A stretch of 62,870 nt of DNA, the filler included, from Jimgerdemannia flammicorona (lineage: Eukaryota), in NCBI GenBank assembly GCA_003990765.1. It is 2 parts of 2 records of this genome, joined end to end, with 100 filler letters (N's around TTAATTAATTAA, not from the genome) between each part and the next. Parts side by side here need not be neighbours in the genome. Positions count along the whole stretch, not along the records: positions 31,493 to 62,870 come from RBNJ01000405.1; 1 more part is not named here. One strand, written 5' to 3'. The notes under the pieces were generated by a model. The model saw only the letters and a list, made by a program, of their open reading frames with translations, did no database searches and was not told the origin of the DNA. The translations under genes were made by a program, and so were the position numbers. This document shows, piece by piece, positions 1 through 62,870 of this stretch (positions are counted from its first letter, which is position 1; every line of letters begins with the position of its first letter).

Positions 1-24
1 AAAAAAAAAAAAAAAAAAAAAAAA
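1..24 (+). repeat. poly(A) run, probably the 3' tail of a non-LTR retroelement lying outside the window
   Basis: 24 A residues abutting a Gypsy relic; the other long A/T runs in this window are LINE/SINE tails. Confidence 0.55.
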
Positions 25-159
25 TCCAAAGGATGTTTGTATTGATTTAATTGAAAGTATACCAAGGAGGGTTACTGTTATATATAAGGCAAAATGGGGC
101 TATACTAAATATTGAAATGATCAATAAACTGATTAGTGACATATCAGGGACAAAATCTT

Positions 160-518
160 ATCAATGGTCAGTTTTTCTAAAAGAGTTATAACTTTAGAAA
201 TAATTATTCATATTTAGCAAAATATACTGTTTAAAAGCTCTAGACTTCCTTTATTATTGGTTAAAATATAGATTTAATAGTATTCATATTTAGACTACAA
301 TATGTTAAGATTTAAAAATAATAAAATATTGATAAGGTTTTGTCTCTCACTATATCTCTGTATCTATATATTTCTATATAGTATCTCTATTAGATAATAG
401 GGTTCTTTGAGAACTTTTTTCTCTAAACAGTATCTCTCAAGAGGTAAAATGGGTACTTTGTGATCAGATGTTCCAAAAAGTAGATAATACTATTGATAGA
501 TAGTAATTCTAGTTTTCA
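160..518 (-). pseudogene. C-terminal part of a Ty3/Gypsy integrase (family A-like), split from the rest by LINE-1 insertion
   Basis: Reverse complement aligns by eye with the integrase tail at ~59040-59400 and continues the minus-strand pol at 6435 across the LINE TSD; left boundary approximate. Confidence 0.7.
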
Positions 519-609
519 CATCCCCTGCACCTTTCACTGGTAACATTCAGATGATACAAGACTCAGATAATACTTTCAATAACATTTTTGGTGAAAGGTG
601 ACTAGTAAC

Positions 610-2632
610 ATGGAGAGCAATGACCATACAGGTATACATACTAGGTTGGGTGGATCTAGGGCCTTCGACTGGCAGCAGGTGGGAAGGGGTTATGGCCTGG
701 GGCTGGGGGCCTTCAGAGGACCAAAGAATGGAGAAGGCTCTGGAGGGGGACTGGTGTCTGGTGGCAATGGGGGAAGATCTGGTCTCCTGAGCTTTGCAGA
801 CAAGGTTAAGGGGAGTGAGTGGCTGGCTGGTAATAGGGCTGGTGCTGCTGAGGAGAAGGGCAAGGTGAGCCTTGGGAGGTGGGGCAGTGCTCCAGCTGGG
901 AGTGCAGGTTAGGGGCTGGCGGTGCTGTGACTAGGAGTGTGACTGTTGATGGGAGCATGACAGGGAATCAGGAAAAAAAAGGAGATGTGATAGCTGATGG
1001 CCAGGTGGGGCAGGAGTTCCTGATGTAGAAGGGGGACCTGGCAGATGGTGTAATGGGGCTGGCAGTGACCCCATTGCTCAAGAAGTTGATCTTGGAGTTT
1101 GCAGTGATCTTGTGCTTCTGGGGCTTAGTGGTGATAGCAAGGATGGTTCTGGGGCTTGTTTCAAAGCAGGTGGCTGGGATAGTCTCAGTGAAGTTCTTAA
1201 AGGGTCTGGAGGGAGTTGAGGTGGGCTTTGAGGAGACTTGTCCTCTGGATGAGGCACTGAAGACTGGAGTCATGGTTGGAGAGGTGGTGGTCTCCATGGT
1301 GTGGTGCTTGAGATGGGACCCCAGGGTAGTGCAGCTTCTAGTGAAGGGGGTGCCTATGGTGACTAAGGAGGAGACTAGGAAGAGGGTGGAGGAGGTGATG
1401 ATTGAGTATGATGATGTGGTGGACATCGGCTTTCAGGTGTGAGAGGGGATGATGATCAGGACAGGGGACATTGATGTCAGAATTCGGCTGGTGAGAAAGG
1501 AGACTACAGGGAAGACAAGTGACTGGCCTTCTGTGCTGATGTGGGGGGTGTTCATCTGTAGGGTATCGAGGGTGAAGAGGAGTAAGGAGGAGGAGGAGGA
1601 CTTGTTGGAGGCACTGGAGGAGATGAGTGGAGCTGTGGAGAGGAGGGCAAGGGCCTGGAAGATGTTTGAGGAGTCGATGCATCTGGAGGTTGTAGAGGGG
1701 AAGTATATCCACATGGACAAGGGGCAGTGGGAGTGGGTGCAGGGGCGCAGGAGGCAGAGGGAGCTACTGGCAAGTATGACAGTCAAGGCAAAGAAGAAGG
1801 CAGTTGGGGCTGAGGTGTCTGGGGGCGTCGAAGCCAGTGTCTGGACTGGTAAAGGGATAGGGGAGGTGGAGGTAGGCAAGGAAGGAGATGGGAAGGTGCT
1901 GAGCAAGGATCCTTTTGCTGATGGCACCTTTGAGGTCTGGGAGCTGGAATTGGACTCCACCCCCCCTCCCTCTGATCAGGAGGGGCCCAGCTGCAAAGAG
2001 AAGAACATCAGAGAATGTGCTGATGAAGGGGGCCCAGCGAGTGCGTTTTGGGGTCCCTGATATAGCAAAAGGGGGCCAGGTGGTGGCAGCTGGCAAGGAT
2101 GAGCTGGTGGATATCACTGAGGAGAAGTGGGATGAGGCAGCCAGTGTGGGTGCTGACACCACAATGTTGGATGTGGGATGGCCAGGGACTCCAGGAGGGA
2201 AGGAGGTGGAAAACTTGCTGTGGATGAGTAAGGTGATGGATAATCTTGCAGCAGATGCATTGGGGGAAGTGGACCTGCGAGTTATGCCTGAGGAGCACTG
2301 GGAGCGGATTCTGCATGGTGAGAGAGTGGTGGAGGTGCTGAGGGGGGAGATTCTTGCAATCCTCTTAAAGGAGGAGAGATATGAGGTCGATGAGGTGAGA
2401 AAGGCTGAGCTGGTGGTGGCTGCAGGTGAGTAGGCAACATACTGCTGAGTGGCATGGGTTGCAGCTCTGGAGGGAGGCCTGTTTGGAGTATCGAGAGGAA
2501 TTTGAGGAGAGGGAAGATGAGGTGATGGTAGAACTTCTGGGAGGGTTGGAGGCACAGGAAGCTGGGGAAAGGGAACTAGCTGCTCAATGTGAATTGGACT
2601 TGGTACAGGAGGAGCTAAATGTGGACTTATAG
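610..2632 (+). pseudogene. LINE ORF1 (gag-like, probable RRM-type nucleic-acid-binding protein), broken by stops/frameshift
   Basis: ORF pieces 598-912, 1053-1442, 1449-2060, 1915-2433, 2426-2632; homologous to the minus-strand pieces at 12959-14648 (e.g. VVDIGF.V....RTGDIDVR.RL). Confidence 0.8.
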
Positions 2633-2663
2633 AGGATGAGATCACTTTTTAACATTATTTCTT

Positions 2664-5600
2664 ATGAACAGTATAACTAATATTTTCTCTTTGAATGTGA
2701 ATGGGTTGAGGGGTTCTGGATGGCATAAGAACATTTTTACTTGGCTCAGGAGATTGGAGGCTGATCTCTTTTTACTACAGAATATTCGGTATGAGAATGA
2801 GGATAATCAGGTGAAGTGGACTAAGAAATGGGGCAGGGCTACTGCTTGGTTTGGAAAAGTGGCGATTCTGGTGAGGAAGGGTAGAGGGGACTTGGAGGGA
2901 ATCAGGAGCTGGGGTGACCAATTGGTCTGGGGAGATTGGCAGCAGCCAGGGTGGGAGTCAGTGAGGGTTGGCTCTTGCTACTGCCCTGCAGTTAGGGGTG
3001 AGAGAATTGCATGGATTGAGGAGCTGCTGGAGGAGGATGTTCTATTGGTGGAAGGGGTCAATGTGATTGGAGGGGACTTTAATATGGTTCGGGATCAGCA
3101 TCTGGACTGTACTGATGGTGGGAGGAGTGCAGGAGGGAGAAGTGGAGGCCTGGATGCATGGGAGGAGGTAGAGAGGCTGAGCTCCTTGGGGGATATGGGT
3201 AGAACACAATGGGGTAACTCTAGGGTCTACACACATTGGGTGAATGGCTTGGGTATAAGGATTGACTGGATTCTGATGGCGGAATGCTGGGGGTTGGATG
3301 TCTGGAAGGTGTTGGAGGTGGAATGGTGCCCATGGTCTGATCACTGGGGACTGCTGGGACAGGGGCAGTTTGGGGTGAGTGGAGATGGACCCAGACATTG
3401 GTGTCTTAACTCCTCCCTGCTGGCTGAGAAGGGGTTGTGGGATTCATGGGTAGAGGACATTCAGGCAAGTGTTTCTTGATGGAAGTGTGAGGGTTTGTCA
3501 GTGGGTGTCCGGTGGTTAAGATTGAAGAGGCTGCAAGGGTCTATTGGGGAGAGGCTAGGAGAGAAGCCAGGAGATGGAGGAGGAAGCGCATGAGGTATGC
3601 TTCCAGTAGGCTGAGGAAATTGCAGATGGATTTGGCAGGTTTGCTTACTTCTGATGGGGTGGAGGATTGGAGGTTAGCATGGATTAAATTGGAGATATTA
3701 GAACTGCAACAGGTGCTGAGAGAAGAGGAGGAGGTGCATATGCAAGGTATGGCTGCTAGGCTATAGTGGCAGGGGCTTGAGGAGGGTGAGCAGCCTACTA
3801 GATATTTATCCCATCTGCTCAATACCAGGAGGGTGAGACATCAGTGGGATGGAGTCCTCAATGCTGATGGGGACATGGTACATGGCATGCAACAAATCCT
3901 AGGGGTTTTGAAAGAGAGATGGCAGGGTTTGTGGAGTGAGGATGAAGGGAGTACTGATGAGATGGATATTGAAGATGCATTAGGGGAATGGAGGCTGCCG
4001 CAAGTGGCTGGGCTGGAGGATTTGGCCTTGCTAGTGTAAGGTAAGAAGGTCCAGAGTGTCCTTGCAGCAACTAAAACTAGAACAGCACCAGGGGAGGATG
4101 GACTACCATGGGACTTCTGGAAGAAGATAGTCAAGGTCTTCAGCATTCTGGGGGAGATGACTGCTCTCTGTAATCATATTCTTCAGAGCAGTGAGTGGGT
4201 GGGAGAGCAGGACCTCAGGCTGGTAGCTTTATTGTACAAAGACAAGGGGAGGAGAGAAGACTGGAAGAACTGGTGACTGATCATGCTTTTAGACATAGAC
4301 AGGAAGATGGTAACTAAGGTGGTTGTTGCAAGGCTGCAGAAGGTTGCCCAACAGGTGCTGGGGGAGGAGCAGTGGGGCTTTGTTGAAGGCAGACTTATTA
4401 GAGATGAGACTGCTTGGGTGTATGGTGTCATTGAAGGGGCCCAGGCTTGTGGCCTGGATGGAAGGCTGGTCTTTTTGGATCAGGAGAAGGCCTATGACTG
4501 GGTCTGGAGGGTTTGGCTGAGCAAGGTGTTGGATCATATTAGTGTTCCTCCTGGATTTCAGGCTTCTATAGTGAATCTGCTTGAGGGCAGTCAGGTGGCG
4601 CTGATGTGTAATGGTCACTGTAGTCAGGCATTTACCTTGAGAAGAGGGGTTCCTCAGGGGGATCCCTTGTCCCCTATTCTTTATGCTCTCTCATTGGAAC
4701 CGTTAATGGATAGGATTCACCAGAAGGTGGTGGGGCTCTCTATCTATGGTATAGTGTGAAAGGTGGGGGCCTTTGCAGATGATATGGTGGTTGGCCTTGG
4801 GTCTGTGGCAGATGTTGAGGCACTTAAGGAGACAGTGGAATGGTATGAGGTTCACTCTGGGGCAAAGCTCAACTAGCATAAGTGTGAGACTATAGTGCTA
4901 GAGAATGGTCTGGTGGGTGAGGACATCATTGGAACAATTGTCCCTACTGGTGAGGTGGTATGGTATCTGGGCATCTTCCTCTCTGTATATGGTTCTGTCT
5001 TACCATAAGTGTGGTGGGAGGGCAGGGTGGCTATTTGGGGGGAGGCCCTTCGAGGTTGGGGAGGCCACCATATCTCTCTAGCAGGGCAGGTATCAATTCT
5101 GAATACATACTGGTTCCCCAAGCTGTGATATGTGGCATATCACCTAGACTTCCCAGCTTGGGTGGTGAAGAGGCTGACAAAGGTGGCTAGGGATTGGATT
5201 TGGGCAGAGAGAAGGTCCCAGATCAGGTGGGATACTCTGGCAACACCAGTGGACAGAGGAGGTCTTGGCCTTGTAGATTTCCCTAAGAGGTTACACTGCT
5301 TGCGAGCCTGGTGGCTGAAGAGAGCAGCTGAACTACAGGGAGGGGGTTGGGTGCTTCTGATGCAGAAGGTGTGGGAGATGAGAACCTCCCCCTGAGGGTC
5401 CTCAGGAGATCTACTCTCTTTGGTAGGGCTCAATGGAATTCGGCAGCTGCGATTTAAGGGCTTTTGGTAGGGAGTGGTCAATGGAGCACACAGAATTGGT
5501 CTGCGCTGGTGAGACAATGAGGGGGAGGTGTTGTGGGGTCCTTATATGTGGCGATGGGATAGACTGCTTCTGGGGAGTACTCCACTTGTTACTTTTGATA

Positions 5601-6280
5601 TTAGGGATGGAGTGGAGTGTCAGCAGGGTCTTGGCCAGGACCTTTGGCTGAGCAGTTGGCAGGTAGTCAGGATTGGTGAAGAGTGGAACTGGGCAGATAT
5701 CTGGTCTTGGAGTGCTGAGGTGTGGCAGTGGCTTCCCCCCAAGTTCTGGGTGGTGTGGTGGCGAATACTACAGAGAAATATCATGTTGAATTTCTGCACC
5801 AGGCATCTGGTGGATGGGGGCTGTTTCAACTGTGAGGAGTATTATAATGTAGGGCAAGTTGGAGGTTTGATGCAAATGCCAGAACATTGGCTGGGGGAGT
5901 GTGAGGTTCTGGGGGACTTTTGGGTTAAAATAGGGAATAGATTGGGTGTGGAGCGCAGGTCAGCAGGTGAAGGGGACTGCTGGGAGGACTTGAGATCTCG
6001 GCTGGTGGGGGGGGTGGGTGATGGTTGGCTCACTGTCAGGTGGGTGTTAGTAGTTTGGGTGGGTCTGGTGGGACATTGGCTATTTGTGTTTGAGGAGAGG
6101 CGGTAGATGAGCCTGCAGGAGAAGGTTGTGAGGTGGAAGGAGCTGTTGGGGGATCTGTTGACTGGATGGTGGATTGGTTGGGGTTCTTCAGGAGGATGGC
6201 GGCATGGTTTGGTAGCAAGGATATGCAAACAGAGTAGTGGGAGGGTGGGGATTGTATTTGATAGAGTAGTGTTTCATTAA
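2664..6280 (+). pseudogene. LINE ORF2: apurinic endonuclease + reverse transcriptase + C-terminal Cys/His (zf-RVT-like) region
   Basis: APE motifs SLNVNGL, GGDFN, RIDW, SDH; RT motifs APGEDG, LDQEKAYD, GVPQGDPLSP, FADD (~4772); CFNC...HWLGEC near 5820-5905; in-frame stops mostly TGA/TAG. Confidence 0.95.
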
Positions 6281-6384
6281 GAAGAGGTAGGAGAGAGGGA
6301 CCCCCCTAGGGAGATTTGATAGGGGGTGGGTCCATTGTATTTTAATAGGATAGATGGGTATAATAAAGGACGAGTCCAAGTGAC

Positions 6385-6434
<50 letters not shown>

Positions 6435-6438
<4 letters not shown>

Positions 6439-9037
6439 TTCTAGTTTTCATAGTTATTACAGATTTTGGTAATGACATTCTTGAGAGTCTTATTAGTCCT
6501 TTCTACTTGTCTATTTCTCTGCAGGTGATAGGCTATAGTCTGAATATACTAGATCTTATACTTCTTATAGAGAATCTCAAAGAACTGGTTCATGAATTCT
6601 GTTTCTCTATCTGTAGTTACTTGTGCTGGAGTCTTGAACTGGCAGATGATTTCTTTGTAGAAGAAATCAGTAATTGACTATGCATTGACTTCTTTAAGGA
6701 GTCTTGCATCTATCCATTTTGTAAAAAGATCTATAATGATAATGATGTATTAGTTGCCAGTCAAAGTCAAGGATAGAGGACTAATTATATCTATTGCAAT
6801 ATATGCAAAGGATACTAATTCTATGTATGCTGATCCTGGAATCTGATTTTATTGATCTTACTTCTGTTTCTGATATCTATTATAGGTTTTGACAAATTGT
6901 CTGATATCTTCTTCCATTTCTGATAACTATATTATTCTTCTTACTTTATCATATATATTTGTTCCCCCTAGATAGCTAAGTTCATATACTGATTTCATTA
7001 CTTGCTCTTTTTTGTGTTCAGATATTACTAGTAGCTTTTCTTTCTTCAGTATTTCTCTATTAGTCTCAAATTGTTTCCATGTTCTGTTGATAATCATTTG
7101 TATTCATTCTTCCAGATATTGGGGCATCTTTTACTGTCCTAGATAGGTAATAATTCCATAGTAGAGTTCTTTATTCATAATTGGTTTACTAGTTGGGGGT
7201 TCTTTGGAATATCTGTAAGAGAGTATCTATATTAGCATTAGTTCTTCTAGAGTAGTACACAATGGTTATATAATAGGCTTGTAGCTTTATGATCTATCTG
7301 ATATAAATTCCTTTAGATTGCTCAGTAGTCAGTAGTCAGGTGAGGGCTGAGTGGTCTGTCTGAATAGTGAAGTATCTTCTTACAAGATAGTAATAGAACT
7401 TTTCTATAGCTCAGATGACTGTAAAACATTTTAGCTTATATAATTCATATTCCTTTTCAGCTCCTTGAGTTCCTCAGCTTAGATATGCAATAATGTACTC
7501 TACTTTATCTTTCTTCTAAGCCAGAACTGCTCTTAGTTCTTGTATACTTGCACCTGTCTACAGGATGAATTCTTGAGTCCAATTGGGTCTTCTGAGGATG
7601 GGTGCTTGGGTCAGCCTGACCTTGAGTTCATTGAATGCTTTTGTTGCCTTGAAACTTAACATTCTTCTAATTGAGTTCATAAATTGGTCCTGTAATGTTG
7701 AAGAATCCCTTGATGAATCTTTGGTAGTATGAGACAAGTTCTATGAAAGCTTGAGCTTTAGTAACAATAGTGGGCCTTGGGTATACTGCTACTGTTTGAA
7801 TCTTGAGAGAGCCTGTATGTGTTCTATCTCAATTGATAATATGACTAAGATAGGAGATCTTAATTTCTGCAAACTTGTACTTCTTGGGCTTAATATAAAG
7901 ATCATGCTTCCTTAGCTTCTCTATCATCTGCTGGATATGCTACAGATATTCTTCAGCTATCTTATTGTAGATAATAATATCATCCACATAAATCATCATC
8001 CATCTTTCCATATTATAGTGAAAGATCTTATTCATTATTCATTGGAAACTTGCTAGTATATTGTATATTCTGAATAGTATTTGTAAGTAGACTTAGGTTT
8101 CATCTAGAGTGATGAAGGCTGATTTTTCACTTACTGCTTCTGTGAGGCTGATTTGATAGAATCTTAAATATAAATCCAGAGTACTATAGTACTGTACTTT
8201 ATCTTCTAAGGTTATAAGAGTGTTACTGATGAGGGGAAGTGATTGATAATCCTTCTTTATAGTTAGGTTGAGCTTCCTATAATTAGTGCAGAGTCTTGGG
8301 GAAAATTCTCCTGGTTTGCTTCCTTTTTTGAGGGCCAATATAACTGATAAAGCCTAGGGGCTGCTGGCTTCTTTAATAATACTGACTTCTTCCATCTGCT
8401 TGATTTTTTCTCAGAGCCATTCATAATAGGCTGGTGGAATTGGCCTTTCTTTTTGATAGATCAGTTCAGTGTCTTCTGTATCTATATCATAATAGTAGTA
8501 TAGAGTCTTTCTCTTAATATCCTTGAAGTCTGTGGCTAGGACATTCTTGAATTCATAGAGTATCTTCTTGAGTTCTTTCTTAAGTGAGAATTTATCTCCA
8601 ATGATATAGCTATACTTGTTTGTGGTTTCCTCCTTCTTGTAATCCAATTTAGTAATCTTGATACTAGTAAATACTTCTTTTTCTATAGATCTGAATTCTT
8701 TCTTTCCTCTTTCCATTTTCTCTAACTTCTTAACCTCTATGATCCTTGGCTGAAAAACTGGGAAGATTAACATTTGTACCAGTCAGTTCTTCTTCTTGAT
8801 TGAGAATAGAATTGTAGGATTGTGGTTCCTAATAATGAGTAGTATTTCTCCAATATAATCTGAATTGATGACTCCTTCTTCAGTAGTAATCTTGCTCTTG
8901 GCCAGGCTACTTCTTATCTTGAGGATTCCAACATTCTTTGAAATGGATATTTCCAGACTAGTTATAAGTAGAATAGTTGTCTGGGGCTCTAGTACAGTCT
9001 CTTCAACTGTGGCAATATCTATTCCAGCTGCATTCTC
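6435..9037 (-). pseudogene. Ty3/Gypsy pol relic (dUTPase-RT-RNase H-integrase), family A-like
   Basis: AAGID / RSSLAK / GVINSDY dUTPase motifs ~8700-9035; RLCTNYRKLN and YVDD (~7980) RT motifs; ORFs 8093-8338 and 8411-8773 match 54470-55414. Confidence 0.92.
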
Positions 9038-12000
9038 TTTTTTTTTTTTTTTTTTTTTTTATAGTCACTTGGACCACCCTTTATTACCGACATCTATAAT
9101 TCTAACAATACAATGTCACCCCCACTCTCAACCAATACCCCATAGACCCAACCCTCCTCTTTCAACCTCTCCCTACCAAAACACCACCTAGTTACCCACT
9201 ACTTAAATTCTCCCACCACTCTTCCAGGAGATATACTGCACAAAATCCCTACAGTACCCCCCACCCAGCCCCCAACCTCACTACCAGCTATTCAAAATGT
9301 CCAATAGCAACCATTCCCAACATGCTACCTTATCCCCAACCCCAACTCGCTGCCTCTCCTCAAAGACATGAACCCAATATCCAGCTAACCTAACCCATAT
9401 GGCCAAAGCCCAACCAAGGGTCAGCCATTCATCTCCAACTCTACCCACCAGTCACTGGCAGAGCTCTCCCCATCTCTCCCCTTCCTCTCCCTCCAAGGCA
9501 CCCAGCCCTACCCAGTTCATAATACATCTCCAAAACTCCTCCAAAACATCGCACTCACCAAGCCAATGTTCAGGCATTTGTACCATGCCTCCCTCCTGAC
9601 CAATGCTAAAACAATTCTCACACTCGAATACTCCACTGGCCACCAAGTACCTAGACCGATAGTTCAACATCACATTCTGCCATAGGACATGCCACCACAC
9701 TATCCAGAACTTGGGAGACAGCCACTGCCTCACTCTTTTGCTCCAAAGCCAGAGTTCATTCCAATCCCACTCCTCACCAATTCCAACCCTCTACCAGGCT
9801 TTGGGCCATAGGTCTCCACCTAGGCCTTGCAGACACTCCAAACCCTCACTAAGCTGAAAGTTCTCCACTGGAACACCACCCAGTAGAAGCCTGTCCCACC
9901 ACCACATCTGTGGTCTCCAATCCTCCTTGGCTTCATCACCTCACCACCAAAGTCTAATTTTCTTAGCGCCATCTACCACTCCCCACCAGAAGCCTGTAAA
10001 CCACATCCACCTGCTCCCATCCATGGCTACCATCGTGAGCAGGTCACCTGAGCCACCATGTGGGGAGTACCAAACCTCCCACAACCTCTACATAAGTGGC
10101 ACCCACTCCCAACCCCTAAGCTCACTCACCCTATGCAACCACTAAGCTCTCAAACATTGAAGCTGCTTAGTAAAGTCCACTAAACCCAGCCCACCTCTTT
10201 CCAAGGGCAGTGTGAGCACCTCTCAACCTACCTGGCTCTGCCACCCTCCCCAGATCCATGACCTTGCCATCTTCAACAGCCCCTTGATCACCCAGGTTGG
10301 GAAATCCAAATGATATCCCACATACCATAGCTTTGGCATCCAATACACATTCAGCACCATCACCCTTCTAGCTAGTGATATATGCCAACCTCCCCATCAT
10401 AGCAGAACATTTCCCCACTCCAGAAGTTTTCAGTCCTACCATGCCCGGGGAAGAAGAGATCTGAACACTGAGAAGTAGATCCCCAAATAATGCACTGGTT
10501 CCCCAGCTAGTACCACTGTCCCAATGACATCGCCACCAACAATTCCAATACCCAGCACCAGAGTCTCGCATTTGTGCCAGTTTAGTTTAGCACCAGAACC
10601 CCTCTCATACTATTCCACAGACCTCTGTAACTCCCCCACATCCACCAAGGAGTCCAGCCCGATCACCATATCATCAGCAAAGGCCCCCACTTTCCAATTA
10701 ATCTCTAAAATGTCCAAACCCCCAATCTGATGCCGAATTCTGTCCAGTAGAGGCTTCAGGGAAAGGGTATACAGTATGGGTGACAAGGGGTCTCCTTGCA
10801 GCACCCCATGTCCCAGGGGAAAGGTCACCCCCCTGTGGCCATTGATGACCAATGCCACCTGACTGTCCTCCAAGAGACTGATCAATGATCCTCGGAACCC
10901 TGGGGGGATACCAATCTATCTCAGCACTCTTTCCAGCCATATCCTCTGCACTCTATCATAAGCCTTCTCTTGGTCTAGAAACACCAATCTGCCATCCACC
11001 CCTGTCACCCGGGCACCTTCAATGACTCCATATACCCAAGCTGTCCCATCTCAAATCAACTGGCCACCGACAAACCCATGCTGCTCCACACCAAGCACCT
11101 GCTGAGCGATTCCTTGCAGTCTCATCACTAAGATCTTCATCACCAGTTTTCGGTCCATGTCGAGAAGCATGATTGGCCGCCAGTTCTTCCAGTCCTCTTG
11201 CCTCCCCTTATTCTTGTAGAGCAAGGAGACTAGCCCTAAGTGCTGTCCCCCAATCCAAGCACCGACTGAAGAACTCCATTACACATAGCAGTCATTTCCT
11301 CTAGCACCTCGCCTACCCCAGCCATCTTCTGCCAAAAATCCTAGAGAAGTCCATCCTCTCCTGGGGCTGTCCCCTTACTCATCGAGGCCACAACTCTGCG
11401 AATTTCCTCACTACTCACTGGGTCTCCTAATGCCCCAAGACCCATCACAGAGTCTGGGTGCCAATCCCCCAGCTGCCTTTCCATATCCAGAGCATCTATT
11501 CCTCCTTCCTCCTCACTCTATAGATTCCCCCATCTGGTTCTCAATAGGCCCAGAATAGCTGGAGTCCCCACCACCAGCTCACCATTTGTGTCCAGAACTC
11601 CCTCCCACTACTGCTTCATTTGTTATACCTGTAACAACTGTGACAAAAACCTAGTAGGCCTCTCCCCCTCCTCAAACCCCTGCCACTACAGTCAGGCCAC
11701 CATTCCCTGCAACTTCACCTCCTCCTCCCTTCATAATACTTCTTTAAGCTCTGCCACCTCCTATCAGATTCTCACAATATACCAGTCAGTCATGTCCCCA
11801 TCTTCCAGCACACCTGTCCATCTCTCCATGAGTGCTGCCAGATGCCACGAGGCCCACAGTACCCTCTATCTTCGCTAGGCACACTTTTCTTTCCCAGCTT
11901 CCCTCCAATACCTCTGAGCATTTGCCTTCAGCCTTCTCCAGCAGTCTCCAATCTCAAGGCCTTGTTCCTACCACCTACCAATATTTCCAACCACCTCCAT

Positions 12001-14823
12001 TTCCTAACCCTCCCACAACCCCCTATTCTCTAACAAGGAAGAATTTAGCCACCAATGTCCAGGCTCATCCTCATTTCCCCCAAACCTCCTCCCTCTAAGC
12101 AGTCCCCAGTGATTAGACCACAGACACCAAACTACTTCCAGTGCTGACCAGACATCTGCTCCCCAACACTCTGCTATCAAAACCCAGTCAATCCTGAAGC
12201 CCAGCCCTGCTGCTCAGTGGGTGTACACCCACCGATCAGCCCAAAAATGTCTTCCCAAGTCCACTAAAGAACTCAACCTCTCTGTCTCCAACCAGTCCCC
12301 CAACCTACTACTTTTGCCCCACACACCTCTCCCTCCATCTGTTCTATCCATCTTCTTATCCCATACTATATTGAAGTCATCCCCCATATAGTCCAGTCCA
12401 ACTTCTCTCAATATACCAGCCTCTTTCAATCTATGAATCCAATCCACCCTCTCCCCTCTCTCAGCTGGGCAGTAGCAAGACCCAACCATCAATAAGTCCC
12501 ATCCAGGCCTCTTCCACACTCCCCACACCACTTGAGACCCCCAATGTCTAATGTCCTCAATGTCCCCCATCCCTTTCCAAATGAGGATACACACTCTCCC
12601 TCTCCATACTGCTACACTCCCCCATTCCTTAGTCCAATCCTGTAAGTCTACATCTGCCTCATAATGAACATCTTGTAACAAGAAGAGGTCTGCATCTAGT
12701 CCCTTAAGCTATCCAAATATATATTTCCTCCTAGCCACCCTCCATAACCCATTAATGTTCAATGAGAATATCCTAGTTGTACTGTTTATATTGAAAAAAT
12801 GTTACAATAGAGACCCCATCCTAGAATTCCATGCTCATCTCATCTTCAGCCAGATCTAAGCACCATTCAGCTTCCAAGTCACCCTCTACATTAGCCTGAG
12901 CATCTAGTGCCTCCAAGATTTCCTAACATTCCACCCTGTCCACTACCTCCATATCTGATCAATAATCCAAGCAGACTGTGCACCACTTCTCTAGTTCCTT
13001 TCTTGAGTTCCATAAGAAGAGTGCCCTGTCACTCGCAATCCTCCTAAGTTCCTCCTCTCTCTGATCATTGACTTGATATTCAACTGACTCCAGGAGAACA
13101 GCCAGGATCTCATTCCTCATCTTCCTTAGCACCTCCTTCCCCTGTAGGATCTCCTCCCAATGCCTTTCTTCCATCACCCTGAAATCCTCACCCCCCAGCT
13201 CTTCAGCCACTACCTCTTCCAGGGTCTTCCACATCCACTTCTCCTCATCCACCGCCTCTACTGCACTCTGAGCAATTTGTCCCCCATCCACCTCAGGGTC
13301 CACCAGCATACTCCTCCACACTGACTCATCCCACTCCTCATCTGGTACATCTAGCAGCTCCTCCTCTCCCTCAGCTCCACCTGGGACACTATACTGAGGG
13401 TGCACACCTTTGCTCATATCTGCATCTGCCTCCATATTGCCTACCCTCTCCATCTCCACTTCCAGCTGAGCCCCACTCTGGGCCCTTTCACCCCCCTCTG
13501 CCTAGGTGCTCTCCAGCAATCCCACACCCCTCTCTTCTGAGCTTCCACTGGCCCTACCCTCATCCAACCTCACCAGCAGCTCCTTCTGTATTTTCCTCCC
13601 CTGCAACTTCTCCTAGGCCCCCTTCTCCATTTGGACCCTCTTCCCATCCACCTCCCCCACCACCATCCTGGCTTCAAACTCCTTCCATGCCAATCTCCTC
13701 CTCATGACCACCCCTTCCAGATCCTCCAGAGCCTCCAACAGGTCTTCCTCCTCCTCCTGGGTCCCCTTCACCCTCATGACCTTGTACTCCACTAGTCTCT
13801 ACCTCAGCATTACTGGCCAGTCCCTCAACTTCCCCATACTCTCCCTCCTAGCCAGCCTCACCCTGACATCGATGTCACCAGTTCGAAGCTCTGTACCCTC
13901 CCAGACCTTGAACCCAATATCTACAATCTCTCCATACTCTCTGATCGCCTCTACAACCAACTCTCTGGTCCTCTCCTTCGACACTATAGGGAGATCCAGC
14001 ACTGTCAACTGCACCACTCGGGGGTCCCAGCATATGCACCTGACCATTGGGATGACAACTCTACCAACTGTCACCCCCTTCTCTAAGGCCACCAGCAAGG
14101 CATCTTCCTCCTCAAACCCCACCTTGACCCCTTCCTTCCTCTTCAAAAACTTCACCAATGCTGCTCCCTTTGCCTCCTGTACTACCAGCCTCAAAATCAT
14201 CCTCACCATCACCACCAAGCCCTGGAAACACATTGTGACTGTGAATTCTGATCTCAACTTCTTGAGTAATGGGGCTGACACCATACCTGTAATCCCATCA
14301 GCCAGGTCCCTGAGCCTCATGCCCACTCCCTATCCTGAATTATCAACTGCCATCACATCTGGATTTTTTTGTCAGATCCCCAGTCACAGCCCCATCACCA
14401 GTCACATCTCCAGCCCCTACTCCCACTCCTCCCCCACCCTCAGTGACTTCCCTGGATGTACCTTCCAGTCCTCCAGCAGCAGCTGTCGATACCTTCCCCA
14501 GGCCCAGCCAACTATCTAGACCTGAGGCCATCTTCTCCATTCTGACCTTGTCAGCAAAGGTCAACCTCTCCCCTCCTCTCTGCCTCAGACCATCCCTCCC
14601 TCCACCACCAGGACCTCGGCTAGCCATCGAGGCCCCTAGTATCCCCAAACCATCTCCCCTTCTTCCTACCTGCTGCCAGCCAAAGGCACCATCTCCCCTC
14701 TGGCCAGTATGCTCACCAGTTCAATCATTGCCATTCATGTCAATAGTCATCAGATACCAAAAATGTAGTAAAAAGTGTTGTCTGAGTCTTATATCACCCA
14801 AATGATACCGGTGAAAGATGATG
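9038..14823 (-). mobile_element. Full-length L1/Tx1-like LINE, copy 2 (related subfamily, degenerate)
   Basis: poly(T) 9038-9060 next to the reverse complement of TCCAAGTGACTAT; 5' end CATCATCTTTCACCGG homologous to the copy-1 start; ORF1 pieces 12959-14648, APE 12214-12789, RT GVLQGDPLSP/FADD 10610-10885; no TSD found. Confidence 0.93.
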
Positions 14824-17081
14824 TAACCTATACCTTCAGATAACCCTCGAGATCAAACCAACCACTCCACTACCCAAGTATGAGTGATATGAACCACAGC
14901 CACCAGCTTACTACAACCTTGTAACTCATAGTGCTGTAATCTATAGAAGATATACAGACAGTGAATCCAATAAAAGTAAAGATAATATATCACTTCTTCA
15001 CCTATTAACTCTATATCCAGCATATAAGACAGATGATACTATCCTATAGGACAGCAATAAAGTCTCAATATATTACTACCTTAGTGAATAAGAAGAATTA
15101 ATCCATGAACAACTCTTCCTAGACAACTACTTTATCAGAAATAATGCTATTGATAGTGATGTCATTGAATGCTCCTTTCTTTACTATCTTACTGGTCATA
15201 TGGTTTGGTAGGTGACCTTCTGAGTTCTCTTTCCCCTATTATTACCCTCTCTACCTCAGGTTGGTTTGCTGTGCCTGCAGGGGCATGGTGAGAGGAGGGC
15301 AATGGTGATGAGTTGTCCCTTTATTGGTGTTGGATTGGTGCTTTCTTCACTTTTTTACAGATTCTGGTGCCTTCGGCTGTATCTGGGGTATACTCATTTT
15401 GGTGCAGTGCCTTCTTTCTTTTGCCATCACCAACAAGGAGTTGTCTTGGTGTGTCTCAGGCTACATAGGGAGTCAGCTGACCTTGGGCATCAAGTGCTCA
15501 GTGTAGGTTACCTGCAGGTCCTCAGTACCTATAGTGGGGTCTTCTGGCTTTGGCAAGCTTCCCAGTGAGTACAGTTCTAGCATAGATGACTGTTTTTTAG
15601 GTATTGTTAGGTTGGGAGGGGAGATGGCCATCATAGATAGGAGGAAGGATGATTATGGTGAACCAGTAGGATGCCAGGCTGGGGGCAGTCATCAGGGCTG
15701 GGGCAAGTGCTGCTTCAGTGGGGCCTTTTGATTGGTGCAGTGTGGTTAGGTAGTAGGTGTCACTCTTGGCTTCTTTTGGTGGTCAGCGGGGTTGGGCCCC
15801 AGTCATCAGGGGGGGTCGGGGGGCCCGAGGCTACCCATTTCAGGTGTCTTGGCTGCACTCAACTGGAATCGGGAGCTGATATGGCAACATAATTGAGGCT
15901 TACAGACTTGAGTAGTGGGGTATTGGAGATCTCCTCCCACCTCACATGTAAGTCCTTTACTCATCTTGACTAGGAGAACTAGGCCCTACTCACCATGTTA
16001 TACTTTGATAAGGGTTTTTCTTTGCCTATCATTCTCTTTGGGGTGGTAGGGGCTATTCTATTCAGCTTAGGTATGGCCTTGTATATATGTTGGATTCTTA
16101 GATATATGCTTTCAGTCATTGGCATATGATTGGGTTTCTCCTGGTAGTAGGGAGAGCATGGTGTGCAGAATGAGGCATAGGCCAATATAGACCCTATTGC
16201 ATCTAGTATAGTCAAGCTGCTGGACAATAGCTAGCCTAGGTTAATAGGGAGGCAGTGCTTGGTGAGTGGTGGAGGAGGGTTTTAGCCTATATAGTCTAGG
16301 TTCCCTTCCAATAAAAATCTGTAGGACATGAGTCCATTAAAAAAAAAAAAAAAAAAAAAAGTGATGTCATTGAAGACTATCCAGACAGCATCTAAATCTA
16401 TAAATAGTTTAGCAGTCATAGCATAGTTAGATTAGCCTTGTATGATGTGACTGTGAACTGACTCAGCAGTTAGATGATCTCTTGATATATCAGATCACAC
16501 TTATACTATGTGACTATATTCTGACTCAGCAAAGTACTAAGTACTACATCCATATCTAGTATAGCTTAGATAGCTCCTCACTAGTATAAATACCCCCTCC
16601 TCCAGACCTCAGAATCTCAGACTTGAATAGACTTAAATACACAAGAACATTCCTGAATACTTCTCTATAATATCCCTTCATACAACTACTCCTAGTATAG
16701 CAATATTATGAATAGTGAATAAATCTATTTAATAACCTACAAACTACTCTTAAGTAAACCTGCTCTCTGTTAGGTCCCACTCTTAACCCCATTATGAAAT
16801 TTCCTAATTGGGTATTGTCTGCAGCGATATGCCAATTCAACTAAGCTGGTCTTAGTTTCTTGAACTTCCTAAAATATGAAAAATTCTGAATATCTAAAAC
16901 TAGTCCAAAAAAGGACTTTGGTTGAGATGTCAACCCAATCTTGAAATCAATAAGCATGGAGGATATACTCCATATGAAATTGATCTGGACCATAAGAAAA
17001 CAGTCTTCCAGAATATCCAGAACTTCCAGAAAACCCTTTCAGAACTATGTAACAGTTACTCTAAAAAGCAACCCTCTTACA
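14824..17081 (+). mobile_element. 3' part of a family-B LTR (ORF C-terminus to ...CTCTTACA), interrupted by a SINE-like element
   Basis: Colinear with 56654-57698; sequence resumes after the 15-bp TSD at 16360-16374. Confidence 0.9.
15170..16360 (+). mobile_element. ~1.2 kb non-autonomous poly(A) retroelement (SINE-like), copy 1
   Basis: 15-bp TSD AGTGATGTCATTGAA at 15155-15169 and 16360-16374; AATAAA then GAGTCCATT(A)n; homologous to 19632-20640 and 30201-31392. Confidence 0.9.
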
Positions 17082-18050
17082 CTAATACTGTTTTACAATA
17101 TTCTAAAAGGTTCTATGACTAGTTAAGATAAGATACTTAGTACCAAGAAAAGACAAGAATATTCTAGTAGTGTCTGAGTGCTAAGAGAAGGTTTCTAAGT
17201 AAGTAGAAGGTAGTGAAATATAGTAGAATATTTAAGAAATGATAAGAAAAGACTAACTAAAAGATGTAAAAATATACTAAGACTAAATATAACTGTGAAA
17301 TTATTATATAGTTTATCAAATATATATATATATAGTATTCTATCTTATTACTCAATCTCTTTAGTAGAACTTTCTTCCATCTTCTCATATTTGAAGGCTA
17401 TCTTACTATCTACTACTACAACCCTCTCTTTATTCTATCTATAAATTTTCTCTACTAAACATGACTTATGATCTATTTACAGACCTTATCCCAGTTATTA
17501 TCTCATCAAAATATCTACCATTAACTCTTCTTATCTTGCCAGCTACTCTCCCAATAAGCTTTCTTATAAAGACTTATAAGAATATAGATCTTGCTTAAAA
17601 ATAAGTACTCTCTAGTAAGATAATAGTAGAGGATATAATTTTTAGAAAGTATAAAAATATAAGTATAAAGTCATTAGCTTATTTATGAGTCATTAATCTC
17701 AATAATTATAAAGTTATATTTTTGTTCTCTCTAACAGATTGGAAAGAGATCAGCAGTTAAATATTATCTCTACTATAGTTTAATATATTAATAGTAAAGT
17801 CAGTATTAAGATTTACTAAGGTATATTAATATATTTTCTCTTTCTTTTTTCTAGTATAGACTCTTAAAAATAATTTACATCAAGTCTACTATAGAAACTA
17901 AAAACTATAGTATTATTAGAAGTATATTGAAAAATAAGTAGAGTGAAAAATTGTATCTTATATTTTCAAAATAGTTAATATTAAAACTATTTAGATAAAG
18001 AAGGAATTATAAAATTTATCAGAAAGAACTAAAAGAGAAAGACTATATAG

Positions 18051-19601
18051 TATCACATAGTGGTCACTGAGTTCTTCAAATATGTCAGATTCTCTTCAAG
18101 GTGTATCTCTTAGACTAACTCAAGTTTGTTATAAGCAAGTTCTTATTGGAGTGCCTTCTCAAGAACTTATAGTTCTCAAACTTCTTATCTTTAAACCTTG
18201 TTATCTCTTTAGATTGTTTATAAGAAATTGTATATATTGCACTGAGAGAAACTGACTTTATTTTGAAGGAAATAAGAGGGATATTTATACAAAATATAAT
18301 TCAATAGTTGCTAAGATATAAAGCTAAATATAAATTCCAATAACTAAATAAAATGCTGGAATACAGAAAACTGCCAGTTCTAGTATCAGTACAGATAGTT
18401 ACATAGGTTCAGGATGCTGATATAATTTCAGTGATATAGAAAAAGGGTGCTGGAATAATTCTGAGTTACACAAGATCAGAATGCCAGTAAAGGAACAGTT
18501 GTTATACAGGAAAAGGATGCTGGTATAATTTAGTGTAACTAAGGAACTTAGAGAAGAATGTTCAGAACTATAGGGGTTATATCTTCATCAGAGATCAGAA
18601 TATCTTCAAAGGAGATAAGGTCTGCAAATGTTTCATCTATCTTGCAAGATGACATCATTGCTGATGATGTCATTATATTCAGTGGCAGCAAGATCAAAGA
18701 GGTCCAGGGCTCTCTAGTCTATGAGGTTTTCTTCTACAAAATAGGGAATAAATGTAGGTCTTAGGGAGGTCTAACTTGGATACTTGGGCCTTGGAATATT
18801 GAGATCAATCCTTACAGAAATTGATCTGGGTTGTCCTGGAAGATAGGATGCCAGAAGTCTTCTACTTTATTACTATTGAGGGTGATAGTGGACTGGGCTT
18901 CTGTAGCTACCCTGGCTTTTAGTGTATTAATATGGTGGGCTGACAGATCTCTAAAATCTAAGACTCTAACATACTCTAAGTTGAAGATTAACCATGGTGT
19001 ATGTCTGAAGATCTTATGAATCTTCTTAGCTATCCTTGTTTCATATATATTCATGGGAGTGGCATCTTGTAACTCTTGGGGACTGGCCTGTGGAAACTCC
19101 TAGTAGAGAAGGTTTCTTATTTCATACTTCTGCCATATTTGGAGACATTTGGTAGCAATGGTGATTCTTGTTTCCATTTCATAGTAGTAGAGAATGAAGT
19201 TATAAGGATCTCCAATACCCAGGTTGAGACTAGGAGTCCTTCTTGTGTAGGTCCTCATAACTCTTCTGATGTCTTGGAATATTCTTTCTTCAACTGAGGT
19301 GCCTTGGTGATTCCTTGACCTTGAGGTTTGATGAGCAGTAGATATTTTATTTGTGGTAAGTCTTTGAGCTATTTTGGGATTGGTGGATCTTGTTGAGTTG
19401 CTGCTACTGCAGTTTCTTGATCTTTCTTTTATATTCCTCAGGATGCCTGTACTGTAGTCACAATGACTCACAGTTGGTCATCATTACTCATCTTGTAGCC
19501 TAGGTGAGTCATATCATATGATCTTCTTGTGCTCCAATCTGATAGCTTGTAAGGAAGGCTGTCTCTTATACTGATGTCATTATTCTGAGGTCACTAAGAT
19601 A
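18051..19601 (-). mobile_element. Solo LTR of family A (~1.55 kb) with a degenerate internal ORF
   Basis: Reverse complement matches 50647-52210 end to end; ORF pieces 19100-19471 and 18812-19054 match the LTR ORF; TSD not convincing. Confidence 0.9.
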
Positions 19602-19631
19602 TGTATATATGAGTAATTCTTTAATATGTAT

Positions 19632-20640
19632 CTCTTTCTTCACTATCTTACTGGTTATAAGATTTGATAGACAACCTTCTGAGTCCTCTTTCTTCAACTT
19701 TTCCTTCCTCTATCTTAGATTGGTTTGCTATATCTATAAGAGTATGGTAGAAGGAAAGCAATAGTGGTAAGTTGCCTCTTTATCAGTATCAGATCAGTAT
19801 TTTCTTTACTTTTTTGTAGTTTCTAATAACTTTAGCTATATCTGAGGTATATTTATTTTAATATAGTGCTTTCTTTCTTTTGCTATCATCAATAAAATAT
19901 CATCTCAGTATATCACAAACTATATAGAGAGTTGGTCAATCTTGAGTATTAAGTATCAGTATAGGTTATCTATAGATCCTCAGTATCTATAGTGGAGTCC
20001 TTTGGCTTTGACAAGTTTTTCAGAAAGTATGGTTCTGATATAGATGACAGCTTTTCAGATAGAGTTGAGTTGGGAGGAGAGATGGCTGTTGTAGATAAGT
20101 AGAAGAGCAATAATGGTAGACCATAGAGTACCAGACTAAGGGTTGTTATATATTAGAGATAGTGTGAGTATTATCTCAGTAGGGCCTTTTAATTAACTAG
20201 CAGAGGGTGAGGTAGTATAAGAGCCAGTATTCTAGCTATACTTAACTAGAACTGAGAGCTGATGTAGCAATGTAATCAAGGCCCACAGACTTAGAGAGTA
20301 GGTCTCCCCTCATTTGGCAGTATCTGACTAAAACCAGAAGCTGATATAGTAATATAATTAAGGCCCACAGACTTAGGAAGTAAGAGTGAGACTTTTTCAA
20401 GCCTTAGCCTATATATCAGTCTTTTTGAGGGAATTCTACATATAAGTTCTTTACTCATCTACTTTGAATCTATTATGTCTTCTATTGGCTAATTGGAGGG
20501 TTTCTTTATCTCAGATCTTTATTTGGGGTTTGGGAGACTATTTCTTATTTAATCTCAGCATTATTAGATCTGATATATTAGTATATACTTATATATAATA
20601 GTTACAATAATCCAGCTCTGGTGAATAGACAAGTCTAGTC
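19632..20640 (+). mobile_element. SINE-like element copy 2, heavily mutated, 3' end lost
   Basis: Colinear with ~30210-31208 apart from C>T/G>A changes; joins directly to an LTR-B' fragment. Confidence 0.8.
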
Positions 20641-21785
20641 TATATAGAACTCAAGAAAGCCAACAACATTAAAACCAATTTCAAGCCTATCTATATGATA
20701 GATGTTACTATTAAAAATTGCCTCAGATTATAGAAAATATTATTTCTAAAAAGTTTGAACTCCCAGCTATAACAATGGAAGCTCTCATCCTAGACAAGGA
20801 TGGTCAGTCCTTATAAATATACCAATAGTCTAAAAAAAAAGAGAACTAAGACCTATTATTTCTGTATAATTATCTATAAGATCTATTTGGAATAATGACC
20901 ACTAGCATAAGTACCAATCTGCATTTATACTTAATTACTTTAACTATAATAAAGAGACTAGAGAATACAATCTATATCTTTAGACAATCCTTAAGATTGA
21001 ACCAACAACTCTATCTCCCAAGTATAAATAAAATGAACCACAGCAGAGGAGGAAGAAGGTCCAATAGGAGCCAAGGGAGTGAACCCAGAGCCAGTGTCAA
21101 AGTGAACGAAAGATATGTAGAAGAGCATGTATAAGGGGGATGAACAAAGAACATAACTGAAATTGTATCAGCCATTTATTGCCATGTAAAAATGCAGTCC
21201 TTATATACAAAATATGATGTCCCAAAAGGGAGGACGCGCCACAACTCGGAGTGAATCGAATTAGGAACCACATGACTGCCAGAGATAAGTGGAGATAAAG
21301 GGGGAGCCAATCCCAGTTGCAGGATAAAAATCACAAACAAACACAAACAAAACAAATCCAAATTGAGATTAAAAAACATTCTTGCCCCCTCCGGGATCTC
21401 GCACTCACTCCAGGGTCTTGGCCTTACTCTGCTCCTCTCTGCTGCCTTCAGCCCCTTGCTTCACTCAGGCTCGCTGCAGCTCGCTCCATTTCAGCCTCAC
21501 CCCTCACTCACGCTCACCCCTCTGGGGTCTGCAGATGTTTTTTAATCTTGATTTGGATTTGTTTTGTTTGTATTTATTTGTGATTTTTATCCTGCAACTG
21601 GGATTGGCTCCCCCTTTATCTCCGCTTATCTCTGGCAGTCATGTGGTTCCTAATTTGATTTGCCCTGAGTTGTGGTGCATCCTCCCTTTTGGAACATCAT
21701 ATTTTGTATATAAGGACTGTGTTTTTACATGGCAATAAATAGCTAATGCAATTTCAGTTATATTCTTTGTTCATCCCCCTTATAC

Positions 21786-22991
21786 ATGCTCTTCTACATA
21801 TCTTCCATTCACTTTGACACTGGCTCTGGGTTCACTCCCTTGGCTCCCGCTGGGCCTTTTTCCTCCTCTGCTATACTGCCTGCCCTCGGGGCCTCCATCC
21901 TCGTCAACGAGCTCATAGATGAGGAACTTCCTCCTCCCCCTCCCCCCGCCTTCACCCCTGCCACTGTCTCATTCGAGTCTTATGTCTCATCTACCATTCT
22001 TTCCCTCCCCTTGGATCTTTGTCTCTCTGGTCATCTGCTCCTCTCTCAGTTCTGGTCGGTTCTTGCCCTCTCCACCAAGGAGGCTTGTCTCTGCCATGAT
22101 GTCAACATCGTCACTCCGCCTGCCATCCACTACTCTGTTCTCCCTGAGGTCTGCCGCCAAGCCCTCTCTGAAGAGGTTTGTGCCACTACTGCCACTGCCA
22201 AGCTCGCCACCACTGATACCACCGCTGCTTCCGCCGCCACCACTTCCACCTCCTTCCACCATACCTGTACCGCCTTTGTGGCCTTTGCCTCCTCTCGCCT
22301 TTCAGATGCTGCCCACTTCTGTGGCTTCGCCATCCAAGACATTTCTTCTGTTGCTGCCGACATCAATGCTGTACATCATTTTCTCCTCGTTGACATCTCT
22401 TTTATTGCTCACCTTCACGAGCAAGAGATGTCACGTGCTGCCGCCACTGCTCATGCTGCTGCCACTGCTCCCCTGCCTACCTCCCCTGAGGTTTCGGTCT
22501 CCGAGGCCATTCATGCTGAAGCTCATGCTGCTGCTCGTGCTGAGGTTCGTTCCTTCACCGCTGCTGCTGCCAAGACCCCCACCAAGCCCAATCAGGCTTC
22601 ATTGGCTTCTTCTCAGTCCCCCTCTCCCACCAAGACTTCCTCCTCCATTCCCCCTGCCCCCAAACGTGGTCACCAACTTGGTTCTTGCCCTGTCGGGGCC
22701 TGGCCTTGTGCTGTCTACTCTGGTCGCCTCCACCGTGCCTACTGGCACCTGGCCAAGTCTGTCTGTCCTCATGGTGGTATTCCTTGTGCTGCTGTCCCTT
22801 TGGCTGCTTGCTTGCCTTCGGCCTCCTCCGCCGGTTCCTCCTCTGCCTCCTCCACCCATACCCCTGAATGTAAGGGCTGCACGAAAGCCTATGGCTGCAA
22901 GGTCTGGCACTCTGATGGGGTGTGCTCCCATTCGTCAGGCTTATCACCTTCAAAAAAAGTCAGAGAGAAGGGGAAGGCCTCTCGCTCTTAA
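21786..22991 (+). CDS. PLE ORF1-like protein (Ala/Ser/Pro-rich, C-terminal Cys/His clusters), possibly pseudogenised
   Basis: 401-aa ORF starting inside the pLTR; C..YSG.LH.....CPH and CKGC...GCK.WH...C.H motifs. Confidence 0.6.
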   Translation: MLFYISSIHFDTGSGFTPLAPAGPFSSSAILPALGASILVNELIDEELPPPPPPAFTPATVSFESYVSSTILSLPLDLCLSGHLLLSQFWSVLALSTKEACLCHDVNIVTPPAIHYSVLPEVCRQALSEEVCATTATAKLATTDTTAASAATTSTSFHHTCTAFVAFASSRLSDAAHFCGFAIQDISSVAADINAVHHFLLVDISFIAHLHEQEMSRAAATAHAAATAPLPTSPEVSVSEAIHAEAHAAARAEVRSFTAAAAKTPTKPNQASLASSQSPSPTKTSSSIPPAPKRGHQLGSCPVGAWPCAVYSGRLHRAYWHLAKSVCPHGGIPCAAVPLAACLPSASSAGSSSASSTHTPECKGCTKAYGCKVWHSDGVCSHSSGLSPSKKVREKGKASRS

Positions 22992-23077
22992 ACTTCCCCC
23001 CAGCATGGTTCTCCCCTGGTGTCCCCGTCCCTTCTCAGATTCCATCATCACTTCTGGTGTGCCCTGAGTAGTTCCTC

Positions 23078-24893
23078 ATGTTGTCCCCCCTTCGCCTTTC
23101 CCAGTTGCTTGTCCCGAACTTTTGGGTTTACTCTTCTCTTAGAACTCTTTTGTCTCCTCCTTTTTCTTGGGCTGACTGCCCCCTTTCTCCCCTTCAAGTC
23201 TTTACCTTATTCTTGAGTCCTCACTTTGTTTTTCCTGCGACTCCCTCACAATTCTTCTTTACCGATCCAGCTCATCTCACATATTTTTTTCATGCTCTTT
23301 ACCTTGCCATTTTCTTTCAAGATCATAGTGAGATGCCCTCTTGCTATTTTGTTTCTAGCAATTGGGTCCCCCCTTCCAATGTCTCTTCACACTGCATATT
23401 CCTCAACATGGCCTGCTCACTGTCCGTTCCCAGATGCACTCACTCTTGCTTGGTTTCAGACCATGCCATGTATATCACACTTAAATTGGTCAAGCAATTG
23501 CCTATGTATTTACTTACAGTCACTGATAAGAATCAGGGTTTTGTACTTATTCCTAAGTCACTCTACCTTGATGGCCTTTCTGCCCTCCTTCGAGCCATAG
23601 CTTATGAGCCTAGTGCTCTTGGATTGGATGAGATTCTCACTCTTCTTCAGGTTTCTCTGGCTCGTGCCAGATTGCTTTCAGACTCTCTATTCACAAACCC
23701 CATTTTTAACTTCTTCCAGGACTCTTTGTCCTCTCTGGATATTTCTCTTCTGGTTTTCTATGCTCTTCCTAAAGTTCACAAGCCTACTTTGGCTTGGCAT
23801 CCCATTACGGCTACTTACAGTTCTTCTACCACTGAGATTTTGAAGTGGCTATCCCACTTCTTTCTCTCCTGGATAGCTCTCTTACAATACCATCTTGGGT
23901 CTGAGTATACTATTCTTCATGATACTCAGGAGCTTGCCCTTCTCTGCTCCACCATTATGTCTGTTCATCGTTTTTCCCATTTGGCCTCTGGTGACTTTTT
24001 CTTCTTTTATACTGCTATTCGTTTTGATGAGATCAATGATTGTCTTTGCTTCTTGAGTTCCATTGTCTTTTCTTTGGATTCTCCAGTTTCATTGGCTTCC
24101 ATTGTTGAGCTTATGCTTCTCGTCTGTGGCTCTAATTATTTTGAGTCGGCCCTTAGCTCCTTTCACGACTTCTGGTATTACCATAGGAATGAATTGTGCT
24201 CCCACCCTTGCCAACCTTATTGGCCTGGCCCATGAATTGCATGCGTTACATGATATTACTTCACCTCTTTCCATTGCATTTCAGGCTGGGGATATCTTCT
24301 TTTGCCATTACATTGATGACTTCATTGTCTTCACTGTTGCTGGTGTTGATATCCCTAGTGTGTTCCTGGGTATTTACCCTCCCCACCATTCCATTACTTA
24401 GGTGTGTGGTATGACTAGTATCCCTTTTTTAGACCTTTCCATTTCTCTTTCTCCTTTCCGAACTGTTGTTTATTCTCATTTTCTCCATTCCCAATAGTTT
24501 CCTGACTTCTTGTCCAATCATCCTCATCGCACTCTTCTTGAATGTATTCAGGGTGAGGCTCATCATCTTGCATTATACTGCTCCCATCACTCTGATTGGG
24601 TGTCTGCTGTTCGGGTTCTTGGCAACTTCATTGTCCATCCTCATATCTACTCTATTTCTATCGTTCGCGATCTGCTTGCTTCTGTTGAATGGTCTGTTGT
24701 TTGCTCTTCCCTACTCTCTCCTCTTTATTCCCCCTCCCTTCCCTCTCTCCCCCCTTACTCTCTCCATACCCCCTCTTATTTCCTGCTCCTGATTCTTGTC
24801 ATACTATTTGATCATACTCACTGGGTCGCTCAATGCCCTGATACCATCCTGCACTCTTCTCTTTCATGCCATAGACTTTCATCTCTTTTCTGA
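23078..24893 (+). pseudogene. Penelope-type reverse transcriptase (frameshift near 24150, some stops)
   Basis: TDKNQG, FYALPKVHK...HPI, SGDF..FYT, GITIGMNCAPTLANL, YIDD, PFLD, SNHP...IQGE motifs; reading frame ends ~100 nt before the pLTR. Confidence 0.9.
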
Positions 24894-26716
24894 TGCCCTC
24901 TGATTGCTCATTCGCATCTTCCTTCTGTTTCTTCTTTAATCCATCACTCTCATTTTGCATTTTTGTCATCTTCTGGTGCCTCCGGCTCTGCTGGAGAGGA
25001 TTAAAAAATATCCTTGCCCCCTCCAGGGTCTTGTGCTTGCTCCGGGGTCTCGGCCTTACTCTGCTCCCCTCCACTGCCTTCAGCCCCTCACTTCACTCGG
25101 GCTTGCTGCAGCTTGCTCTGTTTTGGCCTCACCCCTTGCTCACACTCACTCCTCCGGGGTCTGTAGATGTTTTTTAATCTCGATTTGGATTTGTTTTGTT
25201 TGTATTTGTTTGTAATTTTTATCCTGCAACTAGGATTGGCTCCCCCTTTATCTCTGCTTATCTCTGACAGTTATGTGGTTTCTAATTTGGTTTGCCTTGA
25301 GTTGTGATATGTTCTCTCTTTTGGGACGTCATATTTTATATATAAGGACCACATTTTTACATAGCAATAAATGGCTGATACAATTTTGGTTACGTTCTTT
25401 GTTCATCCCCCTTATACACGCTCTTCCACATATCTTCCATTCGCTTTGACACTGGCTCTGGGTTCACTCCCTTAGCTCCCGCTGGGCCTTCTTCCTCCTC
25501 TACTAGCATACTATATCTCTACAACACATTGTACCATTATCTACTAAAGATATATAGACAGCAAATCCAATGAAAACAAAGATAATGCACCTCTTCTCTA
25601 TCTACTGATATCCTACCCAATATATGAGACAGATGATACTATCTTATAGGTTAGTAATATAGTTCTAACCTACTACTATATAAATAAATAAAGAGATATA
25701 ATCCAAGAACCACACTTCCTAGATAACTACTTTATCAAAGATGATATTATTGATAATGATATCATAGAAGAATATCCAGATAGTATCTAAATCTATAAAT
25801 AGCTTAGTAATTATTAGTATAGTTAGATTAATCTTATACTATATAACTGTATACTGACTCAGCAGTCAGATGATCTCTTGACATATCAGTTCACATTTAT
25901 ACTATATGGTGCGTGCTGCAACAAAACCAGACAAAGTGAACATCGAGCAATTGTTGAAAAGACGTTATTTTCCTTGCCTCTTGGCAGGCTTCCTCATTAG
26001 CATCCAGCATACCATCGCTGTTATCCCGGCCGTAGCCAAGATGGCGGGAATTAGTCATAAAGAAGATATTTGACTTGAATTACTTTTTTCTTCAATTTTA
26101 TTCTTACCTCAGATTTTGGCGTATTTTTCGGGGTCACGGAGTTTTTCGGCTATTCGTTCGTTTTCCATAGTGCCTGAAATTTTGTTATCAGTAGGTCGTG
26201 CTTCATTCGGTAATCATCATCTCTGCAGTTTGTATCTAGGAAATAAACCAACTACCAGTTCAGAATTATGATAATTATCGACAAAAGCCAAAGGAGTTTT
26301 TGATTCTTCATTTTTAAGATTTCACTCTTCTCGAAGTCAAATTTTAACAGTGAAATCATGACAAACTTTCTTGTCTTCCATCTTTCACATTAACTCCTTA
26401 AGCATTTCACCAACTTCGTTTCAAGTTTCTTGGTCGATGGCGTTTATGTCATTGGGTAGATGGTTCTTGGTGGAGATGCCCGTAATTACCATGTTAGCAT
26501 ATGGGGCATGCTGCAGCAAAACCAGACAAAGTCAATACAAGACTATACACGTAAGGTTGTGACTTACTCGATTTATTTTGTAACAGGATATTGTCAATAA
26601 CTACAACCGCGACCATAAAACAGAAAGCATTTTAATTGTCCGAGTCTATGAATATCCAAATATGTTCACTCATGATTTATGCGTTACTCTGTTCTTGCGT
26701 GGCGTGGACTTGGTTT

Positions 26717-29700
26717 CTATTCGAAGATCCCTTCCTCATTCTCTTCGTTGCTCTCCCACGCCGCATCCTTCAATTCTTCGATTATCCGAAGCATTTCGAG
26801 TTTCACCCTAATCAAACTCTTGAATATCTTATCGAGGCGCTTGATATCATCAAAGGCAGTTGGTAAAAGCAATTTCTCGACTACGGTGGTGGTGTAGATA
26901 CGGTAGTGGAAGAGTTGACATTTATAGATAGTCATTGTGAACCCTAAAAGACAGTTAAATAGATAAAATTTTAAGGAACGCAGCCAGAGGAAGAGCATTC
27001 CACAGATATTATACGTACCATACACCAAAATTCCATAGACGCACATTCTTCTGACCCTCTCCACGTCCATGTTAGAAACCAACCGATCCAATGCCAGCTT
27101 CATTCCTTTCAGAAGCGCTTGACGGTCACGTTTATGTTTCTTCTCGTTCTTTATGGAAGGTGGTCCCGCTACCTCTACAATGAGCAATTCTTCTCTATCC
27201 TCTCGACGGGCTGAGATTCGGAAGCCAATGCAATCCGATTTTTTCCCAATACGCTGCCGCAAACCACTATGATCGTCTTCTTCGTTAAAATCGGACGTAT
27301 TTCGATTTTGGGACGATGCTACCAATGCTTTCTCTCCCCTTGATATGGGTATAAGGAATAAAAAGCAAATGAGACCACGCAGCTTTGATTCAAAGGGGAT
27401 GTCACGTTCTCAAAGATCTTACCATTCTAACTCGATATCCCGACAATCAGTGAAAAGATCGTCAATTAAACGGCCAAGGTATCGTAGGATGAAGGTTCCT
27501 TCGCTCATGTCCACTTCAATCTTTCCGGAACTGCTTAAATCAAACCGGTTTACACTGACAGAAAAACGAAGCGTTGTAAGAAGGAAAGCCGGAGACTGTA
27601 ACCAGACAAACTTTTCTACTTACAATTTTTCCGTTGCCATACAAATCCATTGTACCAGAAAGGGTATTGTAGAATCTGCTTGAGTGTTCCCCATAGTGAT
27701 ACTTCCCCTTTCTACAATGATTGCTTTCTTCTGTATAGCTGCGTTTCTCCCCAAATGTCGAATATTTTCCAGAATTTGGGCAAAGTCCAATATTTCTCGT
27801 CGTTGTCCGAAGATATATTTTAAGACCATCTCAATAGGGTCCCCAAGGGATATATTAAAAGAACGCCTTTGGCTTGCATGCTGATATTAAAAAGTTCGTA
27901 TGTCAGTTGGAAGAAACGATTTTCCATGAGTAATGAAGCAGAAGAGGTAACCCACCAAAGTGTAGCTCTTTTTTACTGAAGCCTGGCTGTGGCGAATCGT
28001 CTATTAACATCTGATATTTGTACGAAAGGTCATCCCTCTTTCTGGCCGCCAAGATGTCTTTGACAATGGTACCAGATGACAAGACCAGTTGCAAATTCTG
28101 TAAAACATGGGAGGAAACGTTTTTTAAAAACAGTTTACATTCACTTACATAAGTAACTATCCAAATTACCTGTAACTTTTTGGCAATCGATTCAGCACGC
28201 GCCCTATCTTCCAATGACTCCTCGTATCGATCTTCACCATCTCGCTCCATATCGTCGATCTGACTTTCTTCTCGGACCTCTCGGACCTTTTTCGACGATT
28301 TGAAAACCATGTGGGTTATGTCTTACGAGCATCAAGGAAGTTTAAATTTACGAAAGTACATACAGATGCATCTTGGTTGGGGGGTTCATAAAAAACACTT
28401 TTCTCGTAGAAATCGCGATCAGAAGGTTGTCGAACCTGCACAATGTTTAAAGAAAAACTAAATATCTTTGAATATTTCAATTCCATTAACAAAATATGAA
28501 TAAATACGTACCTCAATTTCTTCCTCAGAACTCTGTTCTGACGCTTTCTGCATCATTTAAACAAAAAAGCTTGACTACCAGAAGCAACCAAATGATTTCA
28601 TAAGCGACTATGCTTGACACTTACCAATTTCCTTTTCGGTCTTTCTTTTTCTGAGAGTTCCTTGGTTCCAGACTGGAAAGAAAGTAAGAAAGTTACATAT
28701 TATGAACATTTCTCAACTGACGGCAAACATTTATATCAAACAAATCGCTTTAAATGAATATAACTTGAAGACACTTACAAATTGATCATCGATCTTCCTC
28801 TTGTGCTCCAACAGTTGCGTGGATGCATTGTGATAATCATTGTACCGTTTCCTTATGTGGCGGAAACCGTCGAGGATCACAGAATCCTAGAATATTCACA
28901 AGGTAAATTTCTCATGCGACTGGGGATGAGCAAAATCAAATGTTCTAACCTTGGTGATTTCGAGTTTCTTTTTCACAATCTTATGTTTGGTCAAGAGTTT
29001 GGATATCTGATGTCCCTGCTCATTCCGATAATAGTTTGATAACTCAATACGAAATAACCTATGCTGAGACGTCTAAACGTTCATAAAACCAACGCCAGAA
29101 AGCAAGGCAGTCTGAGGGACTGAGGACTCTACCACCTCGAAGACGCACAATTTACGAGGACCACCCCGCGATTATAGGACGCACCCATATTGCCACGGAG
29201 GACGCACCCCCGATCTACGAGGACACACCCCGCGAATGTCAAGGACGCACCCTGACAACATCTGAGGATCTATGATATACCCCAGTCCCACAGGCTGTTC
29301 TACTTTCATTATTCCCACGCCAACGCCAAAAGCTACATTACCTTTACTGTCAGCTCCAGCTCTGTGAGACGAGCTTGAACAGGATGTTCCCCAACAAACA
29401 GGGCCCGTAGAACCTCAATCTCTTTCAGGAATGCATGGTGTGCTCGATCTTTGCTGCAACTACCTTCCTTCTTACATAGATGTTCGAGGAATTCGTCGAC
29501 GATCGGCCAGTTACTGAAAGGTTGGTTCCAGATGTCTGCTGGGGGTGTAAGTAAAAGGCTCTGTGCTGCAAATGTTTGGAAGTAAAGTATGAACCCCTTA
29601 CCATAGTACCGTAGAAGCCGAGAAGCACACTCAGGTAAATGGCAAGATCCGAATTGCTCGGGAGAGGCCTTTGTGGAAAAACAGCAGAGTATTAGGGAGT

Positions 29701-29890
29701 TTGCACAAATAGGATATCCGTGTTGATTTCGGAAAAACAGTCAAGTCAGATATCCGTTAAGAAATGAGTTTGCACAACACGGATTCTCGTATATAGGGTA
29801 CGAGATGTGACCTACCTCGCCTTCCTTTGAGTTGTTGGCGTCAGCGTCGGCGCCGGCGTTCGAGTTCTCGGGTCCATTCGATATTGACAT
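26717..29890 (-). CDS. Multi-exon gene for a protein with a C-terminal PD-(D/E)XK restriction-endonuclease-like (CR-REase-like) domain
   Basis: ATG at 29890 (MSISNGPEN...), GT-AG introns (e.g. 29815-29669); motifs SEGTF, GEKAL.AS, GKKSD, ELLIVEVAG, K...DR..L.K.MK; CpG-rich and unmutated; exon structure only partly resolved. Confidence 0.7.
29138..29270 (+). repeat. Short degenerate tandem array with a GGACGCACC core (~21-bp period) in an intron
   Basis: About six copies of (A/G)GGAC(G/A)CACC visible. Confidence 0.7.
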
Positions 29891-29921
29891 GATCTGAGAG
29901 AAACATATCAAAAAGAGGCGG

Positions 29922-29922
29922 T

Positions 29923-29962
<40 letters not shown>
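29922..29962. repeat. (GA)n microsatellite upstream of the REase gene ATG
   Basis: Direct reading. Confidence 0.95.
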
Positions 29963-29963
<1 letters not shown>

Positions 29964-30200
29964 GACTTTGACGCGTCTGAGTAGTGGTGAGAGACACGGG
30001 CACTTACGTGATGATCGATGAAATAAAAGTATGATGCGTAGTGTGGTAGTATGGAAGAAAACAAAAACGCAAAAAGTTTTGGCTTGCAAGAAAGTCACGT
30101 GTCGGCTGACATAACTCTGATAGGCTGAACGGATTACAAGCTGTCGCAAATGAAGGTCCTCTCAAATGGGTCGTGAACGTTCAAACTGGCATATGACTAT

Positions 30201-31392
30201 CCCCCAGGTCCTTTCTCCGCTACCTTACCGGTCACAATGGTTTGGTAGGCAACCTTCTGAGTCCACTTTCCACAATTATTACCCCCTCTACCTCAGGTTG
30301 GTTTGCTGTACCTGTTGCAGGGCAGTGGGAGGGAGGCGATGGTGATGAGTTGCCCCTTTATCAGTGTCAGATCGGTGTCTTCTCCACTTTTTCGCAGATT
30401 CTGGTGCTCTCGGCTGCATCTGGGGTGTACCCGTTTTGGTGTGGCGCCTTCTTCCTTTTGCCATCGCCAACAAGGAGTTGTCTCGGTGTGTCTCGGACTA
30501 CGTAGGGAGTCAGCCGACCTTGGGCGTCAAGTGCTCAGTGTAGGTTACCTGCAGGTCCTCGGTACCTGTGGTGGGGCCCTCTGGCTTTGGCGAGCTTCCT
30601 GGCGAGCACGGTTCTGGCGTAGGTGACTGTTTTTTCGGGTGATATCGGGATGGGAGGGGAGATGGCCGTCACAGATAGGAGGAAGGGTGATAACGGTGAA
30701 CCAGTGGGGTGCCAGGCTGGGGGCAGTCATCGGGGCTAGGGCGGACAATATTTCGGTGGGGCCTTTCGATTGGCTGGTGGGGGGTGGGGTGGTGCAGGGG
30801 CCGGCATCCTGGCTATACCCAACTGGAACCGGGAGCTGATGCAGTAATGCGATTGAGGCCCACAGACTTGGGGAGTGGGACCTTCCTCATTTGGCAGTAC
30901 CTGACTGGAACCGGGAGCTGACACGGCAACATGATTGAGGCCTGCAGGCTCGGGGAGTGGGAGTGGGGTCTTTTCAGGCCCTAGCCCATGTGTAAGTCCT
31001 TTGAGGGTGGTGTTGTGTATAAGTCCTGCTTTGAATCTACTTTACTCTCTGTTAGTTGGTTGGGGGGTTTTTTTCTTTGCCTTGAGCTTTCTTTTGGGGT
31101 TCGGAGGGCTATTCTTTATTCAATCCCGGCGCTGCTAGATCCGATGTGTAGGTGTGCTCTCGCATGTAAATGATGATCCAGCCCTGGTGAGCAGATAAGT
31201 CTAGTCTATGTCGTTGGGGTCAACGTAGCCGGTGTTTGACAGGTATAGCTGGAGTGGTGGGACTGTTGGACAATTTAGTAGCCTAGGTTAATGGGGGGAT
31301 ATTGTTCGGTGGGTGGTGGGGGAGGGTTTTGGCCTATATAGTCTAGGTTCCCTTCCAATAAAAATCTGCGGGACTATGAGTCCATTAAAAAA
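30201..31392 (+). mobile_element. SINE-like element copy 3, least mutated (CpGs retained), poly(A) runs into the gap
   Basis: Homologous to 15170-16360; ends AATAAAAATCTGCGGGACTATGAGTCCATT(A)n; internal ~82-bp tandem duplication ~30821-30965. Confidence 0.88.
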
Positions 31393-31492
31393 NNNNNNNN
31401 NNNNNNNNNNNNNNNNNNNNNNNNNNNNNNNNNNNNTTAATTAATTAANNNNNNNNNNNNNNNNNNNNNNNNNNNNNNNNNNNNNNNNNNNN
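31393..31492. other. Artificial contig linker (N44-TTAATTAATTAA-N44)
   Basis: Six-frame stop spacer centred in an N run; adjacency across it is unproven. Confidence 0.97.
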
Positions 31493-31630
31493 TAGCAGAA
31501 TTAGCGCACAAATCTGTATAAATAACTCAGTATTTTAGAGTGAATAAACCTCAGTCAGAACGAGTCAGATCAAACCAGTCCAATTCCAAAATCCATCCAA
31601 CTTACTAAATTCCGCGTCCCCTACGTTACA
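31493..31630 (+). mobile_element. Possible 3' end of a young LTR
   Basis: TATAAATA, AATAAA and a ...GTTACA end, with CpGs retained; no second copy in the window. Confidence 0.3.
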
Positions 31631-31879
31631 ATATATATGCAAATACATATATATAAATACACAAATATATGTCAATAGATCAGTCTTCAACAGTTCACAG
31701 TACCAATGATACTTTAAGTTAAATATCCCCAATAGCTCCATACCTTTCACATAATTCTCACTCTGAAATCTAGCAATATTATACTAAGATGAGAGATGAT
31801 ATTATTTGTAACTATTGCAGATAAAATTTTTTTTTTAAAAAAAAAAAGATACACCTATGATATAACTGATACTTTTTTT

Positions 31880-33173
31880 TGATATATACATAATACTGTT
31901 TCATCTACTCCCATAAACTGCACAGCCAGAAGTTCAAAATACTTGGTAGTTTAACTTCAAATATGTATCAATATATAAAAGATAAGTATTTTGACAAAAT
32001 CAAAAAGAATATAGAGATAAATAAAATTGATATCCAAGCTGTAGTGGGTATATTTATCTGATTGCCTGATTATTTCTATACCAATAACCCTATTTAATTA
32101 AAAATATTTAGCTATACTTTTCAGCAGAATTTCGAAATTAGCTCATTTGCTAGATTGTATGTACAGACTAGCCATTCACAACTATTGAGAGTGATCAATT
32201 ATATAGTATCTTTGGTCTTCTCAAGTATGATTTATATTTGCCAAGTACCAACACTATTTACAAAGATGTCCTGGAGGCCTATTGGAAGGAGTATGAAAAT
32301 CTCTATCAGATACTTCAGGTAAAATAAATAAATAAGAGCAGTACTATGACTTTTGCAAACTAAATTATATATATATATTTATAAAGAGCTCACTAATTTA
32401 ATCTCATATTCAATAAGTAGAATTTGGCAGACAAAATTTCATTTACAATCAATACATAGACATTCTTCAATGTAATTTCATTTCTAGACATTACTGGTCA
32501 TTAGATTGACCTTGAGTGGTAGCTTAAATCTCTCACCCTTAACTTCATCAAACTTGCTGGCCCTCATTCTGGAGACAATATCACAAATATTTTTATTAGT
32601 TGTATCTGGGAGCTTGGGATCACAATTAAGATAAAAAAGGGAGGCTTGCTGTTAGGTTGATATTTTAAGAGAGGTCTTAAAACAAAACAGATTTTATTGG
32701 TTATTATTTTCACATAAATTTGCTGACCAAATATTTCAAGTACAGATTTTGTCCATTATAATAGACAATACTACAAATAACTTAACATTTTTCTAAGTTT
32801 TAGCAGCTAGCCTCAAACCGGAAAATATGGCCTTTAGTGCAGAAAGCTATTATATATAATATCAGGTCCACATACTGAACCTTACTGTTCAGAACTATCT
32901 TATGTATATAGACAAAACATCTGAGAGAGAAGGGGCCTTAAGTATAGTTTTCAAGCTGTGCAAACTGATTGTATCAGTCTGATCATCCCTACAATAATGA
33001 GACAAATTTGCTATATGGTGTAAGATAATTAGTTTAGCCCTGAAAGAGCTTATATTAGATATCTATATATATTGGAACTTGACATTTGCAATGATCCAGC
33101 ATATACTGGAGTTTTCTGTGGTATGTATTCTTTTTTCCAGTTAGCTGAAGTAACTTATTTTAGATAATTGAAG

Positions 33174-33204
<31 letters not shown>

Positions 33205-34295
33205 CAAAAAACAAAACAAAAAAAGTCAATAGATTCAATGATTACTGCTGACAAGGAAATGTAGAGTGAGGCTCTAGGTGAAAGTGAGTGGGATATATTT
33301 AGGAATGTTGTCAGAGTTTTGGAAGTAAGTAGTAATTACTCTGACCCCATACTTATTTTATCTATCTCAGCACAATATAACACCTCACTACATATAACTG
33401 CTAGTGTTTTGATGATTATATGAAGGATATTGTCAAACAAATGACCTTGAAAATAAGCTCTGCAATATCAGTATATAACCTTCTAATTGACTAACTAGAG
33501 GATAAACTCAAGAACAGACTGGAGGGTTGTGGTAATTTATAGTTAAGCCTGGATCAGAGAGATGCTATAGGGGTTGCTCTAAGTAAGCTCAGAAAATACT
33601 ACTCCAAAACAGATACCATCATATACTCAATTAGTACAGATATGTTGGTATGTGGCTATTGCCTCTTCCAAAATAGAGAAATTCCTACAAAAACTCACTC
33701 TCTTTCTCTGAACAGTGCTAGATCTATGCTTAAAGCTATAATACTATAAAGATCAGGGCTGGGAGCAGCACTTCATTGAGGGAACCAAGCATGCCATAAT
33801 TAAAATATACTGGAAAAACTATGTACTGTTATAAGGTTCTGACCAAAGTCTGGACAAATATGCCAAGAGATCACTCTTATTTCACATTTACTTCAACAGA
33901 AAGAGAAAGGGAGAGCCATCAGTAGAAGAGTTGCTGTCAATAGATGAACTTACCATTTACCTCACCAGCAACTGCATGATCCTGCTGGAGGGTATAGAGG
34001 TGCTCAACTGATAGAAGGTAGGTTGTCAGGCAGATAGTTGGTTATATTGGACCAATTTAATCCACCAATCTAACTACCATTCTAACCACTGCTCTACCCA
34101 CCAGAGCATGCAGCTACAGCTGTATCAAACAGACTTCCCCAGTCTGTATAATATGACTTGGAACTTCCTGGCAATTTCTACCACCAGCACTCCCATTGAG
34201 CAGATATTCTCAGGTAGGGTAGATCTCATTACTCCTAAGAGGTATATACTGAATGCTAAGACAATCTGGGTATATATATATCTAAAATCTTGGGT
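31880..34295 (+). pseudogene. hAT-superfamily transposase relic with introns (hAT1)
   Basis: Decayed KISFTI.....SFL.ITGH.ID....LTL.F..L.GPHSG.NI near 32430-32585; DNTTNN near 32765; hATC dimerisation motif FPSL..M..NFLAI..TS.PIEQIFS...LKSW in ORF 34108-34419. Confidence 0.88.
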
Positions 34296-34319
34296 GGGGT
34301 CAGTGGGCATGGGGTCAGT

Positions 34320-34765
34320 AGAGAGAGTGTGCAAAATTTGTAGCTCTCTACTGGTAGTAAGGGACAGTCCTAAGCCACAAGTATCTGAGACAGGGGAGTT
34401 GGTAGAGGGGATGAGATAGGTAGAGGGAGTATACAAAATTTGTGGCTCTTCACCAGCAGCATGGAGTACTCTCAAGCAGCCTGTATTCAGACTGGAGGTT
34501 GGTGGAATAGGTGAAAGAAGTATGCAAAATTTGCAGCCCTCCATTAGTAGCAAGGGACAGCCCCAAGCCACAAATATCCAGAATAGAGAGGTTGGTGGAG
34601 GGGGTGGGATAGGCAGAGGGAGCACACAAAATTTGCAGTCCTCTGCTAGCAGTATAGGGTACCTCCAAGCAGCCTATGCTCAGGCTGGGGGTTAGCAGGG
34701 TTAGTGGAGGGAGTGTGTAAAATTTATGGCTCTCTACAGTAACAAAGGAATAACCCCAAGCCACC
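34320..34765 (+). repeat. GC-rich tandem array, alternating ~101/~92-bp units
   Basis: AAAATTT anchor recurs at ~34334, 34435, 34527, 34628, 34719, with alternating GGGACAG.CC.AAGCCAC and CAAGCAGCCT segments. Confidence 0.8.
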
Positions 34766-35149
34766 AAGGAGTCTGAGTCTAGGTCAGAGAGTACTTCTGG
34801 TGATCAGAGGATACTTCTGGTAGTTGGAGGGTACTTTTGGCAGTTGGACAGTCAGAGGGCATTTCTGGTGGTTGGAGAGTACTTCTAGCAATCAAAGTCC
34901 ACTATAGATTTGGACCCCATTACTGGTTCAGGTCTCATGAGTACCCTGGCCCTGTGCCATAGTACTGTACCAGTGGTACTATAGAACAGAGCCAAGAGGC
35001 TGGTAGGGCCTGGTATAATGGCTAAACTAATGCTACAGAAGAAGTGCCTGGCTACTAGCCCAACCCTCTACAAAAGACTGCTCAACCCATACAAAATGAC
35101 TGCTAAACTCTTACAAAAAATTGCCTAACTCTCACAAAAACTACTCCAC

Positions 35150-36634
35150 CTACTGGTCCCAGGCCTTGATGAGTCTGTCATCTGTTGTAAGTACAACAAC
35201 TATTGTGTCTGAGCTCTCCTTAAAGGCAATAGTACTGTGGTAATCATGTGGTTGGAATAGGATGGCTGTATTGACTATAAACAGGACCTTGAAACCATAG
35301 ATGAGATTATACCAGACTCTACTGCTATCCTCCCAGGTTGGGCCCTTCCTTTCTGGGATATAAAATATTACTGAAGTAATATTATCTATATATATTGGTA
35401 GAGAAATATTGCACTCAATATATCCTGATATAATATGAGTATATGGTTAAGTGAACCCTTGGCCCAGGACCTCATACTGCCAGGCTGTGCTGGTGGATGC
35501 CTACCCTTGGTCCAGCCCTGGGAGCCCCAGCTTGGAAATCTGTCAAAATAGACAGCATCCAGTCAGTCCTTTTTGTATATAGGGGGATAGAAACTTCTCA
35601 GACTGCAGAAACTCCCTGGGCTGCAGCACTAAGAAATGAAGCTCTTTATTTCATATAGAATGCTAAATTGTACCAAGAATATACATATAGCTACACTAAG
35701 ATTACCACTAAGCTGGCCTGCTATATACTCTACCAATCTGCTCAAAGAACCCTAGATTATAGCCACTATTACTACATAGGCCATGTCATGCTCACATATA
35801 GTTTTCTCTTTAACAGTACTTCTAAAGTTCTGGTAGAGGTATATAATATTGTGCATCTCTAGAATTGTATCAAAAAGAGTATGATGATAAAGAGAGTGAT
35901 TATCTGAAGTAGAGGAAAAAAAAAAGGGGGAGACAAGTGCAGGAGATTTCAGAACTCCAGAACCCACTCTTTGCCAGTATTGCAGTATACCTAATTTCTG
36001 TCCAAACCCCCCCTCCTTGCTTTTTTCACCCCCTCTTTCCTGTCATCTGGTATTTGATACAATCCTCACAAACCTCATTGATATAGTGGTAAAGCTTATT
36101 ACTATAGAGGTTTCTTACCACTATTGCAACCACCTCTCTACAATCATTAATAATGATATAGTTATCTTTATCATTAGTTACTCCTGCTGACCAATAGACC
36201 TCTTGGTTGAGAATGATTGGTTCTAATTTAAATATAGACTCTTAAGCTTTAATAATGATACTGATATTACTTATGCTGAACATCTTGCTCTTAAATTTCT
36301 CTATTTGATCCAGATGCCAGATGTAGTTGAACTCAGATAACTTTGAACTCTCCTTTCTAATAGAACTGAGATCTGATCTGAGGGGCTGAGATAAGTATAT
36401 AGATGGGTTGTATACAGGTAGATTTTGTGTGAACAGATTGTATGTAGATGGGTTGTATGTGGACAGATTATATATAGATGAGTTGTATGTAGATAGGTTA
36501 CATGCAGATGGATTGCATGCAGATGGGTTGCATGTAGATGAGTTGTATGCAGACAGGTTGTATGTAGATAGGTTGTATATAGACAGGTTGTGTATAGATA
36601 GATTATATGCAGATGGGTTGTATGTGGGTATCAT
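35150..36634 (-). pseudogene. Degenerate intron-containing gene inside hAT1, possibly a Tet/JBP-like 2OG-Fe(II) dioxygenase
   Basis: 98 open codons 35446-35153 without a start codon: CNISLPIYID...GFKV...TAILFQPHDYHST...IVVVLTT; upstream in-frame segments YIIINDCREVVAIV and GGGFGQKLG; N-terminal NPSTY repeats. Confidence 0.35.
36400..36630 (-). repeat. 15-bp tandem repeat encoding (N-P/L-S-T/A/I-Y/C)n
   Basis: GATGGGTTGTATGTA-like units; ORF 36242-36634. Confidence 0.9.
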
Positions 36635-37499
36635 GTGAGTGTTTTTAGAGGAGACTACATAAAAAATGAAGTTAAATAAAACATGAAGATAGGTATTTCA
36701 GAAAAAGAGCATGAGTGAGTGAGTTGTATACTGATAAGTTGTATGAGTTATATAAGATTACTCATAAAGGCTTACTTCTATTCCTTTTGAGACCTCTGCC
36801 ATATAATACATTGACTCAACAGCTCACCAAAGGCATGCCTCACAACATCTGTCAGCCTTTCTTCATCTTGATCAGATGTTACAAATAAAGTCAGCAGATC
36901 TCACTATAGAGCTATGGACCTCTAAGAAAAGCATAAGGTGAATTGAGTTATGCTGAAGAAAATTAAAAAAGTAAATATAAGTAAACAAGTGGTAGTAGAA
37001 TGAGTGATCTATATCTACTATCAGCTGTTTCAAAAAAGCTACCACATAAATAGCTGTAAGGTCTGTGAATTCTGAGGTCCAAAGGGCTACTGTAAGTTGT
37101 TACCAGAATTCTCCCTCATCTCTACCATTACCACCACCATTACTATTACCACCACCATCACCACTACTATCACTCCTTTGGCTCTTGATGAGAAGTTTGT
37201 GTGCTGTCTATATGAGAAAGAATCTAACATTATCAGCAGAGAGTATATTTCTACCTTGAATACTCCTTCTTTTGATGATTATTACAGAGTAAAAAAAATG
37301 AGTAGACTGGACTAATATACAATTAAAGACTGCTGTTTTGTTTGCTCATAATGTAGCAGAAAAGAAAAAGAACAAAGAAAAAGAATAAAGAAAGAACAAA
37401 AGAAGAGAGGGAATAAAAGAAAGGGTGATATTACCAAAGTATGGTAGGAAAAAAAATAGAGCAAAAAATAAATAAAAGAAAGAGTAATATCATTAAAGA

Positions 37500-37632
37500 T
37501 TTCATATGATCAATCTAGATAGATCAATCCAGATCAGATCATGAGACCAATCCAAGTTGATTTGAATCTATTACATAATGAATCTGAATTAAATCTCATC
37601 TAGATCAATTATTTCATCTATTTGGAGTACTA
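37500..37632. repeat. Right terminus of hAT1 (subterminal GATC-rich repeats + GAGTACTA TIR end)
   Basis: Reverse complement begins TAGTACTC like the MITE and hAT2 termini; LTR-B sequence starts immediately after. Confidence 0.6.
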
Positions 37633-38798
37633 TATACTTTCTATAGTTATGGTACTATATATTGCTGGGTTATAGTAAGCTGATAGCTATTGTTCATGTC
37701 ACTTATATTTGGGTAGTAGAGTTGTCAGTTTAATTTCAAGAGTTATCTAGAGGTATAGATTGTGTTCTCCAGTTTTCTCATTATAGTTGAAGTAATTAGA
37801 TATGAATGCAGATTGGTACTCATACCAGTAGTCACTATTCCAATAGGTCTCATAGGTTGTTATGAACTATTATAAGTTTATTGATAAGGTTGGTGGAGTA
37901 ATTAGAGCTGGTAGAGATTCTTGGCTGGAGGTTATATCAGTGTTAGAGGGATTGTTATCTTCTACTTCATTATTATCAAACTAGATTATATATATTGTAG
38001 ATATCCTTCATAGCATATCTGACTTGGGGCATTTATAAGATATAGTCATCAGGGTGTAGGAAGGTTCAGTCTGTGGTCTGAATATACTCAATATACTTAT
38101 AATTGAGTTTTTATACTATATCATTGATTTGGCCATAAGACAGAATAGTAATCATTTCAGTGATAGTAACTTAGAGGTAGAGAATAAAGATGCTATACTT
38201 ATAGAAGAGTTCTTGGTATTTGCAGGTGATAAGTTTTTAGTATTGGGATATCTGGGTAATATCTATATCATGGTAGTATTTGACCATATCTTCTAGGAGA
38301 CAGCTGATCTAGTAGTAGCTTGAGATTTGTCCAATTCAGTAGACTTTGCTAAGTATGTTCAGGGCATTCCATTGGGCTTCTATAAAGTAGAGAGATGCTA
38401 GGCTATAGATATTTATGAGGGGTAGAGGAGGGGTAGCTCAGTTGACAATAGTATTCCAAATATCAATATGGATGCAGTTGTAGATCTCAGTGGTCATGGT
38501 TGTGTATATATTTAAGAGTTGTAGTTATTTGTTTTATTTATTGTAGTTCTCTATTTTAATATATCTGAGTACTCAATATATATATATATTCAGTCCTAAT
38601 TGGTAAGATTCCATTTGTATAAATCTTATATTCTGTAACTTTGAGTTGACTCAGCTTTGTACTCTGTGACTTTGGTTTAACTCAGCTTCGTAATCTTATA
38701 TGTAGTTTTCAGATTTGTTCAGAGAGTAGTGTGTGATTTTAGTGACTTGTTCTGAGGGTGAGGTGCAATTTTAGTGGCTTGAAGGTTGTATACTCATA
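37633..38798 (-). mobile_element. Family-B LTR, 5' ~1.17 kb
   Basis: Reverse complement matches 55636-~56785; its ORF is in frame across the site frameshifted in the 55636 copy. Confidence 0.88.
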
Positions 38799-40521
38799 CT
38801 AGAACTAGAAATTCATAGAGTCCAAAGAGAGTCATGAATGTAGTCTTAGAGATATCTTCTGGTTTGATTCAGATTTAGTGGTAGTCTGACATAAATAGTA
38901 CTCCTAATAAATTGAATTAAAGATTCAATTAAATTCAATTCAAATCAAATTGAAGACTAATTAATTTTGTAATCTGATTTGAACCCTATTTTTAGAAATA
39001 TAATAACTTAATAAAAATATATCAAAATTTAATAATCTTTAGCTTATTATATTTCTCTTATATAGGGAAATCTAACAAGCTAAAGATCATTAAATTTGGA
39101 TATATATTTGTTGAGTTATTATATTTCAAAAAATAGGGTTCAAATTGGACCCTCAATTTAATTTGAATTCAAATCAATTCAAACTTAATTCAAATTAAAA
39201 AAATCCCTAATTTAATTCAATTTGAATGACCCTTAATTTAATTTTATTTAAATTAATTCAATTTATTTAAGAGTACTAGATATGAGGTCCAACTTGATGA
39301 AGTACTTGGCATTCTTGAGAGTATCAAAAATCTGATCAATCAAGGATAGCAGATATCAGTTCTTAACTATTATCTTGTTAAGTATATGATAGTCTATATA
39401 TATTTATAGGGTACTATCCTTTTTCTTGACAAATAGAACTAGTGAGTCATAGAGAGATTTGCTTAATTGAATAACTTCTCATATAAATAGTTTTTCTAAT
39501 TCTTTCTTAACTACTTCAATTTTGAGTAGTGATATACAGTATATATATTTCTTAGGTGGTACAGATCCTGGGGTCAGTTAAATTTTGTAATCAACTTCTT
39601 ATATAGATAGTAGACCAGATAGCTTTATCTGGGAAGATCTCTTTGAATTCTTCAAGCAGTAACTTAATACTTTTATTGATTGATAGCTTCTTGTCTTATT
39701 TCTTAGAATGGACTATTGTAACAAGACATGTATTATCTTCTTGAGTGCTTTTTTGTACTATATTGCTAATAGTATTGTAACTGGAATCTTGTTTACAAAC
39801 TTGTCTATTTTGATAATGATATTGACTCCTTCTTAAAGTAGGGTAACTTTATTCTTATATCAATCAATATTTAGATTGTATTTCATGAGCCAGGGTTTTC
39901 TTAAGATCAAATTATGATCTCCTAGTGGTGTGACCATGAAGTCTACTTGTTTCCAATATTTCTGGATCTTGATGAGTAGTTTAGCAATAATTAACTTAAT
40001 AAGATATAGTATACTATCTATAGTAACTATACTATTATTCTTGAGTACAGGCTTGATAAGAATCTTGAGGGTTTCAATGAGATTCTGGTTGATGAAGTTT
40101 CCTGCAGCTTCACTGTCTATGAGTACTTGAACTTCTTTTTCTTTAACTAGATCTTTGAAGATGAGCATAGCTTGAGCTCAATTTTCAGTAAGACTTACTG
40201 CTTGATCAGTATTACTAAAACCTTTCTGATCTTACTTAGTTTTAGATAGTTCTTGGACTTTTGTAATCTTAGATTGACTAGCTTTTTCTAGGCTCATTTG
40301 CCTGACTTGGTCTCCTTTCTTGACTATATAGTCTTGGTCCTTCTGATTGACAAGTAAGACTTGAACTTGTCCTTGATAATCTGAGTCAATGATACCAGTA
40401 TCTCTATCTAAATGATATTTAATACTGAGTTCTGATTATAGTATAATTTTAGTATAATGTCTTTTAGGATATTGGACTGCAATTCTAGTAGGTACTAGAG
40501 TTTGGTCTTTGGCTAGAATAG
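38799..40521 (-). pseudogene. Ty3/Gypsy pol fragment with dUTPase-protease-RT order (probable internal region of family B)
   Basis: GIIDSDYQG at 40370-40396 with KKGDQV.QM and decayed RG.KGFG.T motifs; protease VLIDSEA in ORF 39860-40168; RT KLDL..YHQI.I...KT.F.T.FGLYEF. Confidence 0.85.
38896..39278. mobile_element. hAT-type MITE (~383 bp, near-palindromic) inserted in the RT
   Basis: TIRs TAGTACTC(C/T)TAA(A)TAAATTGAATT; flanks GACATAAA / GATATGAG differ only by C>T/G>A, consistent with a decayed 8-bp TSD; RT frame rejoins when it is removed. Confidence 0.85.
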
Positions 40522-41135
40522 CATATTATCAATTTGGCCATAGGATAGAGTAGTAACCATTTCAGTAATAGTAACTCAGAGGTGGAGAATAAAGGTACTG
40601 TACTTATAAAAGAGTTCTTGGTATTTATAGGTGATGAGTTTCTGATATTGAGATATCTGGATACTATTTATATTATAGTAATATTCAACCATATCTTATA
40701 AGAGATAGCTAATCAGATAGTAGCTTGAGATTTGTCTGATTTGGTAGACTTTACTAAGTATATTCCATCAGGCTTTCATAAAGTAAAGAGGTGCTAGGCT
40801 ATGGATATTCATAAGGAGTAGAAGAGGTGTGACTTGGTTGACAATGATATTCTAAATATCAGTATGAATGTAGTTGTAGATCTCAGTAGTCATATTTGTT
40901 TAATTTATTATAGTTCTCTGTTTCAATATATCTGTGTTTTCAGTATATATATATACTTTTGGTCCTGATTGGTAAGATTCCATTTATATAATTCTTATTT
41001 TCTATGACTTTGAGTTGACTCAGCTTTGTACTCTATAACTTCAGTTTGACTTAGCTTTGTAATCTTATATGTAATATCTAGATTTGTTCTGAGGGTGATA
41101 TGTGATTTCAGTGGCTTGAAGGTTGTACACTTATA
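40522..41135 (-). mobile_element. Family-B LTR, 5' ~0.6 kb, fused to the dUTPase fragment
   Basis: Starts TATAAGTGTACAACC; matches 55636-~56305. Confidence 0.85.
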
Positions 41136-44100
41136 TAGAGGCTATCTGGATATTTTTCAATAAGGTCACTATCAATGACATCACTTCTGATAAAGTAGTC
41201 ATCTAGGAAGAGTGGTTCTTAGATGATATCTTTCTGTTCATTTATATATTAGTAGGTTGGAATCATATTACTATCCTATAGGATAGCATTATCTGTTCCA
41301 TATACTGAGTAGGGTATCAGTGAGTAGAGAAGGAGTATATCATCTTTACTTTCATCAGATTTACTATTAGCATACCTTTAGTAGATTATGGTACTATATA
41401 TTGTAGAGTTATAGTATACTAATAGCTATGATTCATTTTATTTATACTCAGAAGGTAAGGTTGTTGGTTCAATCTCAAGAGTTGTCTGGAGATATAGATT
41501 ATGTTCTCTGGTCTCTTTATTGTAGTTGAAGTAATCAGGTATAAATACAGGTTGGTACTCATACCAGTGGTCATTATGAGTCATAATTTATAACCAGAGG
41601 CTTATAAAGTCTAAGCAGTCTCCTGACTTCTGATGTCATTAGTTTTAAAGGTATTATTATATCTAATTTTTATAAAATTAGAGCTATTCTCAATAGAGAT
41701 AGTTGCACAGAAATAGTAGGTCTTAGTTCTCTTTTTTTTTGAACTGTTGGTATATTTGTAAGAACTAGCCATTCTTATCTAGGATGAGGGCTCTCATTGT
41801 TATAGCTGGGGGTTTGAACCTCTCAGAAATGATATTTCTGTAATCTAAAGTAATTTCTAGTAGCAATATCTGTCATATAGATGGGCTTAAGATTGGTTTC
41901 AACATTGTCAGCTTTCTTAAGTTCTATATAAAGTATCTGTCATTCTCTAATAGAAGTGATACAGATGGAGTGAACAGAGTTATTCAAATGTATTTTACTT
42001 TTACAGAGTAATAAGGTCATATGTGGTTACAGTATATCTTGGTCTTGAGTATAACTCTATCAGAGTCTTGAGTTGATAAATGTGGTTTATAAACCTTTAA
42101 TAAATGAGATAAGGTCCTTCTTATTTCAGTTTAAGTTTAGTGCTCTAGTTTTCTTCTATAATAGTATGGTATACTAAGACTTATTATTCAATGAGTCGAG
42201 GTTCAAGGTTAGTTTTATAGTTATAGTACTTCTTCTAGCATTCTTGTACCTTGGTAATAAATCCTTATACTTGCTGACATACTTTATATAATCAGATGAT
42301 CTCTTTAGTAACTCATTTTATAATCTTGTATATGATTTCTAAATTTGTTCTGAGAGGAACATGTGATTTTAGTAGTTTGGAGATTGTGTACTTATAACTC
42401 TCTCCTTCTTATCTTTCAATGTCCTTGTTGAGGTCTTCTAATTTAATCTAATATTATTATACCATTGAAATAGTCAAAAGTCTAGTAATGTTTATTTTTC
42501 TCAGAAAGTAGTATACTCATAATATAGTTGCCTAATATGTTAGATTCATATATTAAAGAGTTGTATGTTCAATACTATGTGCTGGAAGTAATTCTGATAT
42601 TATTTACTAATGGAGAATTTTCTCTAAGGAATCTTCTTAAATGTCTATATCTCATTTTCCACTAGTAGTACAGGGAGAATAGGCTGTCTTTTAGTTTGCT
42701 ATTTTCTAGAGAGTTGGTATTCCTTTTATCTTAACTTACTGAGTTCTTGATTTCATTTGTAATAATTATAAGAATACTTTTAACAATGTTTAGGAGGAGT
42801 AATATATAGTATAGGACTAATAAGTATTGAAGTATTCAAGTTTAGTTATTTAAAAAATCATATTCTTGAACTAAGTTGATGGTTTTTATAGCTATGTTTA
42901 TTGAGAATTTATTCAAAATTATATTCTTTCTAGTCATTAATGATGTTAGGTGCTAGTGGTTTTATAGTTTGATTTGGAAATAGCTCATTGTTATTTTCAT
43001 TATATTGCTTGAGATATTAGATATTAAAGACAGAGTGAATCTTGATAGTATCTAGTAGTACTAATTTGTAGAAAGTTGGAGAGACTTATTCAATAGTCTA
43101 ATAAATTTGCTATTTAGCTTTATAGAGAGTCTGTACTTAAGGTTGTCAACTTGGTATCCTCAGATATCTAATAGAACTTTTTCTCCAATATCAAAAGTTT
43201 CTTTTTAGTAATACTAATTGATATACTATTATTGTTGCTCTTGAGCTTAAGATAAATTCTCAATTACAATCTAGCTTAAGTTATATATATATTTAGAGCA
43301 GAAATTCTTTAATAGCTTCAATAGTGGTGAGATTATCAGTAGTTCAGATAAGTATCAGAGAAGTGTTTGGATTTTATTCTATATTAGTAAAGAACAGAGT
43401 TATTTCAAGATATACTTATTTACTATTATTATAGGCAAACTCAACTATAGTGAGATATTTATGCTAATTATCTTGTCTATAGAAAATATAGTTTCTTAGC
43501 ATTTATTCTAAAGTTTGATTCATCCTTTTAATTTGGTTATTAGTTTTGAGATAAAAGACTATAAATAGTACAAGTTTTATTCCAAGATATATATATAGAG
43601 CTTTTCAAAAAATAGCTGATGAATTTCAGATCTCAGTTATTAATAATAATCTTAGAGAGACCATGATAGCAGAAGATGTTATCAAATAAGAGTGGCAATT
43701 TTAGGTACTGTTGTAATTGTAGTAGTAGGTATAAAGTGGGCTTGTTTGCTAAGATAGTCTATAAAGACAACAATTACATCTTTTCCATTCTTAATTCAGG
43801 GTAGTTATATAATGAAGTCATAGAGATTTGTTTCCAATTAGTAGATAGTACTGAGATAGAGTAGAGTAGGCTAGGTTTTGCTAGTATTGAGGACTTATTA
43901 TATTAGTAGATATTATAGGAAGTGATATAGATCTTTAGCTAATCTACCATATAGAGCCAATAGAAGTCTAAGAAAATAACTTTATAGTATTTATTAAATC
44001 CTAGATATCTAGCTGTAGGAGCATTATGATATTCAAATAGAATAGTTCTTTGGAGATCTCAATTATTAGGAACATATAATCTGTTCAGTAGAGAGCATTA

Positions 44101-47100
44101 TCCTTCAGTTAATATTAATGATACTGAGAGTGCTTATCAATATCATTACTGCTTAGAATTTCTTGGAGTGCTTGAGCTTCTTTATTATCAATATATGCTA
44201 TAATGATTTGTCCTATGATTGAGTTGGTAACCAGGGTGAGAGTTTGTATAACTTCTTTAATTGGTAGTTTAGAAATTACATCAGCAACAATATTTTTCTT
44301 ATTAGAGTAATATTGAATTTTGTAGTCAAAATTAGTGAGGACTTTTATCTATCTAGCTTACTTTCAGAAAAGAGTAGCCTGGATCTTAATATTGACTAAT
44401 AATTTATGGTCTGTCAAAATGATAAAGTATACTTCTTTGAGATATAGTTACTATTTGATCAGAGTATCTATATTAGCTAATATTTTATTCTCATAGATTA
44501 TATAGTTGATTTCAGCATCATTGAACTTATAAGAGTAATAGACTATGAGATACTCTTCTTGCATAAGTACTGCTCTAAGAGCTAGATCAGAGGTATTAGT
44601 AGTAACTTTATATAGTAAGGCAGAGTTTGTCACTTGAAGTACTAGAGTGGTTATTAAGATATCTTTCAGGACTTAAAAGGCTATATCTTGTTCAGGTCCT
44701 CAATTTATAAGATTGTTGAAACTCTTTTCTTACTTTGTAGTCCAGAGCTATTCTTCTTTTTTACTATACTTGATTATTTGGATAAGGGCAGTAGTAATTT
44801 TGATAAAGTTTGCAAAAAATCACTGGTAATAATTTCCTAGTCCTAGGAATAACTGAAGGTCTTCCAGCTTCTTGAGTCTGAGCCATTTCTTGATTGCTGA
44901 GATTTTGCTAGGATTTACTTTGATTCTATTGAGAGTGATAATATATTTAAGAAATTAAATTTTCTTTAGAAGAAATTCACATTTGCTAAGTTTTACAAAG
45001 AGTTGGTTTTCTCAGAGCTTCAGTAGTATATTTGAGATGTTTCTTCAGAGTTTTGCTGAAGACTAGTATATCATTAATATAGACAATAAAAATTTATCTA
45101 AATATGGATATAGGATGGTATTTATCAGTGTCTAGAAGGTTGTAGGAACATTAGTTAAGTCAAAAAGGCATAACCAAGAACTTAAAATATCTATAGTGAG
45201 TTTGGAAGGTAGTTTTGTAGATATCTTCTTCTTTTATGGTAATTTATCAGTAGCTATTTTATAGGTCAAAAGAGCTTATAAACTGTAAATTAATAAGTCT
45301 ATTAAATATTTCATCAATTTAGAATAGTAGACAATAGTTCTTAATAGTCTGTTCATTAAGGTCTTAGTAGTCAATATATATTTATAGATTTCTTTCTTTC
45401 TTGACAACAAAGAGAACTGGTTCACCATATGGTAATACACTAGGTCTAATGAATTCTTATTCTAGAAGTTCATTAATCTCTTTTTTAAGTATATCAATTT
45501 CTCTAAGAGACATGTGATAGATTGACTTGAAGACTGGTTTGATATCTGGAATAGTCTTAATTATATAATCTATAGATCATTTAGGTGGTAAACCTTTTGG
45601 AAGTTTTTTTTGAAATATGTCTCAGAATTTCTAAAGTAAAGATCTAATATAGCTATTAACTTTGGAAAAGTTTTCTTTAAGATTCTTAGGTTCTCCTTTG
45701 GATAGCTATATAGAGATAGCAAAGAGAGGGCATTTCTTAGCTAATTTCTTAAGTTGTAGTTTGTTAATATAAGTGATCTTTGAGCTTGAGTTACTAGAAC
45801 TGAGTGGGTCTCTTTTATCTTATAGTTTGAAATTGTGGCATCCTTTCTTGATAGTTAGAGAATAGTTTACTTAATTAATTATAGAGTTCTCTTGTTTTAA
45901 CTATGAGTTTCTGAAAATGATCTCATTATTAGAAAGTAGTACAATTTAGAGTATAATATATACTTGGTAGTCAGATTATTGAGATGATATAGAGTAGTAA
46001 TAGTTGCTTATATTGCTATTCAGGGTTTTTAATTGGGGCAGGCACTAGTCATGTATTCTGTCTTTCAATAATAGAAGTATATTCTGCTTCTTTGAAGTTT
46101 ATTTCTTTCTTCTTTGATGAGTTTTTTAAAGATACTCAGCTGAGTAGGTTTAGAATTTCAAAGTATCTATAAGGTATATATGGAGGAAGTTTAGGATGCT
46201 TTATGTTTGGATTCTTCTTTCTTAGTCCAAGATTTTTCCTTATTATGAATTGTCTTTGAGGCAGAATTAGTTCAGCTGTTAGGATTTACTTAACTATAGC
46301 CTTGATTCTTATTAGACACTATTATTGATAATTATAACTAACTGGGCATTCTTGTTCTCAGATCTTTCTTATGAGCTATTCTGATAGTATATCAAACAGA
46401 TGGTCTGCTCTTATACTATTTCATGCTTTATCATTGGTAATATATCCTAGACCAATAGTATTCAAGAGTGAATTGAGTTTTATATAAAAGGTTTTAAACT
46501 CCTTCTTACTATATACATTAAATTTGGGATTGCAAAGTTTTACTTGAGATTCAGCAATTAGAGTTTCACTGTAATATTGAGCAATTATAAGTTGTTTGAG
46601 TCCAGAGACTGCAGGGTAGTCTCTATATTCAGAGGTATTATTTGTTATATTTTGAACAATAACTACAAATTGGATATTTTATATAAGAAATTTTTCAGAA
46701 AGAGTTCACTATCATTCTTTAGCAGGTCCTTAAAAGAATATAATAACTTGATAGATATAGGCTATGATAGTAGCAAAAAGTTATTCAATAGTGTAGTCTT
46801 AGTTATTTTTTAGAAGGTAGTTAGAAACTCTCATTGGTCTATTGATTGGCTTCAAAATTGATATCAACTATACTAATGAAGCTTTGGACTTTCTGTATAG
46901 TACCATTAAAGGTAGGTAGGCTTAGACTTTTTATAGATTAGGTCTGTTCAGCTAGGGCAGTAATGGTTGCTACCATTATGGCTATCTGAGCTATAAGATT
47001 TAAGATTTGTTAGTTTATTACATATATTGTTTACTAGAGGCAGTTGAACTACTGATAGTGGAGTTACTGATATGACTTAAGGTACTGATATAAAGTGTGA

Positions 47101-47327
47101 TGGTATTCTTTAAGTCTGTGTGAGTTGCTAGAGTAACTATTGCAGGTCTGGTGTAAGAGCTTAATAAATAACTATCTGTTGCTCTATAGGTATGTTTTGT
47201 CTTAAAAGAGGTACATCTCCTTCAGTAGTATATCCAGAATTAAATTCAGTAAGATACTCCTCCTTCTCTTCACTTTGGTCTCTGTATAGTTGAGTTTATT
47301 TAGTATCAAAGTAGATAATATTAGTTG
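41136..47327 (-). mobile_element. Strongly decayed Ty3/Gypsy element (family B'): 5' LTR remnant 47152-47327, gag-PR-RT-RH-INT, PPT 42398-42410, 3' LTR 41136-42396
   Basis: RT IVYINDILVFS near 45060-45090; RNase H ORF 44451-44633; integrase motifs 43300-44050; AAGAAGGAGAGAG PPT adjacent to an LTR start shared with family B; a chromodomain at ~42500-42660 is possible but unclear. Confidence 0.82.
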
Positions 47328-47870
47328 TAGTGCTCTCAAATGAATCAAATCAATTTGAATTGAATTGAATTGGGATTAATTAAAATTGAATTGATGTCTG
47401 ATTTAATTCAATTTAAATTAAATTGAGAGTCTAATTTAATTTAATTCAAATTGAATTAAGGTTCCAATTTGAATTAGTCAAACTGAATTGAATATCAATT
47501 TGAGATTCTTAGTGACTTATATTATAAGGTAATTAGTTTTTTATTTAAAAGGCACATTACTTAAAATTTATATATAAATATATAACTGAAATTCACACAT
47601 AATTGAAATTTATATCTAACTAAAATTCATGCATAATTGATATATATTTTTGAAATTCTCATACACATATACAACTCTGGTCCTGGTCCTGGTCTCAGCT
47701 ATATTTGATCATAGTAGTAGCTATCCAGTAAGTATTATTATATAATCTCTTTTTTAGTAGAAGATCAGAGATCAATGAATTGAGTTATTGATAGATTTTG
47801 AAAAGGGTATAATATGGTTTTCTATATCTTCTGTAATTATTGTAGCTTATATAAGATTAACCTTTAGTTT

Positions 47871-48146
47871 TTAGAGTAGTGGCTTGGATAGTGGCTTGGG
47901 CTTGAGTAGCAGCTTAAGTAGTAGCAGTAGCTTAGACAGTAGCTTAGGCTTGGGTGGTGGCTTGGGCTTAGATAGTGGCTTAGATGGTAGCTTGGGCTTA
48001 GATGGGAGCTTGGGCTTAGGCAGTAGCTTGGGCAGTAGCTTAGGCTTGGGCAGTAGCTTGAGCTTGGGTGGTAGCTTGGGCTTAGGTGGTGGCTTGGGCT
48101 TGGGTGGCATCTTTAGAGGCCTCAGGTGTAGAGACTTTAGGGACAA
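47871..48146 (-). repeat. Low-complexity repeat encoding (PKPK/PPK)n
   Basis: ORF 47871-48146; 18-bp-like GGCTTGGGCTTGGGTGGT units. Confidence 0.8.
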
Positions 48147-48409
48147 TCTGAGAAGTGGCTTCTGGTGTAGTCTTTGAGATGAATTGCTTGATTATTTCTT
48201 CAATCTTCTTCTTTTTCTTCTTGTATTCATTATTAGTCTTAGGTTCTTTATCATCTAATCAAATGACAATCTTATTGATAGTATTGTTTATATCCTCAAA
48301 GACTTCAGAAAGATAGTTAACATAAAATTGAAGTTTTTTATAAAGTGAGGTCATTTTTTAGAGTTTAGTTTATTTTTATTATTAAAGTTAGCTTATTTAT
48401 ATATATTTT

Positions 48410-49255
48410 ACCTATACTTGTTATAATATCTGAAACTCTTAACTTATGCTTATGTATTATACTTATTATAATACTTAAAGCTCTCAGCTTATGCTTGTTA
48501 CTTATAGAATTGTGGACTTGCACTTGTTATAATATTTGAAGCTCTCAGCTTATACTTATTACTTATGAGATTGTGGACTTATACTTATTACAATATTCAA
48601 AGCTCTTAGCTTATATTTATTGTTTGCAAAATTGTACTTATTGCAATATTCAAAGCTTTTAGCTTATATTTATTACTCATAAAATTGCTAGCTTATGCTT
48701 ATTTGCCAGATTATATACTTGTACTTATTGTAATATTTGAAGCTCTTGGCTTATACTTATTGCTTATGGGATTGCTAGCTTATACTTATTACTCATAAGA
48801 TTGTAGACTTATACTTGTTGTAATATTCAAAGCTCTTAGCTTATATTTATTACTTACAGAATTGTGAGCTTATGCTTGTTGTAATATTCAATACTCTTGG
48901 CTTATACTTAATACTTATAGGATTATACTTATTGTAATATTTGAAGCTCTCAGCTTATACTTATTACTTATAAAATTATCAGCTTATACTTGTTATTTAT
49001 AGAATTGTACTTATTGTAATATTTGAAGCTCTTGACTTATACTTATTGCTCACAGAATTACTGGCTTATGCTTATTACTTATTAGATTACAGGCTTATAC
49101 TTGTTGCAATATTTGAAGCTCTTATTGTTACTTGTGAAATTGCTGGCTTATGCTTATTGCTTATAGGATTGCAGACTTATACTTGTTATAATATTTGAAA
49201 CTCTTGGCTTATACTTATTACTTGCAGAATTACAGACTTGTGAGCTTATAAGCAT
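48410..49255. repeat. Degenerate AT-rich minisatellite
   Basis: Recurrent GCTTATACTT(A/G)TT and ATATT(T/C)(G/A)AAGCTCT motifs. Confidence 0.85.
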
Positions 49256-50888
49256 AAGTATTTCAGATATAGTAACTAAGTATATATAATATATATTCTT
49301 AAGCTTTGAATATATTTGAAATTTTATATATTATACCATTTATACTGCTTGTCATCTATCTCTAGTACTCTCAGATGGATATAAGATATCTTATCTCACT
49401 CATCTCATCAGAGCTAGAAATAATAAAAATTATATTTAGATATAGTATATCTATAAGTTCTGGGTTATGCTTATATAATATAATACCCAAGTGCTATATT
49501 TATTTGATATTTTGAAATATAACTATATTTTGAGATTTGGGATTAGCTATTGTTATTAGAATACTAGACTGATTATTATATTTTTAAACATATATATTCA
49601 CAAATTTTTTCAGAGTCTAAAGTACCTCTTTTAGCTACTATAAGATCTTTATCACTTGAAAAAACTCTCTCAATTAAAGTACTTATTACTGGGATAGTTA
49701 AGTAATTATGTGCTATTTTTACTAGATTTGAGAAATCTCTGCTATAGCCCTAATATTTCCAATCAATTAAATCAATTAGAGAAACTCAAATAATATTTTG
49801 AATTGACCTAATTTGAATATGAATTCTCAACTCATTTACCACTAAGATAATTTATCAACTCTTGCTTAAAATTTAACAGTTTCACTTTTCAAATAAGCAT
49901 CTATCTCTTTCTCAGAATTTATCATCAGTTTTTGTCTTTTGTTAAATATATATTCATATAGTATAGTATTGATATCATCCTCTACTGCTTCATAATCTTT
50001 AGAACTTATTCAATTAATTAATCTAGATAGAGAAGTATAGTTTTCATTATAAACTGTATGAAGTTTATTTTTGGTCTCTTTAATCCAAATATCTTCCCAA
50101 TCATATAATAAATAATATTCTAGCTTAAGCTTGAGATTGAGTACTGGTTTTCATTATAAAATAAAATTTAAAATAAATTAGTAGTGATTAATAAGTGAAT
50201 TTTGAAATAGATTTATACTGTTTTCAATAATAAGTAAATTTCAAAATAGATTTATACTGTCTCTGACATCAAGCAAATTTTGAAATATTTACTTACTAGT
50301 ATTAATATAATAAATTGGAGTATTTATTATTAAATAATATATCTTCAACTTAGTAATAGTTGCAGTTAGTATTAGGGTGAATAATATTCAGCTCTTTGAA
50401 TTTCTTGATTATTATCCTCCAATATATCCATTAGAAAGTTATAAATAGAAATATGTAGCAAATAAATTATTAGATATTTATAATGAGCTATAATATCTGT
50501 TACTTGTTTAAAGCACTTTAGTATACTAATAATATTTTTTAGTATTTATCAAATATAGTCTTCTATAGTATATTTTTTCAAATCTTTATCAGCTATAACT
50601 GTTGAGATTAAAGGCTATTAATAAATTAATTCATTAAATTATTTAATGTAATAGTGATCCCAGAATGATGACATCAGCACAAGAGATAGCCTTTTCTTAC
50701 AAGCCATCAGATCAGAGTACAAGAAGATCATATGGTATATAAGATGAGTAATAATGACCAACTGTGAGTTATTGTGACCATAGTATGGGTATCTTGAGAA
50801 ATATAAAAGAAGGATCAAGGAACTGCAGTAGCAGTAATCAATAAGATCCACCAATTCCAAAATAGCTCAAAGACTTATTACAAACAAA

Positions 50889-51716
50889 ATGCCTGCTGCT
50901 CATCAAACCTCAAGGTCAAGGAATCACCAAGGTACCTCAGTTAAAGAAAGGATATTCCAAGACATCAGAAGAGCCATGAGGACCTGCTCAAGAAGGACTT
51001 CTAGTGTCAATCTGGGTACTAGTGACTCTTATCAATATATTCTCTACTGCTATAAAATGGAAACAAGAATCACTATTGCTACCAAATGCCTCCAAATATA
51101 GCAGGAGTATGAAATAGGAAACCTCCTCTACTGGGAGTTCCCACAGACTAGCCCTCAAGAGTTACAAGATGTCACTCTTATACATATATGTATATGAGAA
51201 GTAAGGATAGCTAAGAAGATTCATCAGATCTTCAGACATACACCATAGTTGATCCCCAACTTAAAGTATATTAGAGTCTCAGATTTCAGAGATCTGTCAG
51301 CCCACTATATCAATACACTAGAAGCCAGAGTGGCTACAGAAGTCTAGTCCACTATCACTCTCAATAGTGATAAAGTAGAAGACTTCTGGCATCTCATCCT
51401 CCAGGACAACTCAGACAAATTTTTACAAAAATTAATCTCAGTATTCCAAGGCCCAAGCATCCAGGTTAGACTTCTCCAAGATCTCACATTTGTCCCTTAT
51501 TTTGTGGAAGAGAACCTCATAGACTGGAGAGCTCTAGACCTCCTTGTTCCCACCACTACTGAATGTGATGATATCATTGGTGATGACATCATCCTGTATG
51601 ATATATGCGAAATACATGACCTATATAATGAGACTGAAACATTCATGGACCTCATCTCCTTTGAGGACAGCAATGATGAGGATGAAGCCCTTATGGTCTT
51701 AAATATTTTACTCTAA
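50889..51716 (+). pseudogene. ~275-aa ORF of unknown function inside the family-A LTR
   Basis: ORF pieces 50889-51101 and 51504-51716 share one frame; same ORF in all four LTR copies; stops are of deamination type. Confidence 0.82.
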
Positions 51717-54412
51717 AGTCTATTAGTTACACTAAATAATGCCAGCACTCTTTTCCTGTGTAATAGCTATTCCTCCACCAGTATTCTGATGTGATACTGA
51801 ATTATTCCAGCACTATTTTTCTATATTACCAAAATTATACCAGCATTCTGATCCTGTACAACTATCAGTGCTGATACTGGAACTTAGCAGTTTTCCATAT
51901 TCTGATATTTTATTTTAGTTATTGGAATTTATATTTAGCTTTATATATTAGCAATCATTGAATTATATTTTGTATAAATACCTCTCTTATTTTCTCTAAA
52001 ATAAAGTCAGTTCTGGTTCACTTATATACAATCCCTTACAAGCAATTTAAAAGATAACAAGATAGTTTAAAGATAAAAAGTTTGAGGACTATAAGATCTT
52101 GGAAAGGCACTCCAATAAGAACTTGCTTATAACAAACTTGAGTTAGTCTAAGAGATATATCTTAAAGAGAATCTGATATATTTGAAGGACTCAGCAACTA
52201 CTACATGACAACTTGGTACTCATTGGCTAGTGATTCAAGATGAATCCCTCACTTTTAAGCTGAAAAACAAACAACTACCACAACAACTACTCTAACTACA
52301 AGAGTTACCCCTGCAAGAATTCAAGATAAGATAGAAATATACCCCCCTATATTTTATGGATATACTACTAAAGAGTTAATCCTGACCTTCATTGAAGACT
52401 TTGAACAATTTACTATCATACAAGCCCTCAATGTAGATATACAATTAGCCCTTCTACCAGTCAGCCTCAGAGGCCTGCCAGAGACAAGTTCAATATAGCC
52501 ACTATTACTGATACTGGTGTAGCCAAACTTGCCAACATGAAGGCCTTCCTCAGAACAACATACTATACTAAAGAGATTAAGCAATCTCTCAAGGATCAAC
52601 TCAACACTATCTGCCAGAGACTCAGTAAAGATCTCAATTCATTCTATAACTAAATCTGCCACCAGATTGTCTTGGCTGACTATGATGACCATCTTAAGGA
52701 ACAAATAGCAGATTCAACCTTTCTCAAAGGAGTTCACCCTAAAATTGACCTAGCAATCTGGTCCACCCCAGCTGCATCAGAAAGTGGTCTTTACACAGAG
52801 ATATTGGACTGCCAGACACCCTGCTAAATACTCAATAGAGAAAATAACTGACATCAAGATGAAGCCATTAAAGCCAACTAGTATCATACCTGCTATAGTT
52901 GTAAACAGACAACCATCCCCACCTACCCCCAAGGTATCCAAAGCTGACCCAGTGGAGAAACTCACCAAGCAGTTTACCGAGATAACTATACACCTTGGTG
53001 ATATTGTTAGAGAAGTCCAAAGTACCAACAAGAGACCAGTACAAAGATTTGCAGTTGCTATAGAAGAATGCAATATTACATGCTTCAGATATAGAGAAGA
53101 AGGCCAATATGTAAAGAGTTATATAACTGAAATAAGATATAAAGCCCAACCAAGCAATGCTAGCAGAACCAGAGAACAAATCAATGCAGTAGTCATTGAG
53201 AAGATTGGTGATACTGATGATGAAGAATACTATGAGGAGCTCAAATTCTACCCTACTACTGAAGGTACTAGAGCCCAGTTCAAGCCCTATGACAAGAAGA
53301 GCAACAGTAAGCCAGTTGAAAGACTGAAGAAAACCCCAGCTATCACTATTCAAAGCAAGACCCAACCTGAGAAGATTGATCAAGATATAGAGTTAGATGA
53401 AGCTGCCCACCAAATTATTGAAGACACTACTCCAGTCTCAGGAGAAAGCAAAAGCAAGAAGGAACAGAAGCTGTGTAAGACCAAGATCCACTAGTATGAT
53501 ATCTACAAGAATCTCAAGAAACAGAAGATCAATGCTACTTTTGGACAACTAGCTGAAGTCTCTGCCTTCAGACAGCAGTTAAGAGTAGAACTTGCAACTA
53601 CTGCCAAGAATCAAGAGTACAAGATTGTAGAAGCTCACAATATACAGAAAGAATCCAAGAACTTAGGTGAAGAATTCAAAGACCAGCACAAGACATCAGC
53701 CTATACTCCATTTCAGATCAAAGATTGTATCTTTGATACCATCATTGATACTGGTACTGGAGGATGCCTTATGAGCAAGAAGGCAATTGACTGCCTAGGC
53801 TGGGATATTGAAGAGTCCACTAAGATGGTCTATGTTATAGCAGATAGTATATGAGCTATCCTTCTTGGCAAAATCTGAGAAGTCCCCATTAAGATAGGGG
53901 GAGCTACCATCTCAGTAAATATGATTGTTACAAGTACTGCCAACTATGACATCCTCATTGGCAATCAATGGCTTCACAAGGCCAATACCATTATTGACCT
54001 CAATGCTCAGAAGATATAGATCAACTATAGAGGAAGAAAGGTATGAGTCTCTATCAATGTCTACAAAGGAGTTCTATCAGACATGGAGGAAGAAGATGAA
54101 GAGGACACAGAAGTCCTCATATACTTGGTGAATAAGAATAAGAACAAGACACCTAAGCTCACAGATGAGCAGTGGTACAACAAGATCATCAATGGATATG
54201 CCCCTCAAGGAAGATGCCCCCATAGTACTAGGATGTACTGCTCTGAATACCTGAATGACTGCTAGTCCTGTATCAGTGAAGTCAGGAAAATCTGCAAACA
54301 GAAACATGAGCAAGAAGCTGCTGAAGCAAAAAGGAAAGCTGAAGAAGATGACCAGCCCCCAGAGCTACAAGTTGACAGTGATGATGAGGAGGAACAAGAA
54401 CCAGACATTACC

Positions 54413-54815
54413 CTCAAAGTCAAGAAGTTTTACTCTGAAGCCAAGATCCCAGAATACAAGACTATAGGAATGGACCTTGCCAGCATTCAAGATACTACTC
54501 TCAAACCACAGACCACTACCCTACTTAGCACTGAAATTGGAGTCAAGCTGCCAGAGAACTATGCCAGAATTATCAAGACCAGGTGCAGTCTGGCCAAAAG
54601 TGAAATCTCAGTTGAAGGAGGAGTAATTGACTCTGATTACACTGGCAAGATCTTCCTCATAGTCAGGAATCACAACCCCACCACCCCATTCGAAGTTAAG
54701 AAGCATGACAGGATTGGCCAGATGCTGATCTATGAAATCAAGAAGCCTAAGATCACTGAAGCCATCAAACTCATCAAGACCAAGAGAGGAGAACAAAGCT
54801 TTGGATCTAGTGGAA
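54413..54815 (+). pseudogene. dut: dUTPase domain within pol, between protease and RT
   Basis: GMDL, RCSLAK, GVIDSDYTG, DRIGQM, RGEQSFGSSG: all five dUTPase motifs. Confidence 0.93.
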
Positions 54816-55635
54816 GAGAAGTCTACACCACCACTAAGATTACTGAACTGGAACACAAGAAAGATAAGGACCAGAATAAGCACACATATACCATTGGAGA
54901 AAACTTTCTCCTGAAAGAACAACTTCTCAAGATCCTGCATTAGAATGAAGAAGTACTTGCTACAGACTTCAGGGATATCTACAATCAAGAACTCAAATAC
55001 TATCATGAAGTTGACACTGGTAATACTAAGCCCATCTACCAGAAAGCCAGACCCATACCACCTATCTATAGAGAATGGCTGCAAGCAGAACTCAAGGAAA
55101 TGGAAGAAGCCAGAATCATCAAGCAAGCTATCAGTCTCTGGGCTTCACCTATTATCCTTGCCCCAAAGAAAGGAAGCAAGCCTGGAGAGTTTGCACTAAG
55201 ACTCTGTATTGACTACAGAAAGCTCAATACAATTACCAAAAAGGATAGGCAGCCCTTGCCAAATATTCAAGAAATCCTTATCACTCTTGGAAGCAAAGTC
55301 AAATACTATACCACCTTGGATCTGTTCTCAAGCTTCCATCAGATTGGTCTCACTCAAGATGCCAGTGAGAAATCAGTCTTCATCACACCTGATGCCATTT
55401 ATATCTACCTGTAAATGTCATTTGGAATATATAATGCTCTAGCAAGTTTTCAGCAAATGATAAACAGAGTCTTCAGCACACCACATGGGAACATATTAAC
55501 TATATACAGTTAGCCCTCAAGAAGCTCAAGGAGTATGGCCTCTACATCAAGCCCAAGAAGTATAAGTTTGCAGCTCAGGAAATTGTCTACTTAGGACACC
55601 TCATCAACCAGACCAGAATCCATACAGACCCTATG

Positions 55636-57698
55636 TATAAGTGCACAACCTCCAAGCCACCAAAATCACATGTCACCCTCTGAACAAGTCACTGAAATCA
55701 CACATGACCTCCAAACAAATCTGGAAATCACCTGCTTGATCACAAAGCTGAGTCAAACCGAAGTAACAGCACATAAAGCTGAGTCAATACGAAGTCACGA
55801 AACACAAGATTTACACAAACAGAATCTTACCAATCAGGATCAAATGTATATATACTAAGCCCCAAGACATGTCAAAACAGAGAACCAAAACAAACAAACT
55901 ACAACTTCTGAATATATACAAATATGACCACTGAGATCTATAACTGCATCTGCACTGACATTTGGAATACCATTGTCAACCAAGCTACATCCCCTCTACC
56001 CCTCATGAATATTCATAGCCTAGCACCCCTCTACTTCGTGGAAGCCTGATAGAATGCTCTGAATATGCTTAGTGAGGCCCACCGAATCAGGCAAATCTCA
56101 AGCTACTACCAGATCAGCTATCTCCTATAAGATATGGTCAAACACTACCACAATACAGACATTACCCAGATGTCTCAACACCAGAAGCTCATCACCTGCA
56201 AACATTGAGAACTCTTCTATAAGTATAGTACTGTTATTCCCCACCTCTGAGTTACTACCACTGAAATGGTTGCTACTCTGTCCTATGGCCAAATTGATGA
56301 TATGATATAGGAACTCAACCACAAGTACCTCGAGTACATTGAAACTACAGACAGAACCTTCCCACACCTCAATGATTATATCCTGCAAATGCCCCAAGTC
56401 AGATATGCCATGAAGGACATCTACAATATAATCCACTTTGACAAAGACAAAGCAGAAGACAATGATCCCCTGATGCCAACATGACCTCTAGTCAAGAATC
56501 TCTGCCAACCCTGATCACACCACCAACCTTGCCGATGAACTTACAACAGTTCATAATCACATATAAGACTTATTGGGACAATGACTACTGGTATGAATAC
56601 CAACTCACGTTCACCTCCAATTACTTCAACTACAATGAAGAGACTGAAGAACACAACCTGTACCTTCAGACAATCCTTGAGATCGAACCAACAACTCCAC
56701 TACCTGAGTATGAGCGACATAAACCACAACCACCAGCTTACTACAACCCTGTGACTCACAGTGCTGTAACCTACAGAAAGTATGCAGATAGCAAATCTGA
56801 TGAAAGTGAAGATGATACACCCCTCCTTTGCCCACCAATACCTTACCCAGCATATGAGACTAACAATGCTATCTTGTGGGATGGAGACGAAGTTCCAATA
56901 TATTACTACCTCAGCCAACAAGGAGAAGTAATCCGCGAACCACTCTTTCTGGATGACTACTTCATCAGAGATGATATCATCAATAGTGATATCATCGAAG
57001 ACTACCCAGACAGCATCTAAAGCTATAAATAGCCTAGCAGTCATAGTATAGTTAGATTAGCCTTATACAATGTGACTGTGAACTGACTCAGCAGTCAGAC
57101 GATCTCTTGACATGTCAGATTACACTTGCACTACATGACTGTATTCTGACTCAGCAAAGTACTAAGTGCTATATCTATATCTAGCATAGTCCAGATAGCC
57201 CCTCACTAGTATAAATACCCCCTCCCCCAGACCTCAGAATCTCAGATCTGAACAATCTGAATACAACTCCTGAGCACTTCTCTACAATATCCCTTCATAC
57301 AACTACCCCTAGTATAGCAATATCATAAATAGTAAATAAACCTATTTAATAATCCACAAACCACTCTTAAGTAAATTTGCTTCTCATTAGGTCCCACTTC
57401 TAACTCTGTCACGAAATTTCCTAATTGGGTATTGTCTGCAGTGATATGCCAATTCAACTAAGCTAGCCTTAGTTTCTTAAACTTCCTGAAATACAGAAAA
57501 TCCTGAACATTCAGAACTAGTCCAAAAAAGGACTTTGGTTGAGACATCAACCCAATCTTGAAATCAATAAGCATAGAGGACATACTCCATATGAAATTGA
57601 TCTTGACCATAAGAAAATGGTCTTCCAGAATATCCAGAACCTCCAGAAAACCCTTCCAGAACTATGTAATGGTTACCCTAAAAAGCAACCCTCTTATA
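55636..57698 (+). mobile_element. Solo LTR of family B (2063 bp)
   Basis: 5-bp TSD CTATG (55631-55635, 57699-57703); removal restores pol HTDP-MKIEAI; termini TA...TA are decayed TG...CA (the copy ending at 17081 ends CA); TATA 57210, AATAAA 57335. Confidence 0.92.
55924..57020 (+). pseudogene. ~365-aa ORF of unknown function inside the family-B LTR
   Basis: MTTEIYN... frame with TGA/TAG/TAA stops, a 1-bp deletion near 56470 (absent in the 37633-38798 copy), then open ORF 56481-57020. Confidence 0.78.
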
Positions 57699-60600
57699 CT
57701 ATGAAGATTGAGGCTATTGCAACCTACCCAAGACCCAGAACAACTACAGAAGTTCATGCCTTCCTTAGACTGACTTCTTACTATAGAAGATTCATCAAAG
57801 AATACTCTAACATTACAGCACCTATCTATAAGCTACTGAAGAAGGAGAACAAATTCGAATGGACCAAGAAACCTTCAATAAACTCAAGACCAGATTGACC
57901 CAAGCACCTATTCTCAGAAGATCAGATTGGAATCTAGAGTTCATCCTGCAGACAGATGCAAGTGCTATAAGACTTGAGTCCTAGCTCAGAAGAAAGATGG
58001 ATATGAATATGTCATCTCCTATATAAGCTGAGATATCTATAGAGCAGAACTGAACTACAAGTCATATAAGCTTGAATACTTAGCAGTAGTTTGGGCAGTA
58101 GATAAGTTCTACTACTACTTAACTAGGAAATACTTCACCATTCAAACAGACTATTCTGCTCTTACCTGACTGTTCCACACTCTGAACTCTAAAGAAATAT
58201 ACCAGATGGATCTACAGGCTGCAAGAGTATGATTGTACTGTCAAGCACTACTTAGAGAAAACCAATACCAATGCTGATACACTCTCAAGGATACTCTGAA
58301 ATACTCCATCAAGACTATTCAATATAAATAATATACTATGGATTAATTAGCTATCTTGGGCAGTGGAAGATGCCCAACTACCTCAAACTCTGGACAATCA
58401 CCATCATCAACTAGACTTGGAAACAGTTTGAACTAAATAATACCATTCTCAGAAAAAGAAGAAAGCTAGTAATACCCAAACACAAGAAGTATCAAGTAAT
58501 ATGAGCAAGGACATCTAGGTGGAACCAATATATATGATAAGGTAAAAAGAACCATATAGTGGCCCAAGATGGAAGAAGACCTGCACCAATTTGTCAAAGG
58601 GTGTGATAAGTACCAAAAACAGAAACAAGATCAGCAAGATCAGACACCTGAGTCATCAAGAATTGAACCTATCCCCTTTCACCACATTGCAATGGATATC
58701 ATTGGGCCACTACCAGTAATACTATCAGGAAACTGCTATATTATAGTTATTGTAGATCTCTTTATCAAATGGATAGAAGTAGGAGTATTACAAGAAGTCA
58801 ATGCCCTCTCTATAGCCAACTTCCTGCATCAAGAAATCATTTGCTACTACAAGACACCAAGACAAATTACTACAGACTATGGCACAGAATTTATCAATGG
58901 ATTCCATGAGATAATATATCAGAAATATAAGATTCAGTACATCAAGATCACCACATACCACCCTTAAGGAAATAGACAGATAGAGAGAACCAACAAGACC
59001 CTCAAGAACATCCTAGCAAAGATCTCAGACACATACAAGAATTGGGATAACTACCTCCCAACTGTCCTCTCTGTCCTACAAGATATACAGTCACAGAGTA
59101 TACACTTTATCTCAAGAGAACTGCTCTTCAGAGAAGAAGATTCTGATAGAACCTCAGCTATAAATCTGGACCTAACTTAGAGATAGGTTGATACAGAAAT
59201 CCAGAGGCTATACCAAATCAGGAAGAAGGCTGAAGATTATATCATCAAGTCACAAGTACTGATAAGAAAGAATGTGAAAAAGAATCACAAGACCCTAGAA
59301 CCCATCCAAATTGGAGAAAAGGTCCTACTATATTGAAATATAGTAGAAGCCTCATAGTTATGAAAACTGAAGCCCAAATGAGAAGGACTCTTCTATGTAC
59401 AAGATATCAAGAGAACTACCTTCTGGCTTAGAAAAATCTTAGGGACCATACTGCCTACCATAGTATACAGAAACAGACTCAAGAAGTACCATGAACCTAT
59501 ACAAGAGAAGTAAAATGTGATGACCACCCATGAGGTTCTAGTCCATGAATCATAACAATATGTTCCATGACTAGCAGGCTATCTGTCTGGACCATTTTCT
59601 AAGAGATACAGCACTAGTAACTACTCATCTGTGAGACTTTCAAAACTAGAGGAGTTCAAACTGCCAACTGATTGGTCAAGATCAGAATCAGGCCCTTGCT
59701 TTATATGAAGGGAGTGACCCTTCACCATTACACTAAAATACAAAGAGAAGATACCAGTCCATAAACACTACTTTTTGACCCCTTGCCAGAGATTATGGGA
59801 TCAGCAAATTTTTCAAGACTAGATTAATGAATAAGGATATTTAAGAAGATCCTTATTCAGAAGAGAGATGTAGTGATAACTCTAGAATAGTGATATCAGC
59901 ACAGGAGATAGCCTTTTCTTGCAAGTCATTAGATCAGAGCATAAGAAGATCATATGTATGATATATAAGATGAGTAATGATGACTAACTGTGAGTCATTG
60001 TGACCATAGTATAGGTATCTTGAGGAATATAAAAGAAGGATCAAGGAACCACAGTAGCAGTAACCAATAAGATCCACTAATCCCAAAATAGCTCAAAGAC
60101 TTATCATAAACAAAATATCTATTGTTTACCAAATCTTAAGGTCAAGGAACTACCAAGGCACCTCAGTTGAAGAAAAGATGTTCCAAGACATCAGAAGAGC
60201 CATGAGGATCTGCTCAAGAAGGACTCCTAGTGTCAACCTGGATACTGGTGACTCTTATCAGTATATCCTCTACTGCTGTGAAATAGAAACAAGGATCACC
60301 ATTGCTACTGAATACCTTCAAATATAGTAGGAGTATGAAATAGGAAACCTCCTCTGCTGAGAGTTCCCACAGGCCAGCCCTCAAGAGTTATAAGATGCCA
60401 CTCCTATATATATATAAGAAGTAAGAACAGCTAAGAAGATTCATCAGATCTTCAGGTATGTACCATAATCAATCCCCAACTTGGAGTATATTAGAGTCTC
60501 AGATTTCAGAGATCTGTCAGCCTACTATATTAATACACTAGAAGTCAGAGTGGCTACAGAAGCCCAGTCCACTATCACCCTCAATAATTATGAAGTAGAA

Positions 60601-61899
60601 GACTTCTGGCATCCCATCCTCCAGAACAACCTAGACCAATTCCTGCAAGGATTAATCTCAATATTCCAAGGCCCAAGCATCTAGGTTAGATCTTCCCAAG
60701 ACCCTACATTTGTCCCCTATTTCATAGAAGAGAATCTTATAGACTGGAGAGCTCCAGACCTCCTTATTCCCACCACTACTGAATGTGATAATATTATCAG
60801 TAATGACATCATCCTGTATGACATATGCAAGATGTGTGATCTACATAATGAGACTGAAATTTTTGTAGATCTCATCTCTTTTGAGGATAGTGATGATAAT
60901 GAAGTTCCTATAGTCCTGAACATTCTGCTCTAAAGCCCCTTAGTTATACTGAATAATGCTGGCACTCTTTTCCTGTATAACAGCTATTCCTCTACCAGCA
61001 TTCTGATGTAACACTGAATTATTCCAGCACTATTTTCCTATATCACTAAAATTATACCAGTATCCTGACTCTATATAACCATCAGTACTGACACTGAAAC
61101 TTAGCAGTTTTCCATATTCTGGCATTTTATTTTAGTTATTGGAATTTATATTTAGCTTTATATCTTAGCAACCATTGAATTATATTTTGTATAAATACCC
61201 CTCTTATTTTCTCTGAAATAAAGTCAGTTCTGGTTTACTTACACAATTTCTTATAAGCAATTTAAGAGATAACAAGACAGTTTAAAGATAAGAAGTTTGA
61301 GGACTATAAGACCTTAGGAAGGTACTCTAATAAGAACTTACTTATAACAAACTTGAGTTAGTCTAAGAGATATACCTTGAAGAGAATCTGATATATTTGA
61401 AGGACTCAGTGACTACTATGTAATATTTAAAAAAAAAACTGAAAAATAAAACAAATTAAATATAATATAATCAGCTTATCTCTGATAATTCTAAGGCTCA
61501 TTTAACTATCAAATATATTGAAATCTATCAAGTTTTAATGTCCAAAATAAGTTCTTTTAGATTGTAGACTCCAAAAGCTTTATATTGTATAGTAAATCTC
61601 AATATTGTAGTAATGACTAGATCTTGATAATAATTAATCAGAGCTTTGAAATTATTTCTCCAGAACTATCTTCACTCACATCATCATTAGCTTTTAAATA
61701 GACTAAAAAGTCCTGAACAGCCAAATTAATGATATGAGCCAGATAGTATATATATTATATTAACTAATAATTGAGATTAGTATGTATAATCAAACTCTGT
61801 CTTGATTGTTTGAAAAAACATAGTGTTGTTGGATGCATTGTCTATTGTTATAGCTAATATCTAAAGTAAAAAATCAATAATTCAAATATAAGATAATCT

Positions 61900-62105
61900 A
61901 TTTTTTAAAAACTCAACCTTTTTTGAAAATCTGATCTTTTTCAAAACTTGACTATTTTTAAAAACCCAATCTTTTTTTGAAAACCTGACCTTTTTTAAAA
62001 ACCTAACTATTTTTGAAAACCTGAACATTTTTAAAAATCTGATCTTTTTTGAATACTTGATCTTTTTTGAAAATCTAATCTTTTTAAAATATAATCTTTT
62101 TAAAA
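61900..62105. repeat. ~20-bp tandem repeat (AAAAACCTGAC/TTTTTT) within hAT2, probably intronic
   Basis: Direct reading, about ten units. Confidence 0.85.
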
Positions 62106-62302
62106 GACTTATTCTTTATATATCTTTATCTATATACAAAAATCTTGAATATAGTTCACAAAAATACCAGTAAGATTTTTATCTGAATAAAATCCTGACA
62201 ACTTGACAAAATTAATTAATATATAATTTAGTTACCAATTTTGATAAATATAGTATGCATTAATTCTAAGAAATGCATATATATTGAGTAATGTCTATAT
62301 AT

Positions 62303-62870
62303 TGTAATGGTGACCCCAGAATGATGACATCAGCACAGGAGATAGCCTTTCTTTACAAGCCACCAGATCAGAATACAAGAAGATCATATGGCATGCGAGA
62401 TGAGCAATGATGACCAACTGTAAGTCATTGTGACCACAGTACAAGCATCCTGAAGAATATAAAAGAAGGATCAAGGAACCGCAGTAGCAGCAGCCAACAA
62501 GAACCCCAATCCCAAAATAGCTCAAAGACTTACCACAAACAAAATGCCTGCTGCCCGCCAAACCTCAAGGTCAAGGAATCATCAAGGTATCTTGGTTGAG
62601 GAAAGGATGTTTCAAGACATCAGAAGAGCCATGAGGACCCGCTCAAGAAGGACTCCTAGTGTCAACCTGGGTACTGCAGACCCTTATCACTTTATCCTCT
62701 ACCGCCATAAAATGGAAACAAGGATCACCATTGCCACCGAATGCCTCCAAATGTGGCAGGAATACGAAATAGGAAACCTCCTCTGCCGGGAGTTCCCACA
62801 GGCCAGCCCTCAAGAGCTACAAGATGCCACCCCCATAGACCTACGTGAGGCAAGGACAGCAAAGAAGATC
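62303..62870 (+). mobile_element. Youngest family-A LTR copy, truncated by the window end
   Basis: Starts TGTAATGGTGACCCCAG like 50647 and 59869; retains CpGs. Confidence 0.92.
62544..62870 (+). CDS. LTR-A ORF, uninterrupted for 109 codons to the window edge (MPAARQTSRSRNHQG...)
   Basis: Manual translation shows no stop; TATAAAAG at 62458-62465 upstream. Confidence 0.75.
   Translation, partial: MPAARQTSRSRNHQGILVEERMFQDIRRAMRTRSRRTPSVNLGTADPYHFILYRHKMETRITIATECLQMWQEYEIGNLLCREFPQASPQELQDATPIDLREARTAKKI

Follow-up and report, generated by a model that had tools for sequence, protein, structure and literature searches.

A spliced gene in a CpG-normal block

The window analysed here, 62,870 nt of the Jimgerdemannia flammicorona assembly GCA_003990765.1, joins parts of two records, the first of which (RBNJ01000404.1) ends at position 31,392. 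Near that end, an intron-rich gene lies between a truncated repeat and a SINE-like retroposon. The features are as follows (window coordinates, strand, description and basis):

25502..25907 (to 25908 in alignments), plus: repeat B', a truncated copy (self-BLAST, alignment, composition)
25904..25907, no strand: ATAT, left copy of a 4-bp target (family flank statistics)
25908..25953, plus: transposon terminus copy 1, GGTGCGTGCTGCAACAAAACCAGACAAAGTGAACAT... (nhmmer, run contigs, metagenome matches)
25908..26498, plus: left arm 'E1', the outermost ~590 bp of an element of DUF7869 type (match to metagenome locus L037; CpG o/e 0.95)
26466..26567, minus: segment that one X1 contig omits (GTAAGT..AG), a 3'-UTR intron containing terminus copy 2
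26499..26561, plus: ATAT and terminus copy 2, oriented as copy 1 (self-comparison; nhmmer E 2.1e-12)
26717..29890, minus: REase-fold gene, 14 exons in the model, ~635 codons (annotation, protein matches, 11 intron joints in run contigs)
27019..27338, minus: exon 13, nuclease-fold core, GKKSD...LIVEVAGPP...KRDRQ (100% match to P0001)
27952..27964, minus: site with 11 extra bases in X2, X3 and X4 contigs relative to the assembly (frameshift in the assembled copy, exon 10)
29910..29968, no strand: (GA)n tract directly upstream of the ATG (sequence; repeat skipped in run contigs)
30191..30200, plus: ATAT (right target copy) and GACTAT, as expected where repeat B continues (alignment, 10-mer count)
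30191..30203, plus: match to ATANNNYTATCCC, a motif internal to the transposon family (pattern search; the window's only match)
30206..31392, plus: SINE-like retroposon reaching its poly(A) at the contig end (84–87% identity to 15173-16344)
31393..31492, no strand: N runs around TTAATTAATTAA, a contig joint and not a real adjacency

Over 25502-25908, repeat B' is 84% identical to 16362-16512 and 75–81% identical to 56777-57137 (self-BLAST and alignment within the window). It is interrupted at 25903-25908, where the break reads ACT/ATAT/GG, and both other window copies extend ~575 bp beyond this point, in agreement with the initial annotation, which had a decayed repeat stopping at about 25908. 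That annotation called the repeat an LTR: a dispersed repeat spanning 1.07 kb or more is what the comparison of window copies supports, while its identity as an LTR was the annotator's label, and none of the eight flanking ORFs matched a Pfam family. The CpG o/e is 0.00 in B' and 0.98 in the block that follows (25908-30190, 4.29 kb), compared with 0.00–0.37 in the other 1-kb bins left of the block (1-26000) and 0.52–0.59 in the two bins to its right; the CpG-rich block of ~4.3 kb described earlier is therefore real in composition. Judged by its sequence, the block has the appearance of an insertion in repeat B'.

The REase-fold gene is annotated as two halves (BC938DRAFT_479580 and BC938DRAFT_479581). 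It is expressed: contigs of four runs contain it in spliced form, with 11 intron joints, all GT..AG on the minus strand, and the only gene in the block does have introns, as had been proposed. In the X1 record that skips 26466-26567, piece 26568-26942 joins directly onto piece 25966-26465. The 11-base difference in exon 10 comes from a re-reading of the 18 letters between contig pieces. The run contigs leave 29922-30135 uncovered.

The block's nine exon-bearing minus-strand frames, which were the frames scanned, contain no transposase-type Pfam family, and to that extent the earlier statement that no DDE, HUH, YR or RT gene is present holds. A search of 25700-26800 against Rfam gave no match. 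Helitrons are defined by 5'-TC...CTRR-3' ends, insertion between A and T, and a Rep/helicase gene; the block instead starts with GG... and ends with ...GGC, between copies of ATAT.

The nuclease fold and its family

The C-terminal half of the gene product was modelled with AF2 (pLDDT 80.8, pTM 0.78), and the model matches BpuSI (Z 11.5, rmsd 3.8, 156 aligned), DrdV (Z 10.7) and EcoRI (Z 7.9; VIA); Foldseek alone returned no match at E <= 0.001. This half accordingly has a restriction-endonuclease fold with an alpha-beta-beta-beta-alpha-beta core, and the PD-(D/E)XK-like domain of the initial annotation is well matched by the model. All of 32 relatives have D184, and 90% or more of them share D148, E163 and E168, but the +2 position of the (D/E)xK motif is S or A instead of K, while D148 and E168 are retained; a catalytic lysine could possibly be supplied from elsewhere in the protein.

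The gene products match no Pfam or NCBIfam family, and searching the PDB by sequence gave nothing useful. A Pertussis_S1 hit (E 0.03–0.16) fell below its cut-off and was discounted. We found no publication on this family in a literature search. The gene belongs to a family of nuclease-fold proteins that Pfam lacks. It is low-copy: there are two annotated paralogues in the assembly (69% identity) and one relative in Endogone (BC937DRAFT_87620, 55%), and more distant relatives are found in Glomeromycotina, a Mucorales species and chytrids.

Zhang et al. 2016 reportedly linked the CR-REase domains to transposon-associated prokaryotic NTPase-REase modules. The likeness between our gene and the Crinkler/CR effectors lies in the restriction-endonuclease-fold domain; the CR-REase domains have this fold and belong to families expanded in Glomeromycotina and chytrids (PMC5289972, PMC6131194). 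In contrast to these effectors, neither the Crinkler N-terminal domain nor an NTPase or kinase was found in P0012 and P0001 (the N- and C-terminal halves) or in 34 further relatives, and the Crinkler N-terminal (Ubl) domain PF20147 was likewise not found in the 32 family members or in P0012, P0065, P0004, P0003 and P0019.

The two edges of the block

A family of DNA transposons has a conserved terminus that makes up the first ~40 nt of the block and is repeated at 26503. An nhmmer model built from 100 distinct metagenome copies detects copy 1 at 25903-25953 (E 4.9e-15), and copies 1 and 2, with 46–59 nt matched, are the only matches in the window below E 1. The terminus core has at least 120 exact matches in soil metagenome contigs and none in prokaryote species genomes. 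In the 120 metagenome loci that we fetched and in the contigs of the four runs, the outer edge of the terminus is sharp and the flanks are unrelated; in the run contigs, the sequences to the left and right of copy 1 vary widely (summed depth 2180–15856).

Of 98 distinct copies, 65 have ATAT as the 4-mer preceding the terminus, and the minor 4-mers pair up as reverse complements; the family's 4-bp target is ANNT, mostly ATAT. The left junction has the form of about 100 other copies of the terminus. At the locus, ATAT is present at 25904-25907 and at 30191-30194, as the two copies of a putative target duplication. Other copies of repeat B carry ATGT or ACAT where B' has ATAT. Because ATAT is shared by both edges and the left end is the canonical terminus of a multi-copy family (nhmmer E 4.9e-15 and 2.1e-12), two earlier claims were wrong: that the unit has unusual termini without TIRs, and that it is flanked by a 5-bp duplication, the fifth base (G) being the element's own first base. 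Within the 120 loci, paired termini abut as '- +' in four loci and occur as '+ +' in one, and '+ ... -' pairs are found in none; we infer true TIRs in the family only from termini adjoining both ends of the gene set. A candidate inverted terminus at 26461-26487 (z ~2 against shuffles) was missed by the independent nhmmer model and was dropped.

The ~590 bp from the left edge to terminus copy 2 represent the left arm of a family member. Metagenome locus L037 is 87% identical to 25904-26247 (94% over the first 282 columns) and 75% identical to 26380-26438, and its flanks differ from those of the window's left arm. By reading of its sequence, L037 has a transposase C-terminus ~1.1 kb inside the terminus. 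In L043, L070 and L063, DUF7869 ORFs of 584–595 aa adjoin the terminus and are open only when TGA is translated as W. Pfam labels DUF7869 a domain of unknown function, no related solved structure was found in the PDB and no publication on it in the literature; the DUF7869 protein of the longer family members is our putative transposase. The longer family members have this Pfam domain in common with DUF7869 elements shared by fungi and TGA=Trp endobacteria; the window copy differs from such elements in carrying a gene with spliceosomal introns and in showing no DUF7869 in the nine scanned minus-strand frames, so that it would be non-autonomous at best; the absence of exact termini from prokaryote species genomes is a further difference. 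ORFs beside the transposase show no homology with the REase family (hhalign probability <=0.1).

At its right edge the block reads ...GGC ATATG ACTAT, i.e. ATATGACTAT at 30191-30200, a 10-mer found once in the 62,870 bases on both strands (125,740 strand positions). The junction GC/ATAT/GACTAT restores ACT-ATAT-GACTAT as in the other B copies, allowing for C-to-T decay; the initial annotation had likewise read the bases expected next in the host repeat here, although after a duplicated pentamer. Past ATAT only six host bases are visible; they are followed by five C's (30201-30205), which fit neither the repeat nor the SINE, and then by the SINE and the contig end. The SINE start at 30206 was set by aligning its 5' end with that of a TSD-defined copy at 15170 (the copy 15173-16344 has a 15-bp TSD). 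Were repeat B to resume past the SINE, the sequence expected to follow is ...ATTCTGACTCAGC. No inverted terminus was detected at the right end by nhmmer, and the best alignment score of the right end against the terminus is 17 (mean 20.6 for 400 control segments).

How the gene may have come to lie here

The best reading, about as apt to be right as wrong, is that a transposon carried or captured the low-copy gene. Because the island's left edge is the standard terminus of a widespread family, the gene was most likely placed by a transposon of an ordinary kind and not by the nuclease that it encodes. A cut-and-paste DNA transposon with a ~40-nt terminus and an ATAT target would have put 25908-30190 into the old repeat, probably as one unit: terminus, ~590-bp family left arm, second terminus copy and then the complete 14-exon gene, as cargo or as transduced neighbour DNA. 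The block could have been formed if a non-canonical right end was used aberrantly or in a one-ended event, or if a resident element captured the gene during gap repair; the DUF7869 protein would be supplied in trans, and the nuclease itself is not needed for the insertion. Against this reading, the right end has no inverted terminus, a second copy with both ends was not seen among the available sequences, and the close gene family is low-copy. A new transposition mechanism is not supported.

One-ended or alternative-end transposition carrying neighbouring DNA is known from ISEcp1-type elements in bacteria, and Pack-type gene capture from Pack-MULEs and Helitrons. The block resembles these in pairing one good end with a second that is poor or cryptic, and in its target duplication and carried host DNA, whereas they mostly carry gene fragments or resistance genes and the block holds all 14 exons of a gene together with the region upstream of it. 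In fish, AACRNL toxin-domain (Crinkler-like) genes have TIRs of non-autonomous hAT or mariner elements on either side (PMC12957317). There, too, transposon ends enclose a gene of host type whose enzymatic domain is of the conflict type, with the transposase presumably acting in trans; however, both TIRs and several copies are described there, as opposed to one canonical end, one copy, another transposon family and another domain here.

The strongest rival, although a rather unlikely one, is a resident host gene around which repeat B, two DUF7869-type fragments and the SINE accumulated, with deletions joining them and the right-hand ATATGACTAT arising by chance. A gene of this kind would be low-copy, expressed and spliced, with relatives across early-diverging fungi, all of which we observe; a CpG-normal island amid CpG-depleted repeats is expected of any unmethylated gene, and the right end is non-canonical. 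But extra deletions are needed, because the gene lies inward of both termini and the intervening element body measures only ~60 nt, and the 10-mer, present once in 125,740 strand positions, coincides with the edge of the block and keeps the register of the left break.

The same 13 bases at 30191-30203 also match the internal family motif, and an element continuing under the SINE is therefore possible: ATATGACTATCCC would be internal to a longer transposon whose true right terminus lies past the SINE and the contig end. We regard this as improbable. The match to ATANNNYTATCCC is the only one in the window (0.58 expected), and the pattern occurs in 15 of the 120 metagenome loci, always on the terminus strand; yet the pattern was derived after the window had been inspected, and in 14 of the 15 loci the motif lies within ~215 nt of a same-strand terminus, before a small ORF and not at an end, in contrast to 3.7–4.3 kb from the termini here. 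As a canonical right end of the family, ATATGACTATCCC was rejected: five copies are 89% alike for ~200 nt past the motif, into the ORF.

It is very doubtful that the block is an autonomous DNA-level unit that, as first proposed, moves by its own REase-fold protein, cutting and inserting in the manner of a homing endonuclease. The fold, the conserved acidic residues and the REase-family exons beside this transposon family (two of 120 loci and the window) would suit such a unit, but its left end is the terminus of the DUF7869-type family and has that family's target, the canonical (D/E)xK lysine is S or A, and the gene is low-copy and spliced, with widespread distant relatives; only two diverged paralogues were found, and there are no shared private ends. 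An assembly chimera at 25904 or 30200 is scarcely credible, in spite of the repetitive flanks, the SINE at the contig end and the 11 bases that run contigs have but exon 10 of the assembly lacks, as one X2 contig spans 25769-25926 and so reaches ~20 letters to the right of the left junction (we had asked for 31).

Provided that the block moved as a single unit, it would show clearly that a DNA transposon has relocated a whole, functional gene rich in introns in an early-diverging fungus, and the carrier would belong to a transposon family that has been little described although it is very common in soil metagenomes. Exons of the REase family adjoin the terminus in the window and in two of the 120 loci (L023 and L098); in L023 and L098 they lie outside the terminus, where the REase gene is the transposon's target and not its cargo, and this counts against the favoured reading. 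There is a small chance that the REase family is a recurrent partner of DUF7869 transposons in Endogonales and Glomeromycotina, as repeated cargo or through mutual homing of nuclease genes and transposon, in which case a whole spliced gene would travel in transposons whose family is at home in TGA=Trp endobacteria as well. The transposon family itself now has a usable signature, consisting of the terminus, the ATAT target and the internal motif.

The block and repeat B

Self-BLAST of the window assigns 25502–25908 (B′) to repeat B, which is dispersed and at least 1.07 kb long, and in alignments the sequence continues beyond the B′ break point in both other copies. The initial annotation called this repeat an LTR; LTR identity was not confirmed, and eight ORFs near repeat B contain no Pfam family.

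Repeats and contig joint in the window
14825–15169 and 16357–17084: repeat B copy (self-BLAST), with a SINE between the halves and a 15-bp target duplication
56655–57701: repeat B copy (self-BLAST)
from 30206: SINE-like element, directly after CCCCC
31393–31492: contig joint, N runs around TTAATTAATTAA spacer

The block that follows B′ (25908–30190) has a CpG observed/expected ratio of 0.98, versus 0.00 for B′; the ratio is 0.00–0.37 in 1-kb bins to the left (1–26000). To the right it is 0.52–0.59 in the next two bins, and the SINE as a whole has 0.51. The left junction reads ACT|ATAT|GGTGCG and the right edge ...CTGGC ATATG ACTAT CCCCC: ATAT recurs at 30191–30194, followed by GACTAT, and therefore removal of 25908–30194 restores ACT-ATAT-GACTAT (other repeat B copies have ACTATGTGACTAT and ACTACATGACTGT at the same place). 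The window holds a single exact match to the 10-mer ATATGACTAT and 13 matches with up to one mismatch. These junctions support insertion of the whole block into B′. A 5-bp duplication had been proposed at the left junction; we find instead a 4-bp target (ATAT) plus the element's first base, G. The contig ends 1.2 kb from the block, whose real neighbourhood on the right consists of the SINE only.

Another repeat B copy contains a second SINE-like element, at 15170–16359, bounded by the 15-bp target duplication AGTGATGTCATTGAA; the CpG ratio of this SINE copy is 0.08, versus 0.51 for the copy beside the gene.

The left terminus and the DUF7869 transposon family

The first bases of the block belong to a stretch (25904–25937) that is repeated at 26499–26532 in the same orientation (91%), and ATAT also precedes this second copy (26499–26502). 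Summed contig depth over the ∼40-nt terminus stretch is 2180, 15 856 and 2521 in sequencing runs X1, X2 and X3, respectively, with gene depth far below (roughly 25–250); in run X4 it is 0.7, versus 3–7 over the gene. The stretch is common to many run contigs that differ on both sides, and loose contig ends fall at 25901–25905 and 25940–25947 (agreement ∼0.55).

A 23-mer core of the terminus is found in at least 120 stretches of soil metagenome contigs; the exact core has no match (0) in prokaryote species genomes. Outer flanks at these 120 loci show no relation between copies as far as (T)ATAT|GGGGC(A/G)TGCTGCAACAAAACCAGACAAAGTGAACAT; on the inner side, the copies group into a few subfamilies. 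A terminus model derived from 100 distinct copies has just two hits below E 1 in the window, at the two copies described above. Of 98 distinct copies, 65 have ATAT as the 4-mer ahead of GGGG (A at −4 in 88, T at −1 in 89), and the minor 4-mers pair as reverse complements (AAAT/ATTT, ACTT/AAGT, ACAT/ATGT and AATT), as expected if a target duplication is seen from one strand or the other. The left end of the block is a transposon terminus.

The longer terminus loci contain ORFs of Pfam family DUF7869, which in the three loci listed are open only with TGA as Trp (595, 584 and 587 a.a., respectively). Two smaller ORFs come after each of them, toward the conserved terminus.

DUF7869 ORFs in soil metagenome contigs
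L043, 2105–3892
L070, 1917–3671
L063, 2133–3896

Another locus (L037, GC 38%) matches the left arm of the window at 87–94%, with different flanks.

In three loci (L020, 1477–1540; L084, 244–330; L022, 1111–1200) a pair of termini is arranged head to head, separated by ATAT or a short AT-rich spacer, which looks as though elements insert beside each other's ends. In L005 (240–420) and its relatives, a conserved motif, ATATAGAACTATCCCTATAC, lies ∼20 nt ahead of a small conserved ORF (MKLIYI...) and may be its promoter region.

The right end and the origin of the block

No inverted terminus was found at the right end: its score of 17 (control mean 20.6) was matched or passed by 97.5% of 400 controls. 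The right end does contain ATATGACTATCCC, the window's only match to ATANNNYTATCCC (0.58 expected), a pattern present on the terminus strand in 15 of the 120 loci. As a canonical right end this motif is ruled out, because five copies remain 89% alike for ∼200 nt past it, into a small ORF, and it is therefore internal to the element. In the window, the motif does not lie where the family's internal layout would put it; an element longer than the block, continuing under the SINE, is kept only as a rival reading. At the right junction, the SINE and the contig end leave only the six bases GACTAT after ATAT as a possible continuation of repeat B.

The initial observation was largely right; the evidence does not support the proposed unusual transposon that uses the REase, the left end being a DUF7869-family terminus. 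On the most economical account, an event involving a DUF7869-family transposon would have brought a low-copy gene that looks functional into B′, by carriage or capture. Conflict-type genes bracketed by non-autonomous transposon ends, a comparable situation, are described in PMC12957317.

A profile search detected REase-family exons in two of the 120 loci (E-values of 9e-12 for L023 and 4.4e-4 for L098), which are unrelated metagenome contigs.

REase-family exons beside termini
L023, 588–900: directly outside the terminus
L098, 3–170: directly outside the terminus

The exons adjoin the terminus directly, so the transposon sits in or beside an REase-family gene there. At two of 120 loci, the association is a lead.

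The REase-fold gene and its product

Searches of Pfam, NCBIfam and PDB sequences with the gene products gave no match. An exhaustive search retrieved 56 cluster representatives at E ≤ 0.001, including 18 with E ≤ 1e-10; among 20 representatives looked up, the 16 with an organism name cover Endogonales, nine Glomeromycotina genera, one Mucorales species and three chytrids. Close relatives are few: a paralogue in the same assembly (P0002, 69%), an Endogone protein (P0004, 55%) and two fragments. The structure model from a 32-sequence alignment (pLDDT 80.8, pTM 0.78) resembles nuclease domains of the restriction enzymes BpuSI (Z 11.5, rmsd 3.8, 156 aligned) and DrdV (Z 10.7), with lower scores for EcoRI, SgrAI, NgoMIV and NucC; REase-like mitoribosomal proteins reach Z 11.0 and 10.7, and Foldseek alone returned no significant match for the model. 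At least 90% of the 32 aligned sequences retain D148, E163, E168 and D184, and S or A occupies the position of the (D/E)xK lysine. Scans of the two annotated halves and of 34 further relatives turned up neither a Crinkler header nor an NTPase or kinase domain. The term CR-REase, which the initial annotation applied to the gene, comes from Zhang et al. 2016, as cited in PMC5289972 and PMC6131194; here it stands for a resemblance only.

The gene has 14 exons on the minus strand (ATG at 29890, stop at 26717–26719), and exon 13 matches a hypothetical protein of Jimgerdemannia flammicorona at 100% identity. Of the 13 introns, 11 are bridged at the expected places by contigs from four coded runs of three coded organisms (CT..AC on the plus strand). 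The public annotation has two proteins for this one gene, P0012 for the N-terminal half and P0001 for the C-terminal half, probably because assembled exon 10 lacks 11 bases, a frameshift. These bases are present in contigs of X2, X3 and X4 (27952–27964), and with them the frame reads ...PGFSKKELEEINTLHASQRR..., similar to P0002 and P0004. The copy in the assembly thus has a frameshift, represents another allele or copy, or results from an assembly error.

One X1 contig lacks 26466–26567 (102 nt; GTAAGT..AG on the minus strand), which is largely the second terminus copy; transposon-derived sequence is thus taken out of the 3′ UTR as an intron would be. The exons of this contig are identical to the window, and past the skip it is only ∼93% alike. 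At 29120–29260, intron 3 contains several loosely repeated units that resemble GGTGCGTCC in the minus-strand reading.

Follow-up and report, generated by a model that had tools for sequence, protein, structure and literature searches.

The long terminal repeats (LTRs) of retrotransposons are usually treated as noncoding promoter and terminator modules and masked in annotation, and solo LTRs are usually counted as inert scars. Protein genes borne by an LTR are known from a few retroviruses, and we found no description of one for the kind of mobile element considered here. MMTV, a vertebrate retrovirus, encodes the membrane glycoprotein Sag; like the frames described below, the entire protein-coding frame of Sag lies in the LTR and is therefore present in both LTRs. 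Other accessory genes, foamy-virus Tas/Bet and HIV/SIV nef, sit at the element's 3' terminus and extend partly into U3; in foamy viruses, a second promoter 5' of the accessory gene drives its expression, and the activator has an acidic activation region. In endogenous Mtv loci, the ORF of the 3' LTR is reported to control superantigen expression (PMC2118998).

Accessory ORFs have also been reported from LTR retrotransposons: the ORF0 proteins of rice Retrosat2, RIRE3, and RIRE8, given as ~10% similar where pol exceeds 60% (PMC3485330), the ORF3s of bdelloid LTR elements (PMC5408684), and CERV of C. elegans Cer1 (PMC10309623). Like the gene described here, these are lineage specific, of unknown or regulatory function, and much faster evolving than pol; unlike it, they are internal, before gag or after pol, and solo LTRs therefore lack them. 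Ty3/Gypsy elements bearing a dUTPase occur in fungi (Postia, Phanerochaete, Tuber Tmt1) and bdelloid rotifers. In PosPlaTy3-5 (PMC2864245) and bdelloid Juno/Vesta (PMC5408684), the dUTPase is described as lying between protease and reverse transcriptase (RT), as in element A below; unlike element A, no LTR-borne ORF is mentioned for them in the available portions of those two reports. Podospora crapaud LTR subfamilies are described as keeping the 3' half, from the TATA onward, and diversifying the U3 half (PMC10787394). The A and B LTRs described here similarly have a core promoter block in common and little else, but the crapaud LTRs are 339 to 443 bp long and noncoding.

LTR families A and B and their ORFs

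The window, that is, the whole stretch of 62,870 nucleotides of Jimgerdemannia flammicorona DNA that was analyzed, contains two LTR families (Table 1). The coordinates given in an earlier note for four copies of the ~1.56-kb family A (at 18051, 50647, 59869, and 62303) were reproduced, as was the 2.06-kb size of the family B LTR. Family A LTRs flank a dUTPase-bearing Ty3/Gypsy retrotransposon (element A) or descend from one. The Pfam matches of element A fall in the order RVP_2, dUTPase, RVT_1, RT_RNaseH, Integrase_H2C2, rve, which is the protease-RT-RNase H-integrase order with the dUTPase between protease and RT, as in the dUTPase-bearing Gypsy lineage. Its LTRs are direct repeats 84 to 87% identical to each other with a 5-bp target site duplication (TSD) on each side, and the bases just 3' of the 5' LTR read ACTTGGTAC.... 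Family B is probably an LTR of a second retrotransposon family, of which no full-length element is present within the window. The empty site of its solo LTR B1 was recovered in contigs of three of the four runs (X2, X3, and X4), which skip exactly 2068 bases. Family B termini are TA...TA in B1 and ...CA in B5, and a purine-rich tract lies 5' of the LTR start in other copies, a loose end seen in the run contigs.

Table 1. Positions of LTR, element, and ORF features in the window
Feature	Position	Strand	Basis or remark
Left TSD of element A, TTTAA	50642..50646; right copy 61426-61430	.	Sequence reading
A1, 5' LTR of element A, TG...CA, 1564 bp	50647..52210	+	Self-blastn, alignment, ends
Upstream TATA-like box TATAAAAG, putative promoter	50802..50809	+	Alignment; 87 nt 5' of ORF-A ATG
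ORF-A in A1, 275 codons + stop	50889..51716	+	Translation; 4 in-frame stops, no frameshift
Core promoter block GTATAAATACCTC, then AATAAA at 52000 (A1)	51972..52005	+	Sequence, motif count
Internal region of element A: aspartic protease, dUTPase, RT (split by B1), RNase H, integrase	52211..59868	+	Pfam, sequence
dUTPase of element A, PF00692	54470-54943	+	E 3e-23; between RVP_2 and RVT_1 matches
TSD of B1, CTATG	55631..55635; second copy 57699-57703	.	Sequence reading
B1, family B solo LTR, 2063 bp, in RT of element A	55636..57698	+	Self-blastn, TSD, run joints
Upstream TATA-like box TATATATA, putative promoter	55847..55854	+	Sequence reading; 77 nt 5' of ORF-B ATG
ORF-B N part, 182 codons	55924..56469	+	Translation; 6 in-frame stops
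ORF-B C part, open 179 codons + stop, ends DDIINSDIIEDYPDSI	56481..57020	+	Translation
Core promoter block GTATAAATACCCC and AATAAA at 57335 (B1)	57209..57340	+	Sequence, motif count
Polypurine tract AGAAGAGAGA of element A	ends 59868	+	Sequence reading; adjoins 3' LTR
A2, 3' LTR of element A	59869..61425	+	Self-blastn, alignment
ORF-A in A2	60115-60933	+	Translation; 7 in-frame stops, ATG to ATA
A3, family A LTR, ends at window edge	62303..62870	+	Self-blastn, alignment
ORF-A in A3, 109 codons	62544-62870	+	Translation; open
A4, family A LTR	18051..19601	-	Self-blastn, alignment
ORF-A in A4	18551-19345	-	Translation; 5 stops, one shifted stretch
B2, family B LTR, first 1.15 kb	37634..38798	-	Self-blastn; in RT gene (…FGLYEFLV)
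B3, family B LTR, 5' 0.6 kb	40518..41118	-	Self-blastn; adjoins B4
B4, family B fragment, ORF-B C part with 6 stops	41136..41581	-	Self-blastn, profile search
B5, family B LTR, 3' half	14801..17081	+	Self-blastn; split 15169/16357 by a 1.2-kb insertion, another repeat
B6, family B fragment, ORF-B end and bases after	25500..25908	+	Self-blastn, profile search
Additional ORF-B fragment	20873-21046		Profile search

The two families have one layout in common: a TATA-like box ~160 to 210 nt from the LTR start, an ATG 60 to 90 nt further on, 275 (A) or ~365 (B) codons, and, after 190 to 260 nt, GTATAAATACCCC followed by AATAAA. The ORFs start 242 (A) and 288 (B) nt past the LTR start and end 257 (A) and 189 (B) nt before GTATAAATACC; both lie wholly in U3, 5' of the core promoter, which is the position of MMTV Sag. 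They are located in the repeat itself (5' LTR, 3' LTR, and solo copies), not in the internal region that holds ORF0 and ORF3. The box upstream of ORF-A is kept in all four A copies and in a relative from outside the window, L001 (see below), and the ORF ATG is the first ATG 3' of the box in both A and L001. The earlier note had seen no DNA similarity between the two LTRs. This holds for blastn at E 1e-10, but a 13-nt block, GTATAAATACCYC, is common to both (6 matches against 0.2 expected, 5 of them in A/B LTR copies).

The ORFs of ~275 and ~365 amino acids that the earlier note placed in these LTRs are present as frames, but none in the window is fully open. The sole open ORF-A stretch among the family A copies is the 109-codon stub in A3. 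In B1, ORF-B spans 55924-57020 (~365 codons), and a 1-bp deletion after 56469 puts its C part in a different frame; contigs of X1, X3, and X4 carry an additional base there, and both B2, whose ORF-B N part has 8 stops, and the intact protein P0007 read straight through the site. Codon 129 of ORF-B is a stop in B1 (TAG) and B2 (TAA), the intact protein P0011 terminates there, and P0007 has Q. On these conflicting readings of codon 129, ORF-B may or may not be a single gene. The window ORF copies are dead fossils, decayed by CpG transitions after insertion. The consensus of the four A copies, expected by the earlier note to be open, is open over 292 codons when CpG sites are restored (other frames reach at most 90), a procedure in which putting back C and G takes out stops by construction. 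The plain majority consensus has 2 stops in the ORF-A frame, with the other frames full of stops.

Intact relatives outside the window

Word-index searches over 5.8 billion proteins, with relatives counted at E 0.01 or better, found six intact protein relatives: P0001 (271 amino acids), P0002, P0003, P0004, P0007, and P0011. All six are on contigs of 0.7 to 2.4 kb, and the two that have names are called "hypothetical protein." ORF-A of A1 is 60 to 69% identical to P0001 to P0004, and P0011 corresponds to the ORF-B N part; an exhaustive search with the ORF-B C part gave one real relative. A contig scan supplied a seventh relative, L001, a divergent A member that is LTR-like and is the one relative with readable DNA. 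Its ORF has 323 codons and 0 stops, compared to 13 to 27 stops in the other five frames, and the same TATA block and AATAAA come after it. In neutral simulations at the 36% divergence of L001, 12 of 20,000 runs stayed open. Indels between L001 and A fall between codons in a protein-guided alignment, and differences by codon position (92/68/134; p 2e-08) were counted as support for a real gene. The alignment of the relatives shows conserved blocks interleaved with a variable tail, and it is this tail that has gaps of whole residues. The frame has stayed open in diverged relatives elsewhere, and the gene appears, from the sequences compared, to have kept its LTR position across three or more divergent LTR lineages. 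A dN/dS comparison, a kind of check proposed in the earlier note, gave an NG86 omega of 0.19 to 0.24 for L001 versus A, but this adds little because the two LTRs of one element, necessarily neutral, already give 0.37.

With E values of up to 1 allowed, P0001, P0002, the L001 ORF, P0007, and P0011 matched no Pfam family and the A profile matched no PDB sequence; the Atlas contained no match for the LTR-borne proteins. The match to a known transposable-element accessory family that had been named as counting against novelty was thus absent from all three resources, and by sequence the proteins do not join the MMTV Sag type. The reading that we favor, at a probability of about 0.7, is that the window ORFs are the fossil remains of a genuine protein-coding gene carried in the U3 of their LTRs by related Ty3/Gypsy retrotransposons, the A and B proteins sharing a predicted helical N-terminal domain of ~105 to 125 residues and an acidic-isoleucine motif. 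The earlier proposal of a protein family inside LTRs, common to two LTR families, is upheld by the N-terminal homology and the open frame of L001.

Probable homology of the A and B proteins and competing explanations

It is conceivable, if distinctly unlikely, that A and B each gained an unrelated U3 ORF and that the resemblance reflects chance plus convergent acidic tails. The 11 of 43 identities first read by eye are readable from the window translations (10 of 43 on the CpG-restored consensus) but are at chance level on the window copies. Smith-Waterman comparison gave z 1.7 for the window copies alone (34 of 500 shuffles reached the score) and z -0.7 for the A consensus versus the B consensus (815 of 1,000). 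The profile-profile alignment that was to be significant did not confirm homology (hhalign P 0.058, 0.14, and 0.2; of 120 column-shuffled controls, 7 scored at least as high), and the A and B HMMs do not recover each other's copies within the window. Against independent gains, the L001 ORF matches P0011 by BLASTP (32.7 bits, E 1e-06, 24 of 104 identical), by phmmer (E 1.7e-08), and by Smith-Waterman (z 10.2, 0 of 1,000 shuffles; the reversed control is flat at z -0.17), and L001 matches even the decayed N part of B1 (z 7.3, 0 of 500 shuffles). The A-family HMM matches P0011 at E 6.9e-07, and still at E 3.5e-04 when L001 is left out; P0002 versus P0011 gives E 0.007, and four A members give z 3.6 to 4.1 against P0011. 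BLASTP, hhalign, and the multiple alignment agree on a single register, which is also that of the earlier note, and the same LTR position and the common 13-nt promoter block likewise argue against unrelated ORFs. The strong A-B signal depends on a single bridging sequence, L001.

The homology proposed for the A and B proteins as wholes thus stands, via the intact relatives, for ~105 N-terminal residues of 275 to 365 (residues ~4 to 126 of ORF-B, in the N part), but the remainder, ~60% of each protein, gave no alignment (L001 versus P0007, z 1.06), and the middles are either unrelated or beyond alignment. The acidic motif reported near the end of both proteins is there in A and B as the 9-residue DDIIxxDII close to the C terminus; it arises in 1,187 of 200,000 shuffles of B, and acidic-hydrophobic motifs of this kind easily arise. 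Structure models were of low confidence (pLDDT 36.8 and 50.6).

We see little probability that this is a captured host gene passing through LTRs and serving nothing in the life cycle of the element. Retroelements do capture host ORFs, the varied ORF3s of bdelloids being a reported example (PMC5408684), and a protein without a known family leaves its origin open, but the six protein relatives are all on short contigs, the ORF-B C part drew a single real relative, the one relative with readable DNA is LTR-like, and the gene seems to have held its place across those LTR lineages. That the frames are accidental open stretches, made gene-like by the CpG-restored consensus and by gene callers on short metagenome contigs, would fit the breakage of every window copy, the removal of stops by construction, and the NG86 baseline problem, but is of almost negligible probability given the 2-stop majority frame, intact database proteins and an L001 that exist independently of this analysis, the openness of L001 against neutral expectation, and the alternation of conserved blocks with a variable tail whose gaps are of whole residues.

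Possible function and implications

If the fossil-gene reading is correct, the gene, because it is in U3, would be carried at the genomic RNA's 3' terminus and be copied into both LTRs during reverse transcription. Judging by its signals, each LTR could be transcribed as a self-sufficient unit, from an upstream TATA of its own to the LTR poly(A) signal. The earlier note's transactivator or anti-silencing factor is still a guess. As a tentative guess of ours, the product may act in trans in the nucleus to regulate the element, serving as an activator or adaptor via the acidic-hydrophobic tail, like the 3'-end accessory genes of complex retroviruses. Foamy-virus Tas/Bet would be the model for such a mechanism, and A and B show a conserved TATA-like box 60 to 90 nt before the ATG and an acidic-hydrophobic motif. 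Unlike in Tas/Bet, to which no sequence kinship would be expected, the whole A/B gene and its putative promoter are within the LTR; unlike MMTV Sag, the A and B proteins are acidic, predicted to be helical, and found in a Ty3/Gypsy retrotransposon.

No support was found for the earlier suggestion that the family "survives and multiplies as solo LTRs": solo LTRs arise by recombination, without self-copying, and the window copies are dead and CpG decayed. A further proposal, by analogy and in our view doubtful, is that every LTR, solo copies included, might be a stand-alone gene whose product regulates the family's LTR promoter in trans, which would be the equivalent in a retrotransposon of the Tas circuit of foamy viruses. 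Were this true, the thousands of solo LTRs produced by recombination would supply a factor or a competitor to active elements, or alternatively the host could co-opt them.

If a gene is kept open in U3, then some retrotransposons have an accessory-gene layout hitherto tied to complex retroviruses, an orphan protein family is hidden in masked sequence, and solo LTRs might remain genetically active. An LTR-borne gene would be a concrete way into testing self-regulation of such elements.

Two LTR families in the window

Self-comparison (blastn) and alignment of the window defined family A, a 1.56-kb repeat present in four copies (see the table). Copies A1 and A2 bound one element, here called element A, which runs from 50647 to 61425 with TTTAA on both flanks and has a purine tract directly 5' of A2, its 3' LTR. 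The order of the Pfam domains in its interior (protease, dUTPase, RT, RNase H, integrase zinc domain, integrase core) identifies it as a Ty3/Gypsy element whose dUTPase lies between PR and RT, an arrangement reported from some fungal and bdelloid elements (PMC2864245, PMC5408684). The dUTPase ORF (54470-54943; Pfam E 3e-23) has 157 codons and looks intact; a weaker second dUTPase-like piece, at 40187-40501 (-), adjoins the LTR fragment B3.

The RT of element A is interrupted by a copy of family B, B1, that spans 2,063 bp (55636-57698) and has CTATG flanks. Comparison data for this site came from the contigs of four public runs (three soil metagenomes and one organism). A soil fungus is the probable host of the elements. 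Contigs of three of the four runs pass directly from 55630-55632 to 57699-57701, a gap of exactly 2,068 bases, and in contigs of another run a purine-rich loose end precedes the B start. Because of these flanks, the empty-site joints and the loose end, B1 is taken to be the solo LTR of another family. A tblastn search with the pol of element A found no B-flanked element, and no full-length B element was found. Both B copies with a readable 5' flank lie within the RT-coding part of other Gypsy elements (55631-55636; 38798-38860 (-)), B1 following ...IHTDP and B2 following ...FGLYEFLV, while B3 abuts B4 just past the ORF-B stop. With only two or three cases, insertion into RT sequence could be accidental where elements are nested, or could reflect a target preference.

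The window holds other repeats as well. Two LINE-like elements with endonuclease and RT-like frames, 528-5923 (+) and 9530-14820 (-), are inverted to each other and ~65% identical, with extreme GC skew (+0.5 and -0.5) at a GC content of ~50%; the former lies within the integrase of a Gypsy element on the minus strand, whose two parts occupy 353-517 and 6444-9025. A third, GC-richer, LTR-like family occurs at 15173-16356, 19634-20643 and 30209-31209, and LTR B5 is interrupted by one of its copies; the two copies examined (15173-16356 and 30209-31209) showed no convincing coding frame. The stretch 48364-49249 is AT-rich and internally repetitive, with several overlapping self-matches of 66-74% identity in self-blastn.

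Copies of the two LTR families and promoter-like features of the LTRs
Feature	Position	Strand	Detail
Family A LTR, A1	50647-52210	+	self-comparison, alignment
Family A LTR, A2	59869-61425	+	self-comparison, alignment
Family A LTR, A3	62303-62870	+	cut by window end
Family A LTR, A4	18051-19601	-	self-comparison, alignment
Family B piece, B2	37634-38798	-	
Family B piece, B3	40518-41118	-	
Family B piece, B4	41136-41581	-	
Family B piece, B5	14801-15169 plus 16357-17081	+	
Family B piece, B6	25500-25908	+	
Family B piece	20873-21046	+	
Upstream TATA-like box, A	TATAAAAG at 50802		87 nt to ATG; in 4/4 A copies
Upstream TATA-like box, B	TATATATA at 55847		77 nt to ATG
Upstream TATA-like box, L001	TATAAAAG near contig start		ATG 57 nt after box
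ORF stop to GTATAAATACC(C)C			A 257 nt, B 189 nt
Promoter block to AATAAA			A about 27 nt, B about 125 nt, L001 about 25 nt

Decayed frames and their intact relatives

The coding frames inside these LTRs, ORF-A and ORF-B, are fossils in the window. ORF-A in A1 (50889-51716) has 275 codons with four in-frame stops and no frameshifts; A2 has seven stops and has lost the ATG, A4 has five stops and a shifted stretch, and all 109 codons in the truncated A3 are open. ORF-B in B1 starts at 55924 and has six stops in 182 codons; one base is missing after 56469, and 179 open codons follow up to 57020. At the site of this deletion B2 and P0007, a database relative of the ORF-B C-part, are uninterrupted, and contigs of three of the four runs carry the extra base. 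The four runs contain thousands of contigs at least 80% alike to the window; more than 90% of the differences are transitions, and T or A in the window with C or G elsewhere occurs about two times as often as the opposite case. Of the 454 columns that vary among A1, A2 and A4, 361 show only C and T or only G and A, and 0 to 1 CpG is observed in these copies against ~50 expected. Since CpG is nearly gone and TpA is not in excess, the decay looks like methyl-CpG deamination and not classic RIP. Two stops remain in the ORF-A frame when the four A copies are reduced to a majority consensus, and the CpG-restored consensus is open over 292 codons, with other frames at most 90.

A search of 5.8 billion proteins, which does not depend on a built consensus, returned intact relatives of ORF-A at 60-69% identity (P0001, 271 aa; P0002; P0003; P0004), of the ORF-B C-part (P0007, 247 aa) and of the ORF-B N-part (P0011, 128 aa, 79% identity). 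Their contigs are all 0.7-2.4 kb long, and the two proteins that are named are called "hypothetical protein." An exhaustive phmmer search with the ORF-B C-part gave four matches, P0007 alone being real; P0008 and P0009 were rejected as long repeat proteins and P0010 as a weak match. Scanning metagenome contigs with P0002 yielded one locus, L001 (1,345 bp), whose ORF, A-type but divergent, runs for 323 codons with no stops; the other five frames have 13-27 each. The same scan with the A alignment gave 243 pattern matches, none confirmed, and scans of viral contigs, run with P0007 and with P0001, likewise left none confirmed. Because a TATA box lies 57 nt 5' of the L001 ORF and GTATAAATACCCC plus AATAAA lie 3' of it, L001 is taken to be an LTR as well.

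L001 differs from A at 36% of sites (92/68/134 by codon position), with the gaps of a protein-guided alignment falling between codons. When neutral evolution was simulated with the transition bias seen in the data, the frame stayed open in 12 of 20,000 sequences at 36% divergence; at 15% divergence the mean was 3.4 stops, consistent with the 4-7 stops of the window fossils. The NG86 omega of L001 versus A is 0.19-0.24, but the LTR pair of one element, which must have evolved neutrally, gives 0.37. Because of this neutral baseline under a transition-rich spectrum, dN/dS was not used as decisive.

The six database relatives have no Pfam domain, and a PDB sequence search gave no match; a CMAS match (E 0.034) fell below the cut-off and was taken as chance. 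In the ESM Atlas the best feature score was 0.83 (P0001), P0007 had no usable match, and TM was at most 0.33. AlphaFold2 models (pLDDT 36.8 for A, 50.6 for the B N-part) contain helices only, at a confidence too low for searching by fold.

Relationship of the two LTR-borne proteins

An earlier note had aligned ORF-A and ORF-B by eye and proposed that they are homologous. The window copies alone do not bear this out: raw copies gave a Smith-Waterman z of 1.7, reached by 34 of 500 shuffles, CpG-restored consensuses gave z -0.7, and neither the A nor the B HMM finds the other family's copies in the window. Profile-profile comparison (hhalign) was likewise not significant (P 0.058, 0.14 and 0.2; observed score reached by 7 of 120 column-shuffled controls). 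The intact relatives give a different result. The L001 ORF matches P0011 by BLASTP (32.7 bits, E 1e-06, 24/104 identical, 3 gaps), by Smith-Waterman (score 86 vs 32 ± 5.3, z 10.2, 0/1000 shuffles; reversed-P0011 control z -0.17) and by phmmer as a single comparison (E 1.7e-08), and it matches even the decayed B1 (z 7.3, 0/500 shuffles). An HMM of five intact A-type proteins finds P0011 at E 6.9e-07 (3.5e-04 without L001), the B N-part HMM finds L001 at E 4.2e-05, P0002 matches P0011 at E 0.007, and four of eight A members reach z 3.6-4.1 against P0011. About 40 pairwise tests were made, and the best results survive correction by orders of magnitude. The register read by eye recurs in every inspected alignment, the non-significant hhalign ones included: PSVNLG... 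of A lies opposite PLMNI... of B, and IFRH..IPNL opposite LFY...IP.L. We consider the N-terminal domains of ORF-A and ORF-B, about 105-125 residues, to be homologous with a probability of roughly 85%, as judged from sequence comparison.

Beyond it the proteins do not align (L001 vs P0007, z 1.06), apart from an acidic-isoleucine motif, [DEN][DEN][IVL][IVLT]xx[DEN][IVL][IVL]. This motif, also in the earlier note, is indeed present in both families, in four of five intact A-type proteins and in B, with P0002 carrying a variant one residue shorter; it was defined after the match had been seen and arises in 1,187 of 200,000 shuffles of B. The tail is strongly acidic and studded with hydrophobics in both protein types. 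The A-type N-terminus is basic (P0001 residues 1-40, net +8), a stretch not conserved in B. Around residues 160-170 of P0001, A-family proteins conserve an acidic stretch that leads into W-x-P-[IL]-L (EVEEFWNPIL; VQDLWNPLL in L001); this feature, absent from B, resembles short aromatic docking motifs.

Codon 129 of ORF-B is a stop in B1 (TAG, 56308-56310) and in B2 (TAA); P0007 has Q there, and B3 has a stop two codons farther on and then diverges (40510-40520 (-)). Because the stops of B1 and B2 coincide exactly with the end of P0011 at residue 128, there may be a short ORF-B form consisting of the shared N-terminal domain only.

Promoter-like elements and possible role

In A and L001, the ORF starts at the first ATG past the upstream TATA; B1 has an additional earlier ATG, at positions that read G and C in other copies. 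A 13-nt promoter block occurs six times in the window against 0.2 expected, five of them inside A or B LTRs.

A U3-borne gene is textbook for MMTV. The known extra ORFs of LTR retrotransposons are located in the internal region (PMC3485330, PMC5408684), whereas ORF-A and ORF-B lie wholly in U3. Searches of the main texts of open-access papers turned up no LTR retrotransposon with a protein gene inside its LTR, a result that does not prove absence; element tables accompanying PMC2864245 may bear on the point.

One guess, less likely than not, is that the product is a nuclear regulator: A-type proteins begin with the basic stretch, and the acidic, hydrophobic-studded tail of both types resembles activation regions. 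A role in RNA export or anti-silencing would be another candidate. Foamy viruses have an internal promoter and a Tas circuit, the nearest working model for the LTR-borne gene. Given its position in U3 and the retroelement replication scheme, the gene would be transcribed as part of the genomic RNA, in which it would form the last cistron, and would be copied to both LTRs. With the upstream TATA as putative promoter and the LTR poly(A) signal, each LTR would form a self-contained unit, and the gene could be expressed from the 5' LTR and from solo LTRs.
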